Virus record (IMG/VR): IMGVR_UViG_3300028887_000082
Strand: one strand, 5' to 3'
DNA length: 64,000 nucleotides
Source of the DNA: a virus
Lineage: Duplodnaviria; Heunggongvirae; Uroviricota; Caudoviricetes
The translations under genes were made by a program, and so were the position numbers. Positions within the stretch are counted from its first letter, which is position 1. Each line of letters begins with the position of its first letter. The notes under the pieces are model-generated. The model saw only the letters and a program-made list of their open reading frames with translations, searched no databases and was not told the origin of the DNA. This document shows positions 1 through 64,000 of this stretch, in pieces.

Positions 1-12
1 AAGTAATATTCT

Positions 13-94
13 GGGAGTGTCGCATAGTGGCAATTGCAAGGGTCTGTAACACCCTCGCCTTCGGGCTTCGGAGGTTCGAGTCCTCCCGCTCCCA
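13..94 (+). tRNA. tRNA-Tyr (anticodon GTA), type II
   Basis: Acceptor GGGAGTG/CGCTCCC (one G-U); anticodon stem AGGGT/ACCCT with loop CTGTAAC; long variable arm; T-arm GGAGG-TTCGAGT-CCTCC; discriminator A. Confidence 0.75.
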
Positions 95-110
95 CAAAAA
101 CTTTAAGGTT

Positions 111-443
111 ATGAAAAAGACAGTTAAGTTTTTCAAACAGGATGACAAATGGTATGCAGACATTCCAAACCACACACTGGATGAAAATGAGATGGTGATG
201 GGTTCTGATATTATGTTGGAGATGTTTGCGAACGGTGCGAAGGAACTCACATTAACATTGTCTGATGATGATATGTCTGATGCATTCATAACATTGAGAA
301 GAAAGGAACATGATGAGGATGGTGCCTGGTACACAGTGTTCGGGACAGACTTTGAGGATGTTTGGATATGTAATGTGACACATGATGTCTTCGGTGAACA
401 CCCTGAATGTATCTACATCAGTAAGATAACTCAACATAAATAA
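111..443 (+). CDS. hypothetical protein (110 aa) embedded in tRNA array
   Basis: ORF 27..443 trimmed to the first ATG (MKKTVKFF...), because its upstream part overlaps tRNA-Tyr. Confidence 0.45.
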   Translation: MKKTVKFFKQDDKWYADIPNHTLDENEMVMGSDIMLEMFANGAKELTLTLSDDDMSDAFITLRRKEHDEDGAWYTVFGTDFEDVWICNVTHDVFGEHPECIYISKITQHK

Positions 444-530
444 GGGGATGTGCTGAAACTGGCAGCCAGGCCAGACTTAGGATCTGGTGTCCGGAAGGAC
501 GTATGGGTTCGAGTCCCTTCATCCCTACCA
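444..530 (+). tRNA. tRNA-Leu (anticodon TAG), type II, CCA encoded
   Basis: Acceptor GGGGATG/CATCCCT; anticodon stem CCAGA/TCTGG with loop CTTAGGA; long variable arm; T-arm TGGGTTCGAGTCCC; ends ACCA. Confidence 0.75.
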
Positions 531-607
531 CAGTCTTTCGGGACTTTAAAGAGTTGTAGAAATACAATCCATCGAGGTCAGTCCAGAACCAGTTAATCTG
601 GACATTT

Positions 608-680
608 GCGGCAGTGGCGGAATGGTAGACGCGCCACTTTGAGGGGGTGGTCCGGGCAACCGGGTATGGGTTCGAGTCCC
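608..680 (+). tRNA. tRNA-Leu (anticodon GAG; Ser/TGA reading not excluded), type II
   Basis: Acceptor GCGGCAG/CTGCCGC perfect 7 bp; Leu-type D-loop AATGGTAGA; anticodon stem CCACT/GGTGG with loop TTGAGGG; long variable arm TCCGGGCAACCGGGT; T-arm ATGGG-TTCGAGT-CCCAT. Confidence 0.65.
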
Positions 681-791
681 ATCTGCCGCACAATAAAAAG
701 GGTGGGCCAATCGGAATAAGGCAGGGTAAGTCTCCGGTTCTTCTTTGATGAGGGTGCACCAGTAATCAAAGTTTCTTAAATTACCCAACCC

Positions 792-865
792 GGGCAAGTA
801 ACTCAGTTGGTTAGAGTACCACTCTGATACAGTGGTGGTCGTAGGTTCGAGTCCTACCTTGCCCA
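792..865 (+). tRNA. tRNA-Ile (anticodon GAT)
   Basis: Acceptor GGGCAAG/CTTGCCC perfect; D-arm ACTCAGTTGGTTAGAGT; anticodon stem CCACT/AGTGG with loop CTGATAC; T-arm GTAGG-TTCGAGT-CCTAC. Confidence 0.85.
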
Positions 866-873
866 CAACAAAT

Positions 874-948
874 GCCCCTATCATACTAATAGGTTTAGGT
901 GGCCACCCTCTCAAGGTGGAGATACGGGTTCGAATCCCGTTGGGGGTA
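874..948 (+). tRNA. tRNA-like, possibly tRNA-Glu (anticodon CTC); weak D-arm, possible pseudogene
   Basis: Acceptor GCCCCTA/TGGGGGT pairs only with two G-U pairs; anticodon stem CCACC/GGTGG with loop CTCTCAA; canonical T-arm ACGGG-TTCGAAT-CCCGT; no convincing D-stem. Confidence 0.45.
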
Positions 949-967
949 CAAAAAATATTCAAAAATA

Positions 968-999
968 TTTGGTAGTTTCAAATTTTTTTGTTATCTTTG
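968..999 (+). promoter_or_regulatory. Bacteroidota-type promoter (-33 TTTGG, 20 nt, -7 TATCTTTG)
   Basis: AATATTTGGTAGT ... TATCTTTG; same architecture recurs before many genes in this window. Confidence 0.5.
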
Positions 1000-1169
1000 T
1001 ACTGTAAGTTCATTGAAATATTGATGCACATATAGGAACAACAAGATGGGGTACCTATAAGTCTCACATAAGGATTCTAGATTGAGGGGGTGTGAGAGAA
1101 GGGTACAAATAATGTTAAAGAGGATTCCCGACCCTTAATAGGAGGAGAAAAGCGCTCTCTCCGATCCTC

Positions 1170-1204
1170 TGACAACAGTGACTACGGAAATCTGTTGTGT
1201 TCTT
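1170..1204 (+). ncRNA. hairpin with conserved loop TGACTACGGAAAT (stem ACAACAG/CTGTTGT)
   Basis: 7-bp stem around a 13-nt loop, 4 nt upstream of tRNA-Leu(CAA); the same loop recurs at 1426-1448 with a different stem. Confidence 0.45.
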
Positions 1205-1207
1205 TAT

Positions 1208-1280
1208 GCCCAGGTGGGGGAATGGTAGACCCAGCTGTCTCAAAAGCAGCCGACCATCCGGTCATGTGAGTTCGAGTCTC
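1208..1280 (+). tRNA. tRNA-Leu (anticodon CAA), type II
   Basis: Acceptor GCCCAGG/CCTGGGC perfect; D-loop AATGGTAGA; anticodon stem GCTGT/GCAGC with loop CTCAAAA; long variable arm; T-arm GTGAG-TTCGAGT-CTCAC. Confidence 0.85.
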
Positions 1281-1425
1281 ACCCTGGGCACTTTGATGAA
1301 AATCCTAGGTGGGTGGTATCTATAGCAGACTCCTTTAAAATGGGGAAGGAGGAAAGATACCGAATACTGGACAGGTGGTTTCGTCTAGCATCCTGGTGAG
1401 GGGGAATGTCCTCACAAGACCACTT

Positions 1426-1462
1426 GAGAATGGTGACTACGGAATTCCATTTGTTTTCATTT
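1426..1462 (+). ncRNA. hairpin with conserved loop TGACTACGGAATT (stem AATGG/CCATT) plus T-rich tail
   Basis: Second copy of the TGACTACGGAA loop with a compensatory stem; followed by TTGTTTTCATTTTTTAT, so terminator-like. Confidence 0.4.
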
Positions 1463-1837
1463 TTTATGGTGGGGTTATCAAACTTAACCACCCGCATCCT
1501 TGAAGAGAATGTGTTGCCGAGCCGTGTCAAGTTTATCTTGTATCCGGAGGAGTGAAACTTCCAAGTTGACAGGTTATTGCACTCGCCTGTCAATTATTAC
1601 TGAACCCACCAGTAAGACTGTTAAGCAGTATATCAGTATGGTACATGGGAGTTGTGCATGAGCTGGCTGAAGAGTAGTTTCCGGATATGGTGTTGAAACC
1701 CGGGGAAAATGAAAAGTAAGTCAATAGCAATAGGGAACCGGTGGAGTTACTGTGACTTTGTAATTTTGTCCATTACAGAACCGGGGAAATAATGGAACAC
1801 CAATGTGGCTAAAATGGTAGGGATTCACAAAAATCAG

Positions 1838-1898
1838 TGAAGGTGGCCACACACCTGGACAATCACTGATTACGAAAATTATTTTTTATAAATATATA
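1838..1898 (+). terminator. stem-loop (ATCAGTGA...TCACTGAT) followed by T-rich run, upstream of tRNA-Glu
   Basis: 8-bp stem with a structured 21-nt loop, then TACGAAAATTATTTTTTAT. Confidence 0.4.
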
Positions 1899-1904
1899 AC
1901 AGTT

Positions 1905-1976
1905 GGCGCCCTCGTCTATCGGTTAGGACACGAGATTTTCATTCTCGGAAGAGGGGTTCGATTCCCCTGGGCGCTA
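1905..1976 (+). tRNA. tRNA-Glu (anticodon TTC)
   Basis: Acceptor GGCGCCC/GGGCGCT (G-U at 1:72); D-stem GTCT/GGAC; anticodon stem CGAGA/TCTCG with loop TTTTCAT; T-arm AGGGG-TTCGATT-CCCCT. Confidence 0.8.
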
Positions 1977-2037
1977 CTAATCAACCGGAAGGTTGTTTAC
2001 TATCCAGTCAATAATTCATGAATAAACCTGGGTAGAG

Positions 2038-2111
2038 GTCTGATAGCTCAGATGGTGAGAGTACCACACTGATACTGTGGAGGTCACAAGTTCAAGTCTT
2101 GTTCAGACTAC
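2038..2111 (+). tRNA. tRNA-Ile (anticodon GAT), second copy with imperfect acceptor stem (possible pseudogene)
   Basis: D-arm TAGCTCAGATGGTGAGAGT; anticodon stem CCACA/TGTGG with loop CTGATAC; T-arm ACAAG-TTCAAGT-CTTGT; acceptor GTCCTGA/TCAGACT has two mismatches. Confidence 0.5.
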
Positions 2112-2225
2112 GAAACATATCGCGGGGGAGTGAAACGGATAAGAACATCCCACAAGTTTGTTCAAAGATCATTACAGGCTCATAACCTGTAGATACTGGC
2201 TTCGACTGCCAGACCCGCAACAAAG

Positions 2226-2379
2226 ACCTTTATGAAGCAAGTGGAATTCGGTATTTCAACCTATGCAAGTTATCAGAGTCAGTGTACAATGAATCTGAAG
2301 AACAGTATAAAAGTCAATACTGATAAGTCTTCTGTGGAAATTCAAGCCCAGTTGTCCTGGTTCGAGCCCAGGTAAAGGT
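2226..2379 (+). ncRNA. elongated tRNA-like gene (154 nt) with ~75-nt internal insertion
   Basis: Perfect 7-bp acceptor ACCTTTA...TAAAGGT flanks a canonical T-arm CCTGG-TTCGAGC-CCAGG; TG follows the 5' acceptor strand as in neighbouring tRNAs; internal part not foldable by eye. Confidence 0.4.
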
Positions 2380-2555
2380 CCATATACAACAAAAAACAAC
2401 AAACATGGCAACAGTTAAAAACACATCATTCTCAAGAAGAGAAGTCAAGCATAAGAAACGCCCTGGAATCATTTCCAAGTGTAAGTCTTCAAAGAACAAG
2501 ACATCAAAACACTATGTGAAACCATACAGAGGTCAGGGCAGACCATAAAAACCTT

Positions 2556-2637
2556 CGGGGTGTAACCGGTAGTTGGTTTCCGACCAGTTTTGGGAACTGG
2601 GCCGCAAGGCGCGCAGGTTCGAGTCCTGTTACCCCGA
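2556..2637 (+). tRNA. tRNA-like, probable tRNA-Pro (anticodon TGG) with unusually long variable arm
   Basis: Acceptor CGGGGTG/TACCCCG; anticodon stem CCAGT/ACTGG with loop TTTGGGA (G37); 12-nt variable hairpin GCCGCAAGGCGC; T-arm GCAGG-TTCGAGT-CCTGT; D-stem only 3 bp. Confidence 0.5.
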
Positions 2638-2640
2638 CAA

Positions 2641-2822
2641 CACCTGGTGGACAAATGGTAAAGTCGCCCTATTGGGTAGGGAGGTGTGTAATAGAAGTTT
2701 TCCGGCAGTGAGGAGTAATGGAGTCGCGATCCACCGAAGGCACGGGAACGAGAATAAGCACAGGCCTGGATGTATTCGCGATGCTGAAGGGTGAATGGGG
2801 GTTCAATTCCCCTTCGAGGTGA
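2641..2822 (+). ncRNA. elongated tRNA-like gene (182 nt) with ~110-nt insertion after the anticodon region
   Basis: 5' part CACCTGG-TG-GAC-AATGGTAAA-GTC with stem-loop CCCT-ATTGGGT-AGGG (TGG anticodon-like); 3' part GGGGG-TTCAATT-CCCCT then CGAGGTG, which pairs 6/7 with the 5' acceptor; insert contains two copies of TCGCGAT. Confidence 0.4.
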
Positions 2823-3129
2823 CAAAGATTGTTGTGGTGTTGCAGAACTTTAAAAGGAACAACACAGGTGTAGAGGGAAACTTTAATGGGTAATTTTTTT
2901 TACCAGCTAACCTTCAGAGACCTCACCAAGGATGATGCTTCATCATGGAGGGCACTCCAAGATGACAAAAAGATAGTTACAGTGAGAGTCTTATTGAGAA
3001 CTGTTCGACCCAGGAGGAGTGATGTTTTAGAGCATGTTTGACTGTACGGGGATAAACGGTGGCGACCGGTGAGTTTTTCTGGGCACTTCTCAGAACAAAA
3101 ACAAAGAAAATTAACAAAACAGTCTTTAA

Positions 3130-3204
3130 GGGTGTTTAGCGCAGCTGGTTCAGAGCATCTCGTTTACACCGAGAAGGTCGGGGGTTCGAATCCCTCATCA
3201 CCCA
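3130..3204 (+). tRNA. tRNA-Val (anticodon TAC)
   Basis: Acceptor GGGTGTT/ATCACCC (one mismatch); D-arm TAGCGCAGCTGGTTCAGAGC; anticodon stem TCTCG/CGAGA with loop TTTACAC; T-arm GGGGG-TTCGAAT-CCCTC. Confidence 0.75.
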
Positions 3205-3342
3205 CAAAGAGATACTTGAAGAAGCTACGGGTGTAAGATACTAGTAAAGATTACACATAGGGGCCTACCATATTGTAGTTTATGTGTTCTAAAACATCAA
3301 GTAACAACATAGAGGACTTCGAATTAATCTATGGCTCTTAAT

Positions 3343-3414
3343 GCCGATGTAGCTCAGTGGCAGAGCAGGGGTTTTGTAAACCTCAGGTCGAGATCTCGGT
3401 ATTCTCCATCGGCT
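3343..3414 (+). tRNA. tRNA-Thr (anticodon TGT) with non-canonical T-loop
   Basis: Acceptor GCCGATG/CATCGGC perfect; D-arm TAGCTCAGTGGCAGAGC; anticodon stem GGGGT/ACCTC with loop TTTGTAA; T-arm GAGAT-CTCGGTA-TTCTC (4 bp, unusual loop). Confidence 0.65.
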
Positions 3415-3472
3415 CAAAATTATTGAACTTGAACTTTCATAAATACTTTATAAGGATTATAAAAGTTCAACT

Positions 3473-4066
3473 ATGACAAACTGGGAAGATAGAAAAGATA
3501 CCCTGGTAGATTTGATACAGGTTCAGAAATTACCATATGAACAGATTGGTAGAATGTTCAATTGTTCAGGTAATAACATCAAGAAAGTTGCAAAAAAACT
3601 TGGTATTGAATTAGTCCAGAAAAGAAAGATAAATGAAAGTGAAACTTTCAATAAAGGAAAAGGTAATAAGGGTATCTGTTTAAACTGTGGATGTGAATAT
3701 AACATTTACAGGTCTTCAAAAGGAAAGTTCTGCTCAAACAAATGTCAGGGAGAGTATGAATATAAAGAGTTCATTGAAAAATGGAAAAAGGGTGAAGAAT
3801 CTGGATTGACAGGAGAATATGGAATTTCTCGTCACATAAGGAGATACCTTTTTAATAAGTACAAATGTAGTTGTCAAATTTGTGGATGGAGTGAAGTAAA
3901 TCCATTTACTGGTAATGTTCCTTTGGAAATTCATCATATAGATGGCAATTACGTAAATAATAAAGAGGAAAATTTACAACTCCTTTGTCCAAATCATCAC
4001 TCACTGACTGAAACCTTTAAGAACCATAATAAAAATGGTAGAAAAGGTAGAAGGAAGTACAATTGA
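3473..4066 (+). CDS. HNH homing-type endonuclease (free-standing, inside tRNA array)
   Basis: C-terminal HNH motif ...EIHHIDGNYVNNKEENLQLLCPNHH; Cys-rich Zn-binding stretches CLNCGCEY...CSNKCQ and CQICGW; N-terminal HTH-like segment. Confidence 0.85.
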   Translation: MTNWEDRKDTLVDLIQVQKLPYEQIGRMFNCSGNNIKKVAKKLGIELVQKRKINESETFNKGKGNKGICLNCGCEYNIYRSSKGKFCSNKCQGEYEYKEFIEKWKKGEESGLTGEYGISRHIRRYLFNKYKCSCQICGWSEVNPFTGNVPLEIHHIDGNYVNNKEENLQLLCPNHHSLTETFKNHNKNGRKGRRKYN

Positions 4067-4072
4067 TAATTT

Positions 4073-4227
4073 GCCCCAGTGGCTCAATGGTAGAGCAACG
4101 CACTTGTATAGATGGCGAAATTCCATTTTAAAAACTATGACTACATCAAAAGGCTCATAGGAGTGAGGGTTCGATTCCCTTATGTAGTCCAATGCGTAGG
4201 TTGCTGGTTCGATTCCGGCCTGGGGCT
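4073..4227 (+). tRNA. interrupted tRNA gene: 5' half + ~90-nt insertion in anticodon loop + 3' half; insertion contains a nested T-arm/acceptor minihelix
   Basis: Outer acceptor GCCCCAG...CTGGGGC perfect 7 bp; D-arm TGGCTCAATGGTAGAGC; anticodon stem ACGCA (4098-4102) pairs with TGCGT (4193-4197); T-arm GCTGG-TTCGATT-CCGGC; insert 4103-4192 begins CTTGTAT (TGT-like); nested ACTACAT...GAGGG-TTCGATT-CCCTT-ATGTAGT-CCA at 4140-4191. Confidence 0.6.
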
Positions 4228-4285
4228 CAAGAAAAAGGATTTTGGCCTGTTAGTTAAAATCCATATAAAATAAAAAGTCAAATTT

Positions 4286-4906
4286 ATGTCAAAATTAATG
4301 AAACCAGAAGAGAGGGATCAGCAGATCAAGGATTTGATGATTACCATTAGAAGGAACACACAGGGTTCCAAATGTATTGAGATCTTTGAAAATCTTTTGA
4401 ATGAGGTTGAGGACAAAGAGTTTGTTGATACTGTTATAGCAGACACTCACAAATTCATCTCTGAGTTCTCAAGACTATGTAAGGATGTGGACAATATGAA
4501 GAATCTGGATTATATCTCCAGAATCCTCACACATGAGTTCATACTTCCCCACAAGTATTTCCGTAAGTCACAGAATATGGCGAAGGTATACTTGCTGATG
4601 TATGACAGACTTGTGAAGATATATTCACATCCTGTATATGATGTTGAGAAAGGTATCATCCTTTCCAATGTCAACTTCCTGGGTACAATTCACCACAAGG
4701 AAGACCTCACTGCAAATGATGTGATTGCAGTGTTCAAGTATTTCGGTGACCTTTCAGGACTTTCCGTTGACCAGGTAAAGGAAAAGAAGGAAGAAGCCAG
4801 GATGGTCATCTTACTCTACAATTATCTGCCTGCCATAGTGAAGGCACTTATTCAGACCAAGAGGAGAAGCTTGAATCTTGACAAGAACTCCAAGAAGTTT
4901 GAATAA
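4286..4906 (+). CDS. hypothetical protein (206 aa)
   Basis: Long + strand ORF between the tRNA block and tRNA-Ala. Confidence 0.6.
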   Translation: MSKLMKPEERDQQIKDLMITIRRNTQGSKCIEIFENLLNEVEDKEFVDTVIADTHKFISEFSRLCKDVDNMKNLDYISRILTHEFILPHKYFRKSQNMAKVYLLMYDRLVKIYSHPVYDVEKGIILSNVNFLGTIHHKEDLTANDVIAVFKYFGDLSGLSVDQVKEKKEEARMVILLYNYLPAIVKALIQTKRRSLNLDKNSKKFE

Positions 4907-4934
4907 ATAACAGAACTAACAGGCTGGAATCTTT

Positions 4935-5001
4935 GGGGGATTAGCTCAGCTGACTAGAGCACCTGATTTGCACTCAGGAGGTCATGGGTTTGAATCCCAT
5001 A
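4935..5001 (+). tRNA. tRNA-Ala (anticodon TGC), CCA encoded
   Basis: Acceptor GGGGGAT/ATCCTCC (G-U at 4:69); D-arm TAGCTCAGCTGACTAGAGC; anticodon stem CCTGA/TCAGG with loop TTTGCAC; T-arm ATGGG-TTTGAAT-CCCAT; ends ACCA. Confidence 0.8.
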
Positions 5002-5043
5002 TCCTCCACCAAAAAAGGACAATTATTTGCTGGGATACTGTGA

Positions 5044-6132
5044 GTGTCCCTTTTTTATTCAATGAAAAGAATATTTATATTCATTGTATTTTTATTCCTT
5101 GGTATGACATCACTGCAATCGCAGAATGTCGTATCATCTACTGTTGAGTTTTTATTCAACACAGATGAGTTTGTACAGAATGAGAAATATGACAATTTCA
5201 TAAACACAATTGTACCTTATATCAACAGCAACAAGGATAATATTGAGAGTATCCTGTTGGTGGGATCTGCATCCCCAGAAGGAAACAAGGAATGGAATGA
5301 CTACCTTGCTGTCACCAGGGCCGAAAAGGTACACTCATATTTTATGGACAGTATTCCAAGACAGAAGGTCAATGTCATCAATGACTATGACCTATTCCTG
5401 GAAAAGACAGGTTATGATGAGAAGAACTGGAAAAGGTTGAGGGCAACTTATATTGAAATCCAACTCAAAAAAGCACCTGAAACCATAACCCTGTTTGACA
5501 CCATATATATAAAGGAGATGGATACAATCTACCAGTGCTGTGGCACTGATACTGTATATATCAAACAGGAACCGGAAAGGATACCTCTTCTTGCAGTAAA
5601 GACAAATCTCCTTTCTGATGTTCTCATCACCCCCAGTATTCAAGCTGAACTCTACACACATCTCTGGGGACTCTCACTTGAATTTGACTACACATTCCCC
5701 TGGTATCACAATGATGATGTATATTGGTATTACCAGATCCTCAATGGTACTGTTGGAATAAGGAAGTACTTGAACAATGAGTACTATGGTCATTACTTTG
5801 GAATATATGGAAACACTTTCACATATGACATCTGTTTTGATGCAGATAATGGATACCAGGGTGAGGGTAATGGAATCAGTATAGGTTATGGATATGTGTT
5901 CAGGAGTAAGAAACATCCCAAACTGAAGTTTGAACCTTATGTCAGGTTGGGTTATCTGTATTCAAGATTTGACACATATCATGCCTCTAATCCCTGGGAT
6001 GGAAAGTATTACTACAACTGGCATAAGAAGGCCAGTGAATTTACTCCCAGGAGACTTGAACTTAATTATTTCGGACCTACTGCAATAGGTTTCAATATAA
6101 CATACGACTTGATATGGTTAAGAAAGTATTAG
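5044..6132 (+). CDS. secreted outer-membrane beta-barrel-like protein (DUF3575-like, OmpA-like segment)
   Basis: Signal peptide MKRIFIFIVFLFLGMTSLQSQ; segment AVKTNLLSDVLITPSIQAE resembles the DUF3575 core found beside Bacteroidales fimbrillin genes; GSASPEGNKEWNDYLAVTRAEKV is OmpA-C-like; aromatic C-terminus. Confidence 0.5.
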   Translation: MSLFYSMKRIFIFIVFLFLGMTSLQSQNVVSSTVEFLFNTDEFVQNEKYDNFINTIVPYINSNKDNIESILLVGSASPEGNKEWNDYLAVTRAEKVHSYFMDSIPRQKVNVINDYDLFLEKTGYDEKNWKRLRATYIEIQLKKAPETITLFDTIYIKEMDTIYQCCGTDTVYIKQEPERIPLLAVKTNLLSDVLITPSIQAELYTHLWGLSLEFDYTFPWYHNDDVYWYYQILNGTVGIRKYLNNEYYGHYFGIYGNTFTYDICFDADNGYQGEGNGISIGYGYVFRSKKHPKLKFEPYVRLGYLYSRFDTYHASNPWDGKYYYNWHKKASEFTPRRLELNYFGPTAIGFNITYDLIWLRKY

Positions 6133-7178
6133 TTTTTATTGTTTCACTGTTGTTAGTTTTTTCTGCTTGTGATAAGAAACCTCTATATCTTCAGGGTGAT
6201 GCAGCAGTCACCGTTAATGTACAGACTCAGGTATCAATAGAAGCATATTGGAATACAAACATTCAAAGTACATTAAGATATGACTGGGACACCACTTTGT
6301 ATGGACCAATAGGTTATTCAAAGGTGGATAATGTTGACCTTGTGATATTCAACAACAAAAAGATAATAGAAAGGAAGACATTAAACACAGGAAAACGTCA
6401 ACTGATAGATATTGAATTAGGTAATACATATGACTTTTTGATTTTCAATAAAACAGAAAACACCGAGGATTTTTATATAGACAACAAGTTTTTAATAAGT
6501 ACAACCACTCCTGGTACAAAGTCTGTTGTTGAAGATGTATATTATGATTTGACAAACCAACCTGGTGAGATATTTTGTGTTTATCAAAAGAATGTATTTT
6601 TGTCAGATGATTTGTCTCAATATAAAGAGGTATATGATCATGACAAGTTAATATATGTGTATGACATCAATACTGAATTAAAACCGGTATCATACATCTA
6701 CCTTATACAGTTTATTATTGTAAAGGATGACAGTTTGGATATTGATGTGAAAGGTATTCCGGAATACAGAATAACCGGTGTGAGTTCCTCAAAGAATCTT
6801 TTCACCAACACTCCTGTATATACCGGAAAGAAAGAAATCAGGTCAACTGACATCAAACCCCCACAGGTGGTAGAGGATAGTTTGATTTTTGCGTCAAAAT
6901 TCACTATATTGAACTTGGGTAGTGATGATGAACAAAGTTCATGGGAGACTCCTGATAATTATATATACAACTGTTTGATAAATATTGAGACTGAGAAATC
7001 AGGAAGTTTTAATGGAATTGTCAATATTACAGACCAACTTAAAAAACAACCACAAGGAGGAATAATAACAATAAGGATTAACAGTTCAACATTGAGAAGG
7101 AAGGATCAGGACAGTGGTGGAATTAATGTTGATGTTGAACCCTGGCAAGAGGAAGAGGTTCAAGAAATAGAAATATAA
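6114..7178 (+). CDS. lipoprotein (354 aa), pilus-accessory-like
   Basis: Lipobox MVKKVLVFIVSLLLVFSAC-DKK; beta-rich N/T/D-rich composition; sits between the DUF3575-like and fimbrillin-like genes. Confidence 0.55.
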   Translation: MVKKVLVFIVSLLLVFSACDKKPLYLQGDAAVTVNVQTQVSIEAYWNTNIQSTLRYDWDTTLYGPIGYSKVDNVDLVIFNNKKIIERKTLNTGKRQLIDIELGNTYDFLIFNKTENTEDFYIDNKFLISTTTPGTKSVVEDVYYDLTNQPGEIFCVYQKNVFLSDDLSQYKEVYDHDKLIYVYDINTELKPVSYIYLIQFIIVKDDSLDIDVKGIPEYRITGVSSSKNLFTNTPVYTGKKEIRSTDIKPPQVVEDSLIFASKFTILNLGSDDEQSSWETPDNYIYNCLINIETEKSGSFNGIVNITDQLKKQPQGGIITIRINSSTLRRKDQDSGGINVDVEPWQEEEVQEIEI

Positions 7179-7220
7179 TACATAAATAATACATAAATAA
7201 TAATAAAAAACTTAATTGAA

Positions 7221-8405
7221 ATGAAAAAGATTTTATTCACATTATTAACCATATTAATGGTAATCGTATCATGTGCAAAAATAGATATTGTACCTGATAC
7301 ATATAATTCTCGTAATGAGAATGTGGAGATTGTTTTCGGTGCCCATGCAGGCAAGGGTTTGATGACAAGAGCAGTCATTAATGGTGATACTTTACCAGAT
7401 GGATCAGAGTTTGGTGTTTATTCATACTATGCAGCAGGAACCAATCATTTGTTGATTGACAATGGTCACTATGCAGTAAACAAGGATACAGCCAGGGCTA
7501 CTGGTGGTGAAAAGTATTATTGGCCAAAGTCAGATAACAATAATGTCACAAAGGATAGTATTGACTTCTTGGCAATTTATCCATATAGTACAACTGATTA
7601 TTCTCGTTCAGGAAACACTGTTACTATTACACTTAATGCATCAACAACAGATAGTACTTCTACAAAGGATGTTCTTTATGCAATAGCTGATAATCAGTAT
7701 CATCAGACAGTTGGAACTTATAACAATACTACACCAAATAAGTATTATGTTCCATTGACATTTAAGCATGCATTGACATTGGTTGAGTTCCAGGGTAAAC
7801 ATGCTGGAGCAACAAATAACATTGATACTATAACTGTTACAGAGATTGCTTTCTTGAATAGTGATGGTACTGCATATGCTATTTACACTGGTGGTTCAAT
7901 ATCATTTGATATATCTAAAATAACTGCAACCACAAAACCTGATACAACTTTTACAGGTGGTACAACAAACAATACTTTAAACTTTGCTAATAATTGTGGT
8001 CTTACATCATCAAAATACACAACAATATCAAAGGCAATAATGGTTCCTCAGGCTGTACCTAATAAGGTTCGCATAACTTATAATATAACCATTAAGAATA
8101 CTAATGGTGAAAAAGTGGAGTTCACTGGTCGTCAGGTAGTAAAAGAAATTAATACCGGTAGTGATATGACAAATAATACTCCTAGAAATTATGTATCTAA
8201 CTGGTATTCTGGTAAGCATTATGTTTACAGGTATTATATAACTGCTGAAGCTATTGAGTTTACTGTAACAGTTGATGACTGGGATCTTCCTGATGGTTGG
8301 CAGATTTGGGATCATGATGTAGCATCATATGTTGACCGTTTTTTCGAGAAGGCTTCAACAATCATGGGGAACTGTATAGAGGTGCAGAACCACATAATGG
8401 CGTAA
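7221..8405 (+). CDS. fimbrillin-like (type V pilus Mfa/FimA-like) lipoprotein; reading continues in -1 frame to 8980 across a T6 tract
   Basis: Lipobox MKKILFTLLTILMVIVSC-AK; candidate Arg maturation site LMTR|A near residue 50; T/S/N-rich beta-rich body; the -1 frame is open from 8336 to 8980 with no start codon before 8669. Confidence 0.5.
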   Translation: MKKILFTLLTILMVIVSCAKIDIVPDTYNSRNENVEIVFGAHAGKGLMTRAVINGDTLPDGSEFGVYSYYAAGTNHLLIDNGHYAVNKDTARATGGEKYYWPKSDNNNVTKDSIDFLAIYPYSTTDYSRSGNTVTITLNASTTDSTSTKDVLYAIADNQYHQTVGTYNNTTPNKYYVPLTFKHALTLVEFQGKHAGATNNIDTITVTEIAFLNSDGTAYAIYTGGSISFDISKITATTKPDTTFTGGTTNNTLNFANNCGLTSSKYTTISKAIMVPQAVPNKVRITYNITIKNTNGEKVEFTGRQVVKEINTGSDMTNNTPRNYVSNWYSGKHYVYRYYITAEAIEFTVTVDDWDLPDGWQIWDHDVASYVDRFFEKASTIMGNCIEVQNHIMA

Positions 8406-8668
8406 AATTTTCAAATAGCGTAAAGGGCCTTGATTTTAGTAGAGGAGATTACATTGAAGCCAAAATAGATTTACGCAATTTAAATAGAGCAAAGCAGAAC
8501 ATCATCTCTATTGGAGAAGATATAGCCAACTGGACCCCAAGTGGTAGTGGAGAAAAATATAATCTTCATATTTATTATCCCAATGATGTTAACGATTTAC
8601 GAATAAGATTTTCTGCATTAAGCAGTAATAGAATTAAGATTGGTAATACCACTTATAATCGTAGAACA

Positions 8669-8980
8669 ATGGGAATTGTTGATTCAGATATATTTTATTT
8701 TGATGAGGATACTAATTATGAAGTTACTATAAAATTTGACAAAGATGGATTTTATGTCAATGACCACTTGATAACCAGAGATGATTTTGAATCTGTTGAA
8801 CCAAGTAAAATACCTGAGTGGCCAACAAATCCAAGTGGTACTGGAACAGATGTTTGGACATATCCAGATTATTTCATGTTACATTTCCAAAATAAAGTAA
8901 GTGTTAGTTTTGGAAGCATGGAAGGTAGTACACGAAGTTACGCTTATTATGAATACATAAAATATCATCATGTACTATAA
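8669..8980 (+). CDS. C-terminal segment of the frameshifted fimbrillin-like gene (listed as separate 103-aa ORF)
   Basis: In-frame, stop-free extension from 8336 upstream of this ATG; probably not independently translated. Confidence 0.35.
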   Translation: MGIVDSDIFYFDEDTNYEVTIKFDKDGFYVNDHLITRDDFESVEPSKIPEWPTNPSGTGTDVWTYPDYFMLHFQNKVSVSFGSMEGSTRSYAYYEYIKYHHVL

Positions 8981-8981
8981 A

Positions 8982-9008
8982 AGAGAGGATAAAACATCCT
9001 CTCTTTTG
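8982..9008 (+). terminator. rho-independent terminator (AGAGAGGAT-AAAAC-ATCCTCTCT-TTTG)
   Basis: Perfect 9-bp stem with T-run directly after the stop at 8980. Confidence 0.7.
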
Positions 9009-9031
9009 TACATAAATATTTTATAAAAACT

Positions 9032-9268
9032 TTGTTATATTTAATATACAAAATAAGTTATATGAGTATGAATGATTTGAAATACTTTGGTAAGGTGGTT
9101 GCCTTGTTTCTTGCAGGATTCATTGCCATCATCACAGCATCAGGTGTTTGGAATGGTGTAGCAGAAGGATGTGTTGATTCCTTCTATGGTTGGGTTGCTG
9201 GTATCAACTTCATCATCCAGGGATTTGGTATCTATTCACTTTATAAGAAATTATTCCCAAAAGAATAA
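9032..9268 (+). CDS. small membrane protein (78 aa)
   Basis: Two predicted TM helices (VVALFLAGFIAIITASGVW; AGINFIIQGFGIYSLY). Confidence 0.45.
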   Translation: MLYLIYKISYMSMNDLKYFGKVVALFLAGFIAIITASGVWNGVAEGCVDSFYGWVAGINFIIQGFGIYSLYKKLFPKE

Positions 9269-9465
9269 TACAATATGCTCTCTGGTGAGTTTATGGGTGT
9301 CTTGATTAACTTCATATATGACCCATAAATAAAAGTGGTATAAGTGCAGTATATTCCAGGAGTACATACTGCAACGGTTCATAGTTCAGCCGGGAAACGT
9401 ACGAAACTATGCGTGGGATCCATAACAGACGGAGAAGCATACGGTCACTTGAAAGTCTGTTTTTC

Positions 9466-9553
9466 GGAGGGTTGCCTGAGTGGACGAAAGGGGCTGCCTG
9501 CTAAGCAGTTGAACCCTTTATGGGTTCCAGAGGTTCGAATCCTCTACCCTCCG
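9466..9553 (+). tRNA. tRNA-Ser (anticodon GCT), type II
   Basis: Acceptor GGAGGGT/ACCCTCC perfect; Ser-type D-arm CCTGAGTGGACGAAAGG; anticodon stem GCTGC/GCAGT with loop CTGCTAA; long variable arm; T-arm AGAGG-TTCGAAT-CCTCT; ORF 9344..9649 over it is spurious. Confidence 0.85.
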
Positions 9554-9671
9554 CACATAAATACTATGAATATACAATGTTTTTGGTCCAGAGGATTCCG
9601 GAACCTTTTGAGTGTTAATAAAAGACACGAATGGATTAGAGACAGTTAAATACAAAATAATTTAATAAAGT

Positions 9672-10508
9672 ATGTCTAATTTTATCGTTAAAGACTCATT
9701 GGCAAAGATTGCCATCCAAAAAAATCTAATCAAGGAATACAAGACTTCTGAATCTGACAGAACAGTGTACCTCAATGATGGTACTGAATTCCAAATCTAT
9801 CTCAAAAATCCTTATCAGACACATCTGGGTATTAAGATTTCTGTGAACAACAAGTCCATAGGTAATATGCTTGTGTTGAAACCAGGTCAGAGTTTCTGGC
9901 TTGACAGGTTTGTAAATGAGAACAGTAAGTTCTTATTCTCTACATACCAGGTTGAAAACACAGGTGAGATGAAGTATGCAACCAGTAACAATGGTAAGGT
10001 AAAGATTGAGTTCTACCATGAAAGGGAAAACACTTTCAGTTTCTGTCGAGGTGTCTCAACAGTTTATGATGGTTATAATGGTTGGAGTAGTGGTACCAAA
10101 TTATACAACAATGACAATATAACCTGTTATTACAGTGCTTCAACCATCACAGGTTCAGCAGCAACACCTGATACAGTTCTTACAGCAAGTTCTGCTTGCT
10201 TGGATTCAAGTTCTCGTTCAAGAAGTCTCAAAAAGGAGATTGACAAGAGTGCAAACAAGAAAGTTGATCATGACCTTACAATGGAGACAGGTAGGGTAGA
10301 AAAAGGTGGAAGATCAGACCAGGAATTTACAACCTGTGACATTAATTTTGATTACTATCCATTCCAGACAGAGAACATCCTTATCCTTCCAAATTCAAGG
10401 AAGCAGATAAGGGTTGAGGATACCAGAAGAAGATATTGCAGTCAGTGCGGAAAGAAGGTAAGTCCAAAGGATAAGTTCTGTTCCAACTGTGGTGCGAAAC
10501 TCTACTAA
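9672..10508 (+). CDS. hypothetical protein with C-terminal zinc ribbon (278 aa)
   Basis: C-terminus CSQCGKKVSPKDKFCSNCGAKLY; followed by a terminator. Confidence 0.6.
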   Translation: MSNFIVKDSLAKIAIQKNLIKEYKTSESDRTVYLNDGTEFQIYLKNPYQTHLGIKISVNNKSIGNMLVLKPGQSFWLDRFVNENSKFLFSTYQVENTGEMKYATSNNGKVKIEFYHERENTFSFCRGVSTVYDGYNGWSSGTKLYNNDNITCYYSASTITGSAATPDTVLTASSACLDSSSRSRSLKKEIDKSANKKVDHDLTMETGRVEKGGRSDQEFTTCDINFDYYPFQTENILILPNSRKQIRVEDTRRRYCSQCGKKVSPKDKFCSNCGAKLY

Positions 10509-10513
10509 ACAAA

Positions 10514-10541
10514 ATCCCGGATGAAAGTCCGGGATTTTTCG
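10514..10541 (+). terminator. rho-independent terminator (ATCCCGGA-TGAAAG-TCCGGGAT-TTTTT)
   Basis: Perfect 8-bp GC-rich stem plus T5. Confidence 0.8.
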
Positions 10542-10551
10542 TAAATATAGT

Positions 10552-10932
10552 ATGAAAAGATTTACAAACAGTGAGATTACATTTGGTGAGGAGATCCAAA
10601 TCAATGACTGGCAGGTCAGACTTCCTGTCATTGTTGATGGTAAGGAGATGTCTGTTGATGATGTGAACTTCATCATAGAACCTCATTATGTGTCAGGAGA
10701 GACATTGTATCAACCTCATATATTCATTGATGAAAGACTCCGGGACCAAGGTCTGGGATATGGAATCTACAAGGCATTCATACATGAGTTCGGGAACATA
10801 TACAGTTCCCACTGGTGTAGGACAAACAACAAGGAAATTATATCCATCTTCAACAAACTTGCACTGGAAGATGACATAGTGGTGGAGAAAAACAACAAAT
10901 ATTATTTCGCATATCTAAAGGGTTCAAGATAA
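10552..10932 (+). CDS. hypothetical protein (126 aa)
   Basis: + strand ORF bounded by terminators at 10514-10541 and 10921-10946. Confidence 0.55.
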   Translation: MKRFTNSEITFGEEIQINDWQVRLPVIVDGKEMSVDDVNFIIEPHYVSGETLYQPHIFIDERLRDQGLGYGIYKAFIHEFGNIYSSHWCRTNNKEIISIFNKLALEDDIVVEKNNKYYFAYLKGSR

Positions 10933-10946
10933 TTTGAACCTTTTTT
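10921..10946 (+). terminator. rho-independent terminator (GGTTCAA-GATAAT-TTGAACC-TTTTTT)
   Basis: Perfect 7-bp stem plus T6. Confidence 0.75.
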
Positions 10947-10978
10947 GTTATATTTAATCTGGATTATTTAATTGAATT

Positions 10979-12109
10979 ATGCAGATTATAGACAATGTAC
11001 AACTTGACTTCAGTGATGTTCTCATTAAACCCAGGAGGTCAAGTATTGATTCGAGAAGTAAGGTAGATATTACCAGGGAGTACAAATTCAAATGGTGTCC
11101 ATATAAAATCACAGGTACTGGTATTATGCAGGCCAATATGGGAACCATAGGTAACTTTAAAGTGAGTGAGAAACTGTTGGAGAATGGTATGTTTGCTTGC
11201 CTTCACAAATATCATGATACTGACAAACTGATTGATTTCTACAAGAAACTCATCCACAAAGGTGACGGAAGTATGAGAAGATGTCTCCTTGCAATAGGAT
11301 TGAGAGATAATGGTATTGAGAAACTGAGGGAAATAAACAAGGCAACCGGTGAACAGATTGGTGTGAAGTTTGATGTTCCCAATGGATATATTCCCCAGGT
11401 AAAGGAAAGAGTCATTGAACTCAGGAAGGAGTTTCCAGATATGTTCATTATGGTTGGTAATGTGGTTACTGGTGATATCACAGAAGACCTGATTCTGTCA
11501 GGTGCAGACTGTGTTGCAGTAGGTATCGGTAATGGTGCCCAGTGTCTCACAAGAAGACAGACAGGTTGCGGAAGACCACAGTTCTCCGCTGTCGTAGAGT
11601 GTGCAGATGCAGCTCACCAGGTCGGAGGTATGGTTTGTTCTGATGGTGGTATCACCTGTCCTGGAGATTTGGGTAAGGCATTTGGTGCCGGTGCGGATTT
11701 CATTATGATAGGAAGTCTGTTTGCAGGAACTGATGAGGCAGATGGTGAGACTGTTGAGAAGTATGTCTTCAATGGTGAGTATGACAAAATATTATATAAT
11801 CCTGGTTATGTGTTTGATCCCCATCTTGATAAGAAACAGTTCAAACAGTTCTATGGTATGAGTTCAACTCTGGCCCAGGAAAAGTTTGGTAATGGTAAAC
11901 CCAGTTACCGTGCGAGTGAAGGTCGTGTAACTCTGATGCCTTATACAGGATCTGTTTGTGATGTGATTGAGGAACTCCTTGGAGGATTGAGGTCAACAAT
12001 GACTTATATAGGTGCATGGAAACTCAAGAATATTCCTAAACAGTGTGTGTTCTATAAGGTTCACAACCAACTGAACCAGACATATGAGAGATTTACAGTA
12101 GGTAAATAA
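10979..12109 (+). CDS. guaC: GMP reductase (IMPDH/GMPR family)
   Basis: N-terminus ...LDFSDVLIKPRRSSIDSRSKVDITREYKFKW... parallels E. coli GuaC ([31 protein letters not shown]); catalytic-loop motif GIGNGAQCLTRRQTGCGRPQFSAV; ~375 aa. Confidence 0.8.
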   Translation: MQIIDNVQLDFSDVLIKPRRSSIDSRSKVDITREYKFKWCPYKITGTGIMQANMGTIGNFKVSEKLLENGMFACLHKYHDTDKLIDFYKKLIHKGDGSMRRCLLAIGLRDNGIEKLREINKATGEQIGVKFDVPNGYIPQVKERVIELRKEFPDMFIMVGNVVTGDITEDLILSGADCVAVGIGNGAQCLTRRQTGCGRPQFSAVVECADAAHQVGGMVCSDGGITCPGDLGKAFGAGADFIMIGSLFAGTDEADGETVEKYVFNGEYDKILYNPGYVFDPHLDKKQFKQFYGMSSTLAQEKFGNGKPSYRASEGRVTLMPYTGSVCDVIEELLGGLRSTMTYIGAWKLKNIPKQCVFYKVHNQLNQTYERFTVGK

Positions 12110-12141
12110 AAAAATGAGAGGTTGTTGCCTCTCATTTTTAT
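12108..12141. terminator. bidirectional terminator (ATGAGAGG-TTGTTG-CCTCTCAT flanked by A-run and T-run)
   Basis: 8-bp perfect stem between the convergent guaC (+) and 12143..13075 (-) genes. Confidence 0.75.
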
Positions 12142-12142
12142 T

Positions 12143-13075
12143 TTAATCACCCCAGTATGTACCTGGTCTTGAACAATTAATTTCAACTTCATATTTATAT
12201 CCTTTTGAGAAGTTGTCATCATTGACATATCTCATAACAGTCTTGACATCATAAGGACTCATTGAGATGAACTCATCATATTTGACATAAGGTGCATCCA
12301 TATAATCATCAGATTTCAGTGCATCTGCAATTTCCTTTGGAACATCCTGGGCAGCAATCTCCTCATAGTTGTCAGGATTTGCCTCAACATCTGCCTTGAG
12401 TGCCTCAACCCTTGCATCATATGCTTCTTTCTTTGCCTTCTCTGCGGCAGTCCTGGCTTCCTCCTCTTCTTTTTCTATTCTTCTCTTTTCCTCCTCTTCC
12501 CTCTGCTTTTCAAGATATTTGTCATAAAGTTCATCCACTTCCTTTGTAACTTCCTCAAGACCTGATGTCCTGATTTTGATGAACATTTCCAGAAAACCTA
12601 TTGCATCATTGTTACTGCTGTAATATGATTTTGAATCTATTGTTGTGAAATAGAAGTATTTGTTTTCCTCATTCCAAAGAACATAATAGAGGTCACCCTT
12701 GTTTGTGAAGCATGATTTAACTTTCTCAATATTGGGTTCTGACAATACTTCAAGGAGTCTGTCCACTTTACCTTCTGTACCGAATGTATGTGTGTCCAAA
12801 TATGCCTTACTTGGTTTATGAGAAATATAATCTCTACCTCCACATTCATATAATTTATCACATATTTCATCAGGAACAACAGCCTTGATTTCCTTATATG
12901 CAAAATTATTAAAAGTTTTTACTTTGAAAGATATGTTTCCCAGGAACTCATAATCCTTTGAAAGGAAACCATTCTTCATCTGTGAATAACTCAGATTCCT
13001 GATGTTTCCATTTTCAAGTTCCTTTATTGAAATAGATTCCTTAAGAAAGTTGTAACTATTAAAGTTTGGTACCAT
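12143..13075 (-). CDS. hypothetical protein with E/K-rich coiled coil (310 aa); one of two minus-strand genes
   Basis: Long minus-strand ORF ending at the bidirectional terminator; contains ...EEEKRRIEKEEEEARTAAEKAKKEAYDARVEALKAD... Confidence 0.6.
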   Translation of the reverse strand: MVPNFNSYNFLKESISIKELENGNIRNLSYSQMKNGFLSKDYEFLGNISFKVKTFNNFAYKEIKAVVPDEICDKLYECGGRDYISHKPSKAYLDTHTFGTEGKVDRLLEVLSEPNIEKVKSCFTNKGDLYYVLWNEENKYFYFTTIDSKSYYSSNNDAIGFLEMFIKIRTSGLEEVTKEVDELYDKYLEKQREEEEKRRIEKEEEEARTAAEKAKKEAYDARVEALKADVEANPDNYEEIAAQDVPKEIADALKSDDYMDAPYVKYDEFISMSPYDVKTVMRYVNDDNFSKGYKYEVEINCSRPGTYWGD

Positions 13076-13105
13076 ATTTTTGTTATATTTATAATTGAAC
13101 TTATA

Positions 13106-14206
13106 ATGTATTTATGTATGAATAAGAATTTTTTAGAAGATTTTTTGAAGACTTACAGACCTTCAGGGTTTGAACAGGAAGGTGCTGAAGTGTTTGTCAG
13201 TAATGCCTGTGGACTCAAAGGAGTCAAGAAAGAGTTTATTGATAAGATGTGGAATGCATGTGTGAGTGTGGGTAGTGAAAAGGAGGATGCACTGAAAATC
13301 CTCATCTCCGGTCACTCTGATCAGAACTGTCTCATTGTGACTGAAATCACAAAGAATGGTTTCCTCAAGTATGCAACCCAGGGTGGATTCTCTCCAAGGA
13401 CAGTAATTGATTCAGACCTCTTTGTCATCACAAACAATGATGGTGTGAAGAAACTTATCCCCTGCTTCTGTAGTTATAAAGCAATACATATAGAAAAACC
13501 GGATGACAGAAAGAAATGTCCAGAACATAAGGATCTCTATCTTGATTTGGGATGTACATCCAGGGAACAGGTTGAGAAACTCGGTGTACATATAGGTGAC
13601 CTGGTTGTATTCAACAACAGTGGTCTGAATATGGACTTTGGTCCTGATGGCAACTACATTGTAGGTTCAGGTCTTGATGATGGTGTTGCTTGCGGAATCG
13701 TTTATGATGTCCTGAAGAAACTTGATGAGAATGAACTCAAGGAGATGAACATCAGGGTATATGGTGCATGCATCACATCAGAGGAAACTGGTGCCAGGGG
13801 TGTTGGTCCTGTAGTAAGAAAGGTTCAGCCACATATCTCCATAGATATTGATGTATGTCATGACTGCACCAAGGAGATTGGTGAGGATGAAGGCCGGATT
13901 GCAAAGATGGGTGATGGTGCTGTCCTGAACTATGGTCCTGACAAATACAGACCTCTCAATGAAGACTTGAGACAGATTGCAAAGGATTATGACATCAAGT
14001 TGCAACTCATTGCCGGCAAGGCAGGAGGTACAAACACCAACAACATCCAGATGATGTCAGACAACTGTGCCACAACCCTGTTGAGTATCCCTTGCAGATA
14101 TATGCACAGCGGAACACATGAGATGGTCAATAAGGATGACATTGATGGTTGTGGTCAGCTCATATACAAGTTCATCAACAAGGTAGATCCAAAGAAGTAT
14201 GTATAA
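13106..14206 (+). CDS. M42-family metallo-aminopeptidase-like protein
   Basis: KILISGHSDQNCLIVTEITKNGFLKYATQGGFSPRTV parallels the M42 motif around the metal-binding His-x-Asp; downstream GSGLDDGVACGIV and D/E/H ligand-like residues. Confidence 0.65.
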   Translation: MYLCMNKNFLEDFLKTYRPSGFEQEGAEVFVSNACGLKGVKKEFIDKMWNACVSVGSEKEDALKILISGHSDQNCLIVTEITKNGFLKYATQGGFSPRTVIDSDLFVITNNDGVKKLIPCFCSYKAIHIEKPDDRKKCPEHKDLYLDLGCTSREQVEKLGVHIGDLVVFNNSGLNMDFGPDGNYIVGSGLDDGVACGIVYDVLKKLDENELKEMNIRVYGACITSEETGARGVGPVVRKVQPHISIDIDVCHDCTKEIGEDEGRIAKMGDGAVLNYGPDKYRPLNEDLRQIAKDYDIKLQLIAGKAGGTNTNNIQMMSDNCATTLLSIPCRYMHSGTHEMVNKDDIDGCGQLIYKFINKVDPKKYV

Positions 14207-14678
14207 GTCTGAAATCACAGATGATATGCCTGAACTTGAGAAGTTTGTCAGGCAAGAGGCAGCTGCCTATGTCAATTCCACAATCTTCTTGAGTTGTATT
14301 TCAACCAGTCACAAGAACATTGACAGTGTTGTTGAGAAAGGTAAGGATGTTGTACCATATGTAATTAAACTATACAAGGAGAATGGTGAATACTCCAACC
14401 AGAATATGTACACACATTTCTTCCTGATTGTCATGCAGAGACTCTATGGTAACCCATTTGATGGATATGTAGGTATGAACTTTGCAGAGAGGTATTGGTT
14501 GAAGAGATATGAGCATGGCATGCTGGATGACTATGATGAGAATACAGACAAGAAAAAGGAAGAGAATTTCATACTTGACCTGTTCCAGTGTAAGTCTATG
14601 GAAGAACTGAAGGCATTTTTTAAACCTGATTCAGTAGCATCTTATGGAGGAGGAAACAAAAACATACAGGACTCCTAA
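14199..14678 (+). CDS. hypothetical protein (159 aa)
   Basis: + strand ORF overlapping its neighbours by a few nt, as in phage operons. Confidence 0.5.
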   Translation: MYKSEITDDMPELEKFVRQEAAAYVNSTIFLSCISTSHKNIDSVVEKGKDVVPYVIKLYKENGEYSNQNMYTHFFLIVMQRLYGNPFDGYVGMNFAERYWLKRYEHGMLDDYDENTDKKKEENFILDLFQCKSMEELKAFFKPDSVASYGGGNKNIQDS

Positions 14679-15069
14679 ATGGAGAGAGTATTACAGTATC
14701 ATCCTCTGGTGGATGAATGAAAAGTTCCATGACCAGAATAATCTGTCTGGTTATGATGCCACACCTGTACAAAAATCCATTGATGGTAATGAGGAATATT
14801 ACTCATTCTGGGTTGAGATAGGTAATCAGGTATATGAGAAAGGTCATGAAGATTATATGAAAGACAATCCTGAAGCTGGAAAATTCTATGAAATACTCAA
14901 TCCTATGAAGAAGGTTACACTGGATGACCTACAGGAACTCAATCTCAAACTGAAGGAAGCGGGTGCTGATGAGGTGTATATTCAGACAAAAGAGATGTAT
15001 GTGCATGGTCAAGCAGCTTTGTACAATTACATAAGTCCGAATATCCTACAGTTACTCATCAAAAAATAA
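14644..15069 (+). CDS. hypothetical protein (141 aa; true start may be an internal Met)
   Basis: + strand ORF; 35-nt overlap with the upstream gene suggests a later start. Confidence 0.45.
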   Translation: MEEETKTYRTPKWREYYSIILWWMNEKFHDQNNLSGYDATPVQKSIDGNEEYYSFWVEIGNQVYEKGHEDYMKDNPEAGKFYEILNPMKKVTLDDLQELNLKLKEAGADEVYIQTKEMYVHGQAALYNYISPNILQLLIKK

Positions 15070-15705
15070 TTGAAGAAAGAGTCAGGAAAACCTGACTCTT
15101 TTGTTATTTTTATGTTGTCAAAAAATGTATTTATTATGAGCAGACCAAACAAATGTATCAAGGATGAGAATGGAAAGGATCAGTGGATCTCCCGCAGTAC
15201 TGTGGTAATACCTATTGTATTCAAGATAGACAATGAAACCGGAGACATCTACACTATTGTGGAACAGAGAGGTAATGCAGTAACCCATCCTGGTGAATGG
15301 TGTTGTCCCTGTGGATTTATAGACTGGGATGAGACTCTTGAAGAGGCCTGTCAGAGGGAAGTGAGGGAAGAGACCGGAATCATCCTCAATCAGGAAAACA
15401 TCCATTTTATGTATGTCTATAGTGACCCCAAGAGTACCAATCAGACTGTTGACTTGTGGTATATGTGCTGGACAGATGCAGACATAGACACATCAAAGAT
15501 TGAAACAAAGGAAGAGGTTATGGATGTAAGGTGGCTGAAGGTCGGTAAGTTATACCGGGGTAGTACATTGTTCATCTTCAACACATCAATCAAAAACTGT
15601 TATGGTACCTGGGCATTTAAGACACATGCCGGCAGAGTCATAGAGATGTTGAAAACAATTGTCAAAGATGCCAAGAATGGTAGAGTGGTTGAAGTAAATG
15701 ATTAA
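15070..15705 (+). CDS. Nudix hydrolase (true start probably a downstream Met, e.g. ~15112/15136)
   Basis: Nudix box [23 protein letters not shown] (Gx5Ex7REVxEExGI). Confidence 0.75.
15076..15104 (+). terminator. terminator hairpin (AGAGTCAGG-AAAA-CCTGACTCT-TTTG) inside the 5' end of the next ORF call
   Basis: Perfect 9-bp stem plus T-run; implies the Nudix gene starts at a downstream Met. Confidence 0.7.
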
Positions 15706-17197
15706 GAAAGGCAAATATGAGAATATCCTGGATCATGGATATACAGTCTGGCTTGACTTCTTGCTGAATGACCAGCAGAAGGATGTCATCAAGCAGATAA
15801 ATGACTTCATAACAAGTCCTACTGAATTTGCTATGACCATATCCGGATGGGCTGGAACAGGTAAGACCACCCTGATGGAAATTGTCAACAAGAGGTACTG
15901 GATGAGTCATACTGTTCATTTTGCAGCCACTACACACAAGGCAGCAGGTGTACTCAAGGAGAAAGTAGGAAAGAAGGTATTTACTGTCAATTCACTCTTT
16001 GGAATCATGATTGAAACCGATATGGAGGGTGAAACATATGATGTGTCCAAGAAAGCAAGGAAACTATCTGATGACAAAGTGAAACCAAACTCAATCATCA
16101 TTATTGATGAGGCATCTATGCTTTCCATCCAGAACTATATTGATGTGATTCTCAAGGCAAGAGAAAGAAAGTGCAAGATAATCTTCATAGGTGATTCAGC
16201 ACAGTTGTCTCCTGTCAATGAGGATGACATCTCCATTGTGTTCAGAAATACAGATCACAGGATAGTGGAACTCACCAAAGTGATGAGAACTGATGATGAC
16301 TCCATCCTGAATGAATCCACTTCTGTAAGAACAGGTGATGGATTCACATATGAAACTCACATCAATGAAGAGGGAGATGGTGTCAGATATATCTCAAGTA
16401 AGGATACAAAAGCAATTCTTGATGTAATTGACAATCATATTGAAGGTCTGAAAGATGATCCCAATTACTTCAGGGTACTTACATACACCAATGCCAATGT
16501 GGAGAAACTGAACAGGATGATCCGCAAGAAACTTGGTTATGACGGTCTGAATCCACAACCTGGGGAACCATTGATGGCATACAGTAACTGGGGGTATCAG
16601 GGTATGGGTCTATCAGGTGCTGTATATGTTGTGGTCAATTCGGAGGCATATACAGTCAAGAGTGTTCCTGAAATGTATGATGTCATTGTCCATAAAGAGG
16701 ATGTAAGCAGAATGATAACATACACCAATGAATCAAGATTGGATGACTACAACCTTGAAATCATTGACCTTGAGATTGAAGACTCACTGGGTATTCCTAT
16801 TGATGTTCCTTTGATTGATGTCAAGAACAACTCTCACAACAGGGAGATAGTGGTTGCCCTTGCATATGAGAAAGTCCATCAGTGGAATCTCTACAGGGAA
16901 GCGGAAAACAAAAATGACAAACTGACCTGTCTTGATAAGATAAATGCCATTGATGACTTCCTGTTTGTCAATGACAATGTATATGACAAGTATGGAACTC
17001 TGATCCAGGCCAAGGTGATTGACTATGGTTATGCCCATACAATCCACAAGAGTCAGGGAAGTACCTTCAGGCATGTTCTCATCAATGATGATGACATCAA
17101 CCGCTGTCTTGACAAGAATGTAAAAAAGCAGCTCAGGTATGTGGCTGTTACCAGGGCACAGAAATCAGCAAATATTATTACATCACATGTTGTTTAA
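15698..17197 (+). CDS. Dda/RecD-like superfamily 1 DNA helicase
   Basis: Walker [12 protein letters not shown]; Walker [11 protein letters not shown]; C-terminal motif [11 protein letters not shown]. Confidence 0.85.
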
Positions 17198-17199
17198 TT

Positions 17200-17811
17200 A
17201 TGAGTTATAAGATTAGTTTATACAGATGTCCAAAGAAGGATGTTGATTCAATAAGGGACATCACAGATGAGGAGTTTGAGGTCAATTATGACAAGATATA
17301 TGCCACACTTGAAAAGGAGAAAATCAAGTATGACACCCTTGCAAATATACTTGACACTGGTATGGAGGTTAGGGAAAACCTATGCAGCAGAATCTTCACA
17401 AACAAACTGAAGTGTGAAGAGGATGTATCTTTCTACACAATATCCAAAGACCAGCTCAGGAATATCATAGAAAAAATCAGGCAGCGCACCTTTGAATATG
17501 AATGGGGAAACACCATTGATTATGACAATAAAATAATAGGTGAAAAGATACATGGAGATTTGTCCTGGGAGAAACCTACCTGGGATGAAGCCATCAAACA
17601 TGTATGTCGTGAATCAAGGTTTGACGCAAGGATGTGGGCAGACTATCTGGAGAATGAAGACGGTACTAAAAGATACACCAATGTAGATACCAGTGACAAT
17701 AAGTGGTGGATTACCAATGGGTTTGGTTACAAGTACTGCATATTCAACTTTGTGCATATCCTGAAGTGTTTTGACTGGGAAAATGACTATCTTGTCGCAA
17801 TCGGCGGATAA
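17200..17811 (+). CDS. hypothetical protein (203 aa)
   Basis: + strand ORF adjoining the helicase stop. Confidence 0.55.
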   Translation: MSYKISLYRCPKKDVDSIRDITDEEFEVNYDKIYATLEKEKIKYDTLANILDTGMEVRENLCSRIFTNKLKCEEDVSFYTISKDQLRNIIEKIRQRTFEYEWGNTIDYDNKIIGEKIHGDLSWEKPTWDEAIKHVCRESRFDARMWADYLENEDGTKRYTNVDTSDNKWWITNGFGYKYCIFNFVHILKCFDWENDYLVAIGG

Positions 17812-17839
17812 ATTATTTTTCAATTTACATAAATAACGT

Positions 17840-18280
17840 ATGGGAAAATATAGAATGTACAGCTTGGTGCTGAGGCAACTAAACCCAATTCAAAAAGGTG
17901 TTCAATCAGCACACTCAATCGTCGAATACGCAAAGAAATTCTACAAATCCACTGAATATATACAGTGGGTTAATGTGGATAAGACCATTATCATACTTGA
18001 TGGTGGAACATATCCTGAATTGAAAGAATGTAGGGACACCCTCATCGATTTAGGTGTACCTTATATGGCTTTCTATGAAGAAGATCTTGGTGATGTGATG
18101 ACTTCAATATCATTCCTGGTTGAAGACAAGGTCTGGGATTCGAAGTCATATCCTTCTTATGAAGATGAACTTGATGAGAATTCATCTGAATCCGAAAATC
18201 CGGTATGGCTCATTATGATGGGTGGAAAACGGAATCTTGAATTAAGGAAATTCCTGATGAGTAAAAGACTTTCAGCATAA
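17840..18280 (+). CDS. hypothetical protein; weak resemblance to PTH2-type peptidyl-tRNA hydrolase
   Basis: LVLRQLNPIQKGVQSAHSIVEY resembles the PTH2 motif (MxxGKxxAQxxHA); only a short segment matches. Confidence 0.35.
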   Translation: MGKYRMYSLVLRQLNPIQKGVQSAHSIVEYAKKFYKSTEYIQWVNVDKTIIILDGGTYPELKECRDTLIDLGVPYMAFYEEDLGDVMTSISFLVEDKVWDSKSYPSYEDELDENSSESENPVWLIMMGGKRNLELRKFLMSKRLSA

Positions 18281-18311
18281 AAGTGATGAACAAAAGTTCA
18301 TCACTTTTTTG
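18280..18311 (+). terminator. rho-independent terminator (AGTGATGAAC-AAAA-GTTCATCACT-TTTTT)
   Basis: Perfect 10-bp stem plus T6; followed by GTTATATTT. Confidence 0.8.
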
Positions 18312-18654
18312 TTATATTTACTTTATAATACTTAAGGTTATGACTGATAATGAACTGTTCCACTATATCTGTATGTATGTGACCGATGATGTCTTCACAT
18401 TTGAGGAAAGGAGGAGTATGAGTGTGGAGGATTTCCACCAGTATGTAAGAGAACACTTCATACCCATACCCAAATCAGAACTCATCACAGGTGTAATTTA
18501 TGATGGATATTGCCGGAACACCAACAGGGCAACATGGGATGGGGAGGAATTTCATTATAAAAGACATAAGTTCGGTACCACATTTGATGACACAATCAAC
18601 CATTATGAAGATGATGAAGGTTATGATGTGTTTGTACCCATAAAGGAGATTTGA
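18283..18654 (+). CDS. hypothetical protein (true start probably MTDNELFHY at ~18340)
   Basis: The ORF's 5' end overlaps the terminator hairpin, so the internal ATG is more likely. Confidence 0.5.
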   Translation: MMNKSSSLFCYIYFIILKVMTDNELFHYICMYVTDDVFTFEERRSMSVEDFHQYVREHFIPIPKSELITGVIYDGYCRNTNRATWDGEEFHYKRHKFGTTFDDTINHYEDDEGYDVFVPIKEI

Positions 18655-18655
18655 T

Positions 18656-19021
18656 ATGGAGAAATATAAAGCAAAAGGTTTGTATGGTGAAGGGGATGTT
18701 TATGTCCTCAAGACTATGGAAGACTGGGATGAACTTGAAAGAATAAAGAGATCAAGATCCCCGGAATTTCCAAAATGGACTCCTGCCTTCTTTGACATCA
18801 AGGAGGATTTCCGTAAATTCATTGGAAAGATTTGGCAGGATAAGGAGAAACTCAGGTACCTATATAATGGTGAACCGGTTTATGTCCAGTATAGAATAAT
18901 TGCCATTGAAGATAACGATCCAATGGCAGACTTCTATTGGGTAGTACAGAATGTAGATGATGACAGGGATATTAAGTATATCAATGTCCTTACACCAATC
19001 AGGAATGATATAATCTTTTAA
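18656..19021 (+). CDS. hypothetical protein (121 aa)
   Basis: + strand ORF, 1-nt spacing from the upstream gene. Confidence 0.5.
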   Translation: MEKYKAKGLYGEGDVYVLKTMEDWDELERIKRSRSPEFPKWTPAFFDIKEDFRKFIGKIWQDKEKLRYLYNGEPVYVQYRIIAIEDNDPMADFYWVVQNVDDDRDIKYINVLTPIRNDIIF

Positions 19022-19176
19022 ACATATGGATACATTTAGATACAAGGTCATTAAGACTTCTACAGAATTGAGTGAAGCGAAACTCAACGAATTCGGCCGC
19101 AGAGGATTTGAACTTGTCAGTGTTGATTCTGATGAGTATGGTCACAGATATTATTTCAAAGTAAAGGTGGAGAACA

Positions 19177-19746
19177 ATGGGTAAACTGACATTCACTTAT
19201 GCCTGTATGGGTGCCGGCAAAACAACCCAGATGCTCACAATGTTTGACCAATATAAGAGGAGAAAGAAGAAACCCATCATTGTCAAACCCTGTATAGATG
19301 TGAGGGAAGGTGTGTTCACTGGTTGGGGTATCACAAAGTCACGAATTACGAAGAACGAGGAACCGACCTATTACTACAAGAATCTGAAAGAAGAGTTGGA
19401 GAAACTTGACTATGGTGTTCTCTTTGTGGATGAGGTACAGTTCCTATCCAGGGAAGATGTCCTGACACTCTGTGATGTATGTGACAAAAAGGATGTTGAT
19501 GTGTTCTGTTTTGGACTCAAGACTGATGTGACTGGTAATCTCTTTGAAGGGAGCAGATACCTGTTGGCCCTGGCAGATAACCTCAATGAAATCCAGACTC
19601 CCTGTGAGATAGAAGGATGTAACTGTAATGCAACCTGTCATATCAGATATATAAATGGTGTGAGGGATACAGATGGAAGAACTGTCGCAATAGAGACGGG
19701 AGATGTGACATATAAGGCAGTGTGTAGGAAACACTGGAAGTTATAA
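19177..19746 (+). CDS. tdk: thymidine kinase
   Basis: P-loop ACMGAGKTTQML; FVDEVQFL; FCFGLKTDVTGNLFEGSRYLLALADNLNEIQTPCE with C-terminal Cys cluster; ~190 aa. Confidence 0.85.
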   Translation: MGKLTFTYACMGAGKTTQMLTMFDQYKRRKKKPIIVKPCIDVREGVFTGWGITKSRITKNEEPTYYYKNLKEELEKLDYGVLFVDEVQFLSREDVLTLCDVCDKKDVDVFCFGLKTDVTGNLFEGSRYLLALADNLNEIQTPCEIEGCNCNATCHIRYINGVRDTDGRTVAIETGDVTYKAVCRKHWKL

Positions 19747-19767
19747 AATATGTGAAAAATATCATGA

Positions 19768-19796
19768 AAAGTGGAGATATACTCTCCACTTTTGTT
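19768..19796 (+). terminator. rho-independent terminator (GTGGAGA-TATAC-TCTCCAC-TTTTG)
   Basis: Perfect 7-bp stem plus T-run after tdk. Confidence 0.7.
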
Positions 19797-19823
19797 ATTT
19801 TTATAATGAAAAATTATTGAGTT

Positions 19824-20045
19824 ATGAAAATATATGGAATTAAATGCATCCAGTCTGAATGGGATGGATGCAATGGTTGTGAAACAGACAGTTATTTGTT
19901 GGACTATTTTTTCAGCACAAGAGAAAAAGCAGAAGAAAATCTTTTAGAAGATGTACATAGTGCTGGGTACAGAAAAAGGTATGAGGTTGCTGAAATAGAC
20001 CTTGACAGATATACTACAAGACCTGAATACCGCAGAAAGAAATGA
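19824..20045 (+). CDS. hypothetical small protein (73 aa, Cys-containing)
   Basis: + strand ORF. Confidence 0.4.
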   Translation: MKIYGIKCIQSEWDGCNGCETDSYLLDYFFSTREKAEENLLEDVHSAGYRKRYEVAEIDLDRYTTRPEYRRKK

Positions 20046-20500
20046 AAGAATTGACAGAGACCGAAAAGCAGTATGTATGGTTACATGAGTTCTATGAACT
20101 TGAGGACAAAACCAAGTCAAGATCATATGATAACTATGATTCCAAGAGATCTGCTGTTGCCATATTAAAATGTACAGGTAAGATAAAGTATGGTCTTTAT
20201 GAAGCAACTGTAATAGACATAGTTTCAAAAGAGGAGTTCAGGGTTATGGGGACTCTGTCTGAATATACCCAGCAGTACAGGATAGGTCAGAAGATACAGT
20301 TGAGACAACACAGGGAACAACCTACAAGAAGTTCCTTTTCAGACCACCATCACCACTTCTGGTATAATCCAGAACACAGGGACACCTTCCAGGGTGAGAG
20401 ATATGAACTGTTGCAGTATGAAGCACAGTGTATCAACTACAAGATAGATGATGTAACAAAATATACAACAATGGAATTGATTCCAGTTTCTAACAGATAA
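20042..20500 (+). CDS. hypothetical protein (152 aa)
   Basis: + strand ORF; 4-nt overlap with the upstream gene (ATGA). Confidence 0.5.
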   Translation: MKELTETEKQYVWLHEFYELEDKTKSRSYDNYDSKRSAVAILKCTGKIKYGLYEATVIDIVSKEEFRVMGTLSEYTQQYRIGQKIQLRQHREQPTRSSFSDHHHHFWYNPEHRDTFQGERYELLQYEAQCINYKIDDVTKYTTMELIPVSNR

Positions 20501-20505
20501 ACATT

Positions 20506-20697
20506 ATGTACATAGGATTTAAACATTACAAGACATTTCAGTGGATTGAGGAAAAGACCTCTGATGAGTTACCAATTGTTCCAGACAAGGGAGATGTTGT
20601 CTGGTTAAAGGGTCATCAATACAAGGTCAAGTCTAAACTGTTCAACATCATTGATGGAAAGCATTCATTGATGTTCATATTTGTAAAAGAGGTATGA
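20506..20697 (+). CDS. hypothetical small protein (63 aa)
   Basis: + strand ORF. Confidence 0.4.
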   Translation: MYIGFKHYKTFQWIEEKTSDELPIVPDKGDVVWLKGHQYKVKSKLFNIIDGKHSLMFIFVKEV

Positions 20698-20870
20698 GTA
20701 TGTGGGAATTAATATGTTTAGCATTATTTGTTGGAATTGCTACTCTTCTTGCATTTATAATTATATTTGGTATAGGTTATACTATCTATATTGGTATAGA
20801 ATATTTCATTCACAGGAAGAAACTTATGAGGAAGTTAAGAGATGTTGATCTTGAACATTTTGATTGAGAT

Positions 20871-21056
20871 ATGATGACAAAGGAATTAGAAGAGTGGTTG
20901 AGGTATCACTGGAGAAGGGATAACCACCCCAAATATCAGAGATATTTTGAAGAGTGGATGGCAAATCTTCTGCCAACACAGATAGAGTATTTCAAGAAAC
21001 AGATGTACAATGAGAAGAATGGAATCCTGGGTAAGACAATGACAAATAAGAAATGA
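20871..21056 (+). CDS. hypothetical small protein (61 aa)
   Basis: + strand ORF. Confidence 0.4.
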   Translation: MMTKELEEWLRYHWRRDNHPKYQRYFEEWMANLLPTQIEYFKKQMYNEKNGILGKTMTNKK

Positions 21057-21057
21057 T

Positions 21058-21267
21058 ATGAATAACAGTATAAAAGTGATAATAAGTCCTCTTGTCGGAA
21101 CAAAGAATTACAGTATGCATGAAGGTAAGGAATTGGTTCTACCTTGTGTACCTCAAATTGGATCAGTCATTGAAATTGGCAGTGACAACCTTGAAGTCAA
21201 AAGAGTGTTTTATATATATAAAGAAGGTGAATATAAAGTTTATTTAAGTGTAACTGACTGGAATTAA
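21058..21267 (+). CDS. hypothetical small protein (69 aa)
   Basis: + strand ORF, 1-nt spacing. Confidence 0.4.
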   Translation: MNNSIKVIISPLVGTKNYSMHEGKELVLPCVPQIGSVIEIGSDNLEVKRVFYIYKEGEYKVYLSVTDWN

Positions 21268-21268
21268 T

Positions 21269-21472
21269 ATGACTAAATTTACATTAATCCCAATACACTG
21301 TAAGGTCCTCAGGATTTATTATTCCAAGATGTGTTATAATGGATACTGTGATAAATCTGTTCTCAAAGATAAGGAATGGGTTGTGGGAAAATACTTTGTT
21401 GCTGAACATTCAAAGACACCAGGTCTTAAAGAGGGTGACAGTTTTATAATCAAAGAAATATATACTGATTGA
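21269..21472 (+). CDS. hypothetical small protein (67 aa)
   Basis: + strand ORF, 1-nt spacing. Confidence 0.4.
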   Translation: MTKFTLIPIHCKVLRIYYSKMCYNGYCDKSVLKDKEWVVGKYFVAEHSKTPGLKEGDSFIIKEIYTD

Positions 21473-21903
21473 GATATGGATAACAGTACATTAATCACTT
21501 TATTTATTTTTGGTGCAGGATTTCTTTTGGGGTTTTGGATTAGTGACAAGATGTCAAATAACAAAAGAAGAAATTAGTATGAAACTATTGAATGTATTTA
21601 AATGGATGTGGTATGAACTCGGTATTATGGGAACCCTGATTGATGATTATGGAGATCCCGACGGAGCACAGAAACTCCGTATTGAACTATATAAAAAACA
21701 GGATGAACTAAAATGAAAATACTTTGTGTTATATTTTTGATTTACCTAATTGTAGGAACACTTGCGTTTATAGGTGGATCCATATATGCTATACTAACAT
21801 ATAAAAGAGATAAATCCAAAAAGAGTAATTATGGTTATCCATATCTGGGATTCAACAATCCCCTTATGGATGGGTTTGAATAATAGAATATAAAAAAGAT
21901 ATA

Positions 21904-22422
21904 ATGGAAAAGAAAGGTAATATGGATGAGTACATAGACAGACTCATCAGGGAACTTCCAGGTGTCCATACCTATGAGTATGGTCAGAGTTGGCACAAGG
22001 GTACATATGAAGGTTTGGCTGCCTTTGCCAAACTTCTTATAGAATATGGTATTGAACTTGGTCACACAGAAGCAGATGTGGAATCCAAAATGACAAGTAT
22101 ATACAGCAAACCTCTGGATGAGGCTGCAAGAAAATATGAGGATTATTATGATGCATGTGATGAGACACCATACCTGTACTGTATGAGAGGTGATATGGAA
22201 CAGGCATACAAGGCCGGTGCAGAATGGCAGAGAATCCATGACATAGAGGGAAGAGGTGTTGATATAGAGTCAGGTAAGGAGATTATGAAGATGGAGTTGA
22301 TGAAGGATGCAAAAGAATGTACTGTTTTCATCAGTGATGGAAAGAAAGTTATCAACCCTGGTAATATAGAGGTTGATGCAGATTTTGGTGATAAAGTTAA
22401 ACTTGTAATTATAAAGGAGTGA
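21904..22422 (+). CDS. paralog family A protein (172 aa) with C-terminal GDKVKLVIIKE motif
   Basis: Shares xGAxWQ and ...DGxxx...(F/V)GDKVKL(I/V)IxK(D/E) with 22427..23140 and 28781..29599. Confidence 0.55.
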   Translation: MEKKGNMDEYIDRLIRELPGVHTYEYGQSWHKGTYEGLAAFAKLLIEYGIELGHTEADVESKMTSIYSKPLDEAARKYEDYYDACDETPYLYCMRGDMEQAYKAGAEWQRIHDIEGRGVDIESGKEIMKMELMKDAKECTVFISDGKKVINPGNIEVDADFGDKVKLVIIKE

Positions 22423-22426
22423 GATT

Positions 22427-23140
22427 ATGATTGATGATAAGGATATAGAACAGTTAGTTCAGGATTATATTGGTGATGATGATATTGGGGATGATTTAGG
22501 AGATATCCTTGATGGATTTGGCAGATACTTGCGTGACAAGATATTATCAAAGGGGGCATATGAAGGAGATGACCTGGAAAGGGCAGCAGAGAAATATGAA
22601 CACAACAGAGCCTATGAGAATGAGATGGAGAGGTATGCCAATTACCTTGAAGGTCTTGAAGAAGATGAAACCCCAAGAATGAAAGAACCATCACCAGATA
22701 CAGAGTATATATTAAATGCTGATATGATTGATTCTTTTATAGCTGGTGCCCAATGGATGGAATCAAAGATGATAGGAGATTACAGATGGATGACTCCTCA
22801 CAAGACCAAGATAATCCAGAAGTCCTGGTATCTGGAAGGATGGCATGACCACAAATATAACCAGAAACCCCAGTTTGAACCTGGTCCGGACTTGGAACAG
22901 AAATACCGACCCTGTCATATGACTGGTGATGAAGTACAGGAACTGTGTAACAGGAACTATGAGAATGGTAAAAAGGATAAGGAGGAGGAGATAATGAAAG
23001 ATGCCATTCATTGTAAAGTGTTCTGGCATGATGGTCCACTGTTAGATTATACCCAGGAACAACAGGATGATGCTCTTGAAAAGATAGGAGCAGAAGTCGG
23101 TGACAAGGTGAAACTTATAATTGTTAAAGACAATGAGTGA
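22427..23140 (+). CDS. paralog family A protein (237 aa), acidic N-terminus, C-terminal VGDKVKLIIVKDNE
   Basis: FIAGAQWMESK and CKVFWHDGPL...VGDKVKLIIVKD parallel 21904..22422 (AGAEWQRIH; CTVFISDGKKV...FGDKVKLVIIKE). Confidence 0.55.
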   Translation: MIDDKDIEQLVQDYIGDDDIGDDLGDILDGFGRYLRDKILSKGAYEGDDLERAAEKYEHNRAYENEMERYANYLEGLEEDETPRMKEPSPDTEYILNADMIDSFIAGAQWMESKMIGDYRWMTPHKTKIIQKSWYLEGWHDHKYNQKPQFEPGPDLEQKYRPCHMTGDEVQELCNRNYENGKKDKEEEIMKDAIHCKVFWHDGPLLDYTQEQQDDALEKIGAEVGDKVKLIIVKDNE

Positions 23141-23690
23141 TTCCAAATCCCTACATTACCAACTTTGTCTGGAAGGTGCCAAGTGGTTACATAGGAAAAA
23201 GAATGACTACAAGAAGTGCCCAAATAAAGACTGTCACTTGAAGTTCTGCCGGAACTGTGAGACTTACGATTACGTTGCGGTGGAACTCTGTGTATATGGT
23301 GCAGAGAACACTGATGTATGGGGTTACTCATGTGGAAGTCATACCAGTGCAGTCATTGAAGTAAAGACATCTCATTCCGATTTTCTGGCAGATCAGAAGA
23401 AATGGTGGAGAAGTAAGGAAGCAGAGAATGGTGGGTTCCAGGCTGGACAAAGGAGATGGTATCTATGTCCGGAAGGTGTCATCAAACCTGATGAACTTCC
23501 CGAGGGTTGGGGACTTCTTTACTGGGATGGCAAGAAGGTATATCATGTGGTGAATCCTGTTATGACAGACAGGAAAACATCCAGGGCAGATATGATAATG
23601 CTGACATCTATATTGAGGCGAGAGAATTTCCCCAAGAAGATTTACAACTACAGATACACTAATCCAAATTTCCAAAATGATTTGGAATAA
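23121..23690 (+). CDS. hypothetical Cys-rich protein (189 aa)
   Basis: CPNKDCHLKFCRNCETYDY...C...C cluster suggests a Zn-binding module. Confidence 0.5.
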   Translation: MLKTMSDSKSLHYQLCLEGAKWLHRKKNDYKKCPNKDCHLKFCRNCETYDYVAVELCVYGAENTDVWGYSCGSHTSAVIEVKTSHSDFLADQKKWWRSKEAENGGFQAGQRRWYLCPEGVIKPDELPEGWGLLYWDGKKVYHVVNPVMTDRKTSRADMIMLTSILRRENFPKKIYNYRYTNPNFQNDLE

Positions 23691-23712
23691 CAAGAAAAAA
23701 TCATTATCTTTG
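23681..23712 (+). promoter_or_regulatory. Bacteroidota-type promoter (TTTGG, 20 nt, TATCTTTG)
   Basis: TTTGGAATAACAAGAAAAAATCATTATCTTTGTAATGG upstream of ORF ~23726. Confidence 0.5.
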
Positions 23713-23823
23713 TAATGGAGAAATAATGTTTAAGAATATGTGGATAGTATTATTACTGTTGATTGGATTGATAGCTTGCCTTTGGAAAGGTGAAGGTAGT
23801 AAGTAATTTTAAAAAATATAATT

Positions 23824-24039
23824 ATGGCTTGGTATTGGATTGTAGCAATTATCATTGGCTACTTTATTTTTGGTAGCACCCTTACAGCTCTTGCAGTAAG
23901 ATTTGACATTGTTGAAGACAATGAGGAAGCTGGCTTCTGTATTGTGTTCTGGCCAGTTTACACACCGGTGAGATTTATATTCTGGTTGTGCGCAACTATC
24001 TATTGTGAAATTGCATTCCCAAAAAACAAAAGAAAATGA
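23824..24039 (+). CDS. small membrane protein, MAWY family (71 aa)
   Basis: N-terminus MAWYWIVAIIIGYFIFGSTLTALAV parallels 25130..25321 (MAWYFIVLIVLGYFIIGGITAGLYK); two TM helices. Confidence 0.5.
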   Translation: MAWYWIVAIIIGYFIFGSTLTALAVRFDIVEDNEEAGFCIVFWPVYTPVRFIFWLCATIYCEIAFPKNKRK

Positions 24040-24260
24040 AAAGAATTGATTTTAGAGTTCTGTTGAAGTCAATAGGACTGTTTATTCTGGTGATTGGAGC
24101 AATCATAGGATTTTGCTTTTTTACAACTTTTTATCCTGTGGCGGGGTGTTGTATTTTCATTATATGTGTATCAGTAGTTTGTATCTGGTGTATATATGAT
24201 ATAGTACTTGATTCTGAACGTCGTATAAAAAACCACACCAAGGATCCTGGATCAATGTAA
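24036..24260 (+). CDS. small membrane protein (74 aa)
   Basis: Two hydrophobic helices; 4-nt overlap with the upstream gene. Confidence 0.45.
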   Translation: MKRIDFRVLLKSIGLFILVIGAIIGFCFFTTFYPVAGCCIFIICVSVVCIWCIYDIVLDSERRIKNHTKDPGSM

Positions 24261-24269
24261 ATTAAAGTT

Positions 24270-24587
24270 ATGAAAGTAAAAGTAATTAAAACAGGAGAAA
24301 TCATAGATGTCGAGTGTTTATACTCCACTGTATATTCAAGATTGGACGGTAATGGTAAAATCTTTGAAGAATACTATGATGATGAGATTGAAATTCTCCA
24401 TGACGGTGAAGAAACACTTGGCGCACGTTTAAGAAACCTTCTCACACCTTACAAGAACCTTATCCAGTTGAATAAGGATGGTAGGGATGTCAGTGGTTAT
24501 CTTGAGGATGTGGAGAAAAACTTCAAAGACTTGTTGGAGTTTTCTGAATTATGGACAATGGAAAACCACTACTTAAAGAAAAAGTGA
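24270..24587 (+). CDS. hypothetical protein (105 aa)
   Basis: + strand ORF. Confidence 0.45.
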   Translation: MKVKVIKTGEIIDVECLYSTVYSRLDGNGKIFEEYYDDEIEILHDGEETLGARLRNLLTPYKNLIQLNKDGRDVSGYLEDVEKNFKDLLEFSELWTMENHYLKKK

Positions 24588-24588
24588 T

Positions 24589-24828
24589 ATGACCAGCACA
24601 GAAGAAAGATGGGCAGCAAAGGCAAAGGATGCTGAACAGAATCTATATGACCTTATTCCCAGGTTCAAGGGTGCTCATGGCAGGTATCTTGCAGAACGTG
24701 ACTTCTATTCATTGAGAAACCTGGCAATGATGGCAGAAAATGTCAAACGGGATTGTATTGACATAATGAGAACATTCAGGGGTCCTGATGTTGAAGAGGA
24801 AATAAGAAAATTAGAAAACTATGACTAA
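24589..24828 (+). CDS. hypothetical protein (79 aa)
   Basis: + strand ORF, 1-nt spacing. Confidence 0.45.
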   Translation: MTSTEERWAAKAKDAEQNLYDLIPRFKGAHGRYLAERDFYSLRNLAMMAENVKRDCIDIMRTFRGPDVEEEIRKLENYD

Positions 24829-25129
24829 TTTCTTTATAAATGGCGTGGTCATAAAGGCGGAGACCGAACAAAAGGCATTGGAAAGATATGCCCGGGAGTA
24901 TGGTCACCACTATGAGGAATATGAAGATGAACTTTATGAAGATGAGATATGAGAAAAGAAGACATTGTAATTGGTAAGAAGGTTTATTACCATCCTATCA
25001 TTGGTGGATCTGAAAAGAAGGAGGCTACTATCACCAGTGAAGTGTTTGTAATTGGAGGTACAGATTGTTGTATGGTTGACACTGTATCCGGTTGTGTTGC
25101 TATTGAGGCATTAAGTAAAAGAGAATAAT

Positions 25130-25321
25130 ATGGCGTGGTATTTTATAGTTTTAATTGTTCTGGGATATTTTATTATTGGTGGTATTACCGCAGGATTATA
25201 CAAAAGATATTTTGAACAACCAGTAGTTGGTGATTTAACTATGGTCATAGGTTTTTTATGGCCTATATTTATAATACCAATGTTTATAGTAATTATTTCT
25301 GACTGGGTATCAAATATATAA
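25130..25321 (+). CDS. small membrane protein, MAWY family (63 aa)
   Basis: Paralog of 23824..24039. Confidence 0.5.
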   Translation: MAWYFIVLIVLGYFIIGGITAGLYKRYFEQPVVGDLTMVIGFLWPIFIIPMFIVIISDWVSNI

Positions 25322-25324
25322 ACC

Positions 25325-25606
25325 ATGAACATAACAAAGGGGAAACTGAAGGTTGAATGGAATGATACCCACACATGGAAGGTCACCAAGAGATACAATA
25401 AAGAAGGAAAGGTGATTGCTATGAAGTTTATGGGCGAGTGGTATTACCCCAGAAAGGATTACAGTGGAAGAGATTGGATGTATGGAAGCTGGTATATCGC
25501 CAGTGATGTCTGTGACAACTGTGCCCTTGAAAAATATTGTAAAGGAGATAATCCAATCTGGAATGCATGTAATGGTGCAGATCAATCAGAAATAAATTGG
25601 CATTAA
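25325..25606 (+). CDS. hypothetical protein (93 aa), Cys-containing
   Basis: + strand ORF. Confidence 0.45.
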   Translation: MNITKGKLKVEWNDTHTWKVTKRYNKEGKVIAMKFMGEWYYPRKDYSGRDWMYGSWYIASDVCDNCALEKYCKGDNPIWNACNGADQSEINWH

Positions 25607-25609
25607 GAT

Positions 25610-26191
25610 ATGAATATTGAAATTTCACAAGAGGATTATGAATTCCTGAAGGAGTTACAGCATGAACTGAACACTCAGGAGAATGATGGAAATGCTGACC
25701 CTGTATTCTGGGGTGTGGAAGAGACTGTTGAAGAGTGCAGAGGTGGTGATGGTGAATATGGTGGAGACCCATATATTCATTATGATGATGGTGACTGGAC
25801 ACTTGAAGAGGCAATTGAAGAGGTTGAGAATGCATTCAAGGATGAGGACAACTATGGTCCATATGATGAAGATACCCGTGAAGCATGGAAGGAGGTTGAC
25901 AAGACCTGCGCAGAGGATGTCTATGATTTTATGACAGAAGAACTTGGATGGAATTTTGTCTATGGTGTTGTTTATGTTGAAAAGGTACCGAGGGTGACTC
26001 CCTATACTGGAGCATTCATCACCAAGAGGGCTTGTAAAAACTATATTGAGAGATTTGGTTACAATCACAACAATCCTCACACATATGCTATGACAGCATA
26101 CAGGAACTTTGAGTTGGCAAGACTGATAAAGATTCTCAAGACTATGAACTTTAAAGATTCAGACAATGGGGGAAAAGAAGCAGATGCATGA
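25610..26191 (+). CDS. hypothetical acidic protein (193 aa)
   Basis: Strongly acidic N-terminal half (D/E-rich). Confidence 0.5.
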   Translation: MNIEISQEDYEFLKELQHELNTQENDGNADPVFWGVEETVEECRGGDGEYGGDPYIHYDDGDWTLEEAIEEVENAFKDEDNYGPYDEDTREAWKEVDKTCAEDVYDFMTEELGWNFVYGVVYVEKVPRVTPYTGAFITKRACKNYIERFGYNHNNPHTYAMTAYRNFELARLIKILKTMNFKDSDNGGKEADA

Positions 26192-26356
26192 ATGGGAGAT
26201 ATATGAGAAAGACCTCCCCTGGTGGTTTTTCCTCATTCACCCCGGTGATGCTATTGTGTTCCAACACTATGGTTCAGTATGTTATGGTGGATACACTATT
26301 GAAGATGTCCCAAAGGAGTACAGGAAACATGCAAGAAAAATAATTCAGATAAAGTA

Positions 26357-27250
26357 ATGACAAAGAAAGCGGAATATATCGGTGATAACCATCCTCAGGT
26401 CTATGGATTTGAGGTTGGTCATATCTATTTATACAGAGACTTTGGTAGAGGGGTTGAAGTCTATTACTCCAAAGAGGGTGGTACTTCCCTGGCAATGGGT
26501 TACAATATGTTCAATGCCTGCTTCAGGGGTGTGGAAGATAAAGTGTTCAAGAAGGAGGGTAGACTCCAGCACATCACTTTCACAGGTATTGATTGGAAGA
26601 CTGACTTGAATGAACTGTCAGAAATCCAGAAGCAGTATCCCTATGTGGAATGGGGAGTACTTGTATCAAAAAATTGGAAGACCAATGGTAACAGGTATTT
26701 CAACCCCTCATTCATAGAAGCACTTGACAGTAACCTCAACCTATCTGCACATATGTGTGGAAGGATTGCAAGGGAAGCAGTCAGAGGAAACCTGAATCCA
26801 TTCCTGGATTGGGTAAATGGATATGGTTACATCTTCAAGAGATGTCAACTCAACATATCAGGAAGTGAGACCAACCCAGAGAAGTTTGAATACAAGGGTG
26901 ATTTGTCAGATTACTTTGATGAAGTCATACTTCAACAGAAGGGAGTCAATAACTGTGACCTGTTTATGAAGAGCAAGGGAAACAGACATGTGTCCATACT
27001 CCTGGATGCATCCGGTGGAAATGGAATCAACACTGACATTGAACTCCTCAATGTCAGGTCAAAGGTTGGTTATGCTGGAGGTATCAATGCCGACAATGTG
27101 GCAGAGAAACTAACATATCTTGAAGAGAACTGCAAGACTCCATATTGGATTGATATGGAAGCAGGTGTAAGAACCAATGACTGGTTTGACACAGAGAAGG
27201 TGAGAAAGGTTCTGGAGATTTGTGATGGTATAATCAATAAAAAGAAATGA
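26357..27250 (+). CDS. hypothetical protein (297 aa)
   Basis: Long + strand ORF; no confident motif. Confidence 0.55.
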   Translation: MTKKAEYIGDNHPQVYGFEVGHIYLYRDFGRGVEVYYSKEGGTSLAMGYNMFNACFRGVEDKVFKKEGRLQHITFTGIDWKTDLNELSEIQKQYPYVEWGVLVSKNWKTNGNRYFNPSFIEALDSNLNLSAHMCGRIAREAVRGNLNPFLDWVNGYGYIFKRCQLNISGSETNPEKFEYKGDLSDYFDEVILQQKGVNNCDLFMKSKGNRHVSILLDASGGNGINTDIELLNVRSKVGYAGGINADNVAEKLTYLEENCKTPYWIDMEAGVRTNDWFDTEKVRKVLEICDGIINKKK

Positions 27251-27251
27251 C

Positions 27252-27713
27252 ATGGATCCAAATGATGTAAAACGTGGAGACTGGGTATTCTCCAATACTA
27301 TGAACCAACCCTGTAAGGTACTGGGAATCATCCCGGAGGAGACAGAGGAGGGTGAGAAAATTGTGTTCAAACTCACAAATGGTACATCAACATTCCTTGT
27401 CTATAACACAAGTGTGGATCCTCTTGACATAAGTGATGACTTCCTTTTAAAGAATGATTTCCAACCAATCAAAGGTGTAGACAACAATACCATAAAATAT
27501 ATTTTGATTGAAGATGGAAGAAGAGAAGGATGTGTTATAGAGATTACTCCTTACAATCCTCCTCATATGGGTGTGAAATTCCTGGTCTCAATCCACACAG
27601 AATCAACACACGATAATGGTGTAAACAGGATACACAATTGTGATATTGAGTATGTACACCAACTTCAGCATGCATTTAAGATTTGTAAAATTAAAAAAGA
27701 TTTTATTGTATGA
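27252..27713 (+). CDS. hypothetical protein (153 aa)
   Basis: + strand ORF, 1-nt spacing. Confidence 0.5.
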   Translation: MDPNDVKRGDWVFSNTMNQPCKVLGIIPEETEEGEKIVFKLTNGTSTFLVYNTSVDPLDISDDFLLKNDFQPIKGVDNNTIKYILIEDGRREGCVIEITPYNPPHMGVKFLVSIHTESTHDNGVNRIHNCDIEYVHQLQHAFKICKIKKDFIV

Positions 27714-28225
27714 AAGCATTTTACTTTGGTGGTCAGTTCAGGTTCAGATACAAGGACTGTAATCCTGATTTACTGGCAAAGGATTACCGGTCACTCCTAC
27801 TTGGAGACAAGAAGGATATATGGATTAACAGACCTGAATGGGGATATGTGGAAATCAATGATAGTGTATTATATAATGGTCCATTCTACTTCTATGACCA
27901 GATTGATTCAGAGACTGTTGTCAAGGTTGAATCAGAAAGTATAAGTGGTTCAACTGACTGTGTGTTTGTGTTGAGTAATGATGATGCACCTGGAACAGTC
28001 ACAGAGATAATCCAGGCAACAATGTTAAAGAAGAATGTGTACATATTCTTTGAGAAGAAAGATTTGCCAAAGGAAGAGGTGGATACCAAATATCCTTCAA
28101 ACCTTTGGTATGTAATAACATTTGCCTGTATGAATAATAACCCCAATGTCAAATACTGTATGGGATTTGATACGTATGATGATGCAGTTAAAGCATGTGT
28201 TAACTATTTCAAAGGAGTATTATGA
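27710..28225 (+). CDS. hypothetical protein; possibly nucleoside 2-deoxyribosyltransferase-like Rossmann protein
   Basis: MKAFYFGGQF and GTVTEIIQA loosely resemble the NDT-family motifs YLAGPFF and GTxFExG; weak. Confidence 0.35.
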   Translation: MKAFYFGGQFRFRYKDCNPDLLAKDYRSLLLGDKKDIWINRPEWGYVEINDSVLYNGPFYFYDQIDSETVVKVESESISGSTDCVFVLSNDDAPGTVTEIIQATMLKKNVYIFFEKKDLPKEEVDTKYPSNLWYVITFACMNNNPNVKYCMGFDTYDDAVKACVNYFKGVL

Positions 28226-28776
28226 TTGAGTTTATTTGTGCAATACTTGGTCTGGCACAGGGAGTTCTGGCCTGGCTTAACAAGAGAATCAACTGGCTTG
28301 TATATGCAGTGATGATGGTGTTTCTAATCATATTCTCTGCTGCCAACAATCTATGGGCAGATGTTTTTCAGAACTCAATATATGCAGCAATATGTCTTTA
28401 TTCATACTTCATAATGTGGAACAAAGGTTCTGATTTTGACCACATATCAAAGATGAGTAATGAAAATAGATATTGGACTGTTGCGATAGTATTGTTGGCA
28501 ACACTCCTGCTTGGTGTGTTGTTAAAGGGTACCAATGACCCCTTACCTGTGATTGATGCATTTACCACAGTTACTACATTTGGAGCCCTGATACTGATGT
28601 CACGACACAAGATAGAATGTTGGATTATGTGGTTAATCAATGACATTGCTTACATTGTCCAGTACTATATGTTACCGGACCAGGCATGGTATTTGATATT
28701 CCTGTATATAATATGGACAGGATTTGCCATTGGTTCATTGATAACTTGGAGAAAGCAAATGATAACTAATTCTTAA
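28222..28776 (+). CDS. pnuC: PnuC-like nicotinamide riboside/NMN transporter
   Basis: IEFICAILGLAQGVLAWLNKRINWLVYAVMMV and AAICLYSYFIMWNKG align segment by segment with E. coli PnuC (IEAVGTIAGLLCIGLASLEKISNYFFGLINV; AANIYGWYAWSRQ); repeated WLINDIAYIV.../W-rich helices. Confidence 0.65.
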   Translation: MIEFICAILGLAQGVLAWLNKRINWLVYAVMMVFLIIFSAANNLWADVFQNSIYAAICLYSYFIMWNKGSDFDHISKMSNENRYWTVAIVLLATLLLGVLLKGTNDPLPVIDAFTTVTTFGALILMSRHKIECWIMWLINDIAYIVQYYMLPDQAWYLIFLYIIWTGFAIGSLITWRKQMITNS

Positions 28777-28780
28777 GAAT

Positions 28781-29599
28781 ATGTCAAAAGAGAAGGAAAT
28801 AAAGAACTATATGGGTTACAAGGAAGCCCTCCTTGAAGCAAGGAAAGAGGTGGAGGGTCTCATCAGTAGATATGAATCCATCAAGGCAAAAGATTCATAC
28901 AGTGAGACATTCCAGAAAGCAAGGGTGATGGGATACAGGGATGTACTCTACAGAATAGGTAACCTGATTGCAAAGTATGACAATGAAGGTCATAATTATA
29001 CTGCACTCAATGAAATCAATGAGGCAGCAGACAACTATGTTGGTCATCCAGAGGAAGTTGATGAAGGTATCACAGTATCCGGAAGGAGAGATGCCTTCAA
29101 GGATGGTGCCAAGTGGCAGATGAAGAAAGACTTTGATTTCTTCACAGGACAGATGGGTTTGTATGATCCGAATATGGAAGTGACTGATGAGGAGAAAATA
29201 GAAGCATTGAGGTTTGCTTATGACCTGGATGCTTATATGGAAGGTGAAGGTCCCAACATCACTGATGTGGTGAATGGTTACTATGGAGGTCTCCTTGCAC
29301 AGAAGAAAAAGGATAGGACAGAACATCTTGCATACCCTGTGACAGATACAACAAAGGATAAGATTGAACATTATATTGCTTCCACATTCCACACAGAAAG
29401 ACCTGAACCTGTTCTCATTGAAACAGTGGAAGAGGGTGTCAGACTCGGAAGACAGGAGTATAGGGATGAGATGATGAAGGATGCACTTGATGGATATATC
29501 TCTGTTGGTGGTAAAAGAAGACTCATAACAATCCTGGATGGTATGAAGGACTTCAAGTTTGGTGAAAAGATTAAGGCAATTATATTAAAGGATAAGTAA
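28781..29599 (+). CDS. paralog family A protein (272 aa), C-terminal FGEKIKAIILKDK
   Basis: DAFKDGAKWQMKK and ITILDGMKDFKFGEKIKAIILKD parallel 21904 and 22427. Confidence 0.55.
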   Translation: MSKEKEIKNYMGYKEALLEARKEVEGLISRYESIKAKDSYSETFQKARVMGYRDVLYRIGNLIAKYDNEGHNYTALNEINEAADNYVGHPEEVDEGITVSGRRDAFKDGAKWQMKKDFDFFTGQMGLYDPNMEVTDEEKIEALRFAYDLDAYMEGEGPNITDVVNGYYGGLLAQKKKDRTEHLAYPVTDTTKDKIEHYIASTFHTERPEPVLIETVEEGVRLGRQEYRDEMMKDALDGYISVGGKRRLITILDGMKDFKFGEKIKAIILKDK

Positions 29600-29899
29600 A
29601 TGGGATTTCTTGAAAAACCAAAATTGAGTGAACCAAATGAATTGGGATATCAGTTCGGTATAAATGAATCACTCACAAAATATGCACATGATAAACAAAT
29701 GCAGAGTGCCAATACATACCTTCCGGGTGTCAAGATCACTGTAATGGAAGTATGGAAGGATGATAAACTGGTGGCATATCTTTTGGTTGATGAGAAGACA
29801 AACCAACCACTGAAGGAAGCACAGGGGTATGAAGCAGCTGCGGTTGATATTGATGCATACAAAATATTAGCTCAATCAAAACAACTTGAGAAGAATTAA
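29600..29899 (+). CDS. hypothetical protein (99 aa)
   Basis: + strand ORF, 1-nt spacing. Confidence 0.45.
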   Translation: MGFLEKPKLSEPNELGYQFGINESLTKYAHDKQMQSANTYLPGVKITVMEVWKDDKLVAYLLVDEKTNQPLKEAQGYEAAAVDIDAYKILAQSKQLEKN

Positions 29900-30163
29900 T
29901 TATGAGTAAGGAGGATGCCATTCAGGAGTTGGAAGAGTTACTCTATTACTGGAGACATATAAAGTTTTACAACAACAAATCTGAACAGGACGCTGTTGAG
30001 TTTGCAATTAACTACTTAAAAGAGAATTGATTATGAATGATGAGATTAAAAATTATCTCAAGAGTCATCTTGGTTTGAGATGGGAAGTTAATCGTCATGG
30101 AGATTATTTTCTGGATCTCACACTGGATAATGAGACAATAAGTAAGGTACCGTTTCATATGGA

Positions 30164-30382
30164 TTGATTATGAACAGAGAAGAATTTATAGAGATGCTGG
30201 TTAAGCTTGCCAGAATAAGGTACAACCTGTCAGAAACTGAACTCAATGAGTTCAGGACAGTGTTGGAAATGATGCCGGACAGGGAATCATTGGATACAAG
30301 TATCCAACAGGTCAAACCAAAGAAGAATCCCTGGCCACAGAACTTTGATAACATACCACTTATGTATGGACCCCCAAGATGA
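30164..30382 (+). CDS. hypothetical small protein (72 aa)
   Basis: + strand ORF. Confidence 0.4.
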   Translation: MIMNREEFIEMLVKLARIRYNLSETELNEFRTVLEMMPDRESLDTSIQQVKPKKNPWPQNFDNIPLMYGPPR

Positions 30383-30488
30383 TGACTATGTGTTTAAGTG
30401 CAGGTATTTTAATTGTAGGTATGCTGGCAGTCATATGTATATGTGTTGTGGAAATGTTTGATGACTGCGAAAATGACGATGACGAAGA

Positions 30489-30677
30489 ATGAAAGCTACA
30501 TTTGAAGATTGTATGGATTGTCCATTCTGCCTGGTGAGCAAGAAGGACAGAAAGTATGCCAATGTGTTTTGTCATGGTTTGGACAAAGTGGTGGCTCAAG
30601 TACTGATAAAAGATGTCTTGGATAAGACAGCAAAAGCAGGACTTCCGCCAAACTGTCCATACATTGATAAGGATTAA
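30489..30677 (+). CDS. hypothetical small Cys-containing protein (62 aa)
   Basis: CMDCPFC...C pattern. Confidence 0.4.
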   Translation: MKATFEDCMDCPFCLVSKKDRKYANVFCHGLDKVVAQVLIKDVLDKTAKAGLPPNCPYIDKD

Positions 30678-30691
30678 AAAATGCGAAAAAA

Positions 30692-30722
30692 TTTGTTGGT
30701 TCAGATTTTTTTATTATCTTTG
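30692..30722 (+). promoter_or_regulatory. Bacteroidota-type promoter (TTTGTTGG, 19 nt, TATCTTTG)
   Basis: Upstream of 30744..31349. Confidence 0.5.
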
Positions 30723-30743
30723 TAATAGAAATAGAAAGGATTT

Positions 30744-31349
30744 ATGAATAAAGATGATATTATCAAGATAGGTAGTCACAACAGTTGGTCTTTCAATCCA
30801 ATAAAGCAGTTGTGGCTTAAACCTTTTTCATGGGTGGCAAGGTGTCAAAGAGTCACCATACTTGAACAGTATTTTGATTATGGGGTGAGAGTGTTTGATC
30901 TCAGACTCCGTTATGACAAGAGATCCAAGTCATTTAAGGTCGCACATGGACTTGCTATATTCAAGTGTGATTGGGAGAATGACCTCAAGGATTTAAATGC
31001 CCTGGCTGCCCTCGATACCATCTATTGTAGGGTTTTACTGGAAGATGATGAAAACCAGAAAGACCAGAAGGAGAATGATGAGAGGTTCAAGGCAGAGTGT
31101 CAGAGACTGGCAGAGAAGTATAAGAAGGTAATATTCTTTGGTGGTTTCCCGGCAAGATACAGGTGGAGAAAGGTCATATATGACTTCAAGACCAAAGAAC
31201 CCACCCTGCATGACAAGTATTCATCATCAAAACTGGTGAATGGAAACAAGGTATGGCCTTGGCTCTATGCTTTCAACCACAACAAGAAAAACCTGAAAAT
31301 GGGAACTAATTTTGATTTCCTTTTCATTGATTATGTTGACATTAGATAA
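30744..31349 (+). CDS. hypothetical protein (201 aa)
   Basis: + strand ORF with its own promoter. Confidence 0.5.
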   Translation: MNKDDIIKIGSHNSWSFNPIKQLWLKPFSWVARCQRVTILEQYFDYGVRVFDLRLRYDKRSKSFKVAHGLAIFKCDWENDLKDLNALAALDTIYCRVLLEDDENQKDQKENDERFKAECQRLAEKYKKVIFFGGFPARYRWRKVIYDFKTKEPTLHDKYSSSKLVNGNKVWPWLYAFNHNKKNLKMGTNFDFLFIDYVDIR

Positions 31350-31358
31350 AGATAAGAT

Positions 31359-31964
31359 ATGCTGACAGTAGATGAAATGAAGTCCAATTCTGAACTCTAC
31401 ACATTGAGGGAAAGTCTTGGAAGACACACCCAACCGGTGATGTTGGATTACAGAATAGGTGATGCCCTTGTGAGTGATGACCTCACACACAGGGGAAGAA
31501 AGTATGATATGGATGTTTATCTTGAGAAATACAAGACAAACCTTCAGCGTCCTTATGTATGGACATATCCACAGCAGAATGCTTTCATCCAGTCTGTCCT
31601 TTATGACAAGGTTGTATCTCCATTTGTTGTAATCATGCACTCTTTGAGTAATGATGGTCTTGGTGACAAGATTGTATATGTCATTGATGGCAAGCAGAGG
31701 CTCACTACTGTCCATAAGTTTATGCACAATGAGTTTCCTGTTGAGGTTGGTGGTGAGAAATATTACTACAAGGATTTTGATGATGACTTGAAGACCTATT
31801 TCAACAGAAACCTTGACCGCTTTGTGGCAATTGTGTATTACAGTTACCCTTATGAACCGGTCACTGATGATGAGAAGATCCAGATCTTCAACTTCTACAA
31901 CTTCACAGGTACTCCCCAGGCAGAGGAACACAAGATTAAGTTACAGAACCTTTTGAAGAAATAA
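31359..31964 (+). CDS. hypothetical protein (201 aa)
   Basis: + strand ORF. Confidence 0.5.
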   Translation: MLTVDEMKSNSELYTLRESLGRHTQPVMLDYRIGDALVSDDLTHRGRKYDMDVYLEKYKTNLQRPYVWTYPQQNAFIQSVLYDKVVSPFVVIMHSLSNDGLGDKIVYVIDGKQRLTTVHKFMHNEFPVEVGGEKYYYKDFDDDLKTYFNRNLDRFVAIVYYSYPYEPVTDDEKIQIFNFYNFTGTPQAEEHKIKLQNLLKK

Positions 31965-31966
31965 CT

Positions 31967-32338
31967 ATGTGCCTTTTATCAACATCTATTAAACCCAAGA
32001 AGGCCAAAGAGGATATTGTCTGCTACAAGTTCTTTTTTAAACGTAATGGACGCCTGATATCTCCCTGGACTCATTTTGAATGGAGAACAAATGTGACATA
32101 CACTGCCAGAAAGGCTAAACCAATGTATCCTAATGAGATAAAGGATGGATACTTCCATAGTTTTACAACAAATGAAATAGCAGATGAGATGGCAGATCAT
32201 TACTCTGGTATACGTCATTGTTATGTATATGAGTGTGTAATCCCAAAGGGTACTTACTACTATACTGGTGAACATCGAGGACTTTCTGGATATGCATCCA
32301 AGAAATTGATTATCAAAAAGAATGTAAGTGTATTTTAA
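31967..32338 (+). CDS. hypothetical protein (123 aa)
   Basis: + strand ORF. Confidence 0.45.
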   Translation: MCLLSTSIKPKKAKEDIVCYKFFFKRNGRLISPWTHFEWRTNVTYTARKAKPMYPNEIKDGYFHSFTTNEIADEMADHYSGIRHCYVYECVIPKGTYYYTGEHRGLSGYASKKLIIKKNVSVF

Positions 32339-32350
32339 GTTCCTAACATT

Positions 32351-32593
32351 ATGATGTACATACTTGCAGGAAGAAGTTATCAATTATATGGCATCTTCTC
32401 CACAAAGGAGAAACTCAATGAGGCCATCGCAGTCGTAAGGAAACATGACCCTTACACACATCTCTATTGGCAGGAGGTAGAGGTTGACAACTTTGACACA
32501 ACCATTGCCTCATTCTTTACAATGCATCCGGAAAAACTTATAGAAATAGAAAAAGACACAGATTATGAAATTTCTGATACAGACAGTAAATAA
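32351..32593 (+). CDS. hypothetical small protein (80 aa)
   Basis: + strand ORF. Confidence 0.4.
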   Translation: MMYILAGRSYQLYGIFSTKEKLNEAIAVVRKHDPYTHLYWQEVEVDNFDTTIASFFTMHPEKLIEIEKDTDYEISDTDSK

Positions 32594-33290
32594 ACAGATT
32601 ACATATGACTTCATTTTTGAGTTGACCATATGTAAGGAATACTTTGATTGGATTGGAAGGGATTTCAAACTCAAGAAACATGAAGGTCTGAACTTTGATG
32701 ATATAAAGAACCCGGACCAGTATGTCCCTGTTGGTTCTGTTGAGTTTGTATCAGAGTATTTGAGGAAGTTTTACCCCCAGGCAGAGAAAGCACTCATACC
32801 TATCAATGTTCCAGAACAGTTGTTCCCATTTGCCGGCAGAACCATTGCCAACATAACCAAACCGGAGGATATGAATGGGTTTGATTGTCTTGTGTACAGA
32901 AAGTCTTTGGATACAATAAAGGATCCCAACAATGGATGGTGGGGATTTCCTGAATATGAATGGTGTAAGGGTTACCAGGTTTCCACTCCAATTGATAACA
33001 TTATTTCTGAATGGAGAGTATTTGTATTCAATGATGTAATTGTGGATGCAAAAAACTACAGGGGTGACTTTTTCGTATGTCCGGATGAAGAAACAGTTTC
33101 CAATATGGTGAAAGCATATAAGAATTCACCCAGAGCATATACGCTTGATGTAGCAGTCACAAGTGAAGGTAAAACTGTAGTGATTGAGTGTCACCGGTTC
33201 TTTTCATGTGGTCTGTATGGATTTTGTGAGCATGATAAATATCCTGTAATGCTTTCACAGGAATGGTTTGAAATGAAAAATATGAGATAA
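32565..33290 (+). CDS. ATP-grasp fold enzyme (amidoligase-like)
   Basis: EWRVFVFNDVIVDAKNY and LDVAVTSEGKTVVIECHRF resemble ATP-grasp motifs (ExxRxF; DxxxxxxGxxxVIExN). Confidence 0.45.
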   Translation: MKFLIQTVNKQITYDFIFELTICKEYFDWIGRDFKLKKHEGLNFDDIKNPDQYVPVGSVEFVSEYLRKFYPQAEKALIPINVPEQLFPFAGRTIANITKPEDMNGFDCLVYRKSLDTIKDPNNGWWGFPEYEWCKGYQVSTPIDNIISEWRVFVFNDVIVDAKNYRGDFFVCPDEETVSNMVKAYKNSPRAYTLDVAVTSEGKTVVIECHRFFSCGLYGFCEHDKYPVMLSQEWFEMKNMR

Positions 33291-33292
33291 TT

Positions 33293-33595
33293 ATGAACAC
33301 TAAAAAAAGAAATGTATTCTTTGATTTGTTTTACAAGAAATACAAATCCATTGATAAAATGAACTACATCAAAAATGTTATGGACTCTTGTGAGACAAAA
33401 GTACAATTGGATTCAGCGTATTCATGGGGAATTGAAATCATTTGGAAAACATGTAGTGCAATGAGAGAAATACTTGATAATGAATATGGTAGTATCTTTG
33501 CATTTCCTATTGAAGATAAAATAATGGATATGTGTAAAGAAATATCAGATGAAATTACCAATCATTATAATAACATACTAAAAAGAAAGATATAA
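33293..33595 (+). CDS. hypothetical protein (100 aa)
   Basis: + strand ORF. Confidence 0.4.
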   Translation: MNTKKRNVFFDLFYKKYKSIDKMNYIKNVMDSCETKVQLDSAYSWGIEIIWKTCSAMREILDNEYGSIFAFPIEDKIMDMCKEISDEITNHYNNILKRKI

Positions 33596-33604
33596 AAGAA
33601 TGAT

Positions 33605-33901
33605 ATGATAGGTATTTTTATTTTCCCGGCAAAACCAAACAAGGATTACCTGTTCTACAAAGAACCCAGAAAAGTTCTTGAAATGAGTGATGATGAAATC
33701 ATATCATCAAAAAATTCATCAAGGGGTATTTTCTATAACATACATTATGACAATGAATGGGAAGGACTCAGTGATGCAGAAATTGTTGATAAGTGGAATG
33801 AAAAAGCGATAAACCTCCAAATTCAGATTGGTAACAGAAAATCCGGACTTGGTTATACATCAGTAGATAAGACTAAATTTATTAGAATAATAAGGAAATG
33901 A
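33605..33901 (+). CDS. hypothetical protein (98 aa)
   Basis: + strand ORF. Confidence 0.4.
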   Translation: MIGIFIFPAKPNKDYLFYKEPRKVLEMSDDEIISSKNSSRGIFYNIHYDNEWEGLSDAEIVDKWNEKAINLQIQIGNRKSGLGYTSVDKTKFIRIIRK

Positions 33902-34575
33902 AACACTATGACAGTATTCCCAGACTCCAGGATGATGGAACACTGAAAGGAGAGATGGTCGCCGGGTACAACAAACTTGACGGTCAGAACTTCTGTGTCA
34001 CATATAATTGTAGAAAGAAAACCTGGGGACCTTATGGATCCAGGACTGTCACTGTTGATGAGAACTCTGAACAGTTTGGGGACACGGTTAGATTCTTCAA
34101 CAACTCCGGTTACAAGGAGATACTTGGAAATATCATCAAGGAGTATTCAGGTAAGGGAGATGTGTTCAATGGTGTTGAAGAAGTCACATTCTTCTTTGAG
34201 TGGTATGGGTGGAACTCATTCGCTGGCAAACACAAGGAAGGTGACAAGATGCACCTGGCACTCATTGATGTGTTCCTGAAGAAGAGAGGTTATATGGAAC
34301 CCAAATCATATGAGATGTGTTTCAGAAATTGCGGAATTGAACTTCCTGATCTCATATATTCCGGACCACTCAATGCAGACATTATAGAAAAGGTTCAGAA
34401 CAATGACTGGACAGACCCGGATTGTTGGAATTCCAAAGTACATGAGGGTGTTGTCTTCAAAAGAACAACACTCCTGAAAGGACAGAGGAGACCATCAGTC
34501 AAGGTGAAGACCAAATGGTGGTTGGACACTCTCCACTCACTTTATACAGAAGAGGAATGTAAGAAACTTGAGTGA
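33898..34575 (+). CDS. ATP-dependent RNA ligase-like nucleotidyltransferase (Rnl family)
   Basis: Motif I AGYNKLDGQN (KxDG, lysine adenylylation site); motif IV EGVVFK; motif V KVKTK; ~225 aa. Confidence 0.6.
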   Translation: MKHYDSIPRLQDDGTLKGEMVAGYNKLDGQNFCVTYNCRKKTWGPYGSRTVTVDENSEQFGDTVRFFNNSGYKEILGNIIKEYSGKGDVFNGVEEVTFFFEWYGWNSFAGKHKEGDKMHLALIDVFLKKRGYMEPKSYEMCFRNCGIELPDLIYSGPLNADIIEKVQNNDWTDPDCWNSKVHEGVVFKRTTLLKGQRRPSVKVKTKWWLDTLHSLYTEEECKKLE

Positions 34576-35428
34576 TATGGAAGGATACAGTATAAATCCA
34601 TTAGACTATCTTAACCAGGCACTTAATTATGCACATCGTTGGAAACTTGATGTCAATCTTGAAAATCCGACCACAATACAGGACAAACTGTTCTGGTTGA
34701 ATTTCTATGACCAGGACATCAGAAAGTCCAGATGTGCAGATAAACTGTTAGTCAGGGAGTATGCAAAAGAAAAACTTGGTTTTGACATCAACATACCAAT
34801 ATTAAAGGTGTATGACAGTGTTGATGACATAAACCTGGATGAACTCCCAGATAAGTTTGTCATAAAGTGTAATCATGGAAGTTCAATGAACATTGTTGTC
34901 AAAGACAAGAGTTCATTTGACTTTGAAAAAGCAAAGGACAAACTCAGGAAATGGATGAGTATTGATTATGCACTATATAATCATTATGAGTTCCATTACC
35001 ATGACATACAACACAAGATTCTGATTGAGGAATACAAGGAAGATCTCAAGACCAATGAACTCAGGGATTACAAGTTCAGCTGTTTCAATGGTGTTCCCAA
35101 AGTTATGTGTGCAATCACAAACCTGTTCAAACACAATGAGACAACCAACTATTATGATATGGATTTCAATCCATTGACTGATATGTCCCTGATATATCAT
35201 CCTGCAAACTACAATGTCCAGATTGATAAACCCAAAGGGTTTGAAAAGATGATAGAGTATGCCACAAAACTCTCCCAGGACTTTAAGTATGTCAGGGTAG
35301 ATTTCTTCAGTATCAATGGTGATGTGTATCTGAGTGAGATGACATTCACACCACATGCCATAATCTGGTTGAGATTCAATAACCCCAAATATGACCTTGA
35401 ACTGGGTAATATGCTTAATATAAAGTAA
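34568..35428 (+). CDS. ATP-grasp enzyme (TupA-like)
   Basis: KFVIKCNHGSS...; ILIEEYKED; YVRVDFFSINGDVYLSEMTFTP. Confidence 0.5.
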   Translation: MSDMEGYSINPLDYLNQALNYAHRWKLDVNLENPTTIQDKLFWLNFYDQDIRKSRCADKLLVREYAKEKLGFDINIPILKVYDSVDDINLDELPDKFVIKCNHGSSMNIVVKDKSSFDFEKAKDKLRKWMSIDYALYNHYEFHYHDIQHKILIEEYKEDLKTNELRDYKFSCFNGVPKVMCAITNLFKHNETTNYYDMDFNPLTDMSLIYHPANYNVQIDKPKGFEKMIEYATKLSQDFKYVRVDFFSINGDVYLSEMTFTPHAIIWLRFNNPKYDLELGNMLNIK

Positions 35429-35429
35429 T

Positions 35430-35672
35430 ATGAATACAAGTTTCATTTATAAGGTGATATCTGAATCAGAAAGGTGGCAGGTAAGACGCAAGAGAAAGAT
35501 CGAGAGGATGAAATTTCTGATGAAAGTTCTTGAAGACAGAAACCTTAACCTCCCTGAAAGATTTTATGGTATGCTGGCAAGGTGGGAGTCAGAATATAGA
35601 AGAGAATGTGAGGAATATCAGCAACTACTTAACATAACCAAGAATGAAAAGAAAGAAGAAAGAATACAGTAA
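35430..35672 (+). CDS. hypothetical protein (80 aa)
   Basis: + strand ORF. Confidence 0.4.
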   Translation: MNTSFIYKVISESERWQVRRKRKIERMKFLMKVLEDRNLNLPERFYGMLARWESEYRRECEEYQQLLNITKNEKKEERIQ

Positions 35673-35913
35673 CATCTGTGATATGAATGGGGAACTCATC
35701 CCATATGGTGTCCCTATTGACTTCACATGGTGGGCATACTATGGGACAGAAGTTGAACTCCACCTGGTTGCGAAGATACGAAAGCGAAAATCCGGTGACA
35801 TCTTTGAGTTCATAAAGGATGAACATGGAAGAGATTGTTTCTTCACTCACAGACTGACATCACTCAATTGGGAACCGGCAGATTTGGAAATATTAAATGA
35901 AAATGAGTTATGA
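35644..35913 (+). CDS. hypothetical protein (89 aa)
   Basis: + strand ORF. Confidence 0.4.
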   Translation: MKRKKKEYSNICDMNGELIPYGVPIDFTWWAYYGTEVELHLVAKIRKRKSGDIFEFIKDEHGRDCFFTHRLTSLNWEPADLEILNENEL

Positions 35914-36185
35914 ACAACATCTTTAATTATATCTTTAATTTTGGACCGGTAATTGTCTCCCTCATCCTCCTTATCTGGATGAGATGTTGTTGTGTATTCA
36001 CAGAGAACATCAAGTTCCCGACAAGAGGACATATTGTACTGATTACACTGTTGTCAGCAATCCCCATTATAGGAATTATAACAGTGGCGGGTATGATTGC
36101 ATTCTATATTGGATTCAGAGTGACAGGTGATTTACGTCTTAAAAGTAATAGATTTACTAAATTTTGGTTTGACATAGATGAATGA
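35910..36185 (+). CDS. small membrane protein (91 aa)
   Basis: Two hydrophobic helices. Confidence 0.4.
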   Translation: MNNIFNYIFNFGPVIVSLILLIWMRCCCVFTENIKFPTRGHIVLITLLSAIPIIGIITVAGMIAFYIGFRVTGDLRLKSNRFTKFWFDIDE

Positions 36186-36705
36186 TTTTAAGAAAATAGT
36201 TTTCCTGGATATAGATGGTGTATTGGCATCCATCCAATTCTTGTGTGATCATCCCAAGTCATCAGGAATTGATCCGGAAAAGTGTAAACTCCTCAACACC
36301 CTTTCTGAAATAGGTGCTGAAATTGTCATATCCTCTTCCTGGGGACACGACAATGGCAGAACTGAAAAGACATTGAGACAATGTGGGTTGACCCTTCCAA
36401 TCATAGGTTACACCCAACATTTTTCCCAGGACTGGATATGTAGGGGTAATGAAATTGAGAAGTGGTTGACAGAGATGTATGGTGGTATGGGTACCAAGTT
36501 TGGTTACGATTGCGATACGGGTGAACCATACTACAGGGAACACTTTAGTGATAATGATGTTGATTATGAGTATGTTATCTTTGATGATGACACTGATTTC
36601 CTGCTTGGACAAAAAGACAACTTCATCAAAATAGATGAAAAGACAGGTCTGACAGAAGAGGACATCAACAAAGCAATTAAGATACTTACAAGAAGTGGCG
36701 AATAA
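36178..36705 (+). CDS. HAD-superfamily phosphatase (polynucleotide 3'-phosphatase-like)
   Basis: Motif I VFLDIDGVLAS (DxDGxL); motif II IVISSSW; lies 1.6 kb downstream of the RNA ligase. Confidence 0.55.
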   Translation: MNDFKKIVFLDIDGVLASIQFLCDHPKSSGIDPEKCKLLNTLSEIGAEIVISSSWGHDNGRTEKTLRQCGLTLPIIGYTQHFSQDWICRGNEIEKWLTEMYGGMGTKFGYDCDTGEPYYREHFSDNDVDYEYVIFDDDTDFLLGQKDNFIKIDEKTGLTEEDINKAIKILTRSGE

Positions 36706-36726
36706 ATTTCGCCATTTTTTTTTTGT
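36697..36726 (+). terminator. rho-independent terminator (GGCGAA-ATAAAT-TTCGCC-TTTTTTTTTT)
   Basis: Perfect 6-bp GC stem plus T10, overlapping the gene's stop. Confidence 0.75.
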
Positions 36727-36752
36727 TATTTCAAAAAAATATATTATCTTTG
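36722..36752 (+). promoter_or_regulatory. Bacteroidota-type promoter (TTTG, 19 nt, TATCTTTG)
   Basis: TTTTGTTATTTCAAAAAAATATATTATCTTTGTAATAG upstream of 36775. Confidence 0.55.
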
Positions 36753-36774
36753 TAATAGATATAAACAAACAGAT

Positions 36775-37380
36775 ATGAAACTGATTGAATTAGGTACCCA
36801 GTATCTCACCCGTAAGGATGAGGAAGAGGCTGCCAGACAGGCTGCCCAGAAGATTATGGAAGAGATTGAAACCCTGTGTCCTCACAAGGTTGGTGAGATA
36901 ATCAAGTGGATTGGATCCAAGTGCAAGAAGGTTGGTCCGGTACATGATTCATATTGGACAACCGGTGACAAGGTTGAGAAGAAAGCTATGCTTTCCAAGG
37001 TTCAACCTGACATCTTCAAAACTCCTGATGGTGAGGTCAAGGTCAATTTCATATATACTTTCCGACCCATCACATCCAAGGGCAACCTGAGTCATATACA
37101 TACTTCACCTGAAGAAGAATTTGAATGGACAGGGGAAATGTATGAGAACCCCAACAAGAAGGATTACACATCTGACTTTGAGCAGTTCAAGAATGAACAC
37201 CCGGGTTGGGATAAGTATGGTATCACTGATTCAATGGCATATGACCTGATGGATTGGTATGATATAAAGCACAACATCACACTTGAACTGGATGAAGATG
37301 GTGAGGCAATATGTGCAAGTGATGAGGGACATGAGTTCGCAAGATATGTCTGGACTGAGATTCTCGGTCTTGTATGGTAA
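36775..37380 (+). CDS. hypothetical protein (201 aa)
   Basis: + strand ORF with its own promoter. Confidence 0.5.
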   Translation: MKLIELGTQYLTRKDEEEAARQAAQKIMEEIETLCPHKVGEIIKWIGSKCKKVGPVHDSYWTTGDKVEKKAMLSKVQPDIFKTPDGEVKVNFIYTFRPITSKGNLSHIHTSPEEEFEWTGEMYENPNKKDYTSDFEQFKNEHPGWDKYGITDSMAYDLMDWYDIKHNITLELDEDGEAICASDEGHEFARYVWTEILGLVW

Positions 37381-37399
37381 ACAATTAAACACTAAGGAT

Positions 37400-37732
37400 A
37401 TGAAGAAGATTTTATTTTTACTTTGTCTTATGTTGTGTCTGGTCTCTTGCGGGCCATTAGGCAGATGTGACTATAAGAGTACAATCACATACAAACTGGA
37501 TGGAGTATCCCATACAGAATCAATATTGATGGAAGACATACAAGAGTATTCTGTTCCATCTTATTCCTGTAGTCCAAAGGGGTTACAGATAATTGCTTCT
37601 AATGGTCCATACATCACCTACCGTAAAAAGATATACACAGGAAATCTTCCCATTGAGGTTGAAAAATTTGAATACAAGACATTGAGAACATACAAGGTTT
37701 CCGCATGGAGTGGAAAGGAAATTAAGAAATAA
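37400..37732 (+). CDS. small lipoprotein (~110 aa)
   Basis: Lipobox MKKILFLLCLMLCLVSC-GP at the internal ATG of ORF 37283..37732. Confidence 0.5.
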   Translation: MKKILFLLCLMLCLVSCGPLGRCDYKSTITYKLDGVSHTESILMEDIQEYSVPSYSCSPKGLQIIASNGPYITYRKKIYTGNLPIEVEKFEYKTLRTYKVSAWSGKEIKK

Positions 37733-38027
37733 TCATATGTTTGGAGATACAATAGATGATATGATGGTCATTATGGACAATGGTGTAAAGTCAAACCAGT
37801 CTGTCTATTCCGATCGCCTTTGGCAGATGAACCCCAAGAAGTATGACTCCTGTTGTATGAAGGTGTGGGGTAATGAAGGTCAGACTTTCTATGGCAGAGA
37901 GTTCAATGACATTGAGAAGTTCCTGAAACTCTATACAGAAAACAATGACCTGATACTGTGTAGAGTACTCCAGACAGAGAATGTCTCCAATGGTTACCCG
38001 CTGTGGAGATTTGATTACAAGATATAA
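37710..38027 (+). CDS. hypothetical protein (true start probably MFGDTIDD, ~37737)
   Basis: + strand ORF. Confidence 0.4.
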   Translation: MERKLRNNHMFGDTIDDMMVIMDNGVKSNQSVYSDRLWQMNPKKYDSCCMKVWGNEGQTFYGREFNDIEKFLKLYTENNDLILCRVLQTENVSNGYPLWRFDYKI

Positions 38028-38286
38028 AAAAGTTATGGCAGCATCAAAATTACCTAAAATCAATGTAGTTCGCATCACAAAGAACTATGTAACATTCAAG
38101 AGGGAAGACTTTGAAGCATTGAAGGCTGCATATCTTGATTTGTATAATGAACACAAGAATGACCCCAATGTCGGTAAGTCTGTCAAGGATCAATGGCTTG
38201 GACACTATCTGATGTTGTCTGAGATTTGTGGTAAATGGTCATTTCCCACTTTAGAAACAAAACCGGAAACAAATAAAACAAAATAA
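37981..38286 (+). CDS. hypothetical protein (101 aa)
   Basis: + strand ORF. Confidence 0.4.
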   Translation: MSPMVTRCGDLITRYKKVMAASKLPKINVVRITKNYVTFKREDFEALKAAYLDLYNEHKNDPNVGKSVKDQWLGHYLMLSEICGKWSFPTLETKPETNKTK

Positions 38287-38288
38287 TT

Positions 38289-38849
38289 ATGGCTTATAAA
38301 GGAGACCCCGAAAAGGATTTGATGGTCCAGTTTCTTGACCAGAAAACAATGTCATTCCAGACATTAATAGATGGTGTTGAGAATTTCAAACACAACTGTG
38401 AGTTAAACCATATTGACCCCAGGAATGTTCCATTTGTCATAGAGACAGATGGTCTCAAATATGCTGTACCCTGGTATGGTATCAGTCTTGGTATAGGAAA
38501 GGGTACAAGAGTTGCTGTGGAGTTTTCCAAGGATAAAAAGTGCATGCCCATTGTACCTGATGTAAGACCTGAGGGTGAGGGTGAGTACTGGAGTTCAAGA
38601 GGTCCAGGTTACCCGGACATATCCGGTTTCGTAAAGAGCAAGCAGGCCGGTGAGAGAATTGATGCTATGGTTGACAGGGTACTTGGTACCAAGAATCACA
38701 AGACCTGGCTTGATTACAGGGAGTTTGAACCCACCTGGATCCAATACAAGTTCCACAAGGATGAGTTTGATATGGAGAAACTGGACAAACTGACCAAGGA
38801 TAATGATTATATCATCACTGAAGAAATCATAAGGAGGTGTAAAAGATGA
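38289..38849 (+). CDS. hypothetical protein (186 aa)
   Basis: + strand ORF. Confidence 0.5.
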   Translation: MAYKGDPEKDLMVQFLDQKTMSFQTLIDGVENFKHNCELNHIDPRNVPFVIETDGLKYAVPWYGISLGIGKGTRVAVEFSKDKKCMPIVPDVRPEGEGEYWSSRGPGYPDISGFVKSKQAGERIDAMVDRVLGTKNHKTWLDYREFEPTWIQYKFHKDEFDMEKLDKLTKDNDYIITEEIIRRCKR

Positions 38850-39064
38850 AAGGAAAGGCAAGACTGATACGAAAGGAAGATGGCAGATATTATGTCTATG
38901 CAAAGGACTTCTGGTTTCAGAGGTGGAAGCCATTGACATACAGTGAGAATAGTGATGTACAGATTTCATTCAAGGACTTTGCTGAATTTGGGGAGGTAAC
39001 CCAGATTGAAACTTTTGATGTCATCACATTATCTTATGACAAGTTTTCAGGAATGAGAGGTTGA
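38846..39064 (+). CDS. hypothetical small protein (72 aa)
   Basis: + strand ORF, ATGA overlap. Confidence 0.4.
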   Translation: MKGKARLIRKEDGRYYVYAKDFWFQRWKPLTYSENSDVQISFKDFAEFGEVTQIETFDVITLSYDKFSGMRG

Positions 39065-39087
39065 CTATGTAACATAAAGAAATAACT

Positions 39088-39723
39088 ATGAGAAAGTTCA
39101 AAGAGGGTGATGTAATCAAGTATGATGGTATAGGTCACAATGTATATATCATCAAGGAGGTTCATAGATCCCATTATGTAAACAGTTTGGGTAACTGTAT
39201 GGATGGTGCTTACACAGATGCTAATTTCGTTTTCTGTGAAAGATGTAAACCGAACACTCGGATCGGAGAACTTGAAAAACTGATAAAAGAAAAGGAATCT
39301 GAATTGGGAAAACTCCGCCAGGAATTGCATGAACTGGAAGAGAACATCAATTACGGCAACATCAATTTCTTAATAAAGTGTTCAAATGATTCATCCATAC
39401 TTGCAAAGAATACAGATGAAGGTGACATTCTGATTGACTCTTATGTGGACAACAATGGTAAGGTTCATGCCCGTTCTGGAAAAGAAAGAAGGGAATATGC
39501 TTCTGACATCTTCCTGGAATATCTTGGAACAGGAAACAAATACACTATCTGTACTTGCAGTGATGAGGCATTGAATGCTATTGGAAACCTATTGATGGAA
39601 TACAATGTCATACCCAACAATATAGAGGTACTTATGTTCTCTAAGGAACATCCGGAAGGTAAGGTCAGTCACTACACAAGAGAAGGATACCTGACCAACT
39701 GGGAGATTGGTTTCCTGGGTTAA
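39088..39723 (+). CDS. hypothetical protein (211 aa) with short coiled coil
   Basis: ELEKLIKEKESELGKLRQELHELEENI segment. Confidence 0.5.
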   Translation: MRKFKEGDVIKYDGIGHNVYIIKEVHRSHYVNSLGNCMDGAYTDANFVFCERCKPNTRIGELEKLIKEKESELGKLRQELHELEENINYGNINFLIKCSNDSSILAKNTDEGDILIDSYVDNNGKVHARSGKERREYASDIFLEYLGTGNKYTICTCSDEALNAIGNLLMEYNVIPNNIEVLMFSKEHPEGKVSHYTREGYLTNWEIGFLG

Positions 39724-39734
39724 AAAATACAACT

Positions 39735-40058
39735 ATGGTAGCATACAAGACAAGTAAAGACTATAAACACCTCATAGAGTTACTCAACAAAGGTGTTGAG
39801 GTGGTATGTTTCTACACTTATGACTGGAATATGCTCAGACCTGGAGAGAAACAGGAAGACCATGAACCAATGATGGTAACTGATGTATGTACTGCAAAAC
39901 TGATGTATAAGGACAGTAAATATGAGCAGTATGTCATCTCGTGTAGAGGATCCCAGTTCATAAGTTACTGGGTACATGATTTCCCTTACACATACACATT
40001 TGAGGAATTGCTTAAAGCAAGAGATATAGAATATATTGAACCCAATAACATCCAATGA
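39735..40058 (+). CDS. hypothetical protein (107 aa)
   Basis: + strand ORF. Confidence 0.45.
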   Translation: MVAYKTSKDYKHLIELLNKGVEVVCFYTYDWNMLRPGEKQEDHEPMMVTDVCTAKLMYKDSKYEQYVISCRGSQFISYWVHDFPYTYTFEELLKARDIEYIEPNNIQ

Positions 40059-40326
40059 TATGGAAGTAATTATAGATGGAGTAAAATATCTTCCTTCCAA
40101 TGTGGCACAACCCACAATGGAGGAACTGAAACAGTATCTGGAGGAACTGAAAGGTAAAAGTCATCTGGTTGCTGAACAGAAAGTCCCTGCTGAATATGTA
40201 AGAGATGATGACAGAGGCAGACCCTTTGACAAGGCATATGACAAGAGAGACTGTTATGAAAGGGGATATGACTATGCCTTATTGGAGATTTTATACTGGG
40301 TAAATGAACACACTAATAATAAGTAA
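40036..40326 (+). CDS. hypothetical protein (96 aa)
   Basis: + strand ORF. Confidence 0.4.
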   Translation: MNPITSNDMEVIIDGVKYLPSNVAQPTMEELKQYLEELKGKSHLVAEQKVPAEYVRDDDRGRPFDKAYDKRDCYERGYDYALLEILYWVNEHTNNK

Positions 40327-40711
40327 TATGGATAGAGAAAAATTATTGACAGTATTCAATTTGAGTAACAGTGCATTGATATTCACCTCATTTGGTGTAT
40401 TCAATATGGCAATAAACAACCACAAGGGTGCATTCATCCTGTTCGGTATTGCCCTGGTGGAACTCCTGGCGATGTCCATCACACTCGGAATTGGAGTGTT
40501 TGGAAAGAATAAATGAACATCCAATGGAAGGAAAGAAGTTAGGCAGGAAGGATAAGGAAATGCTCAAGTCGGCACTTGGTGCCATCCACTTCGCAGATGA
40601 CAGGTATTACTTTGATGGTGGAGAATACACATCCATTGATGTAATATCCTGACTGACTGATCTGGTCCTGAATAAATGACTTAATTTGGTATATTTATAT
40701 AAAGGTAAGAT

Positions 40712-40912
40712 ATGACAAAAGAAGAATTCAATAATGAGATATCAGTCGGTGATGTAGTAAGAATCATTGGAACTGACAAAGAGGAAGACTGTGTGGTTCA
40801 ACACAAGACAGAATATGCAGTCAATCTCCTGACTGTTGAATTAGGTCCGAGCGGTCTTCCGCGCGGAAGTTTCTATCGCACATATGATGAGATAATTTCA
40901 AAAGTAAAATAA
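40712..40912 (+). CDS. hypothetical small protein (66 aa)
   Basis: + strand ORF. Confidence 0.4.
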   Translation: MTKEEFNNEISVGDVVRIIGTDKEEDCVVQHKTEYAVNLLTVELGPSGLPRGSFYRTYDEIISKVK

Positions 40913-40913
40913 T

Positions 40914-41114
40914 ATGGGTAATAAAAACAAATTAAAGGGTGAAGGTACTGCCACAATCATACAGACCAAACAAAACCTGGGTCTCTTCTTTGAGAATGGC
41001 AGATTCTACACCATGTACTCCAATAGTTCATATGGTCCCATACTTGAAAAGGAGGATGTGACCGATGAAATTGCAAAGGTACTGAAACCATATTTCACAT
41101 CTAATCCGGATTGA
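40914..41114 (+). CDS. hypothetical small protein (66 aa)
   Basis: + strand ORF. Confidence 0.4.
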   Translation: MGNKNKLKGEGTATIIQTKQNLGLFFENGRFYTMYSNSSYGPILEKEDVTDEIAKVLKPYFTSNPD

Positions 41115-41584
41115 CAATGATCCCTGTACTCACATTAGACACAGATGCCATCACCAAGAACTGGAAGGGTGACCAGGAGTCCATTGACTGGGTAAAGAAG
41201 TACTGTAACGCTGTTTATGCAGAGAACAGTACCATCCCATTGTATCAATGTGATGAGAACTATGTTGATATGGAAGTCTTCAAGGAGTTCAAAAAGATTT
41301 GTACTATGAGGGATTTCCATGACTATGGTTACTGTGACAATGAGGAGTCCCTGGTGAAATATCTCCAGAAGTATGTTGATGACAAAGACAACAACTACTT
41401 TGTCCATTTTGGTTTTATGAGTATGGACTATGAGAAGTACTACAAGAATGGGACATACATCAACAAGGATGGTATTGATACTGATCAGGACTACTATCTC
41501 TATATAGATCAACATCCGGAGATGAAGATTGACCAGGAGTTTGAGAACAAATGGATAACATATACAGTAAGAAAACTGAAATAA
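41111..41584 (+). CDS. hypothetical protein (157 aa)
   Basis: + strand ORF. Confidence 0.5.
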   Translation: MTMIPVLTLDTDAITKNWKGDQESIDWVKKYCNAVYAENSTIPLYQCDENYVDMEVFKEFKKICTMRDFHDYGYCDNEESLVKYLQKYVDDKDNNYFVHFGFMSMDYEKYYKNGTYINKDGIDTDQDYYLYIDQHPEMKIDQEFENKWITYTVRKLK

Positions 41585-41599
41585 TCAAAATAAACAACT

Positions 41600-42391
41600 A
41601 TGGCAAAAAAGAAGGAGAATGAAGAGGAGAAGACAATCTCTCCAAGTCAGTACTTTGATTTCTTGAAGGGAGCAAAGAACATCATCACAACCGAGGCACT
41701 CAAGGAGTCATATGATGTGTTCATAAAACTGGCTGAAAAGTACCAAAAGATAGGTCAGGTGGAGTCTCTCAAGAAGCTTTGCTTCCTTGCAGACACACTG
41801 GTGAAGGAGGAGAAACTCATTGAGATGGGAATCAACACATTCATCTATAAGGACACCATTGAGGACTACATTGAGAATGTGGCAGGTAAGACCGTCAAGA
41901 TTGTGGAACTCTCCAGATATATGAGAGAGGTTCCGGATGAACTGGTGGAGACCATTGAAAAGACCAAGAGTCTCTTCAATGAGTTCTATGTAATCTTCAC
42001 AGACTATACCGGTAAGGAAGAGAGAAAGATTGAGAAGGAGAGAAGGGATAAGGATCCCATCCTGTTCGGTGTGTTCAAAGACAACACCAATGTATCTGAC
42101 CGCTTCTACTTCCTGGGTGACTGGGTGGATGAGTATTGTGACCTCACCCTTGACAAGATGGTTGAGCAGTACAAGTCAAAGAAGAATGTCTCACCTGTTG
42201 TAACCACAGAGATACCCAAGGATAGTGATGAACTTGTTTCAATCCTCAAGACATACAAGATTGAGGAGAAGAAGGGTAACAGTTACATAACCCTTACACC
42301 CAATGATCCGCTTCCTGTTGCCAATTACAAGGTAGAGGGTGAAAAGAAACCCGGATTCTTTAAGAAGGTCTTCAGTGTATTTAAGAACTAA
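41600..42391 (+). CDS. hypothetical protein (263 aa)
   Basis: + strand ORF. Confidence 0.55.
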   Translation: MAKKKENEEEKTISPSQYFDFLKGAKNIITTEALKESYDVFIKLAEKYQKIGQVESLKKLCFLADTLVKEEKLIEMGINTFIYKDTIEDYIENVAGKTVKIVELSRYMREVPDELVETIEKTKSLFNEFYVIFTDYTGKEERKIEKERRDKDPILFGVFKDNTNVSDRFYFLGDWVDEYCDLTLDKMVEQYKSKKNVSPVVTTEIPKDSDELVSILKTYKIEEKKGNSYITLTPNDPLPVANYKVEGEKKPGFFKKVFSVFKN

Positions 42392-42393
42392 GT

Positions 42394-42798
42394 ATGCTTC
42401 CGAGAAACATTGATCTCACCGAGAATAGAGACTTTGGTGGTGATGGAGAATTGGATGGACTTGACATATCACTCTGGTGGGATGATGATGAATTGATAAC
42501 TCCTGCCCAGTGGCACAATAGTGTAAGGTTTCAGAGTTTCTTTGGGAAAAGAATCCACAAGAATGAGAAGGATAAAATCTTCACTCATATGGATCTTCCA
42601 TTTCTCACAGGTGATGAAGGTAGATGTACCAAGTGTGGTCGCTTATTAGTCCCCTGGAATAGGTTTCACGGATTCTGTATGGGATGTAAAGATGAAATGG
42701 AAAAGTTCACACCAAAGGACATTCCTTGGCGGAACAATGAACTAAGAATAGTTAGAGCTGGTGACAGAGGTCAGGGAGATTTATTCAATTTAAGATGA
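42394..42798 (+). CDS. hypothetical protein with zinc-ribbon (134 aa); C-terminus ends ...RAGDRGQGDLFNLR
   Basis: CTKCGRLLVPWNRFHGFCMGCKDE; its C-terminal GDRGQGD echoes the N-terminal tag of the downstream array. Confidence 0.5.
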   Translation: MLPRNIDLTENRDFGGDGELDGLDISLWWDDDELITPAQWHNSVRFQSFFGKRIHKNEKDKIFTHMDLPFLTGDEGRCTKCGRLLVPWNRFHGFCMGCKDEMEKFTPKDIPWRNNELRIVRAGDRGQGDLFNLR

Positions 42799-42971
42799 GT
42801 ATCTGGGGTGATATGCTTGACAAAGGTCAGGGAGATATGGAGAGAGGAGAAGACCTTCCACATATCAGAAGTCTTTATCCCTCAGTGTTTGGTAAGAAAA
42901 ATCCCACAAGAAAGGATTTGGAAGACTATAGAGAAATGTGTGAAAACTTAAATAAAATATTTGGACTATGA
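42795..42971 (+). CDS. tandem-array member 1 (58 aa): N-terminus MSIWGDMLDKGQGD...
   Basis: Shares the N-terminal MS(I/V)WGDMLD(R/K)G.G motif with the next four genes. Confidence 0.5.
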   Translation: MSIWGDMLDKGQGDMERGEDLPHIRSLYPSVFGKKNPTRKDLEDYREMCENLNKIFGL

Positions 42972-43237
42972 GTATCTGGGGTGACATGCTTGACCGGGGA
43001 ACCGGGGAGAAAATAAAGAAGGAGGATATCATCCCCTTTCCTAACTTTGATGAACTTTTTTATCCTGATATTACTATTAATCCCAAATCATTTACTGTAG
43101 ATTATTTAGACCAATTAAGAGATTTCTCAAAGAAAACATCAGATATAGAAAGTAAACTATCAGATGTGGAAAAGAAACTCAAGGAACTTGGAGTTACAAT
43201 AAATGATTTTACCAAATCATGTAGATTACCATTATGA
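42968..43237 (+). CDS. tandem-array member 2 (89 aa): MSIWGDMLDRGTGEKIKKEDIIPF...
   Basis: First ~60 nt nearly identical to member 5; C-terminus unrelated. Confidence 0.6.
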   Translation: MSIWGDMLDRGTGEKIKKEDIIPFPNFDELFYPDITINPKSFTVDYLDQLRDFSKKTSDIESKLSDVEKKLKELGVTINDFTKSCRLPL

Positions 43238-43494
43238 GTGTCTGGGGTGACATGCTTGACAGAGGTAGAGGTATAAGAGAAAAGAAAGAAGATGATTACC
43301 TCTCCAAAATGAAAAGTGCGGGTGTATATAAACCTGTATTTGTACCCTGGTGGAAGAATTTTGACTCTACTGATATTGATATTGATGAAGATGCAATAAA
43401 GGAGATGAACAATTTCAGCTGGGATAAAATGTGGAAGAAACAGAATATCAATGATGAATATTCAAGAGACCTTTTATCCAAACTGTACAAATAA
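43234..43494 (+). CDS. tandem-array member 3 (86 aa): MSVWGDMLDRGRGIREKKEDDYL...
   Basis: Conserved N-terminal 20 aa, divergent remainder. Confidence 0.6.
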   Translation: MSVWGDMLDRGRGIREKKEDDYLSKMKSAGVYKPVFVPWWKNFDSTDIDIDEDAIKEMNNFSWDKMWKKQNINDEYSRDLLSKLYK

Positions 43495-43499
43495 ATCTT

Positions 43500-43817
43500 A
43501 TGGGAGTCTGGGGAAAAATACTTGACCAAGGTTGTGGTATAAAGATTAAGAAGGAGAATGAATATTTGGAGAATCTGAAAAGGATGATTAGAGATGTCCT
43601 ATCTTCCCATAAGGTTTGTCCAGATGGTGACCCACCAATCAAAAATTTCTTTATTGAGGTTGAAGAAGATGGAGGAGTACAAAGATATTCCATTACCCTT
43701 GCAGCCTTGGAACACAAAGATGAATATGGACAAATAACAAGAGATTTTAATAGTCTTGATAATTTGGAAAGCATCCTTAAACTACTTAAAAAAGGAAAAA
43801 TAATATATGTATTTTAA
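43500..43817 (+). CDS. tandem-array member 4 (105 aa): MGVWGKILDQGCGIKIKKENEYL...
   Basis: Most divergent copy of the N-terminal motif. Confidence 0.55.
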   Translation: MGVWGKILDQGCGIKIKKENEYLENLKRMIRDVLSSHKVCPDGDPPIKNFFIEVEEDGGVQRYSITLAALEHKDEYGQITRDFNSLDNLESILKLLKKGKIIYVF

Positions 43818-43819
43818 TT

Positions 43820-44233
43820 ATGAGTATCTGGGGTGATATGCTTGACCGGGGAACCGGTGAAAAGATAAAGAAGGAGGATCTCATTGCCGATCCACTGGGG
43901 ACACTTGAAAAAAGTGTTATAGTGTATATAGGACCTGTGGACAGAACAGTGTTTCCCACAATGCCGGCGGAAAAAGGACAACTGTACTATGTAAAGGATG
44001 AGGTAACCATTGAAGGTGTAACCTTTCCAGCAGGTTCAGGTATAGTCTATGATGGAACCAAGTGGGTAAATGTAGGTGGTTACACTGTTGAAAGGGTAGA
44101 TGCCAATATCGATTACCTTAAACCTGATTCTGGTTTGGAATATATCCCTGAGCCGCCGCGAATTACAATAGCAGCATATGACGATGACGGAGTATATGTA
44201 CCAAAGTCAATAGGATGGAAAAATAATTTTTGA
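43820..44233 (+). CDS. tandem-array member 5 (137 aa): MSIWGDMLDRGTGEKIKKEDLIAD...
   Basis: N-terminal motif; unrelated beta-rich C-terminal domain. Confidence 0.6.
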   Translation: MSIWGDMLDRGTGEKIKKEDLIADPLGTLEKSVIVYIGPVDRTVFPTMPAEKGQLYYVKDEVTIEGVTFPAGSGIVYDGTKWVNVGGYTVERVDANIDYLKPDSGLEYIPEPPRITIAAYDDDGVYVPKSIGWKNNF

Positions 44234-44259
44234 TTAATCAAGAAAAATCATTATATTTG
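44229..44259 (+). promoter_or_regulatory. Bacteroidota-type promoter (TTTG, 19 nt, TATATTTG)
   Basis: TTTTGATTAATCAAGAAAAATCATTATATTTGTAAGAG upstream of 44286. Confidence 0.5.
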
Positions 44260-44285
44260 TAAGAGAAGAGACATTTAATCTTATT

Positions 44286-45605
44286 ATGAAACTAACATTA
44301 GAGAATATTACAATCAAAGACCACAAGATTTATGACCCGGAAGGAAACTTCAGGGGAGAAATCTTGTATGAGTACATTCGTGGTTCTCATCTGTATTCAA
44401 CCAATGTGGAGACATCAGATGAAGACCAGGGAGGTATCTACATTATGCCTAACAGCACCATATTGGGTCTTGGTCTTGACTATCAGAATGAGATAAAGGA
44501 TAAGAGTAATGACAAGTGCATCTGGGAGTTGGGAAGATTCCTGGAACTTGCCCTGTCTTCAAACCCAACTGTCCTGGAGGCACTCTTTGTTCCTGGTGAT
44601 AAGGTCATCTATGAACATCCTGTCATCAAGGAGATCCGTTCACACCGTGATGAGTTTATCACCAAGAAGTGTTTTGCACCATTTGGAGGTTATGCTTCAA
44701 GTCAGATAAAGAAGGCTCAGGGTCAGAACAAGAAGATCCACTGGGATATTGCCCAGATGGTAAGGAAGACTCCTATGGACTTCTGTTATACCTTGAAGAA
44801 CCAGGGTAGTCAGCCTATGCAGGACTGGTTGGATGAAAGAGGACTTGATCAGAGAAACTGTGGTCTGGTCAATATTCCCAATATGCCTGATATGTTCGGT
44901 GTGTATTATGACTGGGGTCAGCACATCAGACTTGCCGGTATCACCAAGGAGTATTTCACCAATAAGGAGAATTACTACAAGGATAAGTTTATCAAGACTA
45001 TGGACATGTATCTTGGAAATGAATATATCCTCCATGAGGATGGAAACCTTGAGGATGAACTTGAATATATCTGGGATCATCACTCTGAACCTCATGGTGG
45101 TTACTGTGGAATCATCTCACCCAATGAGGATTCCAACACAGTAAGGTTCTCTTCTGTTGTCAAGGGTGAGAAACCCATCTGTTATATGTCTTACAATGCC
45201 AATGCATATATATCACATTGTAAGGAGTATAGGGAGTATGAGGACTGGAAGGAACACAGAAATCCAGCAAGGTATGAATCCAATATGGAGGGAGAGAAGT
45301 CAGGCAATGCAGATATGAAATATGACTGCAAGAATATGATGCACTGCTTCAGGTTGATGGCAATGGCAAAGGAGATTGCAGAAGGAAAGGGTGTGATCCT
45401 GGATCGCGCTGGTATTGACAGGGAGTTTCTCCTGGATGTTAGAAACCGTAAGTATGGTTATTCTGAACTCCAGAAGAAGATGCTTGACCTGAAGGATGAG
45501 ATGGATGCTGCCATTGAGAAATCTACCATCAAGGATGAGATTGATCCCCAAATGGTCAATGACCTCCTCCTGGAAGCAAGAAAACATTTTAATTCAAAAG
45601 ATTAA
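44286..45605 (+). CDS. Pol-beta superfamily nucleotidyltransferase (439 aa)
   Basis: N-terminal hG[GS]x9-13Dh[DE]h motif: IRGSHLYSTNVETSDEDQGGIYI; substrate specificity not determinable from sequence. Confidence 0.5.
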   Translation: MKLTLENITIKDHKIYDPEGNFRGEILYEYIRGSHLYSTNVETSDEDQGGIYIMPNSTILGLGLDYQNEIKDKSNDKCIWELGRFLELALSSNPTVLEALFVPGDKVIYEHPVIKEIRSHRDEFITKKCFAPFGGYASSQIKKAQGQNKKIHWDIAQMVRKTPMDFCYTLKNQGSQPMQDWLDERGLDQRNCGLVNIPNMPDMFGVYYDWGQHIRLAGITKEYFTNKENYYKDKFIKTMDMYLGNEYILHEDGNLEDELEYIWDHHSEPHGGYCGIISPNEDSNTVRFSSVVKGEKPICYMSYNANAYISHCKEYREYEDWKEHRNPARYESNMEGEKSGNADMKYDCKNMMHCFRLMAMAKEIAEGKGVILDRAGIDREFLLDVRNRKYGYSELQKKMLDLKDEMDAAIEKSTIKDEIDPQMVNDLLLEARKHFNSKD

Positions 45606-45622
45606 CTTTAAAAAATAACACT

Positions 45623-45898
45623 ATGTTTGGAATTATTTTATCATTAGTAGCTGCACTTCTATGTGCAATTTCATGTGGTATTTACATTCTTGAAAAGAAA
45701 CCGGTGGGTGCCACATTTTTTGGATTCTTGTCAATTTTAAATCTTGTTTTCTTTTTTCTTAATCTTGTGAACTATAATTCAAATGAAATTGAGAAACATG
45801 AGATTGAAAATGTTATAAAGTATGATGTTGACAGTACCATGACAATATCCGGAAAGGACACTACAAAGACATACACAATTTATTACTACAAATATTAA
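45623..45898 (+). CDS. small membrane protein (91 aa)
   Basis: Two TM helices. Confidence 0.4.
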   Translation: MFGIILSLVAALLCAISCGIYILEKKPVGATFFGFLSILNLVFFFLNLVNYNSNEIEKHEIENVIKYDVDSTMTISGKDTTKTYTIYYYKY

Positions 45899-45902
45899 AA
45901 TT

Positions 45903-46352
45903 ATGAAACCGGAGAATAGGAATACATTGAAGAAAAGTGTGGAAGCTCTCACTACCCTTGGGTTCAAACCTGAAAACATTATGGTAACCGGAAGTATAGC
46001 TCTGGATATTGTTGGAGTACTTCCCCCGAACAGATGGACTCATGACATTGATTTCATCATCAAAATGGATGACAAGTCTTGGCATTGCATGAAACTGCTT
46101 GAAGCAATTGAAAAGGCAGATATGGGTAAGGATAGCAAGTATCCTGATGACAAGAATATGGTCTTCCTGAAGTTAAAGGGTATCAGTACTAACATATGGA
46201 GACACACTCCCAACTTTGACTGGTCAACCATCAAGGATACAGAGACTGGTGTTATGGTGGCAACAGTGTCTCATATTATTCAGGCAAAGAAGGCATATGG
46301 TCGCCAAAAGGACTATGAGGATCTTGCCGCCATTTGCAAATACATTCTTTGA
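45903..46352 (+). CDS. hypothetical protein (149 aa)
   Basis: + strand ORF. Confidence 0.5.
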   Translation: MKPENRNTLKKSVEALTTLGFKPENIMVTGSIALDIVGVLPPNRWTHDIDFIIKMDDKSWHCMKLLEAIEKADMGKDSKYPDDKNMVFLKLKGISTNIWRHTPNFDWSTIKDTETGVMVATVSHIIQAKKAYGRQKDYEDLAAICKYIL

Positions 46353-46354
46353 TA

Positions 46355-46573
46355 ATGATATTCAAGTTCAATGGAGGTAGAGGTGCCATCCTTTGTGACA
46401 AATGTGGAATCATCCTCAAGTCAGGAGATGACATTCCAAAATATGTCTGGGATGCAGTCAGGAAAGGTACTGTAAGTGACCTCCCTGGTATGTGTTGTGA
46501 TGACAACTGTGAAAGAAGTAAGAAAATTCTTGGAGACATCTACACAGGTAACACCAAAGATGTAGGACAATAA
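46355..46573 (+). CDS. small Cys-rich protein (~72 aa; internal ATG of ORF 46334..46573)
   Basis: CDKCG...CCDDNCERSKK pattern. Confidence 0.4.
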   Translation: MIFKFNGGRGAILCDKCGIILKSGDDIPKYVWDAVRKGTVSDLPGMCCDDNCERSKKILGDIYTGNTKDVGQ

Positions 46574-46583
46574 AATTAAGATT

Positions 46584-47429
46584 ATGTATTTCAAAAACCT
46601 AAAAGAAAAGTGCGAATATTACCGTTCGCTTACTGATTATAAACTGATGTCAAACTCTTATGTCCTGGTGATGGTGGATGGTCACTGTTTCAGCAAGATG
46701 ATCAAGAATAAGTTTGACAAACCATTTGATGATGAGTTCATCAATATGATGAATGAGACTGCAAAGTATCTGTGTGAACAGGTACAGGGAGTTAAGTTTG
46801 CATACACACAGTCTGATGAGATTTCACTTCTCATCACAGACTTTGACACACCAGTAACCGATGCATACTTTAGTTTCAGACTCTGTAAGATGCAGTCACT
46901 CATTGCTGCACTGGCAACTGCCAAGTTCAACCAGTTATATGCCATCCATAACATTGGTAAGGAAGTGAGTGGTGGCAGCAACAAGATTGAACTTAAGAAG
47001 ACTATTCCACTCTGTACATTTGACTGTAAGGTATGGACTGTTCCAAATGCAAATGACGCCTATGCCTGGTTCCTCTACAGACAGACTGACTGTATCAAGA
47101 ACTCAAAGGCACAGACAGCCCAGACATATCTTCCACACAAACAGTTGGTGGGTCTGACAGCAGATGATATGATTGCCAAACTCAAGGATGAGCAGAACAT
47201 TGACTGGTATGAGTTTGTCAATGGTAAGAAGTATGGAAGACTCATCAGGAAAGTGGAGACTCCTATGGAGAAAGACCTTTCCAATGGACTACACATTGAA
47301 TACATAAGGAATGTATGGACACCTGTTGAGATAACAGACTTGAGAGAGGATGGGTCACAAGTGAGAGATCTGATTCCTGAACTGTTCAGACCTGGTGTTA
47401 ATATAAAAGAAGAAATCACAGAAGAATGA
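46584..47429 (+). CDS. Thg1-like protein (tRNA-His guanylyltransferase family, 3'-5' nucleotide addition)
   Basis: YVLVMVDGHCFSKMIKNKFDKPFDDEFINMMNETAKYLCEQVQGVKFAYTQSDEISLLI parallels the Thg1 catalytic core (...VVRIDGRGFHKF...KPND...LMN.....FAYGQSDEYSF). Confidence 0.7.
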   Translation: MYFKNLKEKCEYYRSLTDYKLMSNSYVLVMVDGHCFSKMIKNKFDKPFDDEFINMMNETAKYLCEQVQGVKFAYTQSDEISLLITDFDTPVTDAYFSFRLCKMQSLIAALATAKFNQLYAIHNIGKEVSGGSNKIELKKTIPLCTFDCKVWTVPNANDAYAWFLYRQTDCIKNSKAQTAQTYLPHKQLVGLTADDMIAKLKDEQNIDWYEFVNGKKYGRLIRKVETPMEKDLSNGLHIEYIRNVWTPVEITDLREDGSQVRDLIPELFRPGVNIKEEITEE

Positions 47430-47806
47430 TTATAGGTATAGATTTTGATGGGACATGTGTAAAGCATGCATATCCCAATATAGGAGATGACATTGGTGCT
47501 GTTCCAGTACTCAAGGAATTCATAAGACAGGGACACAAACTGGTTCTCATCTCAATGAGGTCCGGGGAACTCCTGGACAATGCCGTACAGTGGTTTAAGG
47601 AGAGAGGAATTGAACTCTATGGAGTAAACCACAATCCTGATCAGGACAGTTGGACTAAGTCACCAAAGATTTATGCACAACTGTATATAGATGATGCCGG
47701 ACTTGGTTGCCCCACTAATTTTGACCAGAGAACCGGAAGACCTTATGTGGATTGGAAAGTAATTGCACAGGCATTCGGTTACAAATATGATGAACTTCCA
47801 AAATAA
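47426..47806 (+). CDS. small HAD-superfamily phosphatase (126 aa)
   Basis: Motif I IGIDFDGTCV (DxDGT); motif II LVLISMRSG; overlaps the Thg1-like stop by 4 nt. Confidence 0.5.
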   Translation: MIIGIDFDGTCVKHAYPNIGDDIGAVPVLKEFIRQGHKLVLISMRSGELLDNAVQWFKERGIELYGVNHNPDQDSWTKSPKIYAQLYIDDAGLGCPTNFDQRTGRPYVDWKVIAQAFGYKYDELPK

Positions 47807-47816
47807 TATTTGATTT

Positions 47817-48536
47817 ATGGATACTACCAATACCAATTATTATTATATGATGAGAGATGAGATAGACAGTATTGACAATCCTGAAATCAGGAGGTTTGCC
47901 AACACACTGTTGAACAGAGTCCCCGATTATTTTTTCAAGGTACCCGCATCTTCATCAGGTAAGTATCACCCAAAGAATGACCTGGGTGAGGGTGGATTGG
48001 TCAGACACTCCATCAGTGTAAAGAGAATGCTTGTACATCTCCTTGAACTGGACTGTTATAGTTTCTCTGATGATGAGAAGGATCTCCTGATTGTTGCGGC
48101 TCTGTTCCATGACTGTATGAAGTCAGGAACACAGGAGGAGTATAAGAAAAACAACAGAACCAAATTCCTCCATCCTGTCCTGGCTGCCAACTTCATTATC
48201 ACCACATCTGTGATAGATGGGTTCAAATATGATTGGGCATTGTATATTGCTGATGCTGTGATTTCACATATGGGTCAGTGGAACACCAACAAGAGTGAGG
48301 ATGGTGAACTCCCTGTCCCTGTTAATCCGGCACAAAGAATCCTCCATCTTGCAGACTATCTTGTCTCAAGAAAGGACATCAATATGGTCCTCAGGGAAGA
48401 TGATGAGATTATTGACAATGAAGTAATTGTAACCCAGGATGACAACAAGGATGAACCTGGAGATGTTCCTGAACACAAGGAGAATGGTGAGGACACCAAG
48501 ACAGCACCAGGAACAACTATGGAAATGTCAGACTGA
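47817..48536 (+). CDS. HD-domain phosphohydrolase
   Basis: GKYHPKNDLGEGGLVRHSISV ... IVAALFHDCMKSG (H...HD metal-binding motif). Confidence 0.55.
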   Translation: MDTTNTNYYYMMRDEIDSIDNPEIRRFANTLLNRVPDYFFKVPASSSGKYHPKNDLGEGGLVRHSISVKRMLVHLLELDCYSFSDDEKDLLIVAALFHDCMKSGTQEEYKKNNRTKFLHPVLAANFIITTSVIDGFKYDWALYIADAVISHMGQWNTNKSEDGELPVPVNPAQRILHLADYLVSRKDINMVLREDDEIIDNEVIVTQDDNKDEPGDVPEHKENGEDTKTAPGTTMEMSD

Positions 48537-48562
48537 TTGCTGCGATAGCGGTTGCGACAATA

Positions 48563-48596
48563 AAAAAGAGGGTGAATGATTTCATCCTCTTTTGTT
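48563..48596. terminator. bidirectional terminator (AGAGGGTGAA-TGAT-TTCATCCTCT, flanked by A6 and T-run)
   Basis: Lies between convergent genes 47817..48536 (+) and 48598..48895 (-). Confidence 0.65.
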
Positions 48597-48597
48597 T

Positions 48598-48895
48598 TTA
48601 AATACCATCACATCCTTCTTCACCAGAATCAACTTCTGCATAGTCCTCACCTTTGGGGATTGGGTCTTTAAACCTCTTCTCAAACACACCTATACCCAGG
48701 AGGGCAAATGCACCAATCATCATGGTCATTATTGCCTCACCAAGCCAAACTGCCTGAACATTCCTGAACACACTGATTACAATGACAGTGAGTAAGACAA
48801 TAAGAATGAATGTACCCAACACTCTCTTGGATGACACTCTTCCATTCGCACCGGTGAACATTGTGTCAAAGAATCTGACCTTTTTGTTTTTCATG
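48598..48895 (-). CDS. small membrane protein (~98 aa), minus strand
   Basis: Internal Met MKNKKVRFFDTMF... of minus ORF 48598..49056; two TM helices; ends at the bidirectional terminator. Confidence 0.5.
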
Positions 48896-48930
48896 TTGTA
48901 TGTGTTTATTATAAAATATTTATGTGAATA

Positions 48931-48962
48931 TTTGGATATTTCAAAAAAACATATTATATTTG
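48931..48962 (+). promoter_or_regulatory. Bacteroidota-type promoter (TTTGG, 20 nt, TATATTTG)
   Basis: TTTGGATATTTCAAAAAAACATATTATATTTGTAG upstream of 48986. Confidence 0.5.
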
Positions 48963-48985
48963 TAGTAAGAATAAAAATATAAACT

Positions 48986-49444
48986 ATGTATTGGAAATTT
49001 ATATACAGGTGGTGGTACACCGCACAGGCATCAGTAATGTATGTTTGTGCAGACAATGCAAAGGATGCTGAGAAGGAATTTGACTCCCACTTCGGTTATG
49101 AGGATGTGGATATAGTCAGTTACAGTGAAATATCCAAGGAGGATATGCTGAAGGAAATGGTGAAGGGTTACAAGGGTGATGATACCGACAAGAAACTCTA
49201 TCAAGTCTTTGAGGTGGACACCACCATTGAAGAATATAATATGGAATATTGTCTTATTGGTGCCAATAATTTGGAAGATCTCATCCAGCATCTTCCAGAC
49301 ATTCTGAAAGAATATAAAAATATATCCAAAAAAGAAATAAGGGGACTGATGAAGAACTATGAGATATACCCACCTAAACCAGTTGTGGGTACATACACAA
49401 ACAAACCATATTCTGTCTTAACTATGTTTGGTTATATGGAATAA
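48986..49444 (+). CDS. hypothetical protein (152 aa)
   Basis: + strand ORF with its own promoter. Confidence 0.5.
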   Translation: MYWKFIYRWWYTAQASVMYVCADNAKDAEKEFDSHFGYEDVDIVSYSEISKEDMLKEMVKGYKGDDTDKKLYQVFEVDTTIEEYNMEYCLIGANNLEDLIQHLPDILKEYKNISKKEIRGLMKNYEIYPPKPVVGTYTNKPYSVLTMFGYME

Positions 49445-49653
49445 CGGACGATTACGAACGACAAAATAAAAGGCATTATGTTTTATATTTATAAAAAGAA
49501 CTTGAACACAGGCAAGTCCTCATTCTTTATGAAGACTGCTGATAACAAACTGGCTGAGTCCAGGATTAGGGAACTGAATGCCGAGTCATTGTATGATGAT
49601 GAGTACTACTACATTTCAGAGACACCTATCAATGGTTAAAAAATCTAAAAATA

Positions 49654-49685
49654 TTTGGTAGTATCGATTTTTTGTTTTATATTTG
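49654..49685 (+). promoter_or_regulatory. Bacteroidota-type promoter (AATATTTGGTAGT, 20 nt, TATATTTG)
   Basis: Extended -33 AATATTTGGTAG shared with promoters at 968, 51855, 59112, 62661. Confidence 0.5.
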
Positions 49686-49713
49686 TATCAGAAACCAAAA
49701 ACAATAAACAATT

Positions 49714-49899
49714 ATGAACGACGATCAACTCTTCATAGAGGTATTCAGGAACTTCCAGGAACATTATTATGGTCTGGATATGAGAGGTACACTTGTTTAT
49801 TACAAGGGTGAGTGTAAATTCAACATAGAGGGTTACAACCTCTGTTATAATCTCCTCCGACTCACAAGGATGCTTGAAGAGGCTGGAGAACTCAGGTAA
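49714..49899 (+). CDS. hypothetical small protein (61 aa)
   Basis: + strand ORF. Confidence 0.4.
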   Translation: MNDDQLFIEVFRNFQEHYYGLDMRGTLVYYKGECKFNIEGYNLCYNLLRLTRMLEEAGELR

Positions 49900-49919
49900 C
49901 AACTTAAAACATCAAAATT

Positions 49920-50138
49920 ATGAAACTTATCAATGTAAATGACAGAGATGGGGATACTTACATAATCAATCCCATCCATGTGGAGGAAGTCAAAGTCACA
50001 CGTTCAAGTCACAATAATGACTGGTGTATTGTGATTTCCGTTGGGGAGAACAGGACACACACAATCTTGTGTCATTCAGAATCAGAGAAGGACAAACATG
50101 TTCTTGAAATCAATGCAGCAATGGAGTCAATTTCTTAA
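49920..50138 (+). CDS. hypothetical small protein (72 aa)
   Basis: + strand ORF. Confidence 0.4.
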   Translation: MKLINVNDRDGDTYIINPIHVEEVKVTRSSHNNDWCIVISVGENRTHTILCHSESEKDKHVLEINAAMESIS

Positions 50139-50254
50139 TCCTGACAACTATGAACTGGACAAATTTTTGGTTGTTCCTCATTGTACTTGTACTTTATGGA
50201 ATAGGGGATGAAATCCATAAGTTGAACAACAAAAACAAAGACTAATTTGAGATT

Positions 50255-50860
50255 ATGAAGAATATCCGTATAATTTTCAATGTCATAGCGACACTTTTGT
50301 GTATGGCTCTTGCCTTTTTGTTGATATATCCCTTCCTTGGGAATCCAAAAGAAAAGGAACTGAGAAAAATGGTGAATGTATACTATGAGACTCATGATTT
50401 CACCAACTTTGAAGAGTATCAGTCCATCCGCCTGTGTGATGAGGTTGAGCAACAGATTAAGGTTATGAACACCAAACTGAACTGGGATAAGAGTTTCTGT
50501 GAGGCATACCGGGAAAATCTTGATGGTGAGGTGGAGAGTACACTTTCAGAGGATGAGGTTGTATTCAGTTATAACTACTATAAACATGAGATAGAGAAGG
50601 ATGAAAAGATGCTTGAATATCTCAAGTATGTAAATCTGCTTTACCCGGAGAAATATAATGAGGTATCATACACTACATACAGAATAACATACCTTGGGAA
50701 AGATAAGGATGGAAATGTAATCCATGACAGATGTTATGGGAAATTTGACAATGACGGTGTGATGGTCGCATACAGAATGTCTGACACCGCCGAGTGGAAG
50801 GTTACTTATAAAGGTGAAACCACATCCATCCCAAAGTACCGTGAAATGCTTTTACAATGA
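50255..50860 (+). CDS. membrane-anchored protein (201 aa)
   Basis: N-terminal TM helix IIFNVIATLLCMALAFLLIYPFLG. Confidence 0.5.
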   Translation: MKNIRIIFNVIATLLCMALAFLLIYPFLGNPKEKELRKMVNVYYETHDFTNFEEYQSIRLCDEVEQQIKVMNTKLNWDKSFCEAYRENLDGEVESTLSEDEVVFSYNYYKHEIEKDEKMLEYLKYVNLLYPEKYNEVSYTTYRITYLGKDKDGNVIHDRCYGKFDNDGVMVAYRMSDTAEWKVTYKGETTSIPKYREMLLQ

Positions 50861-50874
50861 TTAATAGAAGTACA

Positions 50875-50912
50875 TTTGAAGAAGGTTGTCTGTGAAGATA
50901 ACCTTTTTTGTT
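50875..50912 (+). terminator. terminator hairpin (AAGGTT-GTCTGTGAAGAT-AACCTT-TTTTG)
   Basis: 6-bp stem, 12-nt loop, T-run; followed by GTTATATTT. Confidence 0.5.
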
Positions 50913-50925
50913 ATATTTACATATA

Positions 50926-51788
50926 TGATTATACCCCCAATTAAAATACAAGGAAAGAAGACCAAACTGGTTCCGAGAATAATGGAGATTGCCCAGGACC
51001 AACTGGATACACATCCGGAGATTGACACCTGGGTTGAACCCTTCCTGGGATCTGGAGTGGTGGCCTTCAACTGTCCGGACAGAATAAAGAATGTCATAGT
51101 CAATGACATCAACCCCCATATCATCAATCTATACAAACAGATTGCATGTGGATTTATCACCCCCGAAATGGTGAAAACTGTATTCTCACAACACAATGAT
51201 GCACTACTGAAAGGAGGATATACATACTATAATAAAATCAAAGACAGATTCAATAATTATTTTGATCCTATGGATTTCCTCTTCCTTACCAGGACTGGAT
51301 TCAATGGGGTGATGAGATTCAATGGTTCAGGAAAATGGAATGTCCCATTCTGTAAACTCAACAACAGGTTGTCCACAAAAGTCATAGAAGACCTTTCCAG
51401 CTCCATAGAGGAACTTTCTCACCTCTTCCTGAGCAAGTCATTCACTTTCTATAACACTTCGTTTGAGAAGGTTTTAGAGGCCTCTCCTGCCAATTCAATT
51501 TTCTATTGTGATCCTCCTTATTATGGACTCCAGGTTCAGTACTTCAAAGGGTGGGAAAAGGAAGATGAAATAAGACTCAATGAAATGTTAAAGGATAAGG
51601 TGTTCATCTACTCAACCTGGCTTAATGATGGAAAGAAAGACAACCCTATGATAGATGAATACTGGAAAGACTTTGTGGTGGAGAAGATACCTCACAAATA
51701 CAATGTGGCAGAGAAGTCCACAGAGAGAAACCAAGTGTTTGAGGGACTCATATACAGACCGGCGGAAAACAAGTTTTCATTGTTCTAA
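50926..51788 (+). CDS. dam: DNA N6-adenine methyltransferase (Dam-like)
   Basis: IIPPIKIQGKKTKLVPRI (KWAGGK-like); catalytic motif IV FYCDPPYYG; start moved to ATG 50926 because ORF start 50886 overlaps the terminator. Confidence 0.8.
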
Positions 51789-51811
51789 ACCTTGCGGTCA
51801 CGACCTTACGA

Positions 51812-51847
51812 AAGATGAAGAAACAAAAAATCTTCATCTTTTTTTTC
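51812..51847 (+). terminator. rho-independent terminator (AAGATGAAG-AAACAAAAAAT-CTTCATCTT-TTTTTTT)
   Basis: Perfect 9-bp stem plus T8. Confidence 0.75.
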
Positions 51848-51854
51848 ATTTTTA

Positions 51855-51886
51855 TTTGGTAGTTTCAAAAAAAACCTTTATATTTG
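51855..51886 (+). promoter_or_regulatory. Bacteroidota-type promoter (TTTATTTGGTAGT, 20 nt, TATATTTG)
   Basis: Upstream of 51911. Confidence 0.5.
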
Positions 51887-51910
51887 TAGTGTAAATCAAG
51901 TAACAAAGTT

Positions 51911-52234
51911 ATGAAACACTCTTACACGATTTTTCAACTTGATGATGAGAACATCAAAGTTCTCAAGGAACACAAACTCTTTGAGTCTTGGGAATTTCTC
52001 AACAGACGTTCAGAGTTTGACTTTAACCAGTATAAGAAGGTATATGAGAATGAGATCGATGGTGAAACCCCGGCAGGTATTCTTGAAGACCTGTTTCAGA
52101 AGTTCAATCTTCACATCCCGAAGGGTTTCAGAGGTCACTCCCTCTCTGTGTCTGATGTTGTCATTCTTGATGATGTCAAGTACTACTGTGACTGTTATGG
52201 TTGGGTAAATGTAGAGACAGGTAAGAAAGTCTAA
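51911..52234 (+). CDS. hypothetical protein (107 aa)
   Basis: + strand ORF. Confidence 0.45.
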   Translation: MKHSYTIFQLDDENIKVLKEHKLFESWEFLNRRSEFDFNQYKKVYENEIDGETPAGILEDLFQKFNLHIPKGFRGHSLSVSDVVILDDVKYYCDCYGWVNVETGKKV

Positions 52235-52244
52235 ACACATCATT

Positions 52245-52778
52245 ATGGAAAGGATTAATATTAGATTTAAGATAACACTCCTGATGCTTGCGATATCGCT
52301 CGCAGTAAATGTGTACTTCATATCAACCAAGGAACAGAAACATCCTGGTAATGAAGATTCATATCCTGTTGTGGTGCAGAACAATGTCTTTTACTCAATG
52401 CCTGACACCCTGTCAGACTGGAGTACCCTTCAGTTGGCAATAGCAATGACTGAGTCTGAATTCAAACCGGATGCAGTCGGAAAGACAAAGGATTATGGTA
52501 TCTATCAAATCACTCCCATTTATGTGGAAGAAATCAACAGACTCCTGGGTGAACAGATTTATACCCATAACCAGGCATTTGACATAGAAAAGTCTGTTGA
52601 AATGTTCAATGTTATGCAGGAGTTCAAGAATCCTGATCATGACATTGAGACTGCCATATACTATCACAACAAGGCCTCCTGGTATAAGAAGAAGGTGTTG
52701 AGAAACTATGAGACAGTCAAGAGGTATGAGGAGTTGAGATCCATATTACAAGATTATAACAAATCACAGAACATATGA
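52245..52778 (+). CDS. membrane-anchored lytic transglycosylase / lysozyme-like protein
   Basis: N-terminal TM helix; SLT motif LAIAMTESEFKPDAVGKTKDYGIYQIT (E-S...G..GLMQ pattern). Confidence 0.55.
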   Translation: MERINIRFKITLLMLAISLAVNVYFISTKEQKHPGNEDSYPVVVQNNVFYSMPDTLSDWSTLQLAIAMTESEFKPDAVGKTKDYGIYQITPIYVEEINRLLGEQIYTHNQAFDIEKSVEMFNVMQEFKNPDHDIETAIYYHNKASWYKKKVLRNYETVKRYEELRSILQDYNKSQNI

Positions 52779-53059
52779 GAATAGAAAAAAGGCAGAAGAC
52801 AGTGGTTGTAGACTATAATGTCTATATTGCCAATGATGGTCAGGAGTTTGCAAGTGCGGAACTGTGTCGTGATCATGAGAAGATGCTTGATGGTACCAGG
52901 ATCACCTGTCCAGAATGTGATGGAAAGAAAGGATACCGAGGTAAGTGGATAGAACCATATGATCATTGGGATGGACCAATGGGTGGTTATTATGAATGGC
53001 ATACATGTTCAAGATGTGGAGGTAAGGGTTACCTTGAAAAGAAAACAACCTGGGAATAA
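52775..53059 (+). CDS. DnaJ-type zinc-finger protein (94 aa)
   Basis: CPECDGKKGYRGK...CSRCGGKGY (CxxCxGxG repeats). Confidence 0.45.
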   Translation: MRIEKRQKTVVVDYNVYIANDGQEFASAELCRDHEKMLDGTRITCPECDGKKGYRGKWIEPYDHWDGPMGGYYEWHTCSRCGGKGYLEKKTTWE

Positions 53060-53211
53060 CTATGGCACACATATTAACACAGAAGGAAACTGAAACAAGT
53101 TCGGTGTATGTTATGCCAGCAAAAGAAAAATGCAAAACATGCATATACAAACATCATGATTGTTCAAGTGACCCGGACAACAAGTGTCAAGTAACTTATT
53201 AACCGAAGAAT

Positions 53212-53514
53212 ATGACAACTAAATCATTCAAAGAATTACTCAACAAATCCTTTGAGATAGGATTTAATGATGAGAAAAGAATCATTTGGTTTATCAATGA
53301 TTGCCCCTGGCTCAATATTGAGTGGAAAGAAGGAAATGGGTTTATCTTTGATTATAAAAAGAATACATTTGTTGCTCATATTACCATTGACAGTGTTCCA
53401 AGACTTGTGGATGCTCTAAATCTTTGTGGACTGTCAGTGTTGGCAAAACAGGTAACATATAACTTTATAGACTCCGGTAGATGTCCGGAAATAAAAGAAG
53501 ACATTGTAAAATGA
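53212..53514 (+). CDS. hypothetical protein (100 aa)
   Basis: + strand ORF. Confidence 0.4.
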   Translation: MTTKSFKELLNKSFEIGFNDEKRIIWFINDCPWLNIEWKEGNGFIFDYKKNTFVAHITIDSVPRLVDALNLCGLSVLAKQVTYNFIDSGRCPEIKEDIVK

Positions 53515-54008
53515 TAAGAAGAATAGTAGTTGACGGTAATGACGGAACAGGAAAGACTGCAACCATTAACAAGTTGAAGTTCCTATTCCCTGGTATTGAA
53601 ATACAGGACAGAGGTCTGTTCTCTGAAGCGACTCTCAATGATGAGTTGTTCAAGGAGTATGAGGAAGAGAGTAAAAGGAGGGAAAATAACCCGAATTTAT
53701 TTCTAAACTTTGGTATGAATATTGATAACCAACAGGTGAACAAAAACATCATGAATTTCCTGTTGAGTCTCAGTGAAATCCCAGAATGTGATACACTCTT
53801 TATCATATGTGTTGCAGACCCGGAGGTATGTCAACAGAGAATTGCTGCCAGAGGTGACTCCATTGAGGAGGAATATCACACAATGGAAGACTTGAAAAAG
53901 TTTGACTACCGTTTCAGAATACTGTGCAGACTTGCCGATTACAAACAGAACATAATGTTGGTTGACACAACAAACAGGACAAACCCGGATACTTGTGATC
54001 TGGTATAA
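53511..54008 (+). CDS. (d)NMP/thymidylate-kinase-like P-loop kinase
   Basis: MIRRIVVDGNDGTGKTAT parallels the Tmk P-loop (EGxDGxGKST); start taken at the internal ATG of ORF 53481..54008. Confidence 0.5.
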   Translation: MIRRIVVDGNDGTGKTATINKLKFLFPGIEIQDRGLFSEATLNDELFKEYEEESKRRENNPNLFLNFGMNIDNQQVNKNIMNFLLSLSEIPECDTLFIICVADPEVCQQRIAARGDSIEEEYHTMEDLKKFDYRFRILCRLADYKQNIMLVDTTNRTNPDTCDLV

Positions 54009-54031
54009 AAATAATATGTAAAGTTAAAGAT

Positions 54032-54304
54032 ATGGATAAAGCAAAAGAAAAAGCATTGAAGGCATACCCAGATTATGTTGGGTTCAATGACCCTAACACC
54101 ATAAACCATGTGAGAAAAGCATATGAAGATGGTTACAATGAAGGTCATAAAGACTCGGCTGTCACCACAGAGGACATAGCCAGGATAAAGGACTTGCTGG
54201 ACATCGTTCGTGCAGTCAAGGGTGTTTCAATACCTCAGGACCAGTTCTATGAGGAGGTGTTGAAGAGATACAACAACTGGAAAGAAAACAAATCAAAAAA
54301 TTGA
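54032..54304 (+). CDS. hypothetical protein (90 aa)
   Basis: + strand ORF. Confidence 0.4.
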   Translation: MDKAKEKALKAYPDYVGFNDPNTINHVRKAYEDGYNEGHKDSAVTTEDIARIKDLLDIVRAVKGVSIPQDQFYEEVLKRYNNWKENKSKN

Positions 54305-54311
54305 AAATAGT

Positions 54312-54794
54312 ATGAAGGTATTTTTCCCGGGGACTTTTGATCCCTTTACAATTGGTCATGAAGACCTTGTTAAGCGTGCATTGGCAATGGGTTTTGAGGT
54401 GGTAATCGGTATTGGCATCAATGAGAAGAAGGAACCTCTCTTCACCATAACAGAAAGACTTGATGCCATCCGTAAACATTTTGCTGGTTACACCCGTGTT
54501 GGTGTTGTTCAGTATGAGGGACTCACTGTTGATGCTGCCAGGGCAAATGGTTGCCAGGCAATCCTGAGGGGTGTCCGCTCAGTGGTAGACTTTGAGTATG
54601 AGAGAGGTCTGGCAGACATCAATGACAAGATTGACGGTATAGAGACCATCCTACTGGTATCCAAACTTGATCTCCAGTATGTGAGTAGCAGTTTTGTCAG
54701 AGAACTCATCCACTTTGGTCGCAACCCCAAGGATATGGTGATTGACACATTCCAACCGGATGTGGAACTCAAGGCATACTACAATAAGTCATAA
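54312..54794 (+). CDS. coaD: phosphopantetheine adenylyltransferase-like nucleotidyltransferase
   Basis: FPGTFDPFTIGHEDLV (GTFDPxTxGH); ILRGVRSVVDFEYERGLADIN parallels CoaD ([21 protein letters not shown]); ISSSFVRE; ~160 aa. Confidence 0.75.
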   Translation: MKVFFPGTFDPFTIGHEDLVKRALAMGFEVVIGIGINEKKEPLFTITERLDAIRKHFAGYTRVGVVQYEGLTVDAARANGCQAILRGVRSVVDFEYERGLADINDKIDGIETILLVSKLDLQYVSSSFVRELIHFGRNPKDMVIDTFQPDVELKAYYNKS

Positions 54795-54798
54795 AGTT

Positions 54799-55212
54799 AT
54801 GAAAAAGAAAAGATTATGGAAGGTCATCAAGACCGGACTCACATACAGCAAGGCATTGAGTATTTTCAAGGCCCAGGCAATTGAGGGAAAGCAGTATGAA
54901 GACCTTGCTATCCAGGTTGGTGACAAGTTCTTTTCACGCAATTCCAATCCGGAACTGGAACAGTACTTCCCATCGGAATTACTCAATGACACATGGGAGG
55001 TGTTGGTACCCGACACTGATGAGGAGGCAAAGTGTGACAAGATCCGTCAGGCAGTCAAGGACTCAAACTGTTCAGGACTCAACTATGCACAGATAGACAA
55101 TATGACTATCCCTGAACTGTTTGAAAGAATTATGTCTGGTCTGAATAATGATCAGATGTATAAAGTTCTCAAAGCATTCTATAATGAAGAGATATACAAA
55201 ACAAAAAATTAA
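54799..55212 (+). CDS. hypothetical protein (137 aa; internal ATG of ORF 54742..55212)
   Basis: + strand ORF starting MKKKRLWKVIK. Confidence 0.45.
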   Translation: MKKKRLWKVIKTGLTYSKALSIFKAQAIEGKQYEDLAIQVGDKFFSRNSNPELEQYFPSELLNDTWEVLVPDTDEEAKCDKIRQAVKDSNCSGLNYAQIDNMTIPELFERIMSGLNNDQMYKVLKAFYNEEIYKTKN

Positions 55213-55467
55213 CAAATTCAAAAAGTTATGATTTACACTATTGTAATTGGCCTGTTGGTATTGGCCGTAGCACTTTACTACATTTTCTGTTTTCTGGAAA
55301 TCTTCGGTGTGATAGATTTCACCGGTGAGAAGACCACAGTTAAGGTTCCCCAGATGTTCATCCCCTTCTATTACCTCATCCATGAGGATAAGGATTCCAA
55401 AGAGAAGGAAAACAAATCAAAAGACAAATCAAAAAAGTAATTAACAATCAATTTAACAAAAAGTATT

Positions 55468-56685
55468 ATGATTAAACTTACAAAAGGTAAAGTTACCGCT
55501 ATCATTTGCGGTGTGTTCACAATCATCGTTCTCTGTCTGTTGGGCAGTATAGGTGAGGATGTAAAGAACAAGACAATCGTTGTTAACCAGTATCCCATTT
55601 CAGGTCGTATGGCCTATTGGACTGAACCTGGTTTCAAGTGGCAGTTGTTCGGTAAGACAACTACTTATTACAAGACCGAGCAGTTGTGGTTCGGTGGTAA
55701 GGACATCAATGACAACCCCATTGGATCTCCCATCCCGGTGAAGTTCTATGACGGTTCTGATGGTATGATTTATGGTTCTCTCCGTGTTGAGCTTCCTACA
55801 GACACAAAGTATCTGGCAAAGATTCAGAGAGAGTATGACAGTATGGACCGACTCATGAATGACCTGGTTAAGCAGACAGTAAGTAAGGTTATATATGCGA
55901 CAGGTGCTTTGATGACAGGATTTGAGTCTTATGCAGAGAAAAAGAATGACTTCTTGGAGTATGTTCAGGACCAGCTCGCTCATGGTGTATATAAGACAAA
56001 TGTTAGGATAGAAGAGGTTAAGGACCAGGCAGGTAATATAGAGAAACTCAAGATTGCCAGTCTTATACCCGACACAGCATCTGCAAATGGTTACAAGAGA
56101 TCTGAGACTTCACCCTTTATGGATTATGGAATTAAGGTGAACCAGGTATCTATTTCAACAATTGACTATTCACAGAAGGTTAAGGACCAGATTGCACAGC
56201 AGCAGGAGTCAAATATGTTGGCACAGACTGCAAAGGCCAAGGCTGCAGCCGCAGCACAGGAGGCAATCCGTGCAGAGGAGGAAGGTAAGGCAAAGGCTGC
56301 TCAGGCAAAGTGGGCACAGGAGACCATCAAGGCTACAGAGGTGACAAAGGCAGAGCAGGAGTATGAGGTTGCCGTCACCCAGGCAAAGCAGCAGAGGGAG
56401 ACCGCCAAGCTTGCAGCAGAGAAGGCAGAGTTTGATAAGAAGAGAATTATCGCCCAGGGTGAGGCTGAGGCCGCAGCTAACAGAGCAAAGGTCAATGCTG
56501 GTCTGACTCCTCAGGAGAGGGCAGAGTGGGACTTCAAGACCAAGGTTGGTGTCGCAGAGGCAATCTCCAAGGTTAATCTTCCTACAATCGTAATGACCGG
56601 TTCAGGTTCAAATGGTAGCTCATCAGCACTGGATGCAATGGGTCTGAAGATGCTGACCGATCTGGCAGACAAAATGTCCAAGTAA
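55468..56685 (+). CDS. SPFH/band-7-like membrane protein with Ala/Glu-rich coiled-coil tail
   Basis: N-terminal TM anchor (VTAIICGVFTIIVLCLLG); long A/E/K/Q-rich helical C-terminus (AKAKAAAAAQEAIRAEEEGKAKAAQAK...) as in HflK/C and QmcA relatives; the SPFH core itself is weak. Confidence 0.4.
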   Translation: MIKLTKGKVTAIICGVFTIIVLCLLGSIGEDVKNKTIVVNQYPISGRMAYWTEPGFKWQLFGKTTTYYKTEQLWFGGKDINDNPIGSPIPVKFYDGSDGMIYGSLRVELPTDTKYLAKIQREYDSMDRLMNDLVKQTVSKVIYATGALMTGFESYAEKKNDFLEYVQDQLAHGVYKTNVRIEEVKDQAGNIEKLKIASLIPDTASANGYKRSETSPFMDYGIKVNQVSISTIDYSQKVKDQIAQQQESNMLAQTAKAKAAAAAQEAIRAEEEGKAKAAQAKWAQETIKATEVTKAEQEYEVAVTQAKQQRETAKLAAEKAEFDKKRIIAQGEAEAAANRAKVNAGLTPQERAEWDFKTKVGVAEAISKVNLPTIVMTGSGSNGSSSALDAMGLKMLTDLADKMSK

Positions 56686-56703
56686 CTATAAGTAAAACTT
56701 GAA

Positions 56704-56735
56704 AAAAGACCATCCGAAAGGGTGGTCTTTTTTTG
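56704..56735 (+). terminator. rho-independent terminator (AGACCATCC-GAAA-GGGTGGTCT-TTTTTTT)
   Basis: 9-bp stem (one G-U) plus T7. Confidence 0.75.
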
Positions 56736-56790
56736 TTATATTTTTTATAAAATGACATAAATATCTATATAGTGTTTATAAGTTTTTCAA

Positions 56791-57063
56791 ATGGCAGACG
56801 ATATTGAAACCATATCTTACATAAACCCTGGTGACGGACAGAATCATCCCATTGATGCTGTTACAGTTGGAGGTAAAACCATACCGGGTGCAACATCTCT
56901 CCTTCCATCAGTGTCTAATTCAGACAATGGAAAGGTGTTGAGAGTTGTCAATGGACAGTGGGTCATTGTTACTCCTGCCATCATCTACACAGGTGATGGT
57001 GAGCCATCCGACAGTGAAGGAAATGATGGAGACATCTACATACAAACAAATATAGAGATCTAA
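56791..57063 (+). CDS. hypothetical protein (90 aa)
   Basis: + strand ORF. Confidence 0.4.
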   Translation: MADDIETISYINPGDGQNHPIDAVTVGGKTIPGATSLLPSVSNSDNGKVLRVVNGQWVIVTPAIIYTGDGEPSDSEGNDGDIYIQTNIEI

Positions 57064-57065
57064 TT

Positions 57066-59036
57066 TTGGCACAGTATATCAAGATAGGAGGTAGATGGAA
57101 ACAAATCAGGTCTGTCTATAAGAAGGTAAACGGTACCTGGATCCCCCAAGAGTATTATAATTTTGATGACAATATCCACTTCTTTAATGCAGCAGAGGTG
57201 GATGTTGATGTTTTCACTATTGTATCAGAAGACTCTTATACCGGTAAACAGTTCTATCTTGTTGCAAAGTTCAATGGTACAAGAGTGTATCCTACCTGGT
57301 CAATCACATCAGGAAATGAATATGCCACAGTCAACAGTAATGGTAAGGTGACCATACTTGCCGGAGCCCACAATAACACTATCACAGTTCATGCTTCACT
57401 CAATGGTCTGGGAAAGTCCAAGACCATCACAGTGTCTTACAGCAACCAGTTGTCAATTGAGGGTGCTGACACAATGTCAGGAACATCGGGTAACCTGATT
57501 GCCCTTTACAACTCAACCATAGTTGTTCCTACCTGGTCAATCACATCAGGAAGTCAGTATGCCGAGATATATCCGACAGGTCAAATCTCCATTATGGATT
57601 CAGGACAGATTACAGTATCTGCCACATATGATGGGTATACTGCAACCAAGGTCATCACTCTTGTCTATGATGAGAACAGTTCAGCATATACAGATGTTGA
57701 TCCCGACACCGGTGCAGTCACAACAACCGAGACTACAACAACAGTTGACCCGGAGACAGGTGCAACAATAGAGACAACAACATCTACAACAACCAACACT
57801 GACGGTTCTACATCAGAGACATCAACAGAGACAACAACAAACACTGATGGTTCTACAACAACCACAGAGACAACTACCAATTCAGATGGTAGCAGCAGTT
57901 CATCAACCACATCAGTGTCTTCAGCAGATTCAGATGGTGCAGTCACAACAGAGACCAGCACCACAACCAATAATGCAGATGGTACATCAACAGAGACCAA
58001 CTCTACAACAGTTGAGAATGAAGACGGATCTTCAACATCAACATCATCCACTGTAAACTATGATGAGAATGGAAATGAGACATCATCATCCTCATCAACA
58101 GTGAATGTTTCATCAGCAGATTCTGACGGTGCGGTTACGACAGAGACCAGCACAACAACAAACAATGCTGACGGTACATCATCAGAAAGTACATCCACAC
58201 TGGTGGAGAATGAGGATGGTTCATCATCATCACAGTCACAAACAGTCAACTATGATGAGAATGGTGACACCACAGGATCTACAACCAATGAGACCAATGT
58301 CAATTCTGACGGTTCATCACAGAGTTCTACAACAAACTATGATGCATCAGGTGACCCGACAGACACAACCAATGTGGGAACAGACACCACAGGTAATGTG
58401 GACACCCAGAACATCGAGTATGATGAGGAGGGTAACCAGACAGTAACAGGTTATGACATCAACACAGAGGCAAGTGAAGGTGAAGGTAAGGAGATTAGTG
58501 GTGATGGAGTCAATACAGAGTTTGTTCCTTTTGATGACCAGGGTTCAGGATTCATCTGCCACATCAGATTCAAGACTGTTCAGTCAGAACAGCCGAGACC
58601 TCCTCTTGTTGAGGACATAGATGACAGTGGTACAAACTATCTTTATAATGTAATGTCTGCCAAGTCACCTACAAAGATTGGTAACTACTATCCTGGCTTT
58701 GACATAAGATGGGCAATCTCCAAGACCAATGCTTCCAGTGGAGTAATCCAGTTCAGGTATGCCCCCGCCAATTCAGGAAACACCCAGACTAACCTCACAC
58801 CATATGGAGATAATGAGTATGACATCACAGTGACTTATGATCCCCATAAGTTATACAACAATTACAAGCTCAGGGTCACATCAGCACTGGGAAGTATCCA
58901 GACCATTCAGGCAGACAAGGAGTTTTCCACACTGAATATGGACTTCACAATAGGTTGCGCCCTTTCATCACAAGGTACACCATACAGACATGCCAATGTG
59001 ACAATATATGAGTTCACGATAACCAAGTTACATTAA
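57066..59036 (+). CDS. large Ig-like (Big_2-type) repeat protein with mucin-like T/S-rich repeats; probable virion fiber/decoration protein
   Basis: Two Big_2-like repeats (...YPTWSITSGNEYATVNSNGKVTILAGAHNNTITVHASLNG... and ...VPTWSITSGSQYAEIYPTGQISIMDSGQITVSATYDG...); ~230-aa T/S/D/G repeats with a duplicated ~45-aa unit; beta-rich C-terminal domain. Confidence 0.6.
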   Translation: MAQYIKIGGRWKQIRSVYKKVNGTWIPQEYYNFDDNIHFFNAAEVDVDVFTIVSEDSYTGKQFYLVAKFNGTRVYPTWSITSGNEYATVNSNGKVTILAGAHNNTITVHASLNGLGKSKTITVSYSNQLSIEGADTMSGTSGNLIALYNSTIVVPTWSITSGSQYAEIYPTGQISIMDSGQITVSATYDGYTATKVITLVYDENSSAYTDVDPDTGAVTTTETTTTVDPETGATIETTTSTTTNTDGSTSETSTETTTNTDGSTTTTETTTNSDGSSSSSTTSVSSADSDGAVTTETSTTTNNADGTSTETNSTTVENEDGSSTSTSSTVNYDENGNETSSSSSTVNVSSADSDGAVTTETSTTTNNADGTSSESTSTLVENEDGSSSSQSQTVNYDENGDTTGSTTNETNVNSDGSSQSSTTNYDASGDPTDTTNVGTDTTGNVDTQNIEYDEEGNQTVTGYDINTEASEGEGKEISGDGVNTEFVPFDDQGSGFICHIRFKTVQSEQPRPPLVEDIDDSGTNYLYNVMSAKSPTKIGNYYPGFDIRWAISKTNASSGVIQFRYAPANSGNTQTNLTPYGDNEYDITVTYDPHKLYNNYKLRVTSALGSIQTIQADKEFSTLNMDFTIGCALSSQGTPYRHANVTIYEFTITKLH

Positions 59037-59057
59037 AACGGTTGCGACAACGAAGCA

Positions 59058-59095
59058 CGAATCACCAATTCCAAAAGGAGTTGGTGATTTTTTTG
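59058..59095 (+). terminator. rho-independent terminator (AATCACCAA-...-TTGGTGATT-TTTTTTG)
   Basis: 9-bp stem plus T7, downstream of the GC-rich post-stop motif. Confidence 0.7.
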
Positions 59096-59111
59096 TTAAA
59101 AAGTACGAAAA

Positions 59112-59145
59112 TATTTGGAGGTATCAAATATTTCTTGTATATTCG
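59112..59145 (+). promoter_or_regulatory. Bacteroidota-type promoter (AATATTTGGAGGT, 20 nt, TATATTCG variant)
   Basis: Upstream of 59176. Confidence 0.4.
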
Positions 59146-59175
59146 TGACAGAAACCAATAAGAAAGAGGGTATAT

Positions 59176-59382
59176 ATGAATACAAAGGAAGAGATAATTG
59201 AGTTCATCAAGAATGTGAAGACAACCTCTGCAAGAAACAGTATGGGTTGTTCTGAGAACTGGTACAATGCATATTTTGCAATCTCTAAAACATTCACAAT
59301 GGAGGAAATTGAGGCGATGAGTGAGAAGGAACTGAATAATCTGGTCAAACTGGCCGACAATATTGCAGAAGGTTTATATTAA
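59176..59382 (+). CDS. hypothetical small protein (68 aa)
   Basis: + strand ORF. Confidence 0.4.
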   Translation: MNTKEEIIEFIKNVKTTSARNSMGCSENWYNAYFAISKTFTMEEIEAMSEKELNNLVKLADNIAEGLY

Positions 59383-59393
59383 AACTGACAATT

Positions 59394-59606
59394 ATGACAA
59401 AGAAATCAATCCTGGTGCGCAAGATGCGCAGGGCATACAACAATAAGCACAACAGAGAGTATTCATTATTCAAGGGTTACCCCAGTGACACATACTTTGG
59501 TTACTACTCCTTTGATGAAATGAAGAAGAGTGTACTCAAAGATTTCAGAGAGTATTATGGAAAGGGATTGAAGAGATACAGATTCAAAAAATTAACACAT
59601 TGCTGA
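59394..59606 (+). CDS. hypothetical small basic protein (70 aa)
   Basis: K/R-rich. Confidence 0.4.
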   Translation: MTKKSILVRKMRRAYNNKHNREYSLFKGYPSDTYFGYYSFDEMKKSVLKDFREYYGKGLKRYRFKKLTHC

Positions 59607-59674
59607 CAATCTGTCATACAAACCCGACGGTACAGCATTTGTATTATATATTGAGGATTTAAAACAACAAAGAT

Positions 59675-60514
59675 ATGGTTATAAATTACACCAACCTTAA
59701 TGAGAACATCAACATCTATTTCAAGGAGATCCGCAACTTCGCATCCCTGACAAGAGAAGATGAGGTAAGACTGTTCTCAAGAATCAAGACAGGTGACAAG
59801 TCAGCACAGGCTGAAATCTTCAACAGGATGGCCAAGCTGGCGGTCAACATTGCCAAGACATACACAGGTGATGCAGACCTTTTGGAAGATCTCATCCAGG
59901 AGGCAAACATTGGTATCCTTACCGCCATTGACAAGTTTGACCTCAATTCCGGTTTCAGATTTTCATCATATGCCCGTTACTGGATGAAGGCCGCCATTTC
60001 CAAGTATCTTGATGAAATGGGTGTGGTACGTCACTGCAATCCCCATCTTGTTGACCTGGCCAACAAAATCCGTGAGAAGTTCTACAAGGAGAACCAAAGG
60101 GATATCACCAGTGTGGAACTGATGGATATGTTGGAGGATGCAGGTGAGGTGGTTGATGACATCAAGTCAATCACCAGCATCACCAATGTGAGGATTGATC
60201 TTCCTTATGATTGTGATGAGTCCGGAAAGCCAAAGGGCGAATATGGAGACTTCGCAGACCGTACTGCCTGTGACAATGGGTTTGTAGAAAAGGAAAGAGC
60301 CGAGGAACTTTCAGAAGACATCAGACGAAGACTCTCAAGACTCACTCCGAGGGAGCAGCAGTTGGTCCTGTTGATGTACGGTTTCGTCACCGGAGAAGAA
60401 ATGGGTTATGACGCTGTTACAGAAAGGTGGAATGAAGGTAAGCCCGAGAAGGAACAGCTCACACAGGAGAGAGTCCGTCAGATCATCAAGGGTGCACTCA
60501 AAAAGATGAAGTAA
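59675..60514 (+). CDS. RNA polymerase sigma-70 family factor
   Basis: Region 2: LIQEANIGILTAIDKFDLNSGFRFSSYARYWMKAAISKYL; region-4-like LTPREQQLVLLMYGF...; 279 aa. Confidence 0.8.
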   Translation: MVINYTNLNENINIYFKEIRNFASLTREDEVRLFSRIKTGDKSAQAEIFNRMAKLAVNIAKTYTGDADLLEDLIQEANIGILTAIDKFDLNSGFRFSSYARYWMKAAISKYLDEMGVVRHCNPHLVDLANKIREKFYKENQRDITSVELMDMLEDAGEVVDDIKSITSITNVRIDLPYDCDESGKPKGEYGDFADRTACDNGFVEKERAEELSEDIRRRLSRLTPREQQLVLLMYGFVTGEEMGYDAVTERWNEGKPEKEQLTQERVRQIIKGALKKMK

Positions 60515-60701
60515 TGACACAGGTTCAGATACAAATGCTTGAGAGTGCAATCCAGACTCATCAGAGTTCCCTTTACAGGGATGCGGAGGCATACAAGCGT
60601 CAGAACAACACTGAAGCAGTCAAGGACTGTCTTGCTGAGATAAAGAAGTTTGAAGACTTGAAAAAGTCACTTAAATCAATCCCTGTAGAAAAGTAATCAC
60701 T

Positions 60702-60980
60702 ATGTTCCCATTTTTTATCATCCCCTGGATACACTGGGCAATCAACAGAGAGGATCTCCCGGAGATAGACTCATCAAAAGAAACATTAAAGACAGCTATA
60801 TATTTTGCCATCATCACCCCCATATGGTTTGGATTGGGCATATGGTTCATTCCGAATATAGTAAGTGCCGGCAACCCGACTTTTGATATCGGACTGATTA
60901 AAATGGTAATATGTATATTGGTATGGTTAGCAGTCTATGCTGCCGCAGGTGTAATAGGAATCAAGAAGATATTCAAATAA
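60702..60980 (+). CDS. small membrane protein (92 aa)
   Basis: Three hydrophobic helices. Confidence 0.4.
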   Translation: MFPFFIIPWIHWAINREDLPEIDSSKETLKTAIYFAIITPIWFGLGIWFIPNIVSAGNPTFDIGLIKMVICILVWLAVYAAAGVIGIKKIFK

Positions 60981-61017
60981 TAAATTGTAAATAACTTTTG
61001 CTCACCTTATAAACGAG

Positions 61018-61341
61018 GTGAGCAAAATAAAACAGATAGGAAATATGGAAATAGAGGACATTACAGATCTCAATCCGGAGGAAGTACAGAATCTGGAGGT
61101 AAAGGAGTCAATTGAGGGGTGTGGTTTTGTTGCAAGAGACAAGTGTGGAGACTTGTATTTCTTCAACACTTTTGAGAAACCCATAAGAGATAAGTTTCTT
61201 GGTATCAAGAGTGGTAGATGGGTTTCAGTGAAAAGATGTCTTGTATTCAGACTGAATCCCAAAAGTTTCAAGAATGTTACCTGGGAGTCAGAGCCATTGA
61301 TGGTGACACTGACAATAAAACCTAATGACTGGACAAAATGA
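61018..61341 (+). CDS. hypothetical protein (107 aa)
   Basis: + strand ORF. Confidence 0.45.
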   Translation: MSKIKQIGNMEIEDITDLNPEEVQNLEVKESIEGCGFVARDKCGDLYFFNTFEKPIRDKFLGIKSGRWVSVKRCLVFRLNPKSFKNVTWESEPLMVTLTIKPNDWTK

Positions 61342-61568
61342 CAGACAAAAAGAAAAAAATTAGGGATATTCTCCTGCCTACACTGGTACTCCAGATGTTC
61401 GCTCATAAGACTTCTGATGAAACATTGGAGGAAATTACAGATTCCTTCAATGATGACATCAAGAAACTTGAAGAACAGATGAAGCAGTCAATCATTGATG
61501 AGAAAATCTCCAATGACAGGTACAACAAGGAACAGATGAAATTCAGAAAAAGGTTTTATAAGAAATGA
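61338..61568 (+). CDS. hypothetical small protein (76 aa)
   Basis: + strand ORF. Confidence 0.4.
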   Translation: MTDKKKKIRDILLPTLVLQMFAHKTSDETLEEITDSFNDDIKKLEEQMKQSIIDEKISNDRYNKEQMKFRKRFYKK

Positions 61569-61900
61569 ACAACTTTACAAGTATAGAGGAAGGTTACACC
61601 CTGTTACACCTGGGTGTCAATAGGATCAGTGCAGATATGTACTATGGTTACAAGAGGGAGAAACCCGTTCCTCTTCCATACAATGATGTGGAGATAACCC
61701 ATTTATGTACACCTTGCTGGACAGTTGGGGCACTGTTGGAAATCCTGCCGTCAGGTAGTTCAATTGTCAAGAAAAGTGAGGGTGCATATTACTGCACATG
61801 TCCACTGAAGAAGGATGAGGTTCCCACAACATATGAGACTCCTGTCAAGGCAGCATATGAAATGGTGGTCTGGTTGTTGAAAAAGAAAAGAAACAAGTAA
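61565..61900 (+). CDS. hypothetical protein (111 aa)
   Basis: + strand ORF. Confidence 0.45.
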   Translation: MNNFTSIEEGYTLLHLGVNRISADMYYGYKREKPVPLPYNDVEITHLCTPCWTVGALLEILPSGSSIVKKSEGAYYCTCPLKKDEVPTTYETPVKAAYEMVVWLLKKKRNK

Positions 61901-62154
61901 TGTCAAGGGAATGGATAGAACATCAGGACAACAGTGGTGAAACCATCTTCAGGGTGGGAGACACTGTTGAGGCAGGTGACATCAGATATGAACTGGGAAC
62001 CTGTTTCAGACCTGGTATATCCATCATTGAAATCAACATCACAAGGAGATCAATCACAACCCACAATGAAGGGTTTGGAAATTTCCAGATGACATACAGT
62101 AAGAATATGTCCGAAGAGGACTTCTATAATGAAATCAAAAAGAGACTGATATGA
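61900..62154 (+). CDS. hypothetical protein (84 aa)
   Basis: + strand ORF. Confidence 0.4.
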   Translation: MSREWIEHQDNSGETIFRVGDTVEAGDIRYELGTCFRPGISIIEINITRRSITTHNEGFGNFQMTYSKNMSEEDFYNEIKKRLI

Positions 62155-62594
62155 AAGAGATAACATACAGTAACAGTATGAATAATGTCTACCTGGCAGA
62201 CAAGGGTGAATACAAGGGAGTCAAGTACTTCATCATTGCTGGTGGTATCCATCCCTGTGCATATGTCATGTGTGACGAGGAGTTTGTCAACAACCACAGG
62301 AATGAGTGGGGAGACCTGGACTGCATCAGTGTGCATGGTGGCGTCACCTGGTTGGAAGATGCCGACCATCTGAAGTGTCACCCTGATGACTGCACAGGTA
62401 TATGCTTCGGTTGGGACTATGGTCATGCCGGTGACTGGGCAGGTTACCATCAGGATGTGGAGAATATGGTCTATGAGAACCACAAATACACTCTGATGGA
62501 AATCCAGTATCACTGTAAGGATGCCATTGACCAGTACCTGAAAGCAATCAGGAAAGAGAGAAGAGGTGACAACTACAACAAAAGTGAAAAGTGA
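62151..62594 (+). CDS. hypothetical Cys/His-rich protein (147 aa)
   Basis: Multiple C/H residues (CAYVMCDEEFVNNH...CHPDDCTGICFGWDYGH), possibly metal-binding. Confidence 0.5.
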   Translation: MKEITYSNSMNNVYLADKGEYKGVKYFIIAGGIHPCAYVMCDEEFVNNHRNEWGDLDCISVHGGVTWLEDADHLKCHPDDCTGICFGWDYGHAGDWAGYHQDVENMVYENHKYTLMEIQYHCKDAIDQYLKAIRKERRGDNYNKSEK

Positions 62595-62660
62595 TATGAA
62601 ACCTTGCGATAACGACCCGCGATAAACCCTTTGTGTTAAAAAGTCTAAAAATATCAGGAA

Positions 62661-62695
62661 ATATTTGGTGGTTCCGAAAATATATTGTATCTTTA
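62661..62695 (+). promoter_or_regulatory. Bacteroidota-type promoter (AATATTTGGTGGT, 20 nt, TATCTTTA variant)
   Basis: Upstream of 62728. Confidence 0.4.
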
Positions 62696-62727
62696 CATCA
62701 GAAACAAGAAACAAAAACATAAAAGAT

Positions 62728-63297
62728 ATGAGTACAACAAACTACAACTTCAAGAGAATGGATGAGGATGAGAAGATCCTTGCTATGGTAGAGTTGCTTG
62801 GCGCAAATTCCCCAGAGACAGCAGTCACAATGGAGCAGATAATCGCCAAGGGTATCGAGACAGGAGCCACTGAAGACTATTTCAGAGAGAACTGGCATGG
62901 TTACAAGGAGGGAGATCATCCCTGGTGGCAGAAGGTCGCCCCTATGATGGGTGTAGGCACAATCGAGGAGGTCAGAGCACATGACTGTCCCCATCTTCAC
63001 CGCCGTCAGGTCAAGGAAATGAAGAATGACCGCAAGACCAATGTCATGAGATACTGGATTGATGAGTCAATGACTCACAAACAGGTCATCAGACAGAAGA
63101 AGGTCAAGACAAAGGTCAATGTTCTTCCTGAGATTCCACCTATGGAGGTAAGGTTCAGAGGTGAGGATGGTGCACAGCAGAAGGCTAAGGAGAATCCAGA
63201 CTGGATTGCCATCAATGGAAGGGTTTACAGCCGCCAGTTCATCCTGGATCACCCAGAGAAATTCAATTCTGTTGAGATTGCTATGGCCAGACAGTAA
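62728..63297 (+). CDS. hypothetical protein (189 aa; internal ATG of ORF 62665..63297)
   Basis: Starts MSTTNYNFKRM downstream of the promoter. Confidence 0.5.
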   Translation: MSTTNYNFKRMDEDEKILAMVELLGANSPETAVTMEQIIAKGIETGATEDYFRENWHGYKEGDHPWWQKVAPMMGVGTIEEVRAHDCPHLHRRQVKEMKNDRKTNVMRYWIDESMTHKQVIRQKKVKTKVNVLPEIPPMEVRFRGEDGAQQKAKENPDWIAINGRVYSRQFILDHPEKFNSVEIAMARQ

Positions 63298-63433
63298 CAC
63301 TTAAATCATCACAATATGAAAAAGGGAAGCAAAACAATCCTGGGAGAGTACACAATATCTGACAATCCCATTGAAGGAAGACGAGTGGCAGTCCATTACA
63401 GTGACGGTTCCACAAAAATAATCTGCAAATAAT

Positions 63434-63464
63434 TTGGAATATCCGAAAAGATCCATTATATTTG
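63434..63464 (+). promoter_or_regulatory. Bacteroidota-type promoter (TTTGG, 20 nt, TATATTTG)
   Basis: AATTTGGAATATCCGAAAAGATCCATTATATTTGTAATG upstream of 63484. Confidence 0.5.
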
Positions 63465-63483
63465 TAATGTAAGGGAATAAGAT

Positions 63484-63699
63484 ATGAAGAAAAGATTCAA
63501 TGTTATCAGACAGGTCCTCGTCACAACAGAGGACATCTGGGAGGCAGAGTCAGAACAGGAGATCCTGGACAGGCTTGAGGATGGAACATCACTTGCCGGG
63601 GAAATATCTCTCTTGGGACTCAAGTCAAGACCGGGAAGGATTGTCAAGTATCAGTTCCCGACTGATCCAAAAGTAAAAGAGTTAAATAAACCGTTGTGA
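63484..63699 (+). CDS. hypothetical small protein (71 aa)
   Basis: + strand ORF with its own promoter. Confidence 0.4.
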   Translation: MKKRFNVIRQVLVTTEDIWEAESEQEILDRLEDGTSLAGEISLLGLKSRPGRIVKYQFPTDPKVKELNKPL

Positions 63700-63817
63700 T
63701 GTTGTTTTAAGTCCTAAAGATTCATACCGCAATCATCAAAAATAAAATATTGATTATTACTTTTAAGAATCTTGTTAATCCGCTTTAAGACAACATCACA
63801 ACATAAAAATCAAAACA

Positions 63818-64000
63818 ATGGCAATACGAAAAGTAACAAATGAGGAACTTCGTCAGATGATGAAGGAGGGAAAGGTGACTTTCCAGTACAAGAAGAAGGA
63901 CGGTTCAATCCGTCAGGCAACAGGTACACTCAAACCTGAGCTCATTGAGAAGAAATCACAAGGAGGTCCTTGTTATCCCAAGGAGCAGGATATTCAGTCT
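63818..64000 (+). CDS. hypothetical protein, 3'-truncated by window end
   Basis: MAIRKVTNEELRQMMKEGKVTFQYKKKDGSIRQATGTL...; continues past position 64000. Confidence 0.4.
   Translation, partial: MAIRKVTNEELRQMMKEGKVTFQYKKKDGSIRQATGTLKPELIEKKSQGGPCYPKEQDIQS

Follow-up and report, generated by a model that had tools for sequence, protein, structure and literature searches.

The interrupted tRNA gene and its intron

Positions 4073-4227 of the analyzed window, a 64,000-nt stretch of tailed phage DNA (Caudoviricetes; IMG/VR record IMGVR_UViG_3300028887_000082), hold a complete tRNA whose two anticodon-stem strands lie 90 nt apart. The gene is on the + strand, as are its parts, the second tRNA-Thr(UGU)-like gene, the HNH gene and the RNA ligase gene described below. 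It comprises an acceptor stem (GCCCCAG, 4073-4079, with CTGGGGC, 4220-4226) followed by the discriminator T4227, a D-arm (GCTC-AATGGTA-GAGC), an anticodon stem (ACGCA, 4098-4102, with TGCGT, 4193-4197) and a T-arm (GCTGG-TTCGATT-CCGGC). A first-pass annotation had described this anatomy together with a nested minihelix, and all of these elements were found in the sequence. The gene is absent from the default ARAGORN output and from the Rfam search at gathering score; ARAGORN in intron mode finds it under the label Gly(UCC), and the spliced sequence is recognized as tRNA-Thr(UGU) by default ARAGORN. We conclude that this is probably a functional tRNA-Thr(UGU) gene in which an 83-nt intron of the Lak-type mini-intron family of huge Bacteroidota phages separates position 36 from position 37.

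The 90-nt spacing between the stem strands (4103-4192), earlier taken as a whole for the insertion, consists of the intron proper (4108-4190, 83 nt, between tRNA positions 36 and 37) and the seven bases of the anticodon loop. Exon 1 (4073-4107) includes the 5' strand of the acceptor stem, the D-arm, the 5' strand of the anticodon stem and loop bases C32-U36 (CTTGT), while exon 2 (4191-4227) includes A37 and A38, the 3' strand of the anticodon stem, the variable loop, the T-arm, the 3' strand of the acceptor stem and the discriminator T, with no encoded CCA. Removal of the 83 nt between CTTGT and AA, which are flanked by ACGCA and TGCGT, restores a 7-nt loop on a 5-bp stem, and the mature junction predicted under the family rule is ...ACGCACTTGT/AATGCGT... 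(CTTGT/AA, corresponding to Thr(UGU)).

Every element of the family descriptor is present in the intron. It starts with an unpaired ATA (4108-4110; family pattern NUA), continues with hairpin a (4111-4127; GATGG / CGAAATT / CCATT, as derived from folds) and an A-rich single-stranded linker TTAAAAACTAT (4128-4138; delimited by segment comparison across members), and then enters a tRNA-like domain. The acceptor-like stem c of this domain is formed by GACTACAT (4139-4146) and ATGTAGTC (4182-4189), the latter running straight on from the T-stem in the manner of a tRNA. Between these strands are insert b, CAAAAGGCTCATAGGAGT (4147-4164), which according to the folds is an 18-nt segment with a small hairpin and GG dinucleotides, and the intronic T-arm (4165-4181; GAGGG / TTCGATT / CCCTT). 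The domain thus combines an 8-bp stem c with a 5-bp T-stem and the loop TTCGATT, and insert b is probably a D-loop mimic that would make a tRNA elbow with the T-loop. The last intron base, C4190, is unpaired and resembles a discriminator, and the 3' splice site comes directly after it, 14 nt past the T-loop. The described structure was reproduced by folding the whole precursor and the intron alone (-19.5 kcal/mol).

The nested acceptor/T-arm unit (GAGGG-TTCGATT-CCCTT-ATGTAGT, 4165-4188) occurs as a single copy in the window, with 0 copies expected by chance. Its presence had been reported correctly, although its inner stem of 8 bp is longer than the ACTACAT strand originally assigned. The 'CCA' end ascribed to this minihelix was a misreading, as these letters correspond to the last paired base C4189, the invariant unpaired C4190 and A37 of exon 2 (4191).

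A family of tRNA-like mini-introns

Short tRNA introns of Lak megaphages, one of which 'may itself encode a tRNA', were called 'enigmatic' by Devoto et al. (2019, Nat Microbiol, PMC6784885), and 'enigmatic' tRNA introns were noted again in jumbo phages (PMC13037316). Neither publication gives a consensus, a junction rule, a mechanism or an endonuclease link, and the isotypes came from tRNAscan in eukaryote mode. The Lak introns in Table S6 of PMC6784885 show the same plan as the intron in the window, which belongs to this Lak-type 'enigmatic' family and so is not a new kind of element; the suggestion of a novel intron is thereby superseded, since the family had already been published. The shared features include the anticodon-loop position, the size range (79-141 nt in Lak), the 5' NUA with hairpin and A-rich linker, the tRNA-like 3' domain, the terminal C, the lack of an Rfam match, and, at the level of the gene slot, the occurrence of intron-plus and intron-minus alleles. 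However, the Lak phages differ in lineage (26% GC compared with about 39% in the phage studied here, whose helicase has no close Lak match), and the Lak Thr intron cannot be aligned with that of the window beyond the common plan.

We assembled a family set of 15 distinct members, ranging from 65 to 141 nt, in seven isoacceptors, several of which are interrupted at once in some phages. Their common plan runs from three unpaired bases (usually NUA) through a hairpin and a linker (A-rich in most of them) to a tRNA-like domain and one unpaired C. In the domain, a coaxial stack ends in a 7-nt T-loop (TTCGAWW), and its 5' strand carries an insert containing GG. Thirteen of the 15 members have a stack of 13 bp, with partitions that compensate each other (9+4, 8+5, 7+6). 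All 15 members have A at intron position 3, a terminal unpaired C, GG within insert b (the 7-nt version included), and a 3' splice site exactly 14 nt after the intronic T-loop. In the smallest member (65 nt), 41 nt are a plain tRNA-like minihelix. These elements always reside within the anticodon loop, so placed that exactly seven loop bases return. The insertion point varies in the tRNA frame (34/35, 35/36 or 36/37) and is constant in the intron frame; recognition therefore appears to proceed via the intron rather than via the mature domain or a bulge-helix-bulge (BHB) motif.

The 5' module is conserved mostly in shape. Hairpin a is fully paired in every member and differs in sequence, with one version, ACAGAGTAAACTGT, base-for-base identical in Lak Phe, L003 Asn and L018/L033 Tyr. 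The linker measures 9-12 nt in all members, 13 of which have an AAA run in it. Runs of A are kept in the hairpin-a loops and linkers; in the members with a 9-nt loop they are replaced by pairing between loop and linker (GGTTT/AAACC in L025, TATCC/GGATA in L002), and the GGTTT/AAACC pairing was found also in the 6-nt hairpin-a loop of L033. A loop-a/linker pseudoknot was rejected as a family trait because it is seen in some members only, and the 5' NUA shows no conserved pairing with either the linker or stem c.

The structural descriptor gave 15 strict matches in 393 kb of related loci and none in reversed or shuffled decoys. As whole introns could not be brought into structural register with MAFFT, they were segmented by hand, with every segment string checked against the loci, and pairs were counted on the gapless sub-alignment of seven members whose 3' domain has no gaps once insert b is removed. 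In these members, pairing in the 13-bp stack reaches 100%, 12 of its 13 pairs show double changes, and sliding it out of register lowers the pairing to 31-52%. This covariation was reached by none of 500 shuffles, a comparison that overstates independence as the members are phylogenetically related. L003/L012 carry a homologous 92-nt intron in the same tRNA, and compensatory changes are seen in stem c and the T-stem as well as in the acceptor and anticodon stems. When the intron of the window was searched for by exact pattern in IMG/VR and the JGI metagenomes, only L003/L012 and L002 were retrieved; few members were found in this way because the family is too variable in sequence. Megablast of positions 3000-6000 against GenBank phages produced nothing related. 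The rules (5' NUA plus hairpin, 13-bp stack in most members, GG insert, terminal C, and the cut at 14 nt) make the family testable.

The 14-nt rule was fixed independently by intronless alleles of the Lak Thr gene (PMC6784885) and by the L016 gene, which minus 80 nt is exactly the L020 gene. Applied to the window, this rule gives the intron 4108-4190 and thus a tRNA-Thr(UGU) split at 36/37. The junction after C4190 is the only register common to the unambiguous members; in the window, shifting it by 1 nt (14 or 15) leaves the mature RNA unchanged. With this rule, Lys(CUU) and Asn(GUU) are correctly obtained in cases in which the ARAGORN isotype is wrong, and in loci with synteny to the window Thr(UGU) occupies the slot directly upstream of the homologue of ORF 4286. 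A blastn search of phages with the spliced tRNA gave a mixture of Asn, Thr and Met genes; neither this search nor global similarity to neighbouring phage tRNAs settled the isotype.

Removal of the intron

Since the exons and the intron covary, and since the L020 gene equals the L016 gene minus exactly 80 nt, we infer that the intron is removed at the RNA level. Bacteria and their phages are not known to have introns other than self-splicing ones. Members of this family are too small and too tRNA-like for group I or group II introns and have no archaeal BHB; the removal mechanism, whichever it is, is not one described for bacteria. A search of the literature for a solved mechanism of these introns found none since the family was flagged as enigmatic in 2019.

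Group I introns of cyanobacterial tRNA-Leu and tRNA-fMet, Azoarcus tRNA-Ile and Patescibacteria are similar in that they are mobile, associated with homing endonucleases and inserted in the anticodon loop of bacterial-type tRNAs. In contrast, they have roughly 200 nt or more compared with 65-141 nt here, and the mini-introns lack an Rfam Intron_gpI match and have a tRNA mimic as their body instead of a P3-P9 core. The end rule of group I (U before the 5' site and G as the last base) is not followed, as the intron ends in C in all 15 members and the 5' exons end in U, C or A. The archaeal and eukaryal introns, cut by EndA/Sen endonucleases and sealed by RtcB or Trl1 ligases, are likewise short, without ORFs and in or near the anticodon loop, and they share the endonuclease-plus-ligase logic of the model favoured below. 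In the BHB, exon-1 loop bases and the 3' end of the intron form a helix of 4 bp, with the splice sites in 3-nt bulges on either side of it. However, the 3' end of the mini-intron is locked in stem c (ATGTAGTC pairs with 4139-4146) and cannot pair with exon 1, and TTGT and GTCC are not complementary. The initial view that the insertion is too short for a group I intron and lies outside the reach of archaeal-type machinery therefore agrees with the absence of an Rfam intron or ribozyme match and of BHB pairing.

According to the model that we favour, the intron would be removed from the RNA, with the tRNA-like domain serving as a handle by which a T-loop-measuring endonuclease sets its cuts at the base of the stack. 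The candidate cutting enzymes include a tRNA end-processing enzyme of the RNase Z or RNase P type, or a dedicated one. The exons would then be sealed by an RNA ligase, the candidates being the phage's own Rnl-family ligase together with end-healing genes. The introns may further represent a third kind of tRNA intron, distinct from the group I and BHB types, which we consider less likely than not. In this reading, the 13-bp mimic would recruit a T-loop-measuring enzyme (host RNase Z/P or a dedicated phage nuclease) that cuts at a fixed distance, and a phage RNA ligase would rejoin the anticodon loop. If true, splicing in a bacterial system would here depend on proteins or on RNase P, and it would be coupled to a homing endonuclease specific for a tRNA gene.

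The window encodes an RNA ligase (PF09414; 33898-34575; Pfam 39.2 bits against a cut-off of 27), the candidate exon sealer, as well as HAD_SAK_2 (36178-36705), RlaP, Thg1-like and HD (47817-48536) genes. Strong matches to the ligase among 50,697 phage records were restricted to the 15 Lak genomes (59-60% identity); the ligase and the Thg1-like protein both have their best phage matches in Lak (57-60% identity), whereas the helicase used as a control does not. A PDB sequence search and NCBIfam did not assign the ligase to a subtype. Huge phages often carry RNA-repair genes for other purposes (counter-defence), and therefore the presence of such genes here is weak evidence for the model.

In a canonical tRNA, the stack has 12 bp and the RNase Z cut falls 13 nt past the T-loop; an ordinary RNase Z may therefore not fit the 13-bp stack and the cut at 14 nt predicted here. 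The expected site of an RNase P cut is the boundary of the linker with stem c and not the 5' splice site, and the model offers no explanation for the 5' cut; both points count against it. The embedded tRNA-like folds of mascRNA (MALAT1/MEN-beta) and of mitochondrial 'tRNA punctuation' offer a likeness, as their elbow and stack would direct precise cuts and an unpaired base, without CCA next to it, follows the stem. Unlike the mini-introns, these systems make ends and not spliced products, their stack has 12 bp, and the 5' splice site of the mini-introns lies 24-33 nt upstream of the expected RNase P cut. A combined stack of 13 bp, one more than in ordinary tRNAs, is found in tRNA-Sec (8/5 or 9/4), but the mini-introns have no long variable arm or UCA anticodon and most of them have no anticodon arm, and the resemblance is only geometric. 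The 13-bp stack may help to distinguish the intron from normal tRNAs.

A new small self-splicing or self-cleaving ribozyme, which we regard as rather unlikely, would use a three-way junction of the anticodon stem, hairpin a and the tRNA-like stack to join the splice sites and catalyse the cuts. A-minor contacts made by the A-rich loop and linker would hold the junction together, with ligation either autocatalytic or by RtcB/Rnl enzymes. Such a core would account for architecture and spacing conserved more strongly than a mere spacer needs, for the junction bases kept in all 15 members (A at position 3 and the terminal C), and for the A runs that are retained or replaced by loop-linker pairing; the phage end-healing genes would also suit 2',3'-cyclic phosphate and 5'-OH ends. 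However, the 65-nt member with its 41-nt minihelix leaves very little for a two-site catalytic core, and an elbow-forming tRNA mimic is a classic handle for proteins or RNase P and not a catalytic element. In addition, the Rfam intron and ribozyme families, among them the hammerhead, twister, pistol, hatchet, HDV-like and hairpin models, were unmatched at permissive thresholds (E up to 10 for 3900-4400, and E up to 1 for L002/L003). A resemblance of the L002 intron to the hairpin ribozyme (AGAAGTCAAC) was discarded, since it is absent from the sister introns and has no Rfam match.

It seems unlikely that the main product is the intronic tRNA-like RNA itself, freed by RNase P and RNase Z as mascRNA is from MALAT1, with splicing of the host tRNA secondary or inefficient; a function of such an RNA as a decoy for tRNA-targeting host defences or tRNA-binding enzymes is unlikely to the same degree. 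All elements of an RNase P/Z substrate are present (stack, T-loop, GG insert, unpaired base after the stem, no CCA following), although the stack has 13 bp instead of 12, and the domain of the Lak Thr intron is a full cloverleaf called a tRNA by Rfam. However, release of this RNA leaves unexplained both the conserved 5' module (NUA, hairpin a and linker) and the constant anticodon-loop location with exact restoration of seven bases, and the host exons remain under purifying selection.

The Thr locus, its HNH endonuclease and the gene's isotype

A free-standing HNH endonuclease gene of 197 aa (3473-4066; matches to PHROG HNH families with E-values as low as 4.6e-18 and, slightly under the cut-off, to Pfam HNH/HNH_3) lies immediately upstream of the interrupted tRNA. 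Its link with the tRNA, already noticed in the first-pass annotation, is real, with a spacer of 6 nt instead of 7, the ORF including its stop codon ending at 4066. In six of seven fetched lineages, the HNH homologue (66-87% identity) is followed after 2-7 nt by a tRNA-Thr(UGU) gene, so that with the window the gene abuts tRNA-Thr(UGU) in seven of eight lineages; in the exceptional lineage (L035-L039), the homologue abuts tRNA-Ala. The HNH-linked Thr(UGU) genes are intron-bearing in four lineages and atypical in three, while the intronless standard Thr alleles are free of HNH genes. Other combinations also exist, including HNH-linked Thr genes without an intron (L040-L045) and intron-bearing alleles without an HNH gene (L002, L016 and L003). 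Two intron types occur at the locus, type 1 in the window and type 2 in L029, L031 and L033, and sequence homology with L016, the nearest relative, is regained at 4199, within exon 2. The family introns and the HNH endonuclease abutting tRNA-Thr(UGU) come and go together at a hypervariable locus, and the upstream HNH gene is not incidental to it.

This organization resembles collaborative homing, known from F-CphI and the psbA intron of cyanophage S-PM2 and from SegB and the T5 endonucleases in phage tRNA clusters. Here too, a free-standing endonuclease gene lies beside an intron-containing gene, related phages carry intron-plus, intron-minus and endonuclease-minus alleles, a recombination boundary falls inside the target gene, and the HNH-linked alleles differ from the HNH-free ones. 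In contrast to the known examples, the intron is not of group I and the target is a tRNA gene. The intron in the DNA would split a tRNA-Thr sequence that the neighbouring HNH enzyme would otherwise cut, which would protect the carrier and let the intron spread with the endonuclease by gene conversion. The recurrent pairing suggests that the intron persists as a protection against a homing endonuclease that targets tRNA genes.

Comparison with related tRNA loci, which had been proposed as a check, showed that the same gene slot occurs with and without such introns. Intronless alleles were established for the slot and for the type 2 intron (L020 and L016); the exon sequence of the window itself turned up in no intronless copy. 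In the intron-bearing Thr genes, pairing in the scored cloverleaf pairs of the exons is complete (100%), 10 of the 19 pairs show double changes, and G1-C72 and C2-G71 are invariant. The alleles with and without an intron in one slot, and the covariation of both exons and intron, bear out the proposal of a small tRNA intron or mobile mini-element carrying a minihelix.

By the same evidence, it is very unlikely that the gene is dead, either hit by a mobile DNA insertion or kept only as a shield from the HNH endonuclease. A second gene (3343-3414; Rfam tRNA 50.3 bits, missed by ARAGORN) that resembles tRNA-Thr(UGU) and whose T-arm, GAGATCTCGGTATTCTC, is non-canonical is indeed present 660 nt upstream and could supply the function; it lies upstream of the HNH gene in the variable Thr/HNH locus and occurs also in L001, L016, L029 and L040. 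Moreover, we know of no machinery in bacteria for introns of this kind. However, the perfect cloverleaf of the intron-bearing alleles has survived many compensatory substitutions, the RNA structure of the intron covaries in its own right, the insertions are exact to the nucleotide in the L016/L020 pair, and one family has entered seven isoacceptors, several at once in some phages. The option of a disrupted gene, raised at the outset, is thus disfavoured.

The identity as tRNA-Gly(UCC), with an 83-nt intron after position 32 or 33 and the junction CT/TCCAATGCG, was reported by ARAGORN -i and agrees with the discriminator U and with the TCCAA that precedes the 3' anticodon-stem strand, but it is highly improbable, as the intron would not begin 3 nt before hairpin a and would end 10-11 nt, not 14, after the T-loop, the C3-G70 pair differs from the G3-C70 of bacterial tRNA-Gly (E. 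coli identity elements), the syntenic relatives hold Thr(UGU) in this slot, and ARAGORN miscalls other members as well (Ser for Asn, Gln for Lys, and Ala for Lak Gly and Thr). Wrong isotypes from ARAGORN and from tRNAscan in eukaryote mode (Gly for Thr, Tyr or Ser for Asn, Gln for Lys) affect inferences on codon usage and recoding in huge phages and are corrected by the family rules. Under the 14-nt rule, the published Lak 'Tyr GTA' reads as Asn GUU.

An interrupted tRNA-Thr(UGU) gene

The element at 4108-4190 (+) is an 83-nt tRNA-like mini-intron in a tRNA-Thr(UGU) gene and a new member of the Lak-type family, and its sequence context links it to a predicted HNH homing endonuclease gene. The first-pass annotation had described a split tRNA at this locus, and that anatomy is correct. 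Every part of one tRNA is present at 4073-4227 (+), including the acceptor stem (GCCCCAG/CTGGGGC), D-arm (GCTC-AATGGTA-GAGC), anticodon stem (ACGCA, 4098-4102; TGCGT, 4193-4197), variable loop (AGGTT), T-arm (GCTGG-TTCGATT-CCGGC) and discriminator (T4227), with the anticodon-stem strands 90 bases apart. Within the window's first 9.6 kb, default ARAGORN called 12 other tRNAs but missed this gene, and Rfam did not report it at the gathering score; it was reported by ARAGORN in intron mode. The nested T-arm/stem string occurs once in the window, with a chance expectation of zero. In the predicted minimum free energy fold of the full precursor, the cloverleaf is retained and the insert folds on its own.

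Since the anticodon shifts when the junction is slid, the junction must be set from unambiguous family members (cuts are marked here by slashes). In the Lak Thr gene it is fixed by intronless alleles (CTTGT/...C/AA; PMC6784885), and the gene of the related phage locus L016 minus exactly 80 nt equals the intronless gene of L020 (CTT/...C/GTAA). The Asn gene (class I body, G73, CGGA/UCCG stem) permits solely CTGT/...C/TAA, and the Phe and Lys junctions are similarly constrained. In these members the intron starts 3 nt before its first hairpin (hairpin a) and ends with an unpaired C, 14 nt past the intronic T-loop; in the others the junction is ambiguous by one base, the 14-nt position being included. 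This family rule places exon 1 at 4073-4107 (+), the intron at 4108-4190 (+) and exon 2 at 4191-4227 (+), so that the restored loop CTTGTAA gives tRNA-Thr(UGU) split at 36/37. Synteny is consistent with this identity, as the slot directly upstream of the homologue of ORF 4286-4906 holds a Thr(UGU) gene in every locus syntenic with the window: intronless in L018, L020 and L021, with a second intron type (type 2) in L002, L016, L017 and L029, and in an odd-T-arm form in L001. The Gly(UCC) reading by ARAGORN is unlikely, because its required junction violates both the start and the 14-nt end rules, and the program also misassigned other isotypes in the family, reading Asn as Ser, Lys as Gln, and both Lak Gly and Lak Thr as Ala. 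Under the 14-nt rule, the intron-bearing gene published as Lak 'tRNA-Tyr(GTA)' (Lak A1, A2 and B1; PMC6784885, Table S6) has the loop CTGTTAA; with its class I body and discriminator G, it is most likely a tRNA-Asn(GUU).

Anatomy and covariation of the intron family

Devoto et al. termed the tRNA introns of Lak megaphages "enigmatic", remarked that the Thr(TGT) intron "itself may encode a tRNA", and recorded intronless alleles and the lack of an Rfam match (PMC6784885). Later papers restated the existence of such introns and nothing more (PMC8346664; PMC13037316), and no explanation was found in the literature searched. The intron sequences in Table S6 of PMC6784885 have the same plan as the window insert, which therefore belongs to an already described class; the interest of that class lies in its still unexplained mechanism.

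Through the downstream ORF 4286-4906, relatives were reached in syntenic contigs of huge phages, 345-434 kb in length. A pattern scan identified a true homologue of the window gene, in which a 92-nt insert interrupts the same exons, in the viral contig L003 (99 kb) and in L012, its near twin. Where the window and L003 differ, the changes compensate each other, both in the intron (stem ACTACAT/ATGTAGT to ACTATAT/ATATAGT; T-stem GAGGG/CCCTT to AAAGG/CCTTT) and in the exons (acceptor ...CAG/CTG... to ...CAA/TTG...; anticodon stem ACGCA/TGCGT to GCGCA/TGCGC). Similar short inserts are carried by other tRNAs in L003 and further loci.

Fifteen distinct introns were divided into segments, and each segment string was confirmed in its locus. 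They are the window intron, three from L003, four from Lak A1 and A2, the Tyr introns of L018 and L033, the Lys intron of L025, and four type-2 Thr introns. All 15 share the order of three unpaired bases, hairpin a, linker, stem c, insert b, T-arm, 3' strand of stem c, and C. The first triplet is ATA (eight members), CTA (four), TTA (two) or TGA (one), its third base always being A. Hairpin a (3-5 bp) is fully paired in all members and differs in sequence; the linker (9-12 nt) is A-rich in most, 13 of the 15 containing an AAA run. Stem c has 7-9 bp, and insert b (7-49 nt) contains GG in every member and in Lak Thr forms a full D-arm plus anticodon arm. The intronic T-loop is TTCGAWW, or TCCGAAG in type 2, and the 3' strand of stem c is directly continuous with the T-stem, as in a tRNA, leaving a single unpaired C as the last base.

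The combined length of stem c and the T-stem is 13 bp in all but two of the 15 members (9+4, 8+5 or 7+6); those two have 12 bp with a one-base bulge. From the T-loop outward, each of the 13 positions is base-paired in all sequences and shows 3-5 pair types, apart from the invariant G-C closing the loop. In a tool-based count on an edited alignment of seven sequences (gapless 3' domain, insert b removed), pairing was 100% and 12 of the 13 pairs showed double changes, a level reached by none of 500 shuffles; pairing was 31-52% in slid registers. A descriptor built from the family features, with loop sequence unconstrained, matched strictly 15 times across 393 kb of non-redundant loci and never in reversed or shuffled decoys; these loci were picked for holding such genes, and the test thus excludes chance and gives no measure of frequency.

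On the features tested, the window intron belongs neither to group I nor to the bulge-helix-bulge introns. Other inserts were also observed. Two tRNA genes have anticodon-loop inserts of 208 and 236 nt (L003 c[7958-8250] and L022 2465-2774); in the L003 insert Rfam detected no group I intron at E up to 1, and the near-identical L012 lacks this insert. Two tRNA genes of L040 (86-207 and 1969-2090) each carry a similar 49-nt insert (AGTAAAGGTT.GGGAGTGTCTGCGCAGAAATCC..GTAAAGCCTTGAATT) without a T-loop, a different kind of short tRNA insert, and an unrelated insert of about 50 nt interrupts a tRNA at L003 6639-6760.

Probable removal from RNA and candidate enzymes

We infer that the window intron is removed from RNA on the basis of exon covariation, intron covariation, the exact insertions (L016/L020), and the presence of family introns in seven isoacceptors, several within one phage. 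Pairing is 100% across the 19 cloverleaf pairs scored in six distinct Thr genes that bear introns, with double changes in ten pairs and G1-C72/C2-G71 invariant. A dead gene is at odds with all of these observations and is unlikely.

The intronic domain combines a stack, a T-loop, a GG partner and an unpaired base without a following CCA, elements read by elbow-binding tRNA enzymes. The constant 14-nt distance despite variable stem partitions argues for an enzyme ruler measuring from the intronic T-loop. An endonuclease plus ligase pathway is favoured, although a new small ribozyme is a serious rival. In the endonuclease-ligase pathway, an enzyme resembling RNase Z, or a dedicated one, would make the 3' cut, and the 13-bp stack may set the introns apart from ordinary 12-bp tRNAs. 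RNase P would be expected to cut 24-33 nt downstream of the family 5' splice site, which precedes hairpin a by 3 nt.

Among the products encoded in the window are an RNA ligase (33898-34575), a phosphatase-type protein (HAD_SAK_2), RlaP, a Thg1-like protein and an HD protein. Among 50,697 phage records, strong matches to the ligase were found only in 15 Lak genomes (59-60% identity); the best phage match of the Thg1-like protein is likewise Lak (57%), and that of a helicase control from the window is not. This co-occurrence is suggestive of a link to intron processing but no proof, since there are other reasons for RNA-repair genes to occur in huge phages. A loose RNA-repair/tRNA-end cluster spans 32565-48536 (+), comprising R2K ATP-grasp, RNA ligase, TupA-like ATP-grasp, HAD_SAK_2, RlaP, Thg1-like and HD genes.

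The HNH gene and the Thr locus

Homologues of the HNH endonuclease ORF (3473-4066) were fetched from seven further lineages, and the gene abuts a tRNA-Thr(UGU) gene in seven of the eight, window included. In L029/L030 (87% identity), L031/L032 (81%) and L033/L034 (81%) it stops 6-7 nt short of a Thr(UGU) gene that carries a type-2 intron. It adjoins an odd-T-arm Thr(UGU) in L040 (76%), a variant Thr(UGU) in L041 (71%) and one with a long variable arm in L042-L045 (66%), while in L035-L039 (77%) it overlaps the start of tRNA-Ala, the Thr gene lying 250 nt downstream. No standard intronless Thr gene has an HNH neighbour in the loci compared.

Locus states in close relatives, read from blastn of the locus, are Val - Thr(intronless) - ORF in L020, Val - oddThr - Thr(type 2) - ORF in L016, Val - oddThr - HNH - Thr(type 2) - ORF in L029, and Val - oddThr - HNH - Thr(type 1, L003-like exons) - ORF in the window, oddThr being a Thr(UGU)-like gene with a non-canonical T-arm. 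Homology to L016, whose neighbouring protein is 98% identical to that of the window, resumes at 4199, within exon 2. This pattern is as expected for a free-standing homing endonuclease with a predicted tRNA-Thr gene target. HNH-linked Thr alleles would escape cutting, one route being an intron that splits the putative target site.

The window oddThr gene (3343-3414, +) has the T-arm GAGATCTCGGTATTCTC, without TTCGA; it scores 50.3 bits in Rfam and is missed by ARAGORN. It is kept in L001, L016, L029 and L040 with compensatory acceptor-stem changes, and is thus probably functional despite its odd T-loop. The long-arm Thr(UGU) of L042-L045 (3597-3680, 84 nt) is a further atypical allele linked to HNH; it lies 2 nt past the HNH homologue, and a normal Thr(UGU) comes after it.

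The long variable arm of the window tRNA-Pro(UGG) (2556-2638, +; 83 nt) gives it a class II shape, which is unusual for Pro, and the gene falls below the Rfam gathering score; the same form occurs in L020, and the L001 gene has 76 nt. An anticodon-CTA tRNA (amber suppressor; 'Pyl' in ARAGORN) is encoded by the related phages L025-L027 and L035-L040, which hints at TAG recoding in part of the phage group; none was found in the window. A phage ORF at 5044-6132 (+) with OmpA-like and DUF3575 domains, of Bacteroidota outer-membrane type, points to a Bacteroidota host.

Follow-up and report, generated by a model that had tools for sequence, protein, structure and literature searches.

A type V pilus-like operon carried by a phage, with a putative −1 frameshift that would add a domain to its pilin

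Type V pili, as described for Porphyromonas gingivalis (Fim/Mfa) and Bacteroides (FimA/Mfa-like), are built from lipoprotein pilins with two beta-sandwiches and comprise cleavable pilins, which have a basic residue in the loop following strand 1, and an anchor-like subunit in which no cleavage site is conserved. Their assembly logic has been laid out previously (PMC13655056). Tip adhesins of Bacteroides carry a C-terminal lectin-fold domain and have been modelled on the structures 4QB7 and 5NF4 (bioRxiv 10.1101/2024.11.15.621889). In the DGR tip adhesins (BfrT, BthT, BunT; Hankyphage-type targets) a type V body is joined to a C-terminal ligand-binding domain, an in-frame C-type lectin fold that is diversified by a retroelement, and many such DGR-diversified pilin-tip-like proteins are phage- or prophage-encoded (PMC6199706; bioRxiv 10.1101/2024.11.15.621889).

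We analysed a 64,000-nucleotide stretch of the IMG/VR virus record IMGVR_UViG_3300028887_000082, referred to as the window, in which positions 5062–8980 form a single compact type V pilus-like operon. Its features are as follows.

5032–5050, plus strand: terminator-like hairpin with T-run, between tRNA-Ala (4935–5011) and g1
5062–6132, plus strand: g1, a 356-aa exported outer-membrane protein with an OmpA-like segment and a DUF3575 beta-barrel
6114–7178, plus strand: g2, a 354-aa lipoprotein with a two-domain type V pilin fold (lipobox FSAC, Cys19)
7221–8405, plus strand: g3 zero frame, a 394-aa lipoprotein of the Mfa_like_1 fimbrillin family (lipobox IVSC, Cys18)
8339–8345, plus strand: T_TTT_TTC heptamer, a canonical X_XXY_YYZ −1 slippery site in the g3 zero frame
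8336–8980, plus strand: −1 frame ORF of 214 codons, a Gly/Asn-rich linker followed by a conserved domain of about 190 aa
8669–8980, plus strand: called ‘fourth gene’ (g4) of 103 aa, covering the C-terminal half of the domain encoded in the −1 frame
8976–9010, plus strand: strong hairpin spanning the stop of the −1 ORF (stem from 8976, stop codon 8978–8980)

The folds encoded here match those of Mfa2, Mfa3, FimA and JCSG Bacteroides pilins. In contrast to the described type V pili, the cassette belongs to an apparent jumbo phage whose hosts would be gut or rumen Bacteroidales. It comprises just one anchor-like and one pilin gene without recognisable separate stalk or accessory genes or a regulator, and its pilin, whose polymerisation is putative, bears a tail of 28 aa and an extra domain linked by the putative frameshift. 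The g3 fusion can be likened to the DGR tip adhesins, but its added domain is without a detectable family and joined by a −1 frameshift, and the cassette has its own anchor and barrel genes. Taken as a whole, the reading of a type V pilus-like operon carried by a phage and extended by a −1 frameshift appears fairly probable to us. The locus would then represent an exported pilus gene set that a phage has copied from its hosts, with an extra domain that gene callers miss.

The first-pass annotation had proposed three consecutive exported genes forming a type V pilus-like module. All three ORFs are present, with a Sec signal in g1 and lipoprotein signals in g2 and g3. The N-terminus of g1 is a Sec signal peptide, MKRIFIFIVFLFLGMTSLQS, and residues 183–354 match Pfam DUF3575 (E 1.3e-17; 64.2 bits against a curated cut-off of 21.1 bits), confirming the assignment of this family to the first gene; the match starts with AVKTNLLSDVLITP. 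Residues 38–102 give an OmpA-like match that is sub-threshold at 23.9 bits (curated cut-off 27.2 bits). PF12099 is found in nearly all of 383 g1 homologues. The gene most likely starts at ATG 5062, because this start results in a classic signal peptide and agrees with homologue lengths of 355–360 aa. GTG 5044, from which the gene had initially been read, was rejected as it falls within the terminator-like hairpin 5032–5050 (8-bp stem with 4 GC pairs, then TTTTTTATTC). The g1 and g2 reading frames overlap by 19 nt, and an identical overlap is present in the related locus L002.

The signal peptide of g2 ends in ...LLLVFSAC, and the lipobox cysteine is conserved in at least 90% of 27 g2 homologues. 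The AlphaFold2 model (pLDDT 79.6) was compared with the PDB using Foldseek, and the top matches are type V pilins only: 5cag, 4qdg, 3pay, 3gf8 and 5nfi, the last being the Mfa2 anchor (best-match E-values 1e-11 to 3e-7). A g2 profile matches 5cag with 8.9e-17. Through its relatives, 23 of 40 of which match DUF5119, g2 is placed by sequence as a distant member of this family, and it is closest to Mfa2/FimB-type anchors. No conserved basic residue was found in the loop after strand 1 in the g2 alignment. The 24 C-terminal residues are conserved but take no defined structure in the model of the monomer, and they may represent a donor strand.

In g3 the signal peptide ends in ...MVIVSC, and the lipobox cysteine is invariant in 16 homologues, so that the lipoboxes noticed in both genes are borne out by conservation. 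Mfa_like_1 (PF13149) is matched by 12 of these 16 homologues (best E 4.9e-22); the sequence of g3 itself falls short of the Pfam threshold. The g3 profile matches 4k4k with 3e-5. The AlphaFold2 model has middling confidence (pLDDT 68.5), and its top Foldseek matches in the PDB are again type V pilins only, namely 4k4k, 4qb7, 3sy6 and 5nf4 (Mfa3), with E-values of 7e-13 to 3e-7 and TM-scores of 0.40–0.58. Two of these, 4QB7 and 5NF4, are the templates used for the Bacteroides tip adhesins. Unrelated folds had been named in the first-pass annotation as what would refute its reading, and the structure comparison of both lipoproteins supports that reading instead. An Arg cleavage site at LMTR had been suggested. 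This residue, R53 in the loop after strand 1, aligns with a conserved basic residue in the homologues, mostly K and in few cases R. The pilin body stops at ...GWQIWDHD (around residue 366), leaving a tail of 28 aa. This tail after the presumed donor strand is a poor match to a textbook stalk pilin.

Going by ORF calls, the region 8406–8980 reads as a gap followed by a 103-aa gene. It is instead one continuous, conserved and start-less frame, −1 relative to g3, in which ATG, GTG and TTG are absent before codon 112 of the −1 ORF. The uncalled part, 8406–8668, is stop-free and more conserved than the called g4, and its substitutions per codon position (0.26/0.22/0.45) follow a coding pattern. The 103-aa ORF was rejected as an independent gene, since it is just the second half of the start-less 214-codon frame. 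The heptamer T_TTT_TTC, read as CGT TTT TTC in g3, is invariant in 7/7 divergent loci whose pilins are just 33–50% identical to g3 of the window. In all seven a stop one codon upstream closes the −1 frame, and the roughly 25 nt that adjoin the heptamer on its 3' side are nearly invariant across the loci. The best reading of these sequence patterns is a programmed −1 frameshift that would produce a 586-aa pilin-plus-domain fusion (7221–8345 joined to 8345–8980), and we infer that the slip would occur on the heptamer itself. The added C-terminal domain has no match in Pfam, PDB, PHROG or NCBIfam; by analogy with the tip adhesins, it probably binds a ligand. The first-pass annotation had missed the frameshift-linked fourth reading frame.

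Programmed −1 frameshifts are established for the lambda G/GT tail assembly chaperone, T7 gene 10A/10B and E. coli dnaX. As in these genes, g3 combines a zero-frame X_XXY_YYZ with a start-less overlapping −1 frame, giving two products with a common N-terminal part, presumably in a fixed ratio, but its product is an exported pilin instead of a tail chaperone, a capsid or a replication protein. Neither a stimulatory hairpin nor an upstream Shine-Dalgarno-like element was detected at the g3 heptamer. RNA structures 3' of it have no statistical support (fold z −1.3 to +0.35), and the lone shared stem, AAGGC/GCCUU, starts just 2–3 nt past the heptamer and never varies. To our knowledge, frameshift signals are little studied in Bacteroidota, the presumed hosts.

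The lack of a significant stimulatory structure would be expected if there were no frameshift, with the −1 frame translated from a non-canonical independent start, or the 103-aa ATG product made alone, and the heptamer merely encoding Phe-Phe. The Met at the called g4 start is kept in 6/7 loci, and the zero-frame tail of g3 is itself conserved. We nevertheless regard this explanation as unlikely. The linker is without any conserved near-cognate start, and the 90 codons before the Met evolve as coding sequence and are more conserved than those after it, so that the 103-aa product would be half a domain. Moreover, in 7/7 loci the point where the −1 frame becomes open coincides with the heptamer, and the T TTT TTC codon choice never varies despite the rarity of the heptamer in this genome (13 observed in the window against 23 expected). 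Where a pilin has no downstream frame, the tail and the heptamer region are missing as well. In addition to the predicted frameshift product, the unshifted short form may be important in its own right, as the zero-frame tail stays open for 16–24 codons in all loci and is ended in each by the same homologous TAA. The operon likely ends at the hairpin 8976–9010 (−18.9 kcal/mol, z −7.8; 0/200 shuffles equally stable); a hairpin scan found nothing comparable between g3 and the called g4.

A survey of related phages for the same cassette had been proposed, and it is indeed present in jumbo-phage-like contigs. It recurs in varied neighbourhoods on phage-like contigs of 119–412 kb and in one 240-kb IMG/VR genome (L014). 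Carriers include L002 (119-kb contig, with its pilin also on a 394-kb contig), L005 (362 kb), L009 (311 kb) and L011 (71 kb), the last being syntenic with the window. L022 and L023 encode a 378-aa tail-less pilin and, after it, a pilin of 551 aa into which a domain is inserted, while L009 and L014 have a single pilin of 546–555 aa with an insert, which stops right after the WD(H/Y) motif, and no fourth gene. These sister cassettes give comparative support, at the sequence level, to a logic of pilin plus adhesin. The DUF3575 barrel may be dispensable in some cassettes, as L012 has no DUF3575 gene within 6 kb upstream of its pilin; the L013 sequence breaks off shortly before its g2-like gene.

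The proposed kinship with bacterial pilus loci is supported by L018, a metagenome contig on which the neighbouring genes are of bacterial type (AraC regulators, S41 peptidase) and where DUF3575, DUF5119 and Mfa_like_1 genes follow in the same order, with two Mfa_like_1 genes adjacent and more downstream. Rumen Bacteroidales MAGs likewise have DUF5119 and then Mfa_like_1 genes. The phage cassette is likely derived from such operons. Unlike the cassette, the bacterial versions (L018; MAG loci L015 and L016) come with AraC-type regulators in divergent orientation, and each includes three to five fimbrillin genes. At 471 aa, their DUF3575 protein exceeds g1 in length, with DUF3575 and not OmpA as the only Pfam on record, and their DUF5119 proteins are only 23–27% identical to phage g2. 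A frameshift-linked frame was not seen in an unsystematic look at these operons.

While gene content, folds, family links, export signals, conservation across phage-like contigs and the heptamer with its conserved start-less −1 frame come directly from this analysis, we infer pilus assembly, following the type V pathway, and a benefit to the phage. The infected cell would export every cassette product. Via Sec, g1 would reach the outer membrane and insert its DUF3575 beta-barrel, with the OmpA-like head possibly binding peptidoglycan. Both g2 and g3 would be lipidated at the lipobox cysteine and reach the cell surface in the manner of host pilins. As it has no conserved cleavage site, g2 would remain lipidated and act as the anchor, donating its free conserved C-terminal strand. 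A host Arg/Lys-specific protease would cut g3 after R53 and thereby open the groove that takes the donor strand; the cassette contains no protease gene, so assembly would rely on the host enzyme. A fraction of the ribosomes on g3 would slip by −1 at T_TTT_TTC (8339–8345), swapping the 19-aa zero-frame end for the Gly/Asn-rich linker and the domain of about 190 aa. The 586-aa fusion would be the distal ligand-binding subunit, in analogy to type V tip adhesins with a C-terminal extension, and the unshifted 394-aa g3 could form a stalk. The infected cell would then probably carry a short adhesive fibre or stub, which could alter the cell's adhesion to other host cells, feed particles or mucus, or access to its surface.

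Secondary infection is often blocked by phage morons whose products are exported lipoproteins or proteins of the outer membrane, and the same cassette might serve to exclude superinfecting phages or to mask receptors of the infected cell. Its moron-like shifts between genome positions and a GC3 that differs from that of neighbouring genes are compatible with this role. Given the design of anchor, cleavable pilin and added distal domain, and the insert-bearing sister cassettes, which resemble adhesive fibres more than a simple blocking lipoprotein, we consider exclusion or masking in place of the presumed adhesion improbable.

Two options had been raised for the module, a moron acting on the host surface and an adhesin on the virion. 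Virions frequently display adhesion domains of Ig-like or beta-sandwich type. Furthermore, temperate Bacteroides phages encode lectin-domain pilin-tip-like DGR targets (PMC6199706; bioRxiv 10.1101/2024.11.15.621889). However, the Sec and lipoprotein signal peptides are conserved and the lipobox cysteine is invariant, so that the proteins would leave the cytoplasm, the site of virion assembly. A gene for a dedicated outer-membrane barrel travels with the other two, the cassette is surrounded by genes for tRNAs, replication and nucleotide metabolism and not by structural modules, and no significant match was found among predicted viral structures or PHROGs. A virion fibre or adhesin is therefore a poor fit and very improbable, whereas the surface-acting moron fits the same evidence. 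The products are most likely exported to the surface of the infected cell rather than built into virions.

The phage origin of the window is well supported. No capsid, terminase or tail genes were identified within its 64 kb, the only lead being a weak major-head PHROG match at 12143–13075 (E 9e-5), but an ordinary host pilus operon on bacterial or other mobile-element DNA is hardly credible given a cluster of twelve tRNAs that includes an HNH endonuclease, dense, mainly plus-strand ORFs mostly without known family, PHROG matches to a Dda-like helicase, a Thg1-like protein, an RlaP-like protein and a phage sigma factor, the distinct make-up of the bacterial operons, and relatives on contigs of 240–412 kb, one of them an IMG/VR viral genome, with RecA, DnaB, NrdD, T4_Y16D and giant ORFs.

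The exported cassette is a single operon occupying 5062-8980 of the window. ORF and tRNA calls place four ORFs, all on the + strand, between tRNA-Ala (4935-5011) and tRNA-Ser (9466-9554).

Features of the cassette
5032-5050, +: terminator-like hairpin with T-run, overlapping the GTG at 5044
5062-6132, +: g1, DUF3575 barrel protein
6114-7178, +: g2, anchor-like lipoprotein
7221-8405, +: g3, candidate cleavable pilin (394 aa)
8336-8980, +: start-less -1 frame ORF, the second half of which (8669-8980, 103 aa) was called as g4
8339-8345, +: slippery heptamer T_TTT_TTC in the g3 tail
from 8976, +: stem of a very stable hairpin spanning the stop of the -1 frame ORF at 8978-8980 (-18.9 kcal/mol, z -7.8)

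The first-pass annotation had set the module at 5044-8980. The cassette is indeed present there, but its start most likely lies further downstream. The GTG at 5044 is covered by the terminator-like hairpin, whereas the ATG at 5062 puts a textbook signal peptide (MKRIFIFIVFLFLGMTSLQS) at the N-terminus of a 356-aa protein that is similar in length to its homologues; g1 was therefore placed at 5062. Genes g1 and g2 share 19 nt, and the same overlap is seen in the related locus L002. No hairpin comparable to that at 8976 was found between g3 and the called g4. GC3 is 0.30 in g2, 0.25 in g3 and 0.21 in the -1 frame ORF, compared to 0.415 in g1 and 0.37-0.56 in other genes of the window; apart from 6114-8980, a similarly low value is seen only for the gene of the HNH endonuclease (0.27). 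This hints that the pilin part was acquired separately from g1, either more recently or from another source. The tRNA array itself comprises 12 tRNAs (window 13-9554: Tyr, Leu x3, Ile x2, Glu x2, Pro, Val, Ala, Ser) and is interrupted by protein genes, including the HNH endonuclease (3473-4066) and the pilus cassette. A small ORF following the cassette (9032-9268) is predicted to encode a two-helix membrane protein; similar-sized small genes follow the cassette in loci L001 (4109-4315) and L011 (6603-6824) and are not found in L002 and L005.

The assignment of the first protein to DUF3575 holds. Residues 183-354 of g1 align with positions 18-175 of the 177 in the Pfam profile PF12099 (64.2 bits, E 1.3e-17), well above the curated gathering cut-off of 21.1 bits, and the homologues carry PF12099 too. 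Of the 383 homologues retrieved in a search of 5.8 billion proteins, nearly all bear a DUF3575 flag; the contigs that encode them reach 412 kb. The N-terminal part resembles OmpA-like domains weakly (residues 38-102 against PF00691, 23.9 bits, under the cut-off of 27.2 bits); faint matches to Pal/OmpA-type lipoproteins were also obtained in NCBIfam and PDB sequence searches, and the orthologue in L005 is likewise flagged OmpA, weakly.

Direct scans of g2, g3 and g4 gave no significant Pfam, NCBIfam or PHROG match for any of them, and single-sequence PDB searches returned noise only, so that profiles of homologues and structure models were needed. Family membership of g2 and g3 is thus reached only through relatives and profiles. 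For g2 (27 close homologues; 215 clusters in an exhaustive profile search) DUF5119 (PF17145) is matched by 23 of 40 diverse relatives with a best E of 3.8e-36, and the family profile matches PDB 5cag at 8.9e-17. For g3, Mfa_like_1 (PF13149) is matched by 12 of 16 homologues (best 4.9e-22) and the homologue profile matches PDB 4k4k at 3e-5. The lipoboxes noted earlier in both proteins are kept: Cys19 of g2 (...VFSAC19) is invariant or nearly so across homologues and Cys18 of g3 (...IVSC18) is invariant. Judged from sequence, both proteins start with a lipoprotein signal peptide and are predicted to be lipidated.

The kinship with Mfa/FimA fimbrillins proposed in the first-pass annotation is borne out by Foldseek searches with the AlphaFold2 models. 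Both g2 (pLDDT 79.6) and g3 (pLDDT 68.5, a model of middling quality) are modelled as two-domain transthyretin-like β-sandwiches, the best 24-28 PDB matches of which are all type V pilins, with E-values down to 1e-11 for g2 and 7e-13 for g3 and TM scores of 0.40-0.58. The g2 model retrieves type V pilins only, and 5cag, 4qdg, 3pay, 3gf8 and the Mfa2 anchor 5nfi outrank the FimA stalks. The other top matches of g2 are reported to be anchor pilins too by Xu et al. 2016. The loop after strand 1 of g2 holds no basic residue conserved in the family, and the last 24 residues (GGFxIDVxxW...) are conserved, with a pLDDT below 50 and no structure in the model of the monomer. Both features would be expected of an anchor pilin whose donor strand is free (PMC13655056); neither proves such a role.

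All 28 PDB matches of the g3 model at E <= 0.001 are type V pilins, among them 4k4k, 4qb7, 3sy6, 3ufi, 3t2l, Mfa3 (5nf4), FimA, Mfa2 and Mfa1; a search of the BFVD predicted viral structures gave nothing at this threshold. 4QB7 and 5NF4 have served as modelling templates for Bacteroides tip adhesins (bioRxiv 10.1101/2024.11.15.621889). The Arg site LMTR|A suggested for g3 is supported as far as the basic residue is concerned, since R53 aligns with K or R in 16/16 homologues and lies in a loop that the model leaves unstructured, while cleavage itself is a prediction. Corresponding cleavage sites are R46 in FimA, R49 in Mfa1 and R43 in BfrT (PMC13655056; bioRxiv 10.1101/2024.11.15.621889).

The 263 nt between the stop of g3 and the called start of g4 are open in the g4 frame, and the same arrangement is found in L002, L005, L010, L011, L012 and L013. 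Relative to g3 this is the -1 frame. The open stretch begins at 8336, a single codon ahead of CGT TTT TTC, and the T_TTT_TTC at 8339-8345 conforms to the canonical X_XXY_YYZ in the zero frame of g3. The heptamer is identical in 7/7 loci, although their pilins are merely 33-50% identical to that of the window. The -1 frame has no ATG, GTG or TTG for 111 codons and no conserved near-cognate start. In conservation this start-less stretch (KFxNxVxGLDFxxGDYxEAKxDL...AKQNxxSxG...W...N.H.Y.PN...RFS) surpasses the called g4, and its substitutions follow a coding pattern (0.26/0.22/0.45 at codon positions 1/2/3). Where a pilin gene has no downstream frame, the pilin stops directly after a WD(H/Y) motif, and both tail and heptamer are missing. 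The predicted product of a slip is 586 aa long and consists of the pilin up to ...YVDRFF, the linker REGFNNHGELYRGAEPHNG and a domain of ~190 aa. The zero-frame peptide of g3 is ASTIMGNCIEVQNHIMA. The tail of g3 in this frame is open in all loci and ends at the same homologous TAA, and the unshifted short product is therefore probably meaningful too.

We favour ribosomal slippage at the heptamer as the source of the predicted fusion. The same protein would result if RNA polymerase slipped on the T6 run; we rank this lower because the run is short, T6 being short compared to the run lengths typical of polymerase slippage. A sequencing or assembly indel is rejected, as seven independent, divergent assemblies share the arrangement. 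With regard to ribosomal slippage, individual and alignment folds support no stimulatory RNA structure 3' of the heptamer (fold z -1.3 to +0.35), the alignment consensus containing invariant pairs only and no covariation. No SD-like element was detected upstream of it either. The ~25-30 nt that follow the heptamer (window 8346-8375, CGACAAGGCTTCAACAATGCAGG) are nearly identical in L011, L012 and L013, whose proteins are merely ~35-50% identical to those of the window; the block is read in both frames, and this dual coding or an RNA-level signal could account for the near-identity. A GTTGAA/TTCAAC hairpin around the heptamer was dropped because it is not kept in L002. Counted over both strands of the window, TTTTTTC occurs 13 times compared to 23 expected from shuffles, with at least 13 occurrences in 99 of 100 shuffles; the sequence seems to be avoided in this genome.

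The C-terminal domain reached through the -1 frame has no match in Pfam, PDB (profile search), PHROGs or NCBIfam, and the extended g4 has none in IMG/VR. A metagenome scan added one locus, L010. From the sequence pattern we suspect, and do not claim, a LamG/ConA-like jelly roll. Homology to the insert of 545-579-aa pilins was considered and rejected (hhalign probability 0.2%).

A survey of relatives, a check that the first-pass annotation had proposed, shows that the cassette recurs in phage-like contigs with differing neighbourhoods. Among these contigs it comes in four designs.

Cassette designs among phage-like contigs
Design A: barrel, anchor, pilin with frameshift-linked domain (window, L002, L005, L011)
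Design B: barrel, anchor, one 546-555-aa pilin with inserted domain (L009, L014)
Design C: barrel, anchor, 378-aa pilin, then 551-aa pilin with insert (L022, L023)
Design D: anchor-like gene and frameshift pilin (L012, 5039-7772; L013, 128-2837)

Neighbourhoods of related cassettes
L002: 119-kb contig, with the pilin also on a 394-kb contig; adjoins AAA_5/VWA and RNase H genes
L005: 362 kb; between RecA and 5'-3' exonuclease, DnaB and NrdD
L009: 311 kb; with T4_Y16D
L011: 71 kb; syntenic with the window
L014: IMG/VR viral genome, 240 kb; g1 and g2 each 45% identical to those of the window

The barrel is kept in three of the four designs, which suggests that g1 works with these pilins. In design D no barrel gene lies within 6 kb upstream of the L012 pilin, and L013 is cut just upstream of the g2-like gene; the anchor-like gene of this design matches g2 with an hhalign probability of 99.6%. 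Design C pairs a plain pilin with a pilin bearing an extra domain, from which we infer support for design A being the same pair packed in one gene. Insert-bearing Mfa_like_1 pilins of 543-579 aa are encoded at L009 8001-9668, L014 8001-9641 and L022 4522-6177 and include P0017-P0030; the mid-pilin insert is ~200 aa long with the conserved motifs DTTDTW, EIKSYY and DYDLHMGNSVWP. On the opposite strand after the L012 and L013 cassettes lie very large ORFs of ~1385 aa and >1000 aa with a Fib_succ_major match, and an IS605 OrfB/TnpB (Cas12f-like) gene is located at 12362-13588 (-) of the 311-kb L009 contig, ~2.7 kb downstream of the cassette.

In the type V pathway, subunits are exported by Sec, lipidated and transferred to the cell surface (PMC13655056). 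By the same route g2 and g3 would reach the surface of the infected cell. A host Arg/Lys protease would then cut g3 after R53 and open a groove, which could take up the donor strand of g2 at the base and, if the short form polymerises, those of further g3 copies. The donor strand's extreme C-terminus is required for polymerisation and tip pilins have no such strand (PMC13655056), and a pilin carrying a large C-terminal domain thus fits a distal, non-donating position. In this large C-terminal domain the predicted g3 fusion resembles the C-terminally extended tip adhesins of Bacteroides (bioRxiv 10.1101/2024.11.15.621889). As to the benefit for the phage, we can only speculate: adhesion of the infected cell to other hosts or particles fits the adhesin-like architecture best, and receptor masking is the main alternative. 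Taking adhesion further, a single pilin gene might supply a stalk and, through -1 frameshifting at a fixed rate, a distal adhesin, with the efficiency setting the tip-to-stalk ratio and the pilus on infected Bacteroidales tethering these cells to uninfected hosts or particles and so raising transmission. This full scheme we consider rather unlikely; if it were true, DUF3575, being co-inherited with anchor and pilin in so small a viral cassette, would stand out as a biogenesis factor dedicated to type V pili.

In Bacteroidia, the Gram-negatives that dominate gut and rumen, type V pili are the principal fibres used for adhesion. Viral barrel, anchor and one pilin make up a natural minimal set. 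This composition suggests that DUF3575 is functional within the type V system, and the set is small enough to serve as a construct for reconstitution. The conserved T_TTT_TTC and the start-less frame after it provide a clear-cut candidate, open to testing, for programmed frameshifting within Bacteroidota; automated annotation had halved the conserved domain in every relative examined. Should the two products be stalk and tip, this would be a new way to set pilus subunit ratios.

Each part of the cassette is of a known kind and the operon type already exists in bacteria. The order DUF3575-DUF5119-Mfa_like_1 is found in the bacterial-type locus L018, where two Mfa_like_1 genes stand side by side, others lie further downstream, and the neighbours include AraC regulators and an S41 peptidase. 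A genome scan with a closer g2 alignment revealed three rumen MAG loci. Rumen Bacteroidales MAGs show the layout AraC | DUF5119-Mfa_like_1..., and the adjoining B. thetaiotaomicron genes BT4233-4234 (DUF3868/DUF3575) are located close to the Mfa1-type gene BT4227 (PMC10434189). Taken together, these loci indicate that the gene order of the cassette is a native bacterial one. Single pilin-tip-like proteins of temperate Bacteroides phages are known DGR targets (bioRxiv 10.1101/2024.11.15.621889; PMC6199706). In the part of the literature searched, GenBank phages and predicted viral structures we found neither a complete exported cassette of barrel, anchor and pilin across a jumbo-phage family nor a conserved -1 frameshift signal in a pilin gene; the same part of the literature held nothing directly relevant on DUF5119/DUF3575 function or phage-borne type V pilus cassettes. 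Against GenBank phages, a nucleotide search with window 4000-10000 gave a tRNA match only, tblastn with g3 gave nothing, and g1 matched DUF3575-barrel regions only, in five unannotated faecal 'Bacteriophage sp.' records. Identical g2 and g3 proteins are encoded on a 153.6-kb contig and homologues on contigs of 240-412 kb, one of them in IMG/VR; where records name a sample, its source is bovine or ruminal. The cassette would add a surface organelle to the host traits rewired by jumbo phages during infection.

The window's ORFs are dense, mostly on the + strand and mostly of unknown family. A weak major-head PHROG match is the only trace of a structural gene in the 64 kb, none being clear. The recognizable content is phage-like and comprises the 12 tRNAs, the HNH endonuclease, a Dda-like helicase, Thg1-like and RlaP proteins, a Dam-type methylase, an SPFH protein and a sigma factor. 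Auxiliary-type genes lie at 10979-14206, 26357-27250, 44286-47429, 55468-56685 and 59675-60514. They encode an IMPDH/GMP-reductase-like dehydrogenase, an M42 aminopeptidase and a protein with a PRAI-like C-terminal part, as well as the RlaP nucleotidyltransferase, the Thg1-like tRNA-His guanylyltransferase, the SPFH/Band 7 protein and the sigma-70-type factor.

What the first reader, a model, noticed from the sequence alone, without database searches (positions are those of the whole stretch)
8336..8980. Fimbrillin-like lipoprotein gene continues in the -1 frame across a T6 tract
ORF 7221..8405 stops at 8405. The -1 frame is open from 8336 through 8980, about 215 codons, yet contains no ATG/GTG/TTG until 8669. 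A stop-free stretch of that length in AT-rich DNA is very unlikely by chance. The overlap contains CGTTTTTTCG (8337-8346), which reads T_TTT_TTC in the zero frame, a permissible -1 slippery heptamer. It is also a homopolymer prone to indels. So the 394-aa lipoprotein and the downstream 215 aa are probably one ~600-aa gene. It is expressed either by -1 programmed frameshifting (giving short and long isoforms), by slipped-strand phase variation, or it is broken by a mutation or sequencing indel.
Basis: seen in the sequence. Interest (0 to 1): 0.6.

Follow-up and report, generated by a model that had tools for sequence, protein, structure and literature searches.

The report
Conserved -1 frameshift extends phage pilin
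A pilus-subunit gene carried by a giant rumen phage seems to use a conserved ribosome slip on TTTTTTC, helped by a downstream RNA stem, to add a sugar-binding-type domain to some copies, a new case of a known recoding trick.

Summary
ORF 7221..8405 (394 aa) overlaps a -1 frame that is open over 8336..8980 and has no start codon before 8669. A T6 run lies at 8339-8344.

It is not an assembly error, a pseudogene or a separate gene. Thirteen distinct homologous loci, diverged to saturation at synonymous sites, all keep T6 and all need a -1 shift there. An independent assembly is 100% identical to the window over 4595 nt. Three relatives carry the same two parts fused in frame. They have no T run and no stem, and they align without gaps to the conceptual -1 fusions.

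A 9-bp stem starts 5 nt after T_TTT_TTC (8351-8359 pairing with 8453-8461). It is kept in all 13 loci through compensatory changes. Synonymous conservation for the whole gene peaks at the slip site.

The zero-frame product models as a Bacteroidales type V pilin. The added 211 aa model as a concanavalin-A-like lectin/glucanase sandwich.

Best explanation: programmed -1 ribosomal frameshifting gives a 394-aa pilin and a 586-aa lectin-bearing pilin (confidence about 0.7). Transcriptional slippage and phase variation are weaker rivals.

Unexpectedly, the window looks like a Lak-like megaphage, so the pilus cassette is phage-borne. No protein or RNA data exist. I rate it a new member of a known kind.

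The parts
5044..6132 (+). First gene of the cassette: DUF3575 outer-membrane beta-barrel-type protein with an OmpA-like N-terminal part
   Evidence: Pfam PF12099 DUF3575 at 1.3e-17. The same gene precedes the pilin in L002, L016 and L018.
6114..7178 (+). 354-aa lipoprotein (signal peptide ending ...FSAC) of unknown family. A counterpart of 343-360 aa sits directly upstream of the pilin gene in the homologous loci.
   Evidence: Translation. No Pfam or NCBIfam hit. Synteny.
7221..8405 (+). Zero-frame ORF giving the short isoform: a 394-aa type V (Mfa-like) pilin precursor with lipobox Cys18 and a putative Arg50-Ala51 maturation site
   Evidence: AlphaFold model with two beta-sandwich domains. 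Foldseek matches Bacteroidales fimbrial proteins down to E 3e-13, and also Mfa3, Mfa2 and Mfa4. Homologs carry PF13149.
8333..8335 (+). TGA stop in the -1 frame, two codons before the slip site. It is the upstream limit of the -1 open frame.
   Evidence: The same GTTGA context is present in 12 of the 13 frameshift-type loci; in L015 the -1 frame is open further upstream.
8339..8345 (+). Slippery heptamer T_TTT_TTC (zero-frame codons CGT TTT TTC)
   Evidence: T6 is invariant in 13 of 13 distinct loci. The codons CAT/CGT, TTT and TTC are identical in all ten loci compared, against a gene-wide codon identity of 0.54.
8346..8350 (+). 5-nt spacer (GAGAA) between the heptamer and the stem
   Evidence: The spacer sequence varies between loci but its length is constant in 12 of 13.
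8351..8359 (+). 5' arm of the putative stimulatory stem (GGCTTCAAC)
   Evidence: RNAalifold, pair counts and single-sequence folds.
8403..8405 (+). Zero-frame stop (TAA), inside the loop closed by the stem. It ends the short isoform 19 codons after the slip site.
8453..8461 (+). 3' arm of the stem (ATTGAAGCC). In this window it forms 8 Watson-Crick pairs plus a terminal C.A mismatch.
8345..8980 (+). -1 frame coding part of the long isoform (211 codons plus TAA). C8345 is read twice. Long isoform = 375 + 211 = 586 aa.
   Evidence: Median dN/dS is 0.235 with dS mostly above 1.
8411..8977 (+). Concanavalin-A-like lectin/glucanase-fold beta-sandwich domain (about residues 26-214 of the -1 frame segment)
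8982..9004 (+). Hairpin AGAGAGGAT-aaaac-ATCCTCTCT followed by TTTT, directly after the -1 frame stop. It is a possible end of the transcription unit.
   Evidence: Read from the sequence. It did not pass the terminator scan's T-tail rule.

Best explanation
This is a programmed -1 ribosomal frameshift site inside a phage-borne type V (Mfa-like) pilin gene. Ribosomes translate 7221 onward in the zero frame and reach T_TTT_TTC (8339-8345). The mRNA entry channel then meets a stem whose 5' arm starts 5 nt downstream (8351-8359) and pairs with 8453-8461. A fraction of ribosomes slip back one base, with tRNA-Phe re-pairing from UUU and UUC to UUU and UUU, and read on in the -1 frame to 8980. They make a 586-aa pilin carrying a linker of about 35 aa and a ConA-like lectin/glucanase-fold domain. 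The remaining ribosomes stop at 8403-8405 and make the 394-aa pilin alone.

Shown here: the sequence anatomy; its conservation in 13 loci; the covariation in the stem; the absence of both signals from in-frame relatives; the predicted folds of both parts.

Inferred: that the shift is ribosomal; its efficiency; that both isoforms are made; that the long form is the adhesive (probably tip) subunit and the short form a plain subunit, so that slip efficiency would fix their ratio.
For: (1) Thirteen distinct loci have T6 at the homologous position and need exactly -1: window, L001, L002, L004, L005, L008, L009, L011, L012, L013, L014, L015, L018. L016, an independent assembly, is 100% identical to the window over 4595 nt.
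(2) These loci are saturated at synonymous sites (dS mostly above 1), and the -1 frame domain is under purifying selection (median dN/dS 0.235).
(3) Codon identity among same-residue pairs is 0.54 over the gene. The highest 7-codon windows of the whole 689-column alignment lie at -3..+7 around the slip site (0.80-0.93).
(4) In-frame fused homologs exist: P0012/L017, and L006 and L007, which resemble P0013 and P0017. They read ERYYAKGL, HSFFKGYY and EHYYYMGY at the junction, and they have no homopolymer and no complementary arms.
(5) RNAalifold finds a stem 5 nt after the heptamer. On 13 sequences, 94% of cells are paired against 14-46% when the partner is slid. Three pairs change on both sides. 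One pair shows AU, CG, GC, GU and UA and is never unpaired. The covariation score is 0.209 against 0.086 in shuffles, reached by 0 of 500 shuffles.
(6) The stem is part of the MFE fold in 7 of 8 loci folded singly, and of the centroid in the eighth.
(7) In L015 the T run sits in another register (GTT TTT TAA) and the stem lies 3 nt closer to it. The distance from the A-site codon to the stem therefore stays at 4-5 nt. This is my reading of the geometry.
(8) In E. coli, U_UU.C is the second-best tetramer, H_HH.U_UU.Y heptamers are among the most efficient, and IS elements use U_UU.U_UU.C (PMC4066793).
Against: There is no protein, ribosome-profiling or transcript data, so neither isoform has been seen. 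Folding z-scores are modest (-0.2 to -2.5). The stem closes a large loop of about 70-95 nt whose interior is not conserved, which is unusual for a stimulator. Both stem arms are coding, and the 13 loci are related, so the shuffle control overstates significance; the number of independent compensatory events is small (about 4 lineages). T6 conserved independently of reading register (L015) would also fit a mechanism that acts on the nucleic acid, such as slippage by RNA polymerase. -1 frameshifting has not been characterised in Bacteroidota or their phages, as far as my literature searches show.
Confidence: 0.7

Rival explanations
1. Transcriptional slippage: RNA polymerase adds one U on the T6/A6 tract, so a fraction of mRNAs carry U7 and encode the fused protein in a single frame.
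For: The T run is conserved as a run even where its reading register differs (L015: GTT TTT TAA). The predicted protein product is the same as for a -1 ribosomal shift.
Against: Six residues is short for efficient slippage. Known bacterial cases mostly use runs of about 7-9 or more (my knowledge of the field; reviewed in PMC5009743, which I did not read in detail). A stem downstream of the run, conserved by covariation and kept at a constant distance from the A-site codon, has no role in polymerase slippage. The C after the run, which completes U_UUU_UUC, is invariant in 12 of 13 loci.
Confidence: 0.12
2. Slipped-strand phase variation: the gene switches between T6 (short pilin, lectin off) and T7 (fused, lectin on) at the DNA level.
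For: A homopolymer lies exactly at the frame junction of a surface-adhesin gene, which is a classic setting for contingency loci.
Against: All 13 distinct loci and the duplicate assemblies carry T6. Fourteen protein clusters of the short form were found, several seen on 3-10 contigs, and no fused form of about 590 aa was found among close relatives. Six bases is short for frequent slippage. Phase variation does not explain the conserved stem.
Confidence: 0.07
3. Two separate genes: the downstream ORF is translated on its own, from a non-canonical or internal start or by re-initiation after the zero-frame stop, as gene callers annotate it (123-186 aa).
For: Gene callers call it this way in every metagenome.
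Against: In the window there is no ATG/GTG/TTG for 111 codons. Residue conservation in the -1 frame begins at the T run (FFRxGF...KFSNSV..LDF..GDYIEAKIDL), upstream of all called starts. The in-frame homologs are colinear across the junction. The called starts are Leu codons inside a conserved strand of the domain model.
Confidence: 0.05
4. A broken gene or an artefact: a recent frameshift mutation or a homopolymer sequencing error in an originally in-frame gene.
For: In-frame versions of the same architecture exist (P0012, P0013, P0017).
Against: The same T6 and the same frame relation recur in 13 loci at 37-84% protein identity, taken from independent samples and assemblers. The downstream frame has dN/dS of about 0.24. 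The in-frame versions have a different, non-homopolymeric sequence at the site.
Confidence: 0.02

Closest known systems
Phage major-tail-protein extensions made by programmed frameshifting (SPP1 major tail protein; TpeX of lactococcal 936-group phages)
   Same: A subunit of a polymeric fibre is made in two forms from one gene. The frameshifted form carries an extra C-terminal adhesin or carbohydrate-binding module, so only a fraction of subunits are decorated (PMC6669499). This is the closest analogue in logic, and it is also phage-encoded.
   Different: Those proteins are virion tail-tube proteins. This one is a lipoprotein pilin of the Bacteroidales type V pilus fold, in a cassette with a DUF3575 outer-membrane protein, so it is presumably exported to the surface of the infected cell. 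I did not compare the signals of those phages with this one.
-1 frameshift sites of IS3/IS1-family insertion sequences and E. coli dnaX
   Same: An X_XXY_YYZ heptamer followed a few nucleotides later by a stem or pseudoknot. U_UU.U_UU.C is one of the heptamers used by IS elements and is efficient in E. coli (PMC4066793). Two products share an N-terminus.
   Different: No Shine-Dalgarno-like enhancer is visible. The stimulator is a 9-bp stem closing a loop of about 70-95 nt, not a compact hairpin or pseudoknot. In dnaX the shifted product is the shorter one (my knowledge), whereas here the shift adds a 211-aa domain.
In-frame pilin-lectin fusions of the same family (P0012, P0013, P0017), and Bacteroides type V pilus adhesins with C-terminal adhesive domains
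   Same: The same architecture: lipoprotein signal, Mfa_like_1 pilin module, linker, the same C-terminal domain. [quoted passage not shown]
   Different: Those are single ORFs with no T run and no stem, so they can make only the long form.
Modular pilins that carry a lectin module (Streptococcus sanguinis PilC, PDB 7oa7/7oa8)
   Different: PilC belongs to a type IV pilus, is unrelated in sequence, and involves no recoding.

Membership tests
Programmed -1 ribosomal frameshift site | Slippery X_XXY_YYZ heptamer in the correct zero-frame register at the point where homology changes frame | tested here: met
   T_TTT_TTC at 8339-8345. The junction is placed there by alignment with in-frame homologs. 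Twelve of 13 loci share this register; L015 has a U_UUU tetramer followed by a stop.
Programmed -1 ribosomal frameshift site | The site is conserved beyond what the encoded protein requires | tested here: met
   The slip-site codons are invariant while gene-wide codon identity is 0.54. The slip region holds the top synonymous-conservation windows of the gene. dS is mostly above 1 between loci.
Programmed -1 ribosomal frameshift site | A stimulatory RNA structure 5-9 nt downstream, supported by covariation | tested here: met
   A 9-bp stem after a 5-nt spacer. 94% of cells paired, 3 pairs with compensatory changes, 0 of 500 shuffles reach the covariation score, and slid controls give 14-46% paired. 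It is absent from in-frame homologs. Caveats: large loop, few independent events.
Programmed -1 ribosomal frameshift site | Both the zero-frame and the transframe products are made in vivo at a set ratio | not testable with these tools
   No proteomic, ribosome-profiling or reporter data were available.
Type V pilin (FimA/Mfa superfamily, Pfam PF13149 Mfa_like_1) | Match to the family profile | tested here: inconclusive
   The window protein gives no Pfam hit at E <= 0.1. Its homologs at 32-62% identity carry PF13149, as do the genes at the same position in L004, L011, L012, L014 and L018 and the in-frame P0012.
Type V pilin (FimA/Mfa superfamily, Pfam PF13149 Mfa_like_1) | Lipoprotein signal peptide, two beta-sandwich domains, and an Arg/Lys site after the N-terminal anchor strand | tested here: met
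   The signal peptide ends in ...VSC (Cys18), and ...GLMTR50/A51 follows the first strand. A [KR]-[A/S/T/G] site is at the same place in homologs. The model has two beta-sandwich domains and a disordered loop at 43-54. Foldseek E is 3e-13 to Bacteroides fimbrial proteins, with Mfa3, Mfa2 and Mfa4 also matched. Cleavage itself was not tested.
Type V pilin (FimA/Mfa superfamily, Pfam PF13149 Mfa_like_1) | A free C-terminal donor strand (stalk and anchor pilins), or none (tip pilins), and polymerisation by strand exchange (PMC13655056) | tested here: inconclusive
   Residues 356-394 are predicted disordered. Stand-alone paralogs end just after the ..VWDY motif, about 10 residues before the slip site. 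Whether either isoform donates a strand cannot be decided from sequence.
Concanavalin-A-like lectin/glucanase fold domain | Jelly-roll beta-sandwich fold resembling lectins, GH16 and PL7 | tested here: met
Concanavalin-A-like lectin/glucanase fold domain | Carbohydrate binding or catalysis | not testable with these tools
   Context gives only hints: the domain is repeated 12 times ahead of a GH2 beta-galactosidase in P0014. There is no Pfam or PDB sequence match.
Phase-variable contingency locus (homopolymer slipped-strand mispairing) | Tract-length polymorphism between and within strains, giving ON and OFF alleles | tested here: not met
   T6 in 13 of 13 loci and in the duplicate assemblies. 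No fused allele in the protein searches. Read-level heterogeneity was not testable.
Transcriptional slippage site | A long A/T homopolymer (usually about 7-9 nt or more) and heterogeneous transcripts | tested here: inconclusive
   The run is only 6 nt, shorter than typical sites (my knowledge). Transcript data were not available.

The most novel reading that the evidence does not exclude
A family of Lak-like megaphages that infect rumen Bacteroidales carries its own minimal type V pilus cassette: a DUF3575 barrel, a lipoprotein and a pilin. It uses -1 frameshifting so that one gene supplies both a plain pilin and a lectin-bearing, probably tip, adhesin. Slip efficiency would then set the subunit ratio of a phage-encoded pilus displayed on the infected cell. 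This would be the first programmed frameshift in a pilus system and the first phage-encoded type V pilus.
Probability: 0.3. Interest if true: 0.8.

Novelty: new member of a known kind. Interest (0 to 1): 0.66.

Why it matters
Programmed -1 frameshifting outside mobile-element transposases, dnaX and phage tail genes is rare. I found no report of it in a pilin gene or in Bacteroidota systems; the text searches returned nothing relevant.

This case comes with a natural control set. Thirteen frameshift-type loci carry the heptamer and a covarying stem, and three in-frame relatives lack both. That makes it directly testable with reporters.

It would also matter for annotation. Every metagenome gene caller splits this gene and invents an ORF of about 165 aa with a false start.

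Biologically, it suggests that giant rumen phages equip their hosts with an adhesin whose lectin-bearing fraction is set at the level of translation. It also defines an uncharacterised lectin-like domain family that occurs in giant multi-repeat proteins.

Tried and rejected
- Pfam and NCBIfam on both parts of the window gene gave nothing useful. PHROGs gave nothing for either part.
- No relative was found in three collections: GTDB species representatives, IMG/VR, and GenBank phages by tblastn with either part. The family is so far visible only in rumen and gut metagenome assemblies.
- A query spanning the junction found only a one-sided 121-aa hit. This is weak negative evidence against fused T7 alleles, because only 5 candidates were collected.
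- Stop-codon reassignment in the window was considered, because there are few long ORFs. Allowing TAG as sense adds only about 14% to ORF length and merges nothing large, so the standard code is adequate here.
- Phage tRNAs were checked for tRNA-Phe or a suppressor that could bear on the slip. None of the 12 is either.
- No Shine-Dalgarno-like stimulator is visible upstream of the heptamer (read).
- The conserved zero-frame TAA in ..AGC GTA A.. first looked like selection for the stop position. In the window and its closest relatives an earlier TAA ends the frame, and in L015 the stop follows the T run directly. The length of the zero-frame tail (0-22 aa) is therefore not conserved. I do not claim a function for the tail.
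Full report
**Observation**

ORF 7221..8405 encodes a 394-aa protein and ends at TAA 8403-8405. The -1 frame has a TGA at 8333-8335 and is then open to the TAA at 8978-8980, which is 214 sense codons. The ORF listing finds no ATG/GTG/TTG in that frame before 8669. The run T6 is at 8339-8344. In the zero frame the codons are CGT TTT TTC, so T_TTT_TTC spans 8339-8345. Joining the frames needs +1 base (T7) or a -1 shift; T5 would not do it. The fusion is 375 + 211 = 586 aa.

**The split is conserved, not an error**

- The 214-aa segment finds ten protein clusters, all short (123-186 aa). Their alignment shows that homology continues upstream of their called starts.
- I fetched the DNA around these clusters and around others. 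It gave 13 distinct loci in which a pilin gene of about 375-400 aa is followed by this segment in the -1 frame, each with T6 at the junction. They are the window, L001, L002, L004, L005, L008, L009, L011, L012, L013, L014, L015 and L018.
- L016, an independent assembly of another run, is identical to the window over 4595 nt.
- The N-terminal protein finds 14 clusters of 374-416 aa that all end ...[HR]FFxKA.... This is the zero-frame reading of the same junction. No fused form of about 590 aa was found.
- Between loci the C-terminal domain has a median dN/dS of 0.235, and dS is mostly above 1. The downstream frame is therefore a functioning coding sequence, and the loci are old relative to one another.

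**In-frame relatives locate the shift**

A profile search of 1.8 billion representatives found P0012 (511 aa), P0013 (521 aa) and P0017 (641 aa). In each, an Mfa_like_1 pilin and the same C-terminal domain form one ORF. Conceptual -1 fusions of nine loci align to these three without a gap across the junction..AYVEHFF|RQGF.. against ..AYAERYY|AKGL....AYVNHSF|FKGY.. and ..AWAEHYY|YMGY... I read the DNA of three in-frame loci: L017, which encodes P0012, and L006 and L007, which encode relatives of P0013 and P0017. It has no homopolymer at the site (TATTATGCAAAG, TTTCTTTAAG, TATTACTATATG) and no complementary arms.

**Signals**

- Codon identity among same-residue pairs is 0.54 over the whole gene. 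The best 7-codon windows of the 689-column alignment are those at -3..+7 around the slip site (0.80-0.93). There, CAT/CGT, TTT, TTC, GGC and TTC are invariant in all ten loci compared.
- RNAalifold predicts a stem whose 5' arm begins 5 nt after the heptamer (GGCTTCAAC, 8351-8359). It pairs with (A/G)TTGAAGCC about 85-118 nt from the start of the T run (8453-8461 in the window).
- The stem occurs in five sequence versions:
  - GGCTTCAAC/GTTGAAGCC;
  - GGCTTCCA/TGGAAGCC (L004, L008);
  - GGCTTCTAT/ATAGAAGCC (L014);
  - AGCTTCGAT/ATCGAAGCT (L015);
  - GGCTTTGAT/ATTGAAGCC, with two G.U pairs (L018).
- On the 13-sequence alignment, 94% of cells pair, against 14-46% when the partner is slid by 1-3 columns. 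Three pairs carry double changes. One pair shows five pair types and is never unpaired. The covariation score of 0.209 is reached by 0 of 500 shuffles.
- The stem appears in the MFE fold of 7 of 8 loci folded alone, and in the centroid of the eighth.
- In L015 the zero frame reads GTT TTT TAA, so the T run is in another register and a stop follows it. The stem there sits 3 nt closer to the run. The distance from the A-site codon to the stem is therefore 4 nt, against 5 nt elsewhere. This is my reading.
- U_UU.C and U_UU.U are the second and third best tetramers in E. coli. H_HH.U_UU.Y heptamers are among the most efficient there, and IS elements use U_UU.U_UU.C (PMC4066793).

**What the two parts are**

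- The zero-frame protein has a lipoprotein signal (Cys18) and ..MTR50/A51.. after its first strand. A [KR]-[A/S/T/G] site is at the same place in homologs.
- Its model has two beta-sandwich domains, a disordered loop at 43-54 and a disordered tail at 356-394. It matches Bacteroides fimbrial proteins and P. gingivalis Mfa3, Mfa2 and Mfa4, with E down to 3e-13.
- Stand-alone paralogous pilins end right after the ..VWDY motif, about ten residues before the slip site. The pilin module is therefore complete before the shift.
- The same domain is repeated up to 12 times in giant proteins. One of them ends in a GH2 beta-galactosidase. Carbohydrate binding is therefore a reasonable inference, but it is untested.

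**Function (inferred)**

In type V pili, stalk and anchor pilins need a free C-terminal donor strand and tip pilins lack one (PMC13655056). A pilin whose C-terminus is a lectin domain fits a distal or tip adhesin. The short form could be a plain subunit. Frameshift efficiency would then set their ratio. The closest analogues in logic are phage major tail proteins that gain adhesin or carbohydrate-binding extensions by programmed frameshifting (PMC6669499). The zero-frame tail varies from 0 to 22 aa, so I assign it no role.

**Context**

The window is probably part of a huge phage.

- It has 12 tRNA genes and few long ORFs.
- It encodes a Dda-like helicase, an RNA ligase, a tRNA-His guanylyltransferase, an RlaP nucleotidyltransferase, a sigma factor, a DNA methyltransferase and an HNH endonuclease.
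- The guanylyltransferase is 56.8% identical to that of Prevotella phage Lak-B2.
- Homologous loci share the neighbourhood.
- The published Lak genomes lack the pilin.

**Rivals**

- Transcriptional slippage (about 0.12) gives the same protein. It does not explain the stem or the conserved spacing, and T6 is short for it.
- Phase variation (about 0.07) is contradicted by the uniform T6.
- Independent translation of the downstream ORF (about 0.05) is contradicted by the lack of start codons and by conservation that begins at the T run.
- A broken gene or an artefact (about 0.02) is contradicted by all the comparative data.
- Against the favoured model: no expression data exist; the loop is large and its interior is not conserved; folding z-scores are modest; the compensatory changes come from few lineages.

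**Verdict**

This is a well-supported new instance of programmed -1 ribosomal frameshifting, with a new gene family and a new setting. It is not a new kind of mechanism.

Noticed in passing
window 1..64000 (tRNAs at 13..5011 and 9466..9554; 15698..17197; 33898..34575; 44286..45605; 46584..47429; 59675..60514): The window looks like part of a Lak-like megaphage, not a bacterial chromosome. It has 12 tRNA genes, a Dda-like helicase, an RNA ligase, an RlaP nucleotidyltransferase, a tRNA-His guanylyltransferase (56.8% identical to that of Prevotella phage Lak-B2), a sigma factor, and almost all genes on the + strand.
   Followed up: partly
L015 2900..3160: This distant frameshift-type homolog has in-frame TGA at three conserved Trp positions (VDG*TVD**QI*DHD against VDDWDLPDGWQIWDHD), so its genome probably reads TGA as Trp. 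There the zero frame stops right after the T run (GTT TTT TAA), and the stem is 10-11 bp.
   Followed up: partly
L012 1776..1830: The zero-frame tail is cut by a TAG. That TAG aligns with Gln in the tails of P0122 and P0123 (..STMQA*KKVGIMA against ..STMQAQNMVGIMA). This would fit TAG=Gln recoding, as reported for Lak phages. In the window itself, allowing TAG as sense changes little.
   Followed up: no
window 4935..5050 and 8982..9554: The three-gene pilus cassette is bracketed by tRNA-Ala (4935..5011) plus a terminator-like hairpin (5032..5050) on one side, and by a hairpin (8982..9004) plus tRNA-Ser (9466..9554) on the other. It looks like an insertion into the phage tRNA array.
   Followed up: no
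proteins P0014, P0016, P0019, P0021-P0025: The C-terminal domain defines an unannotated family with no Pfam or PDB sequence match. It occurs as 5-12 tandem copies in proteins of 1700-2400 aa. P0014 carries a complete GH2 beta-galactosidase after the repeats.
   Followed up: partly
window 8360..8392: Relative to most homologs, the window and L013 carry a 33-nt in-frame insertion between the two stem arms. L009, L012 and L018 carry shorter insertions of 21-24 nt at the same place. The insertion lengthens the linker and the loop but leaves the arms intact.
   Followed up: no
window 8412..8423 and the homologous position in all loci: The Val codon GTA followed by a codon that starts with A is invariant in the 10 loci compared, although the next residue varies (K/T/S/N). 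This keeps a TAA in the zero frame. It is the second region of raised synonymous conservation (0.78-0.82), and I have not explained it.
   Followed up: partly
window 6114..6132: The 354-aa lipoprotein gene overlaps the end of the DUF3575 gene by 19 nt. The same overlap is seen in L016 and L018, which suggests translational coupling within the cassette.
   Followed up: no
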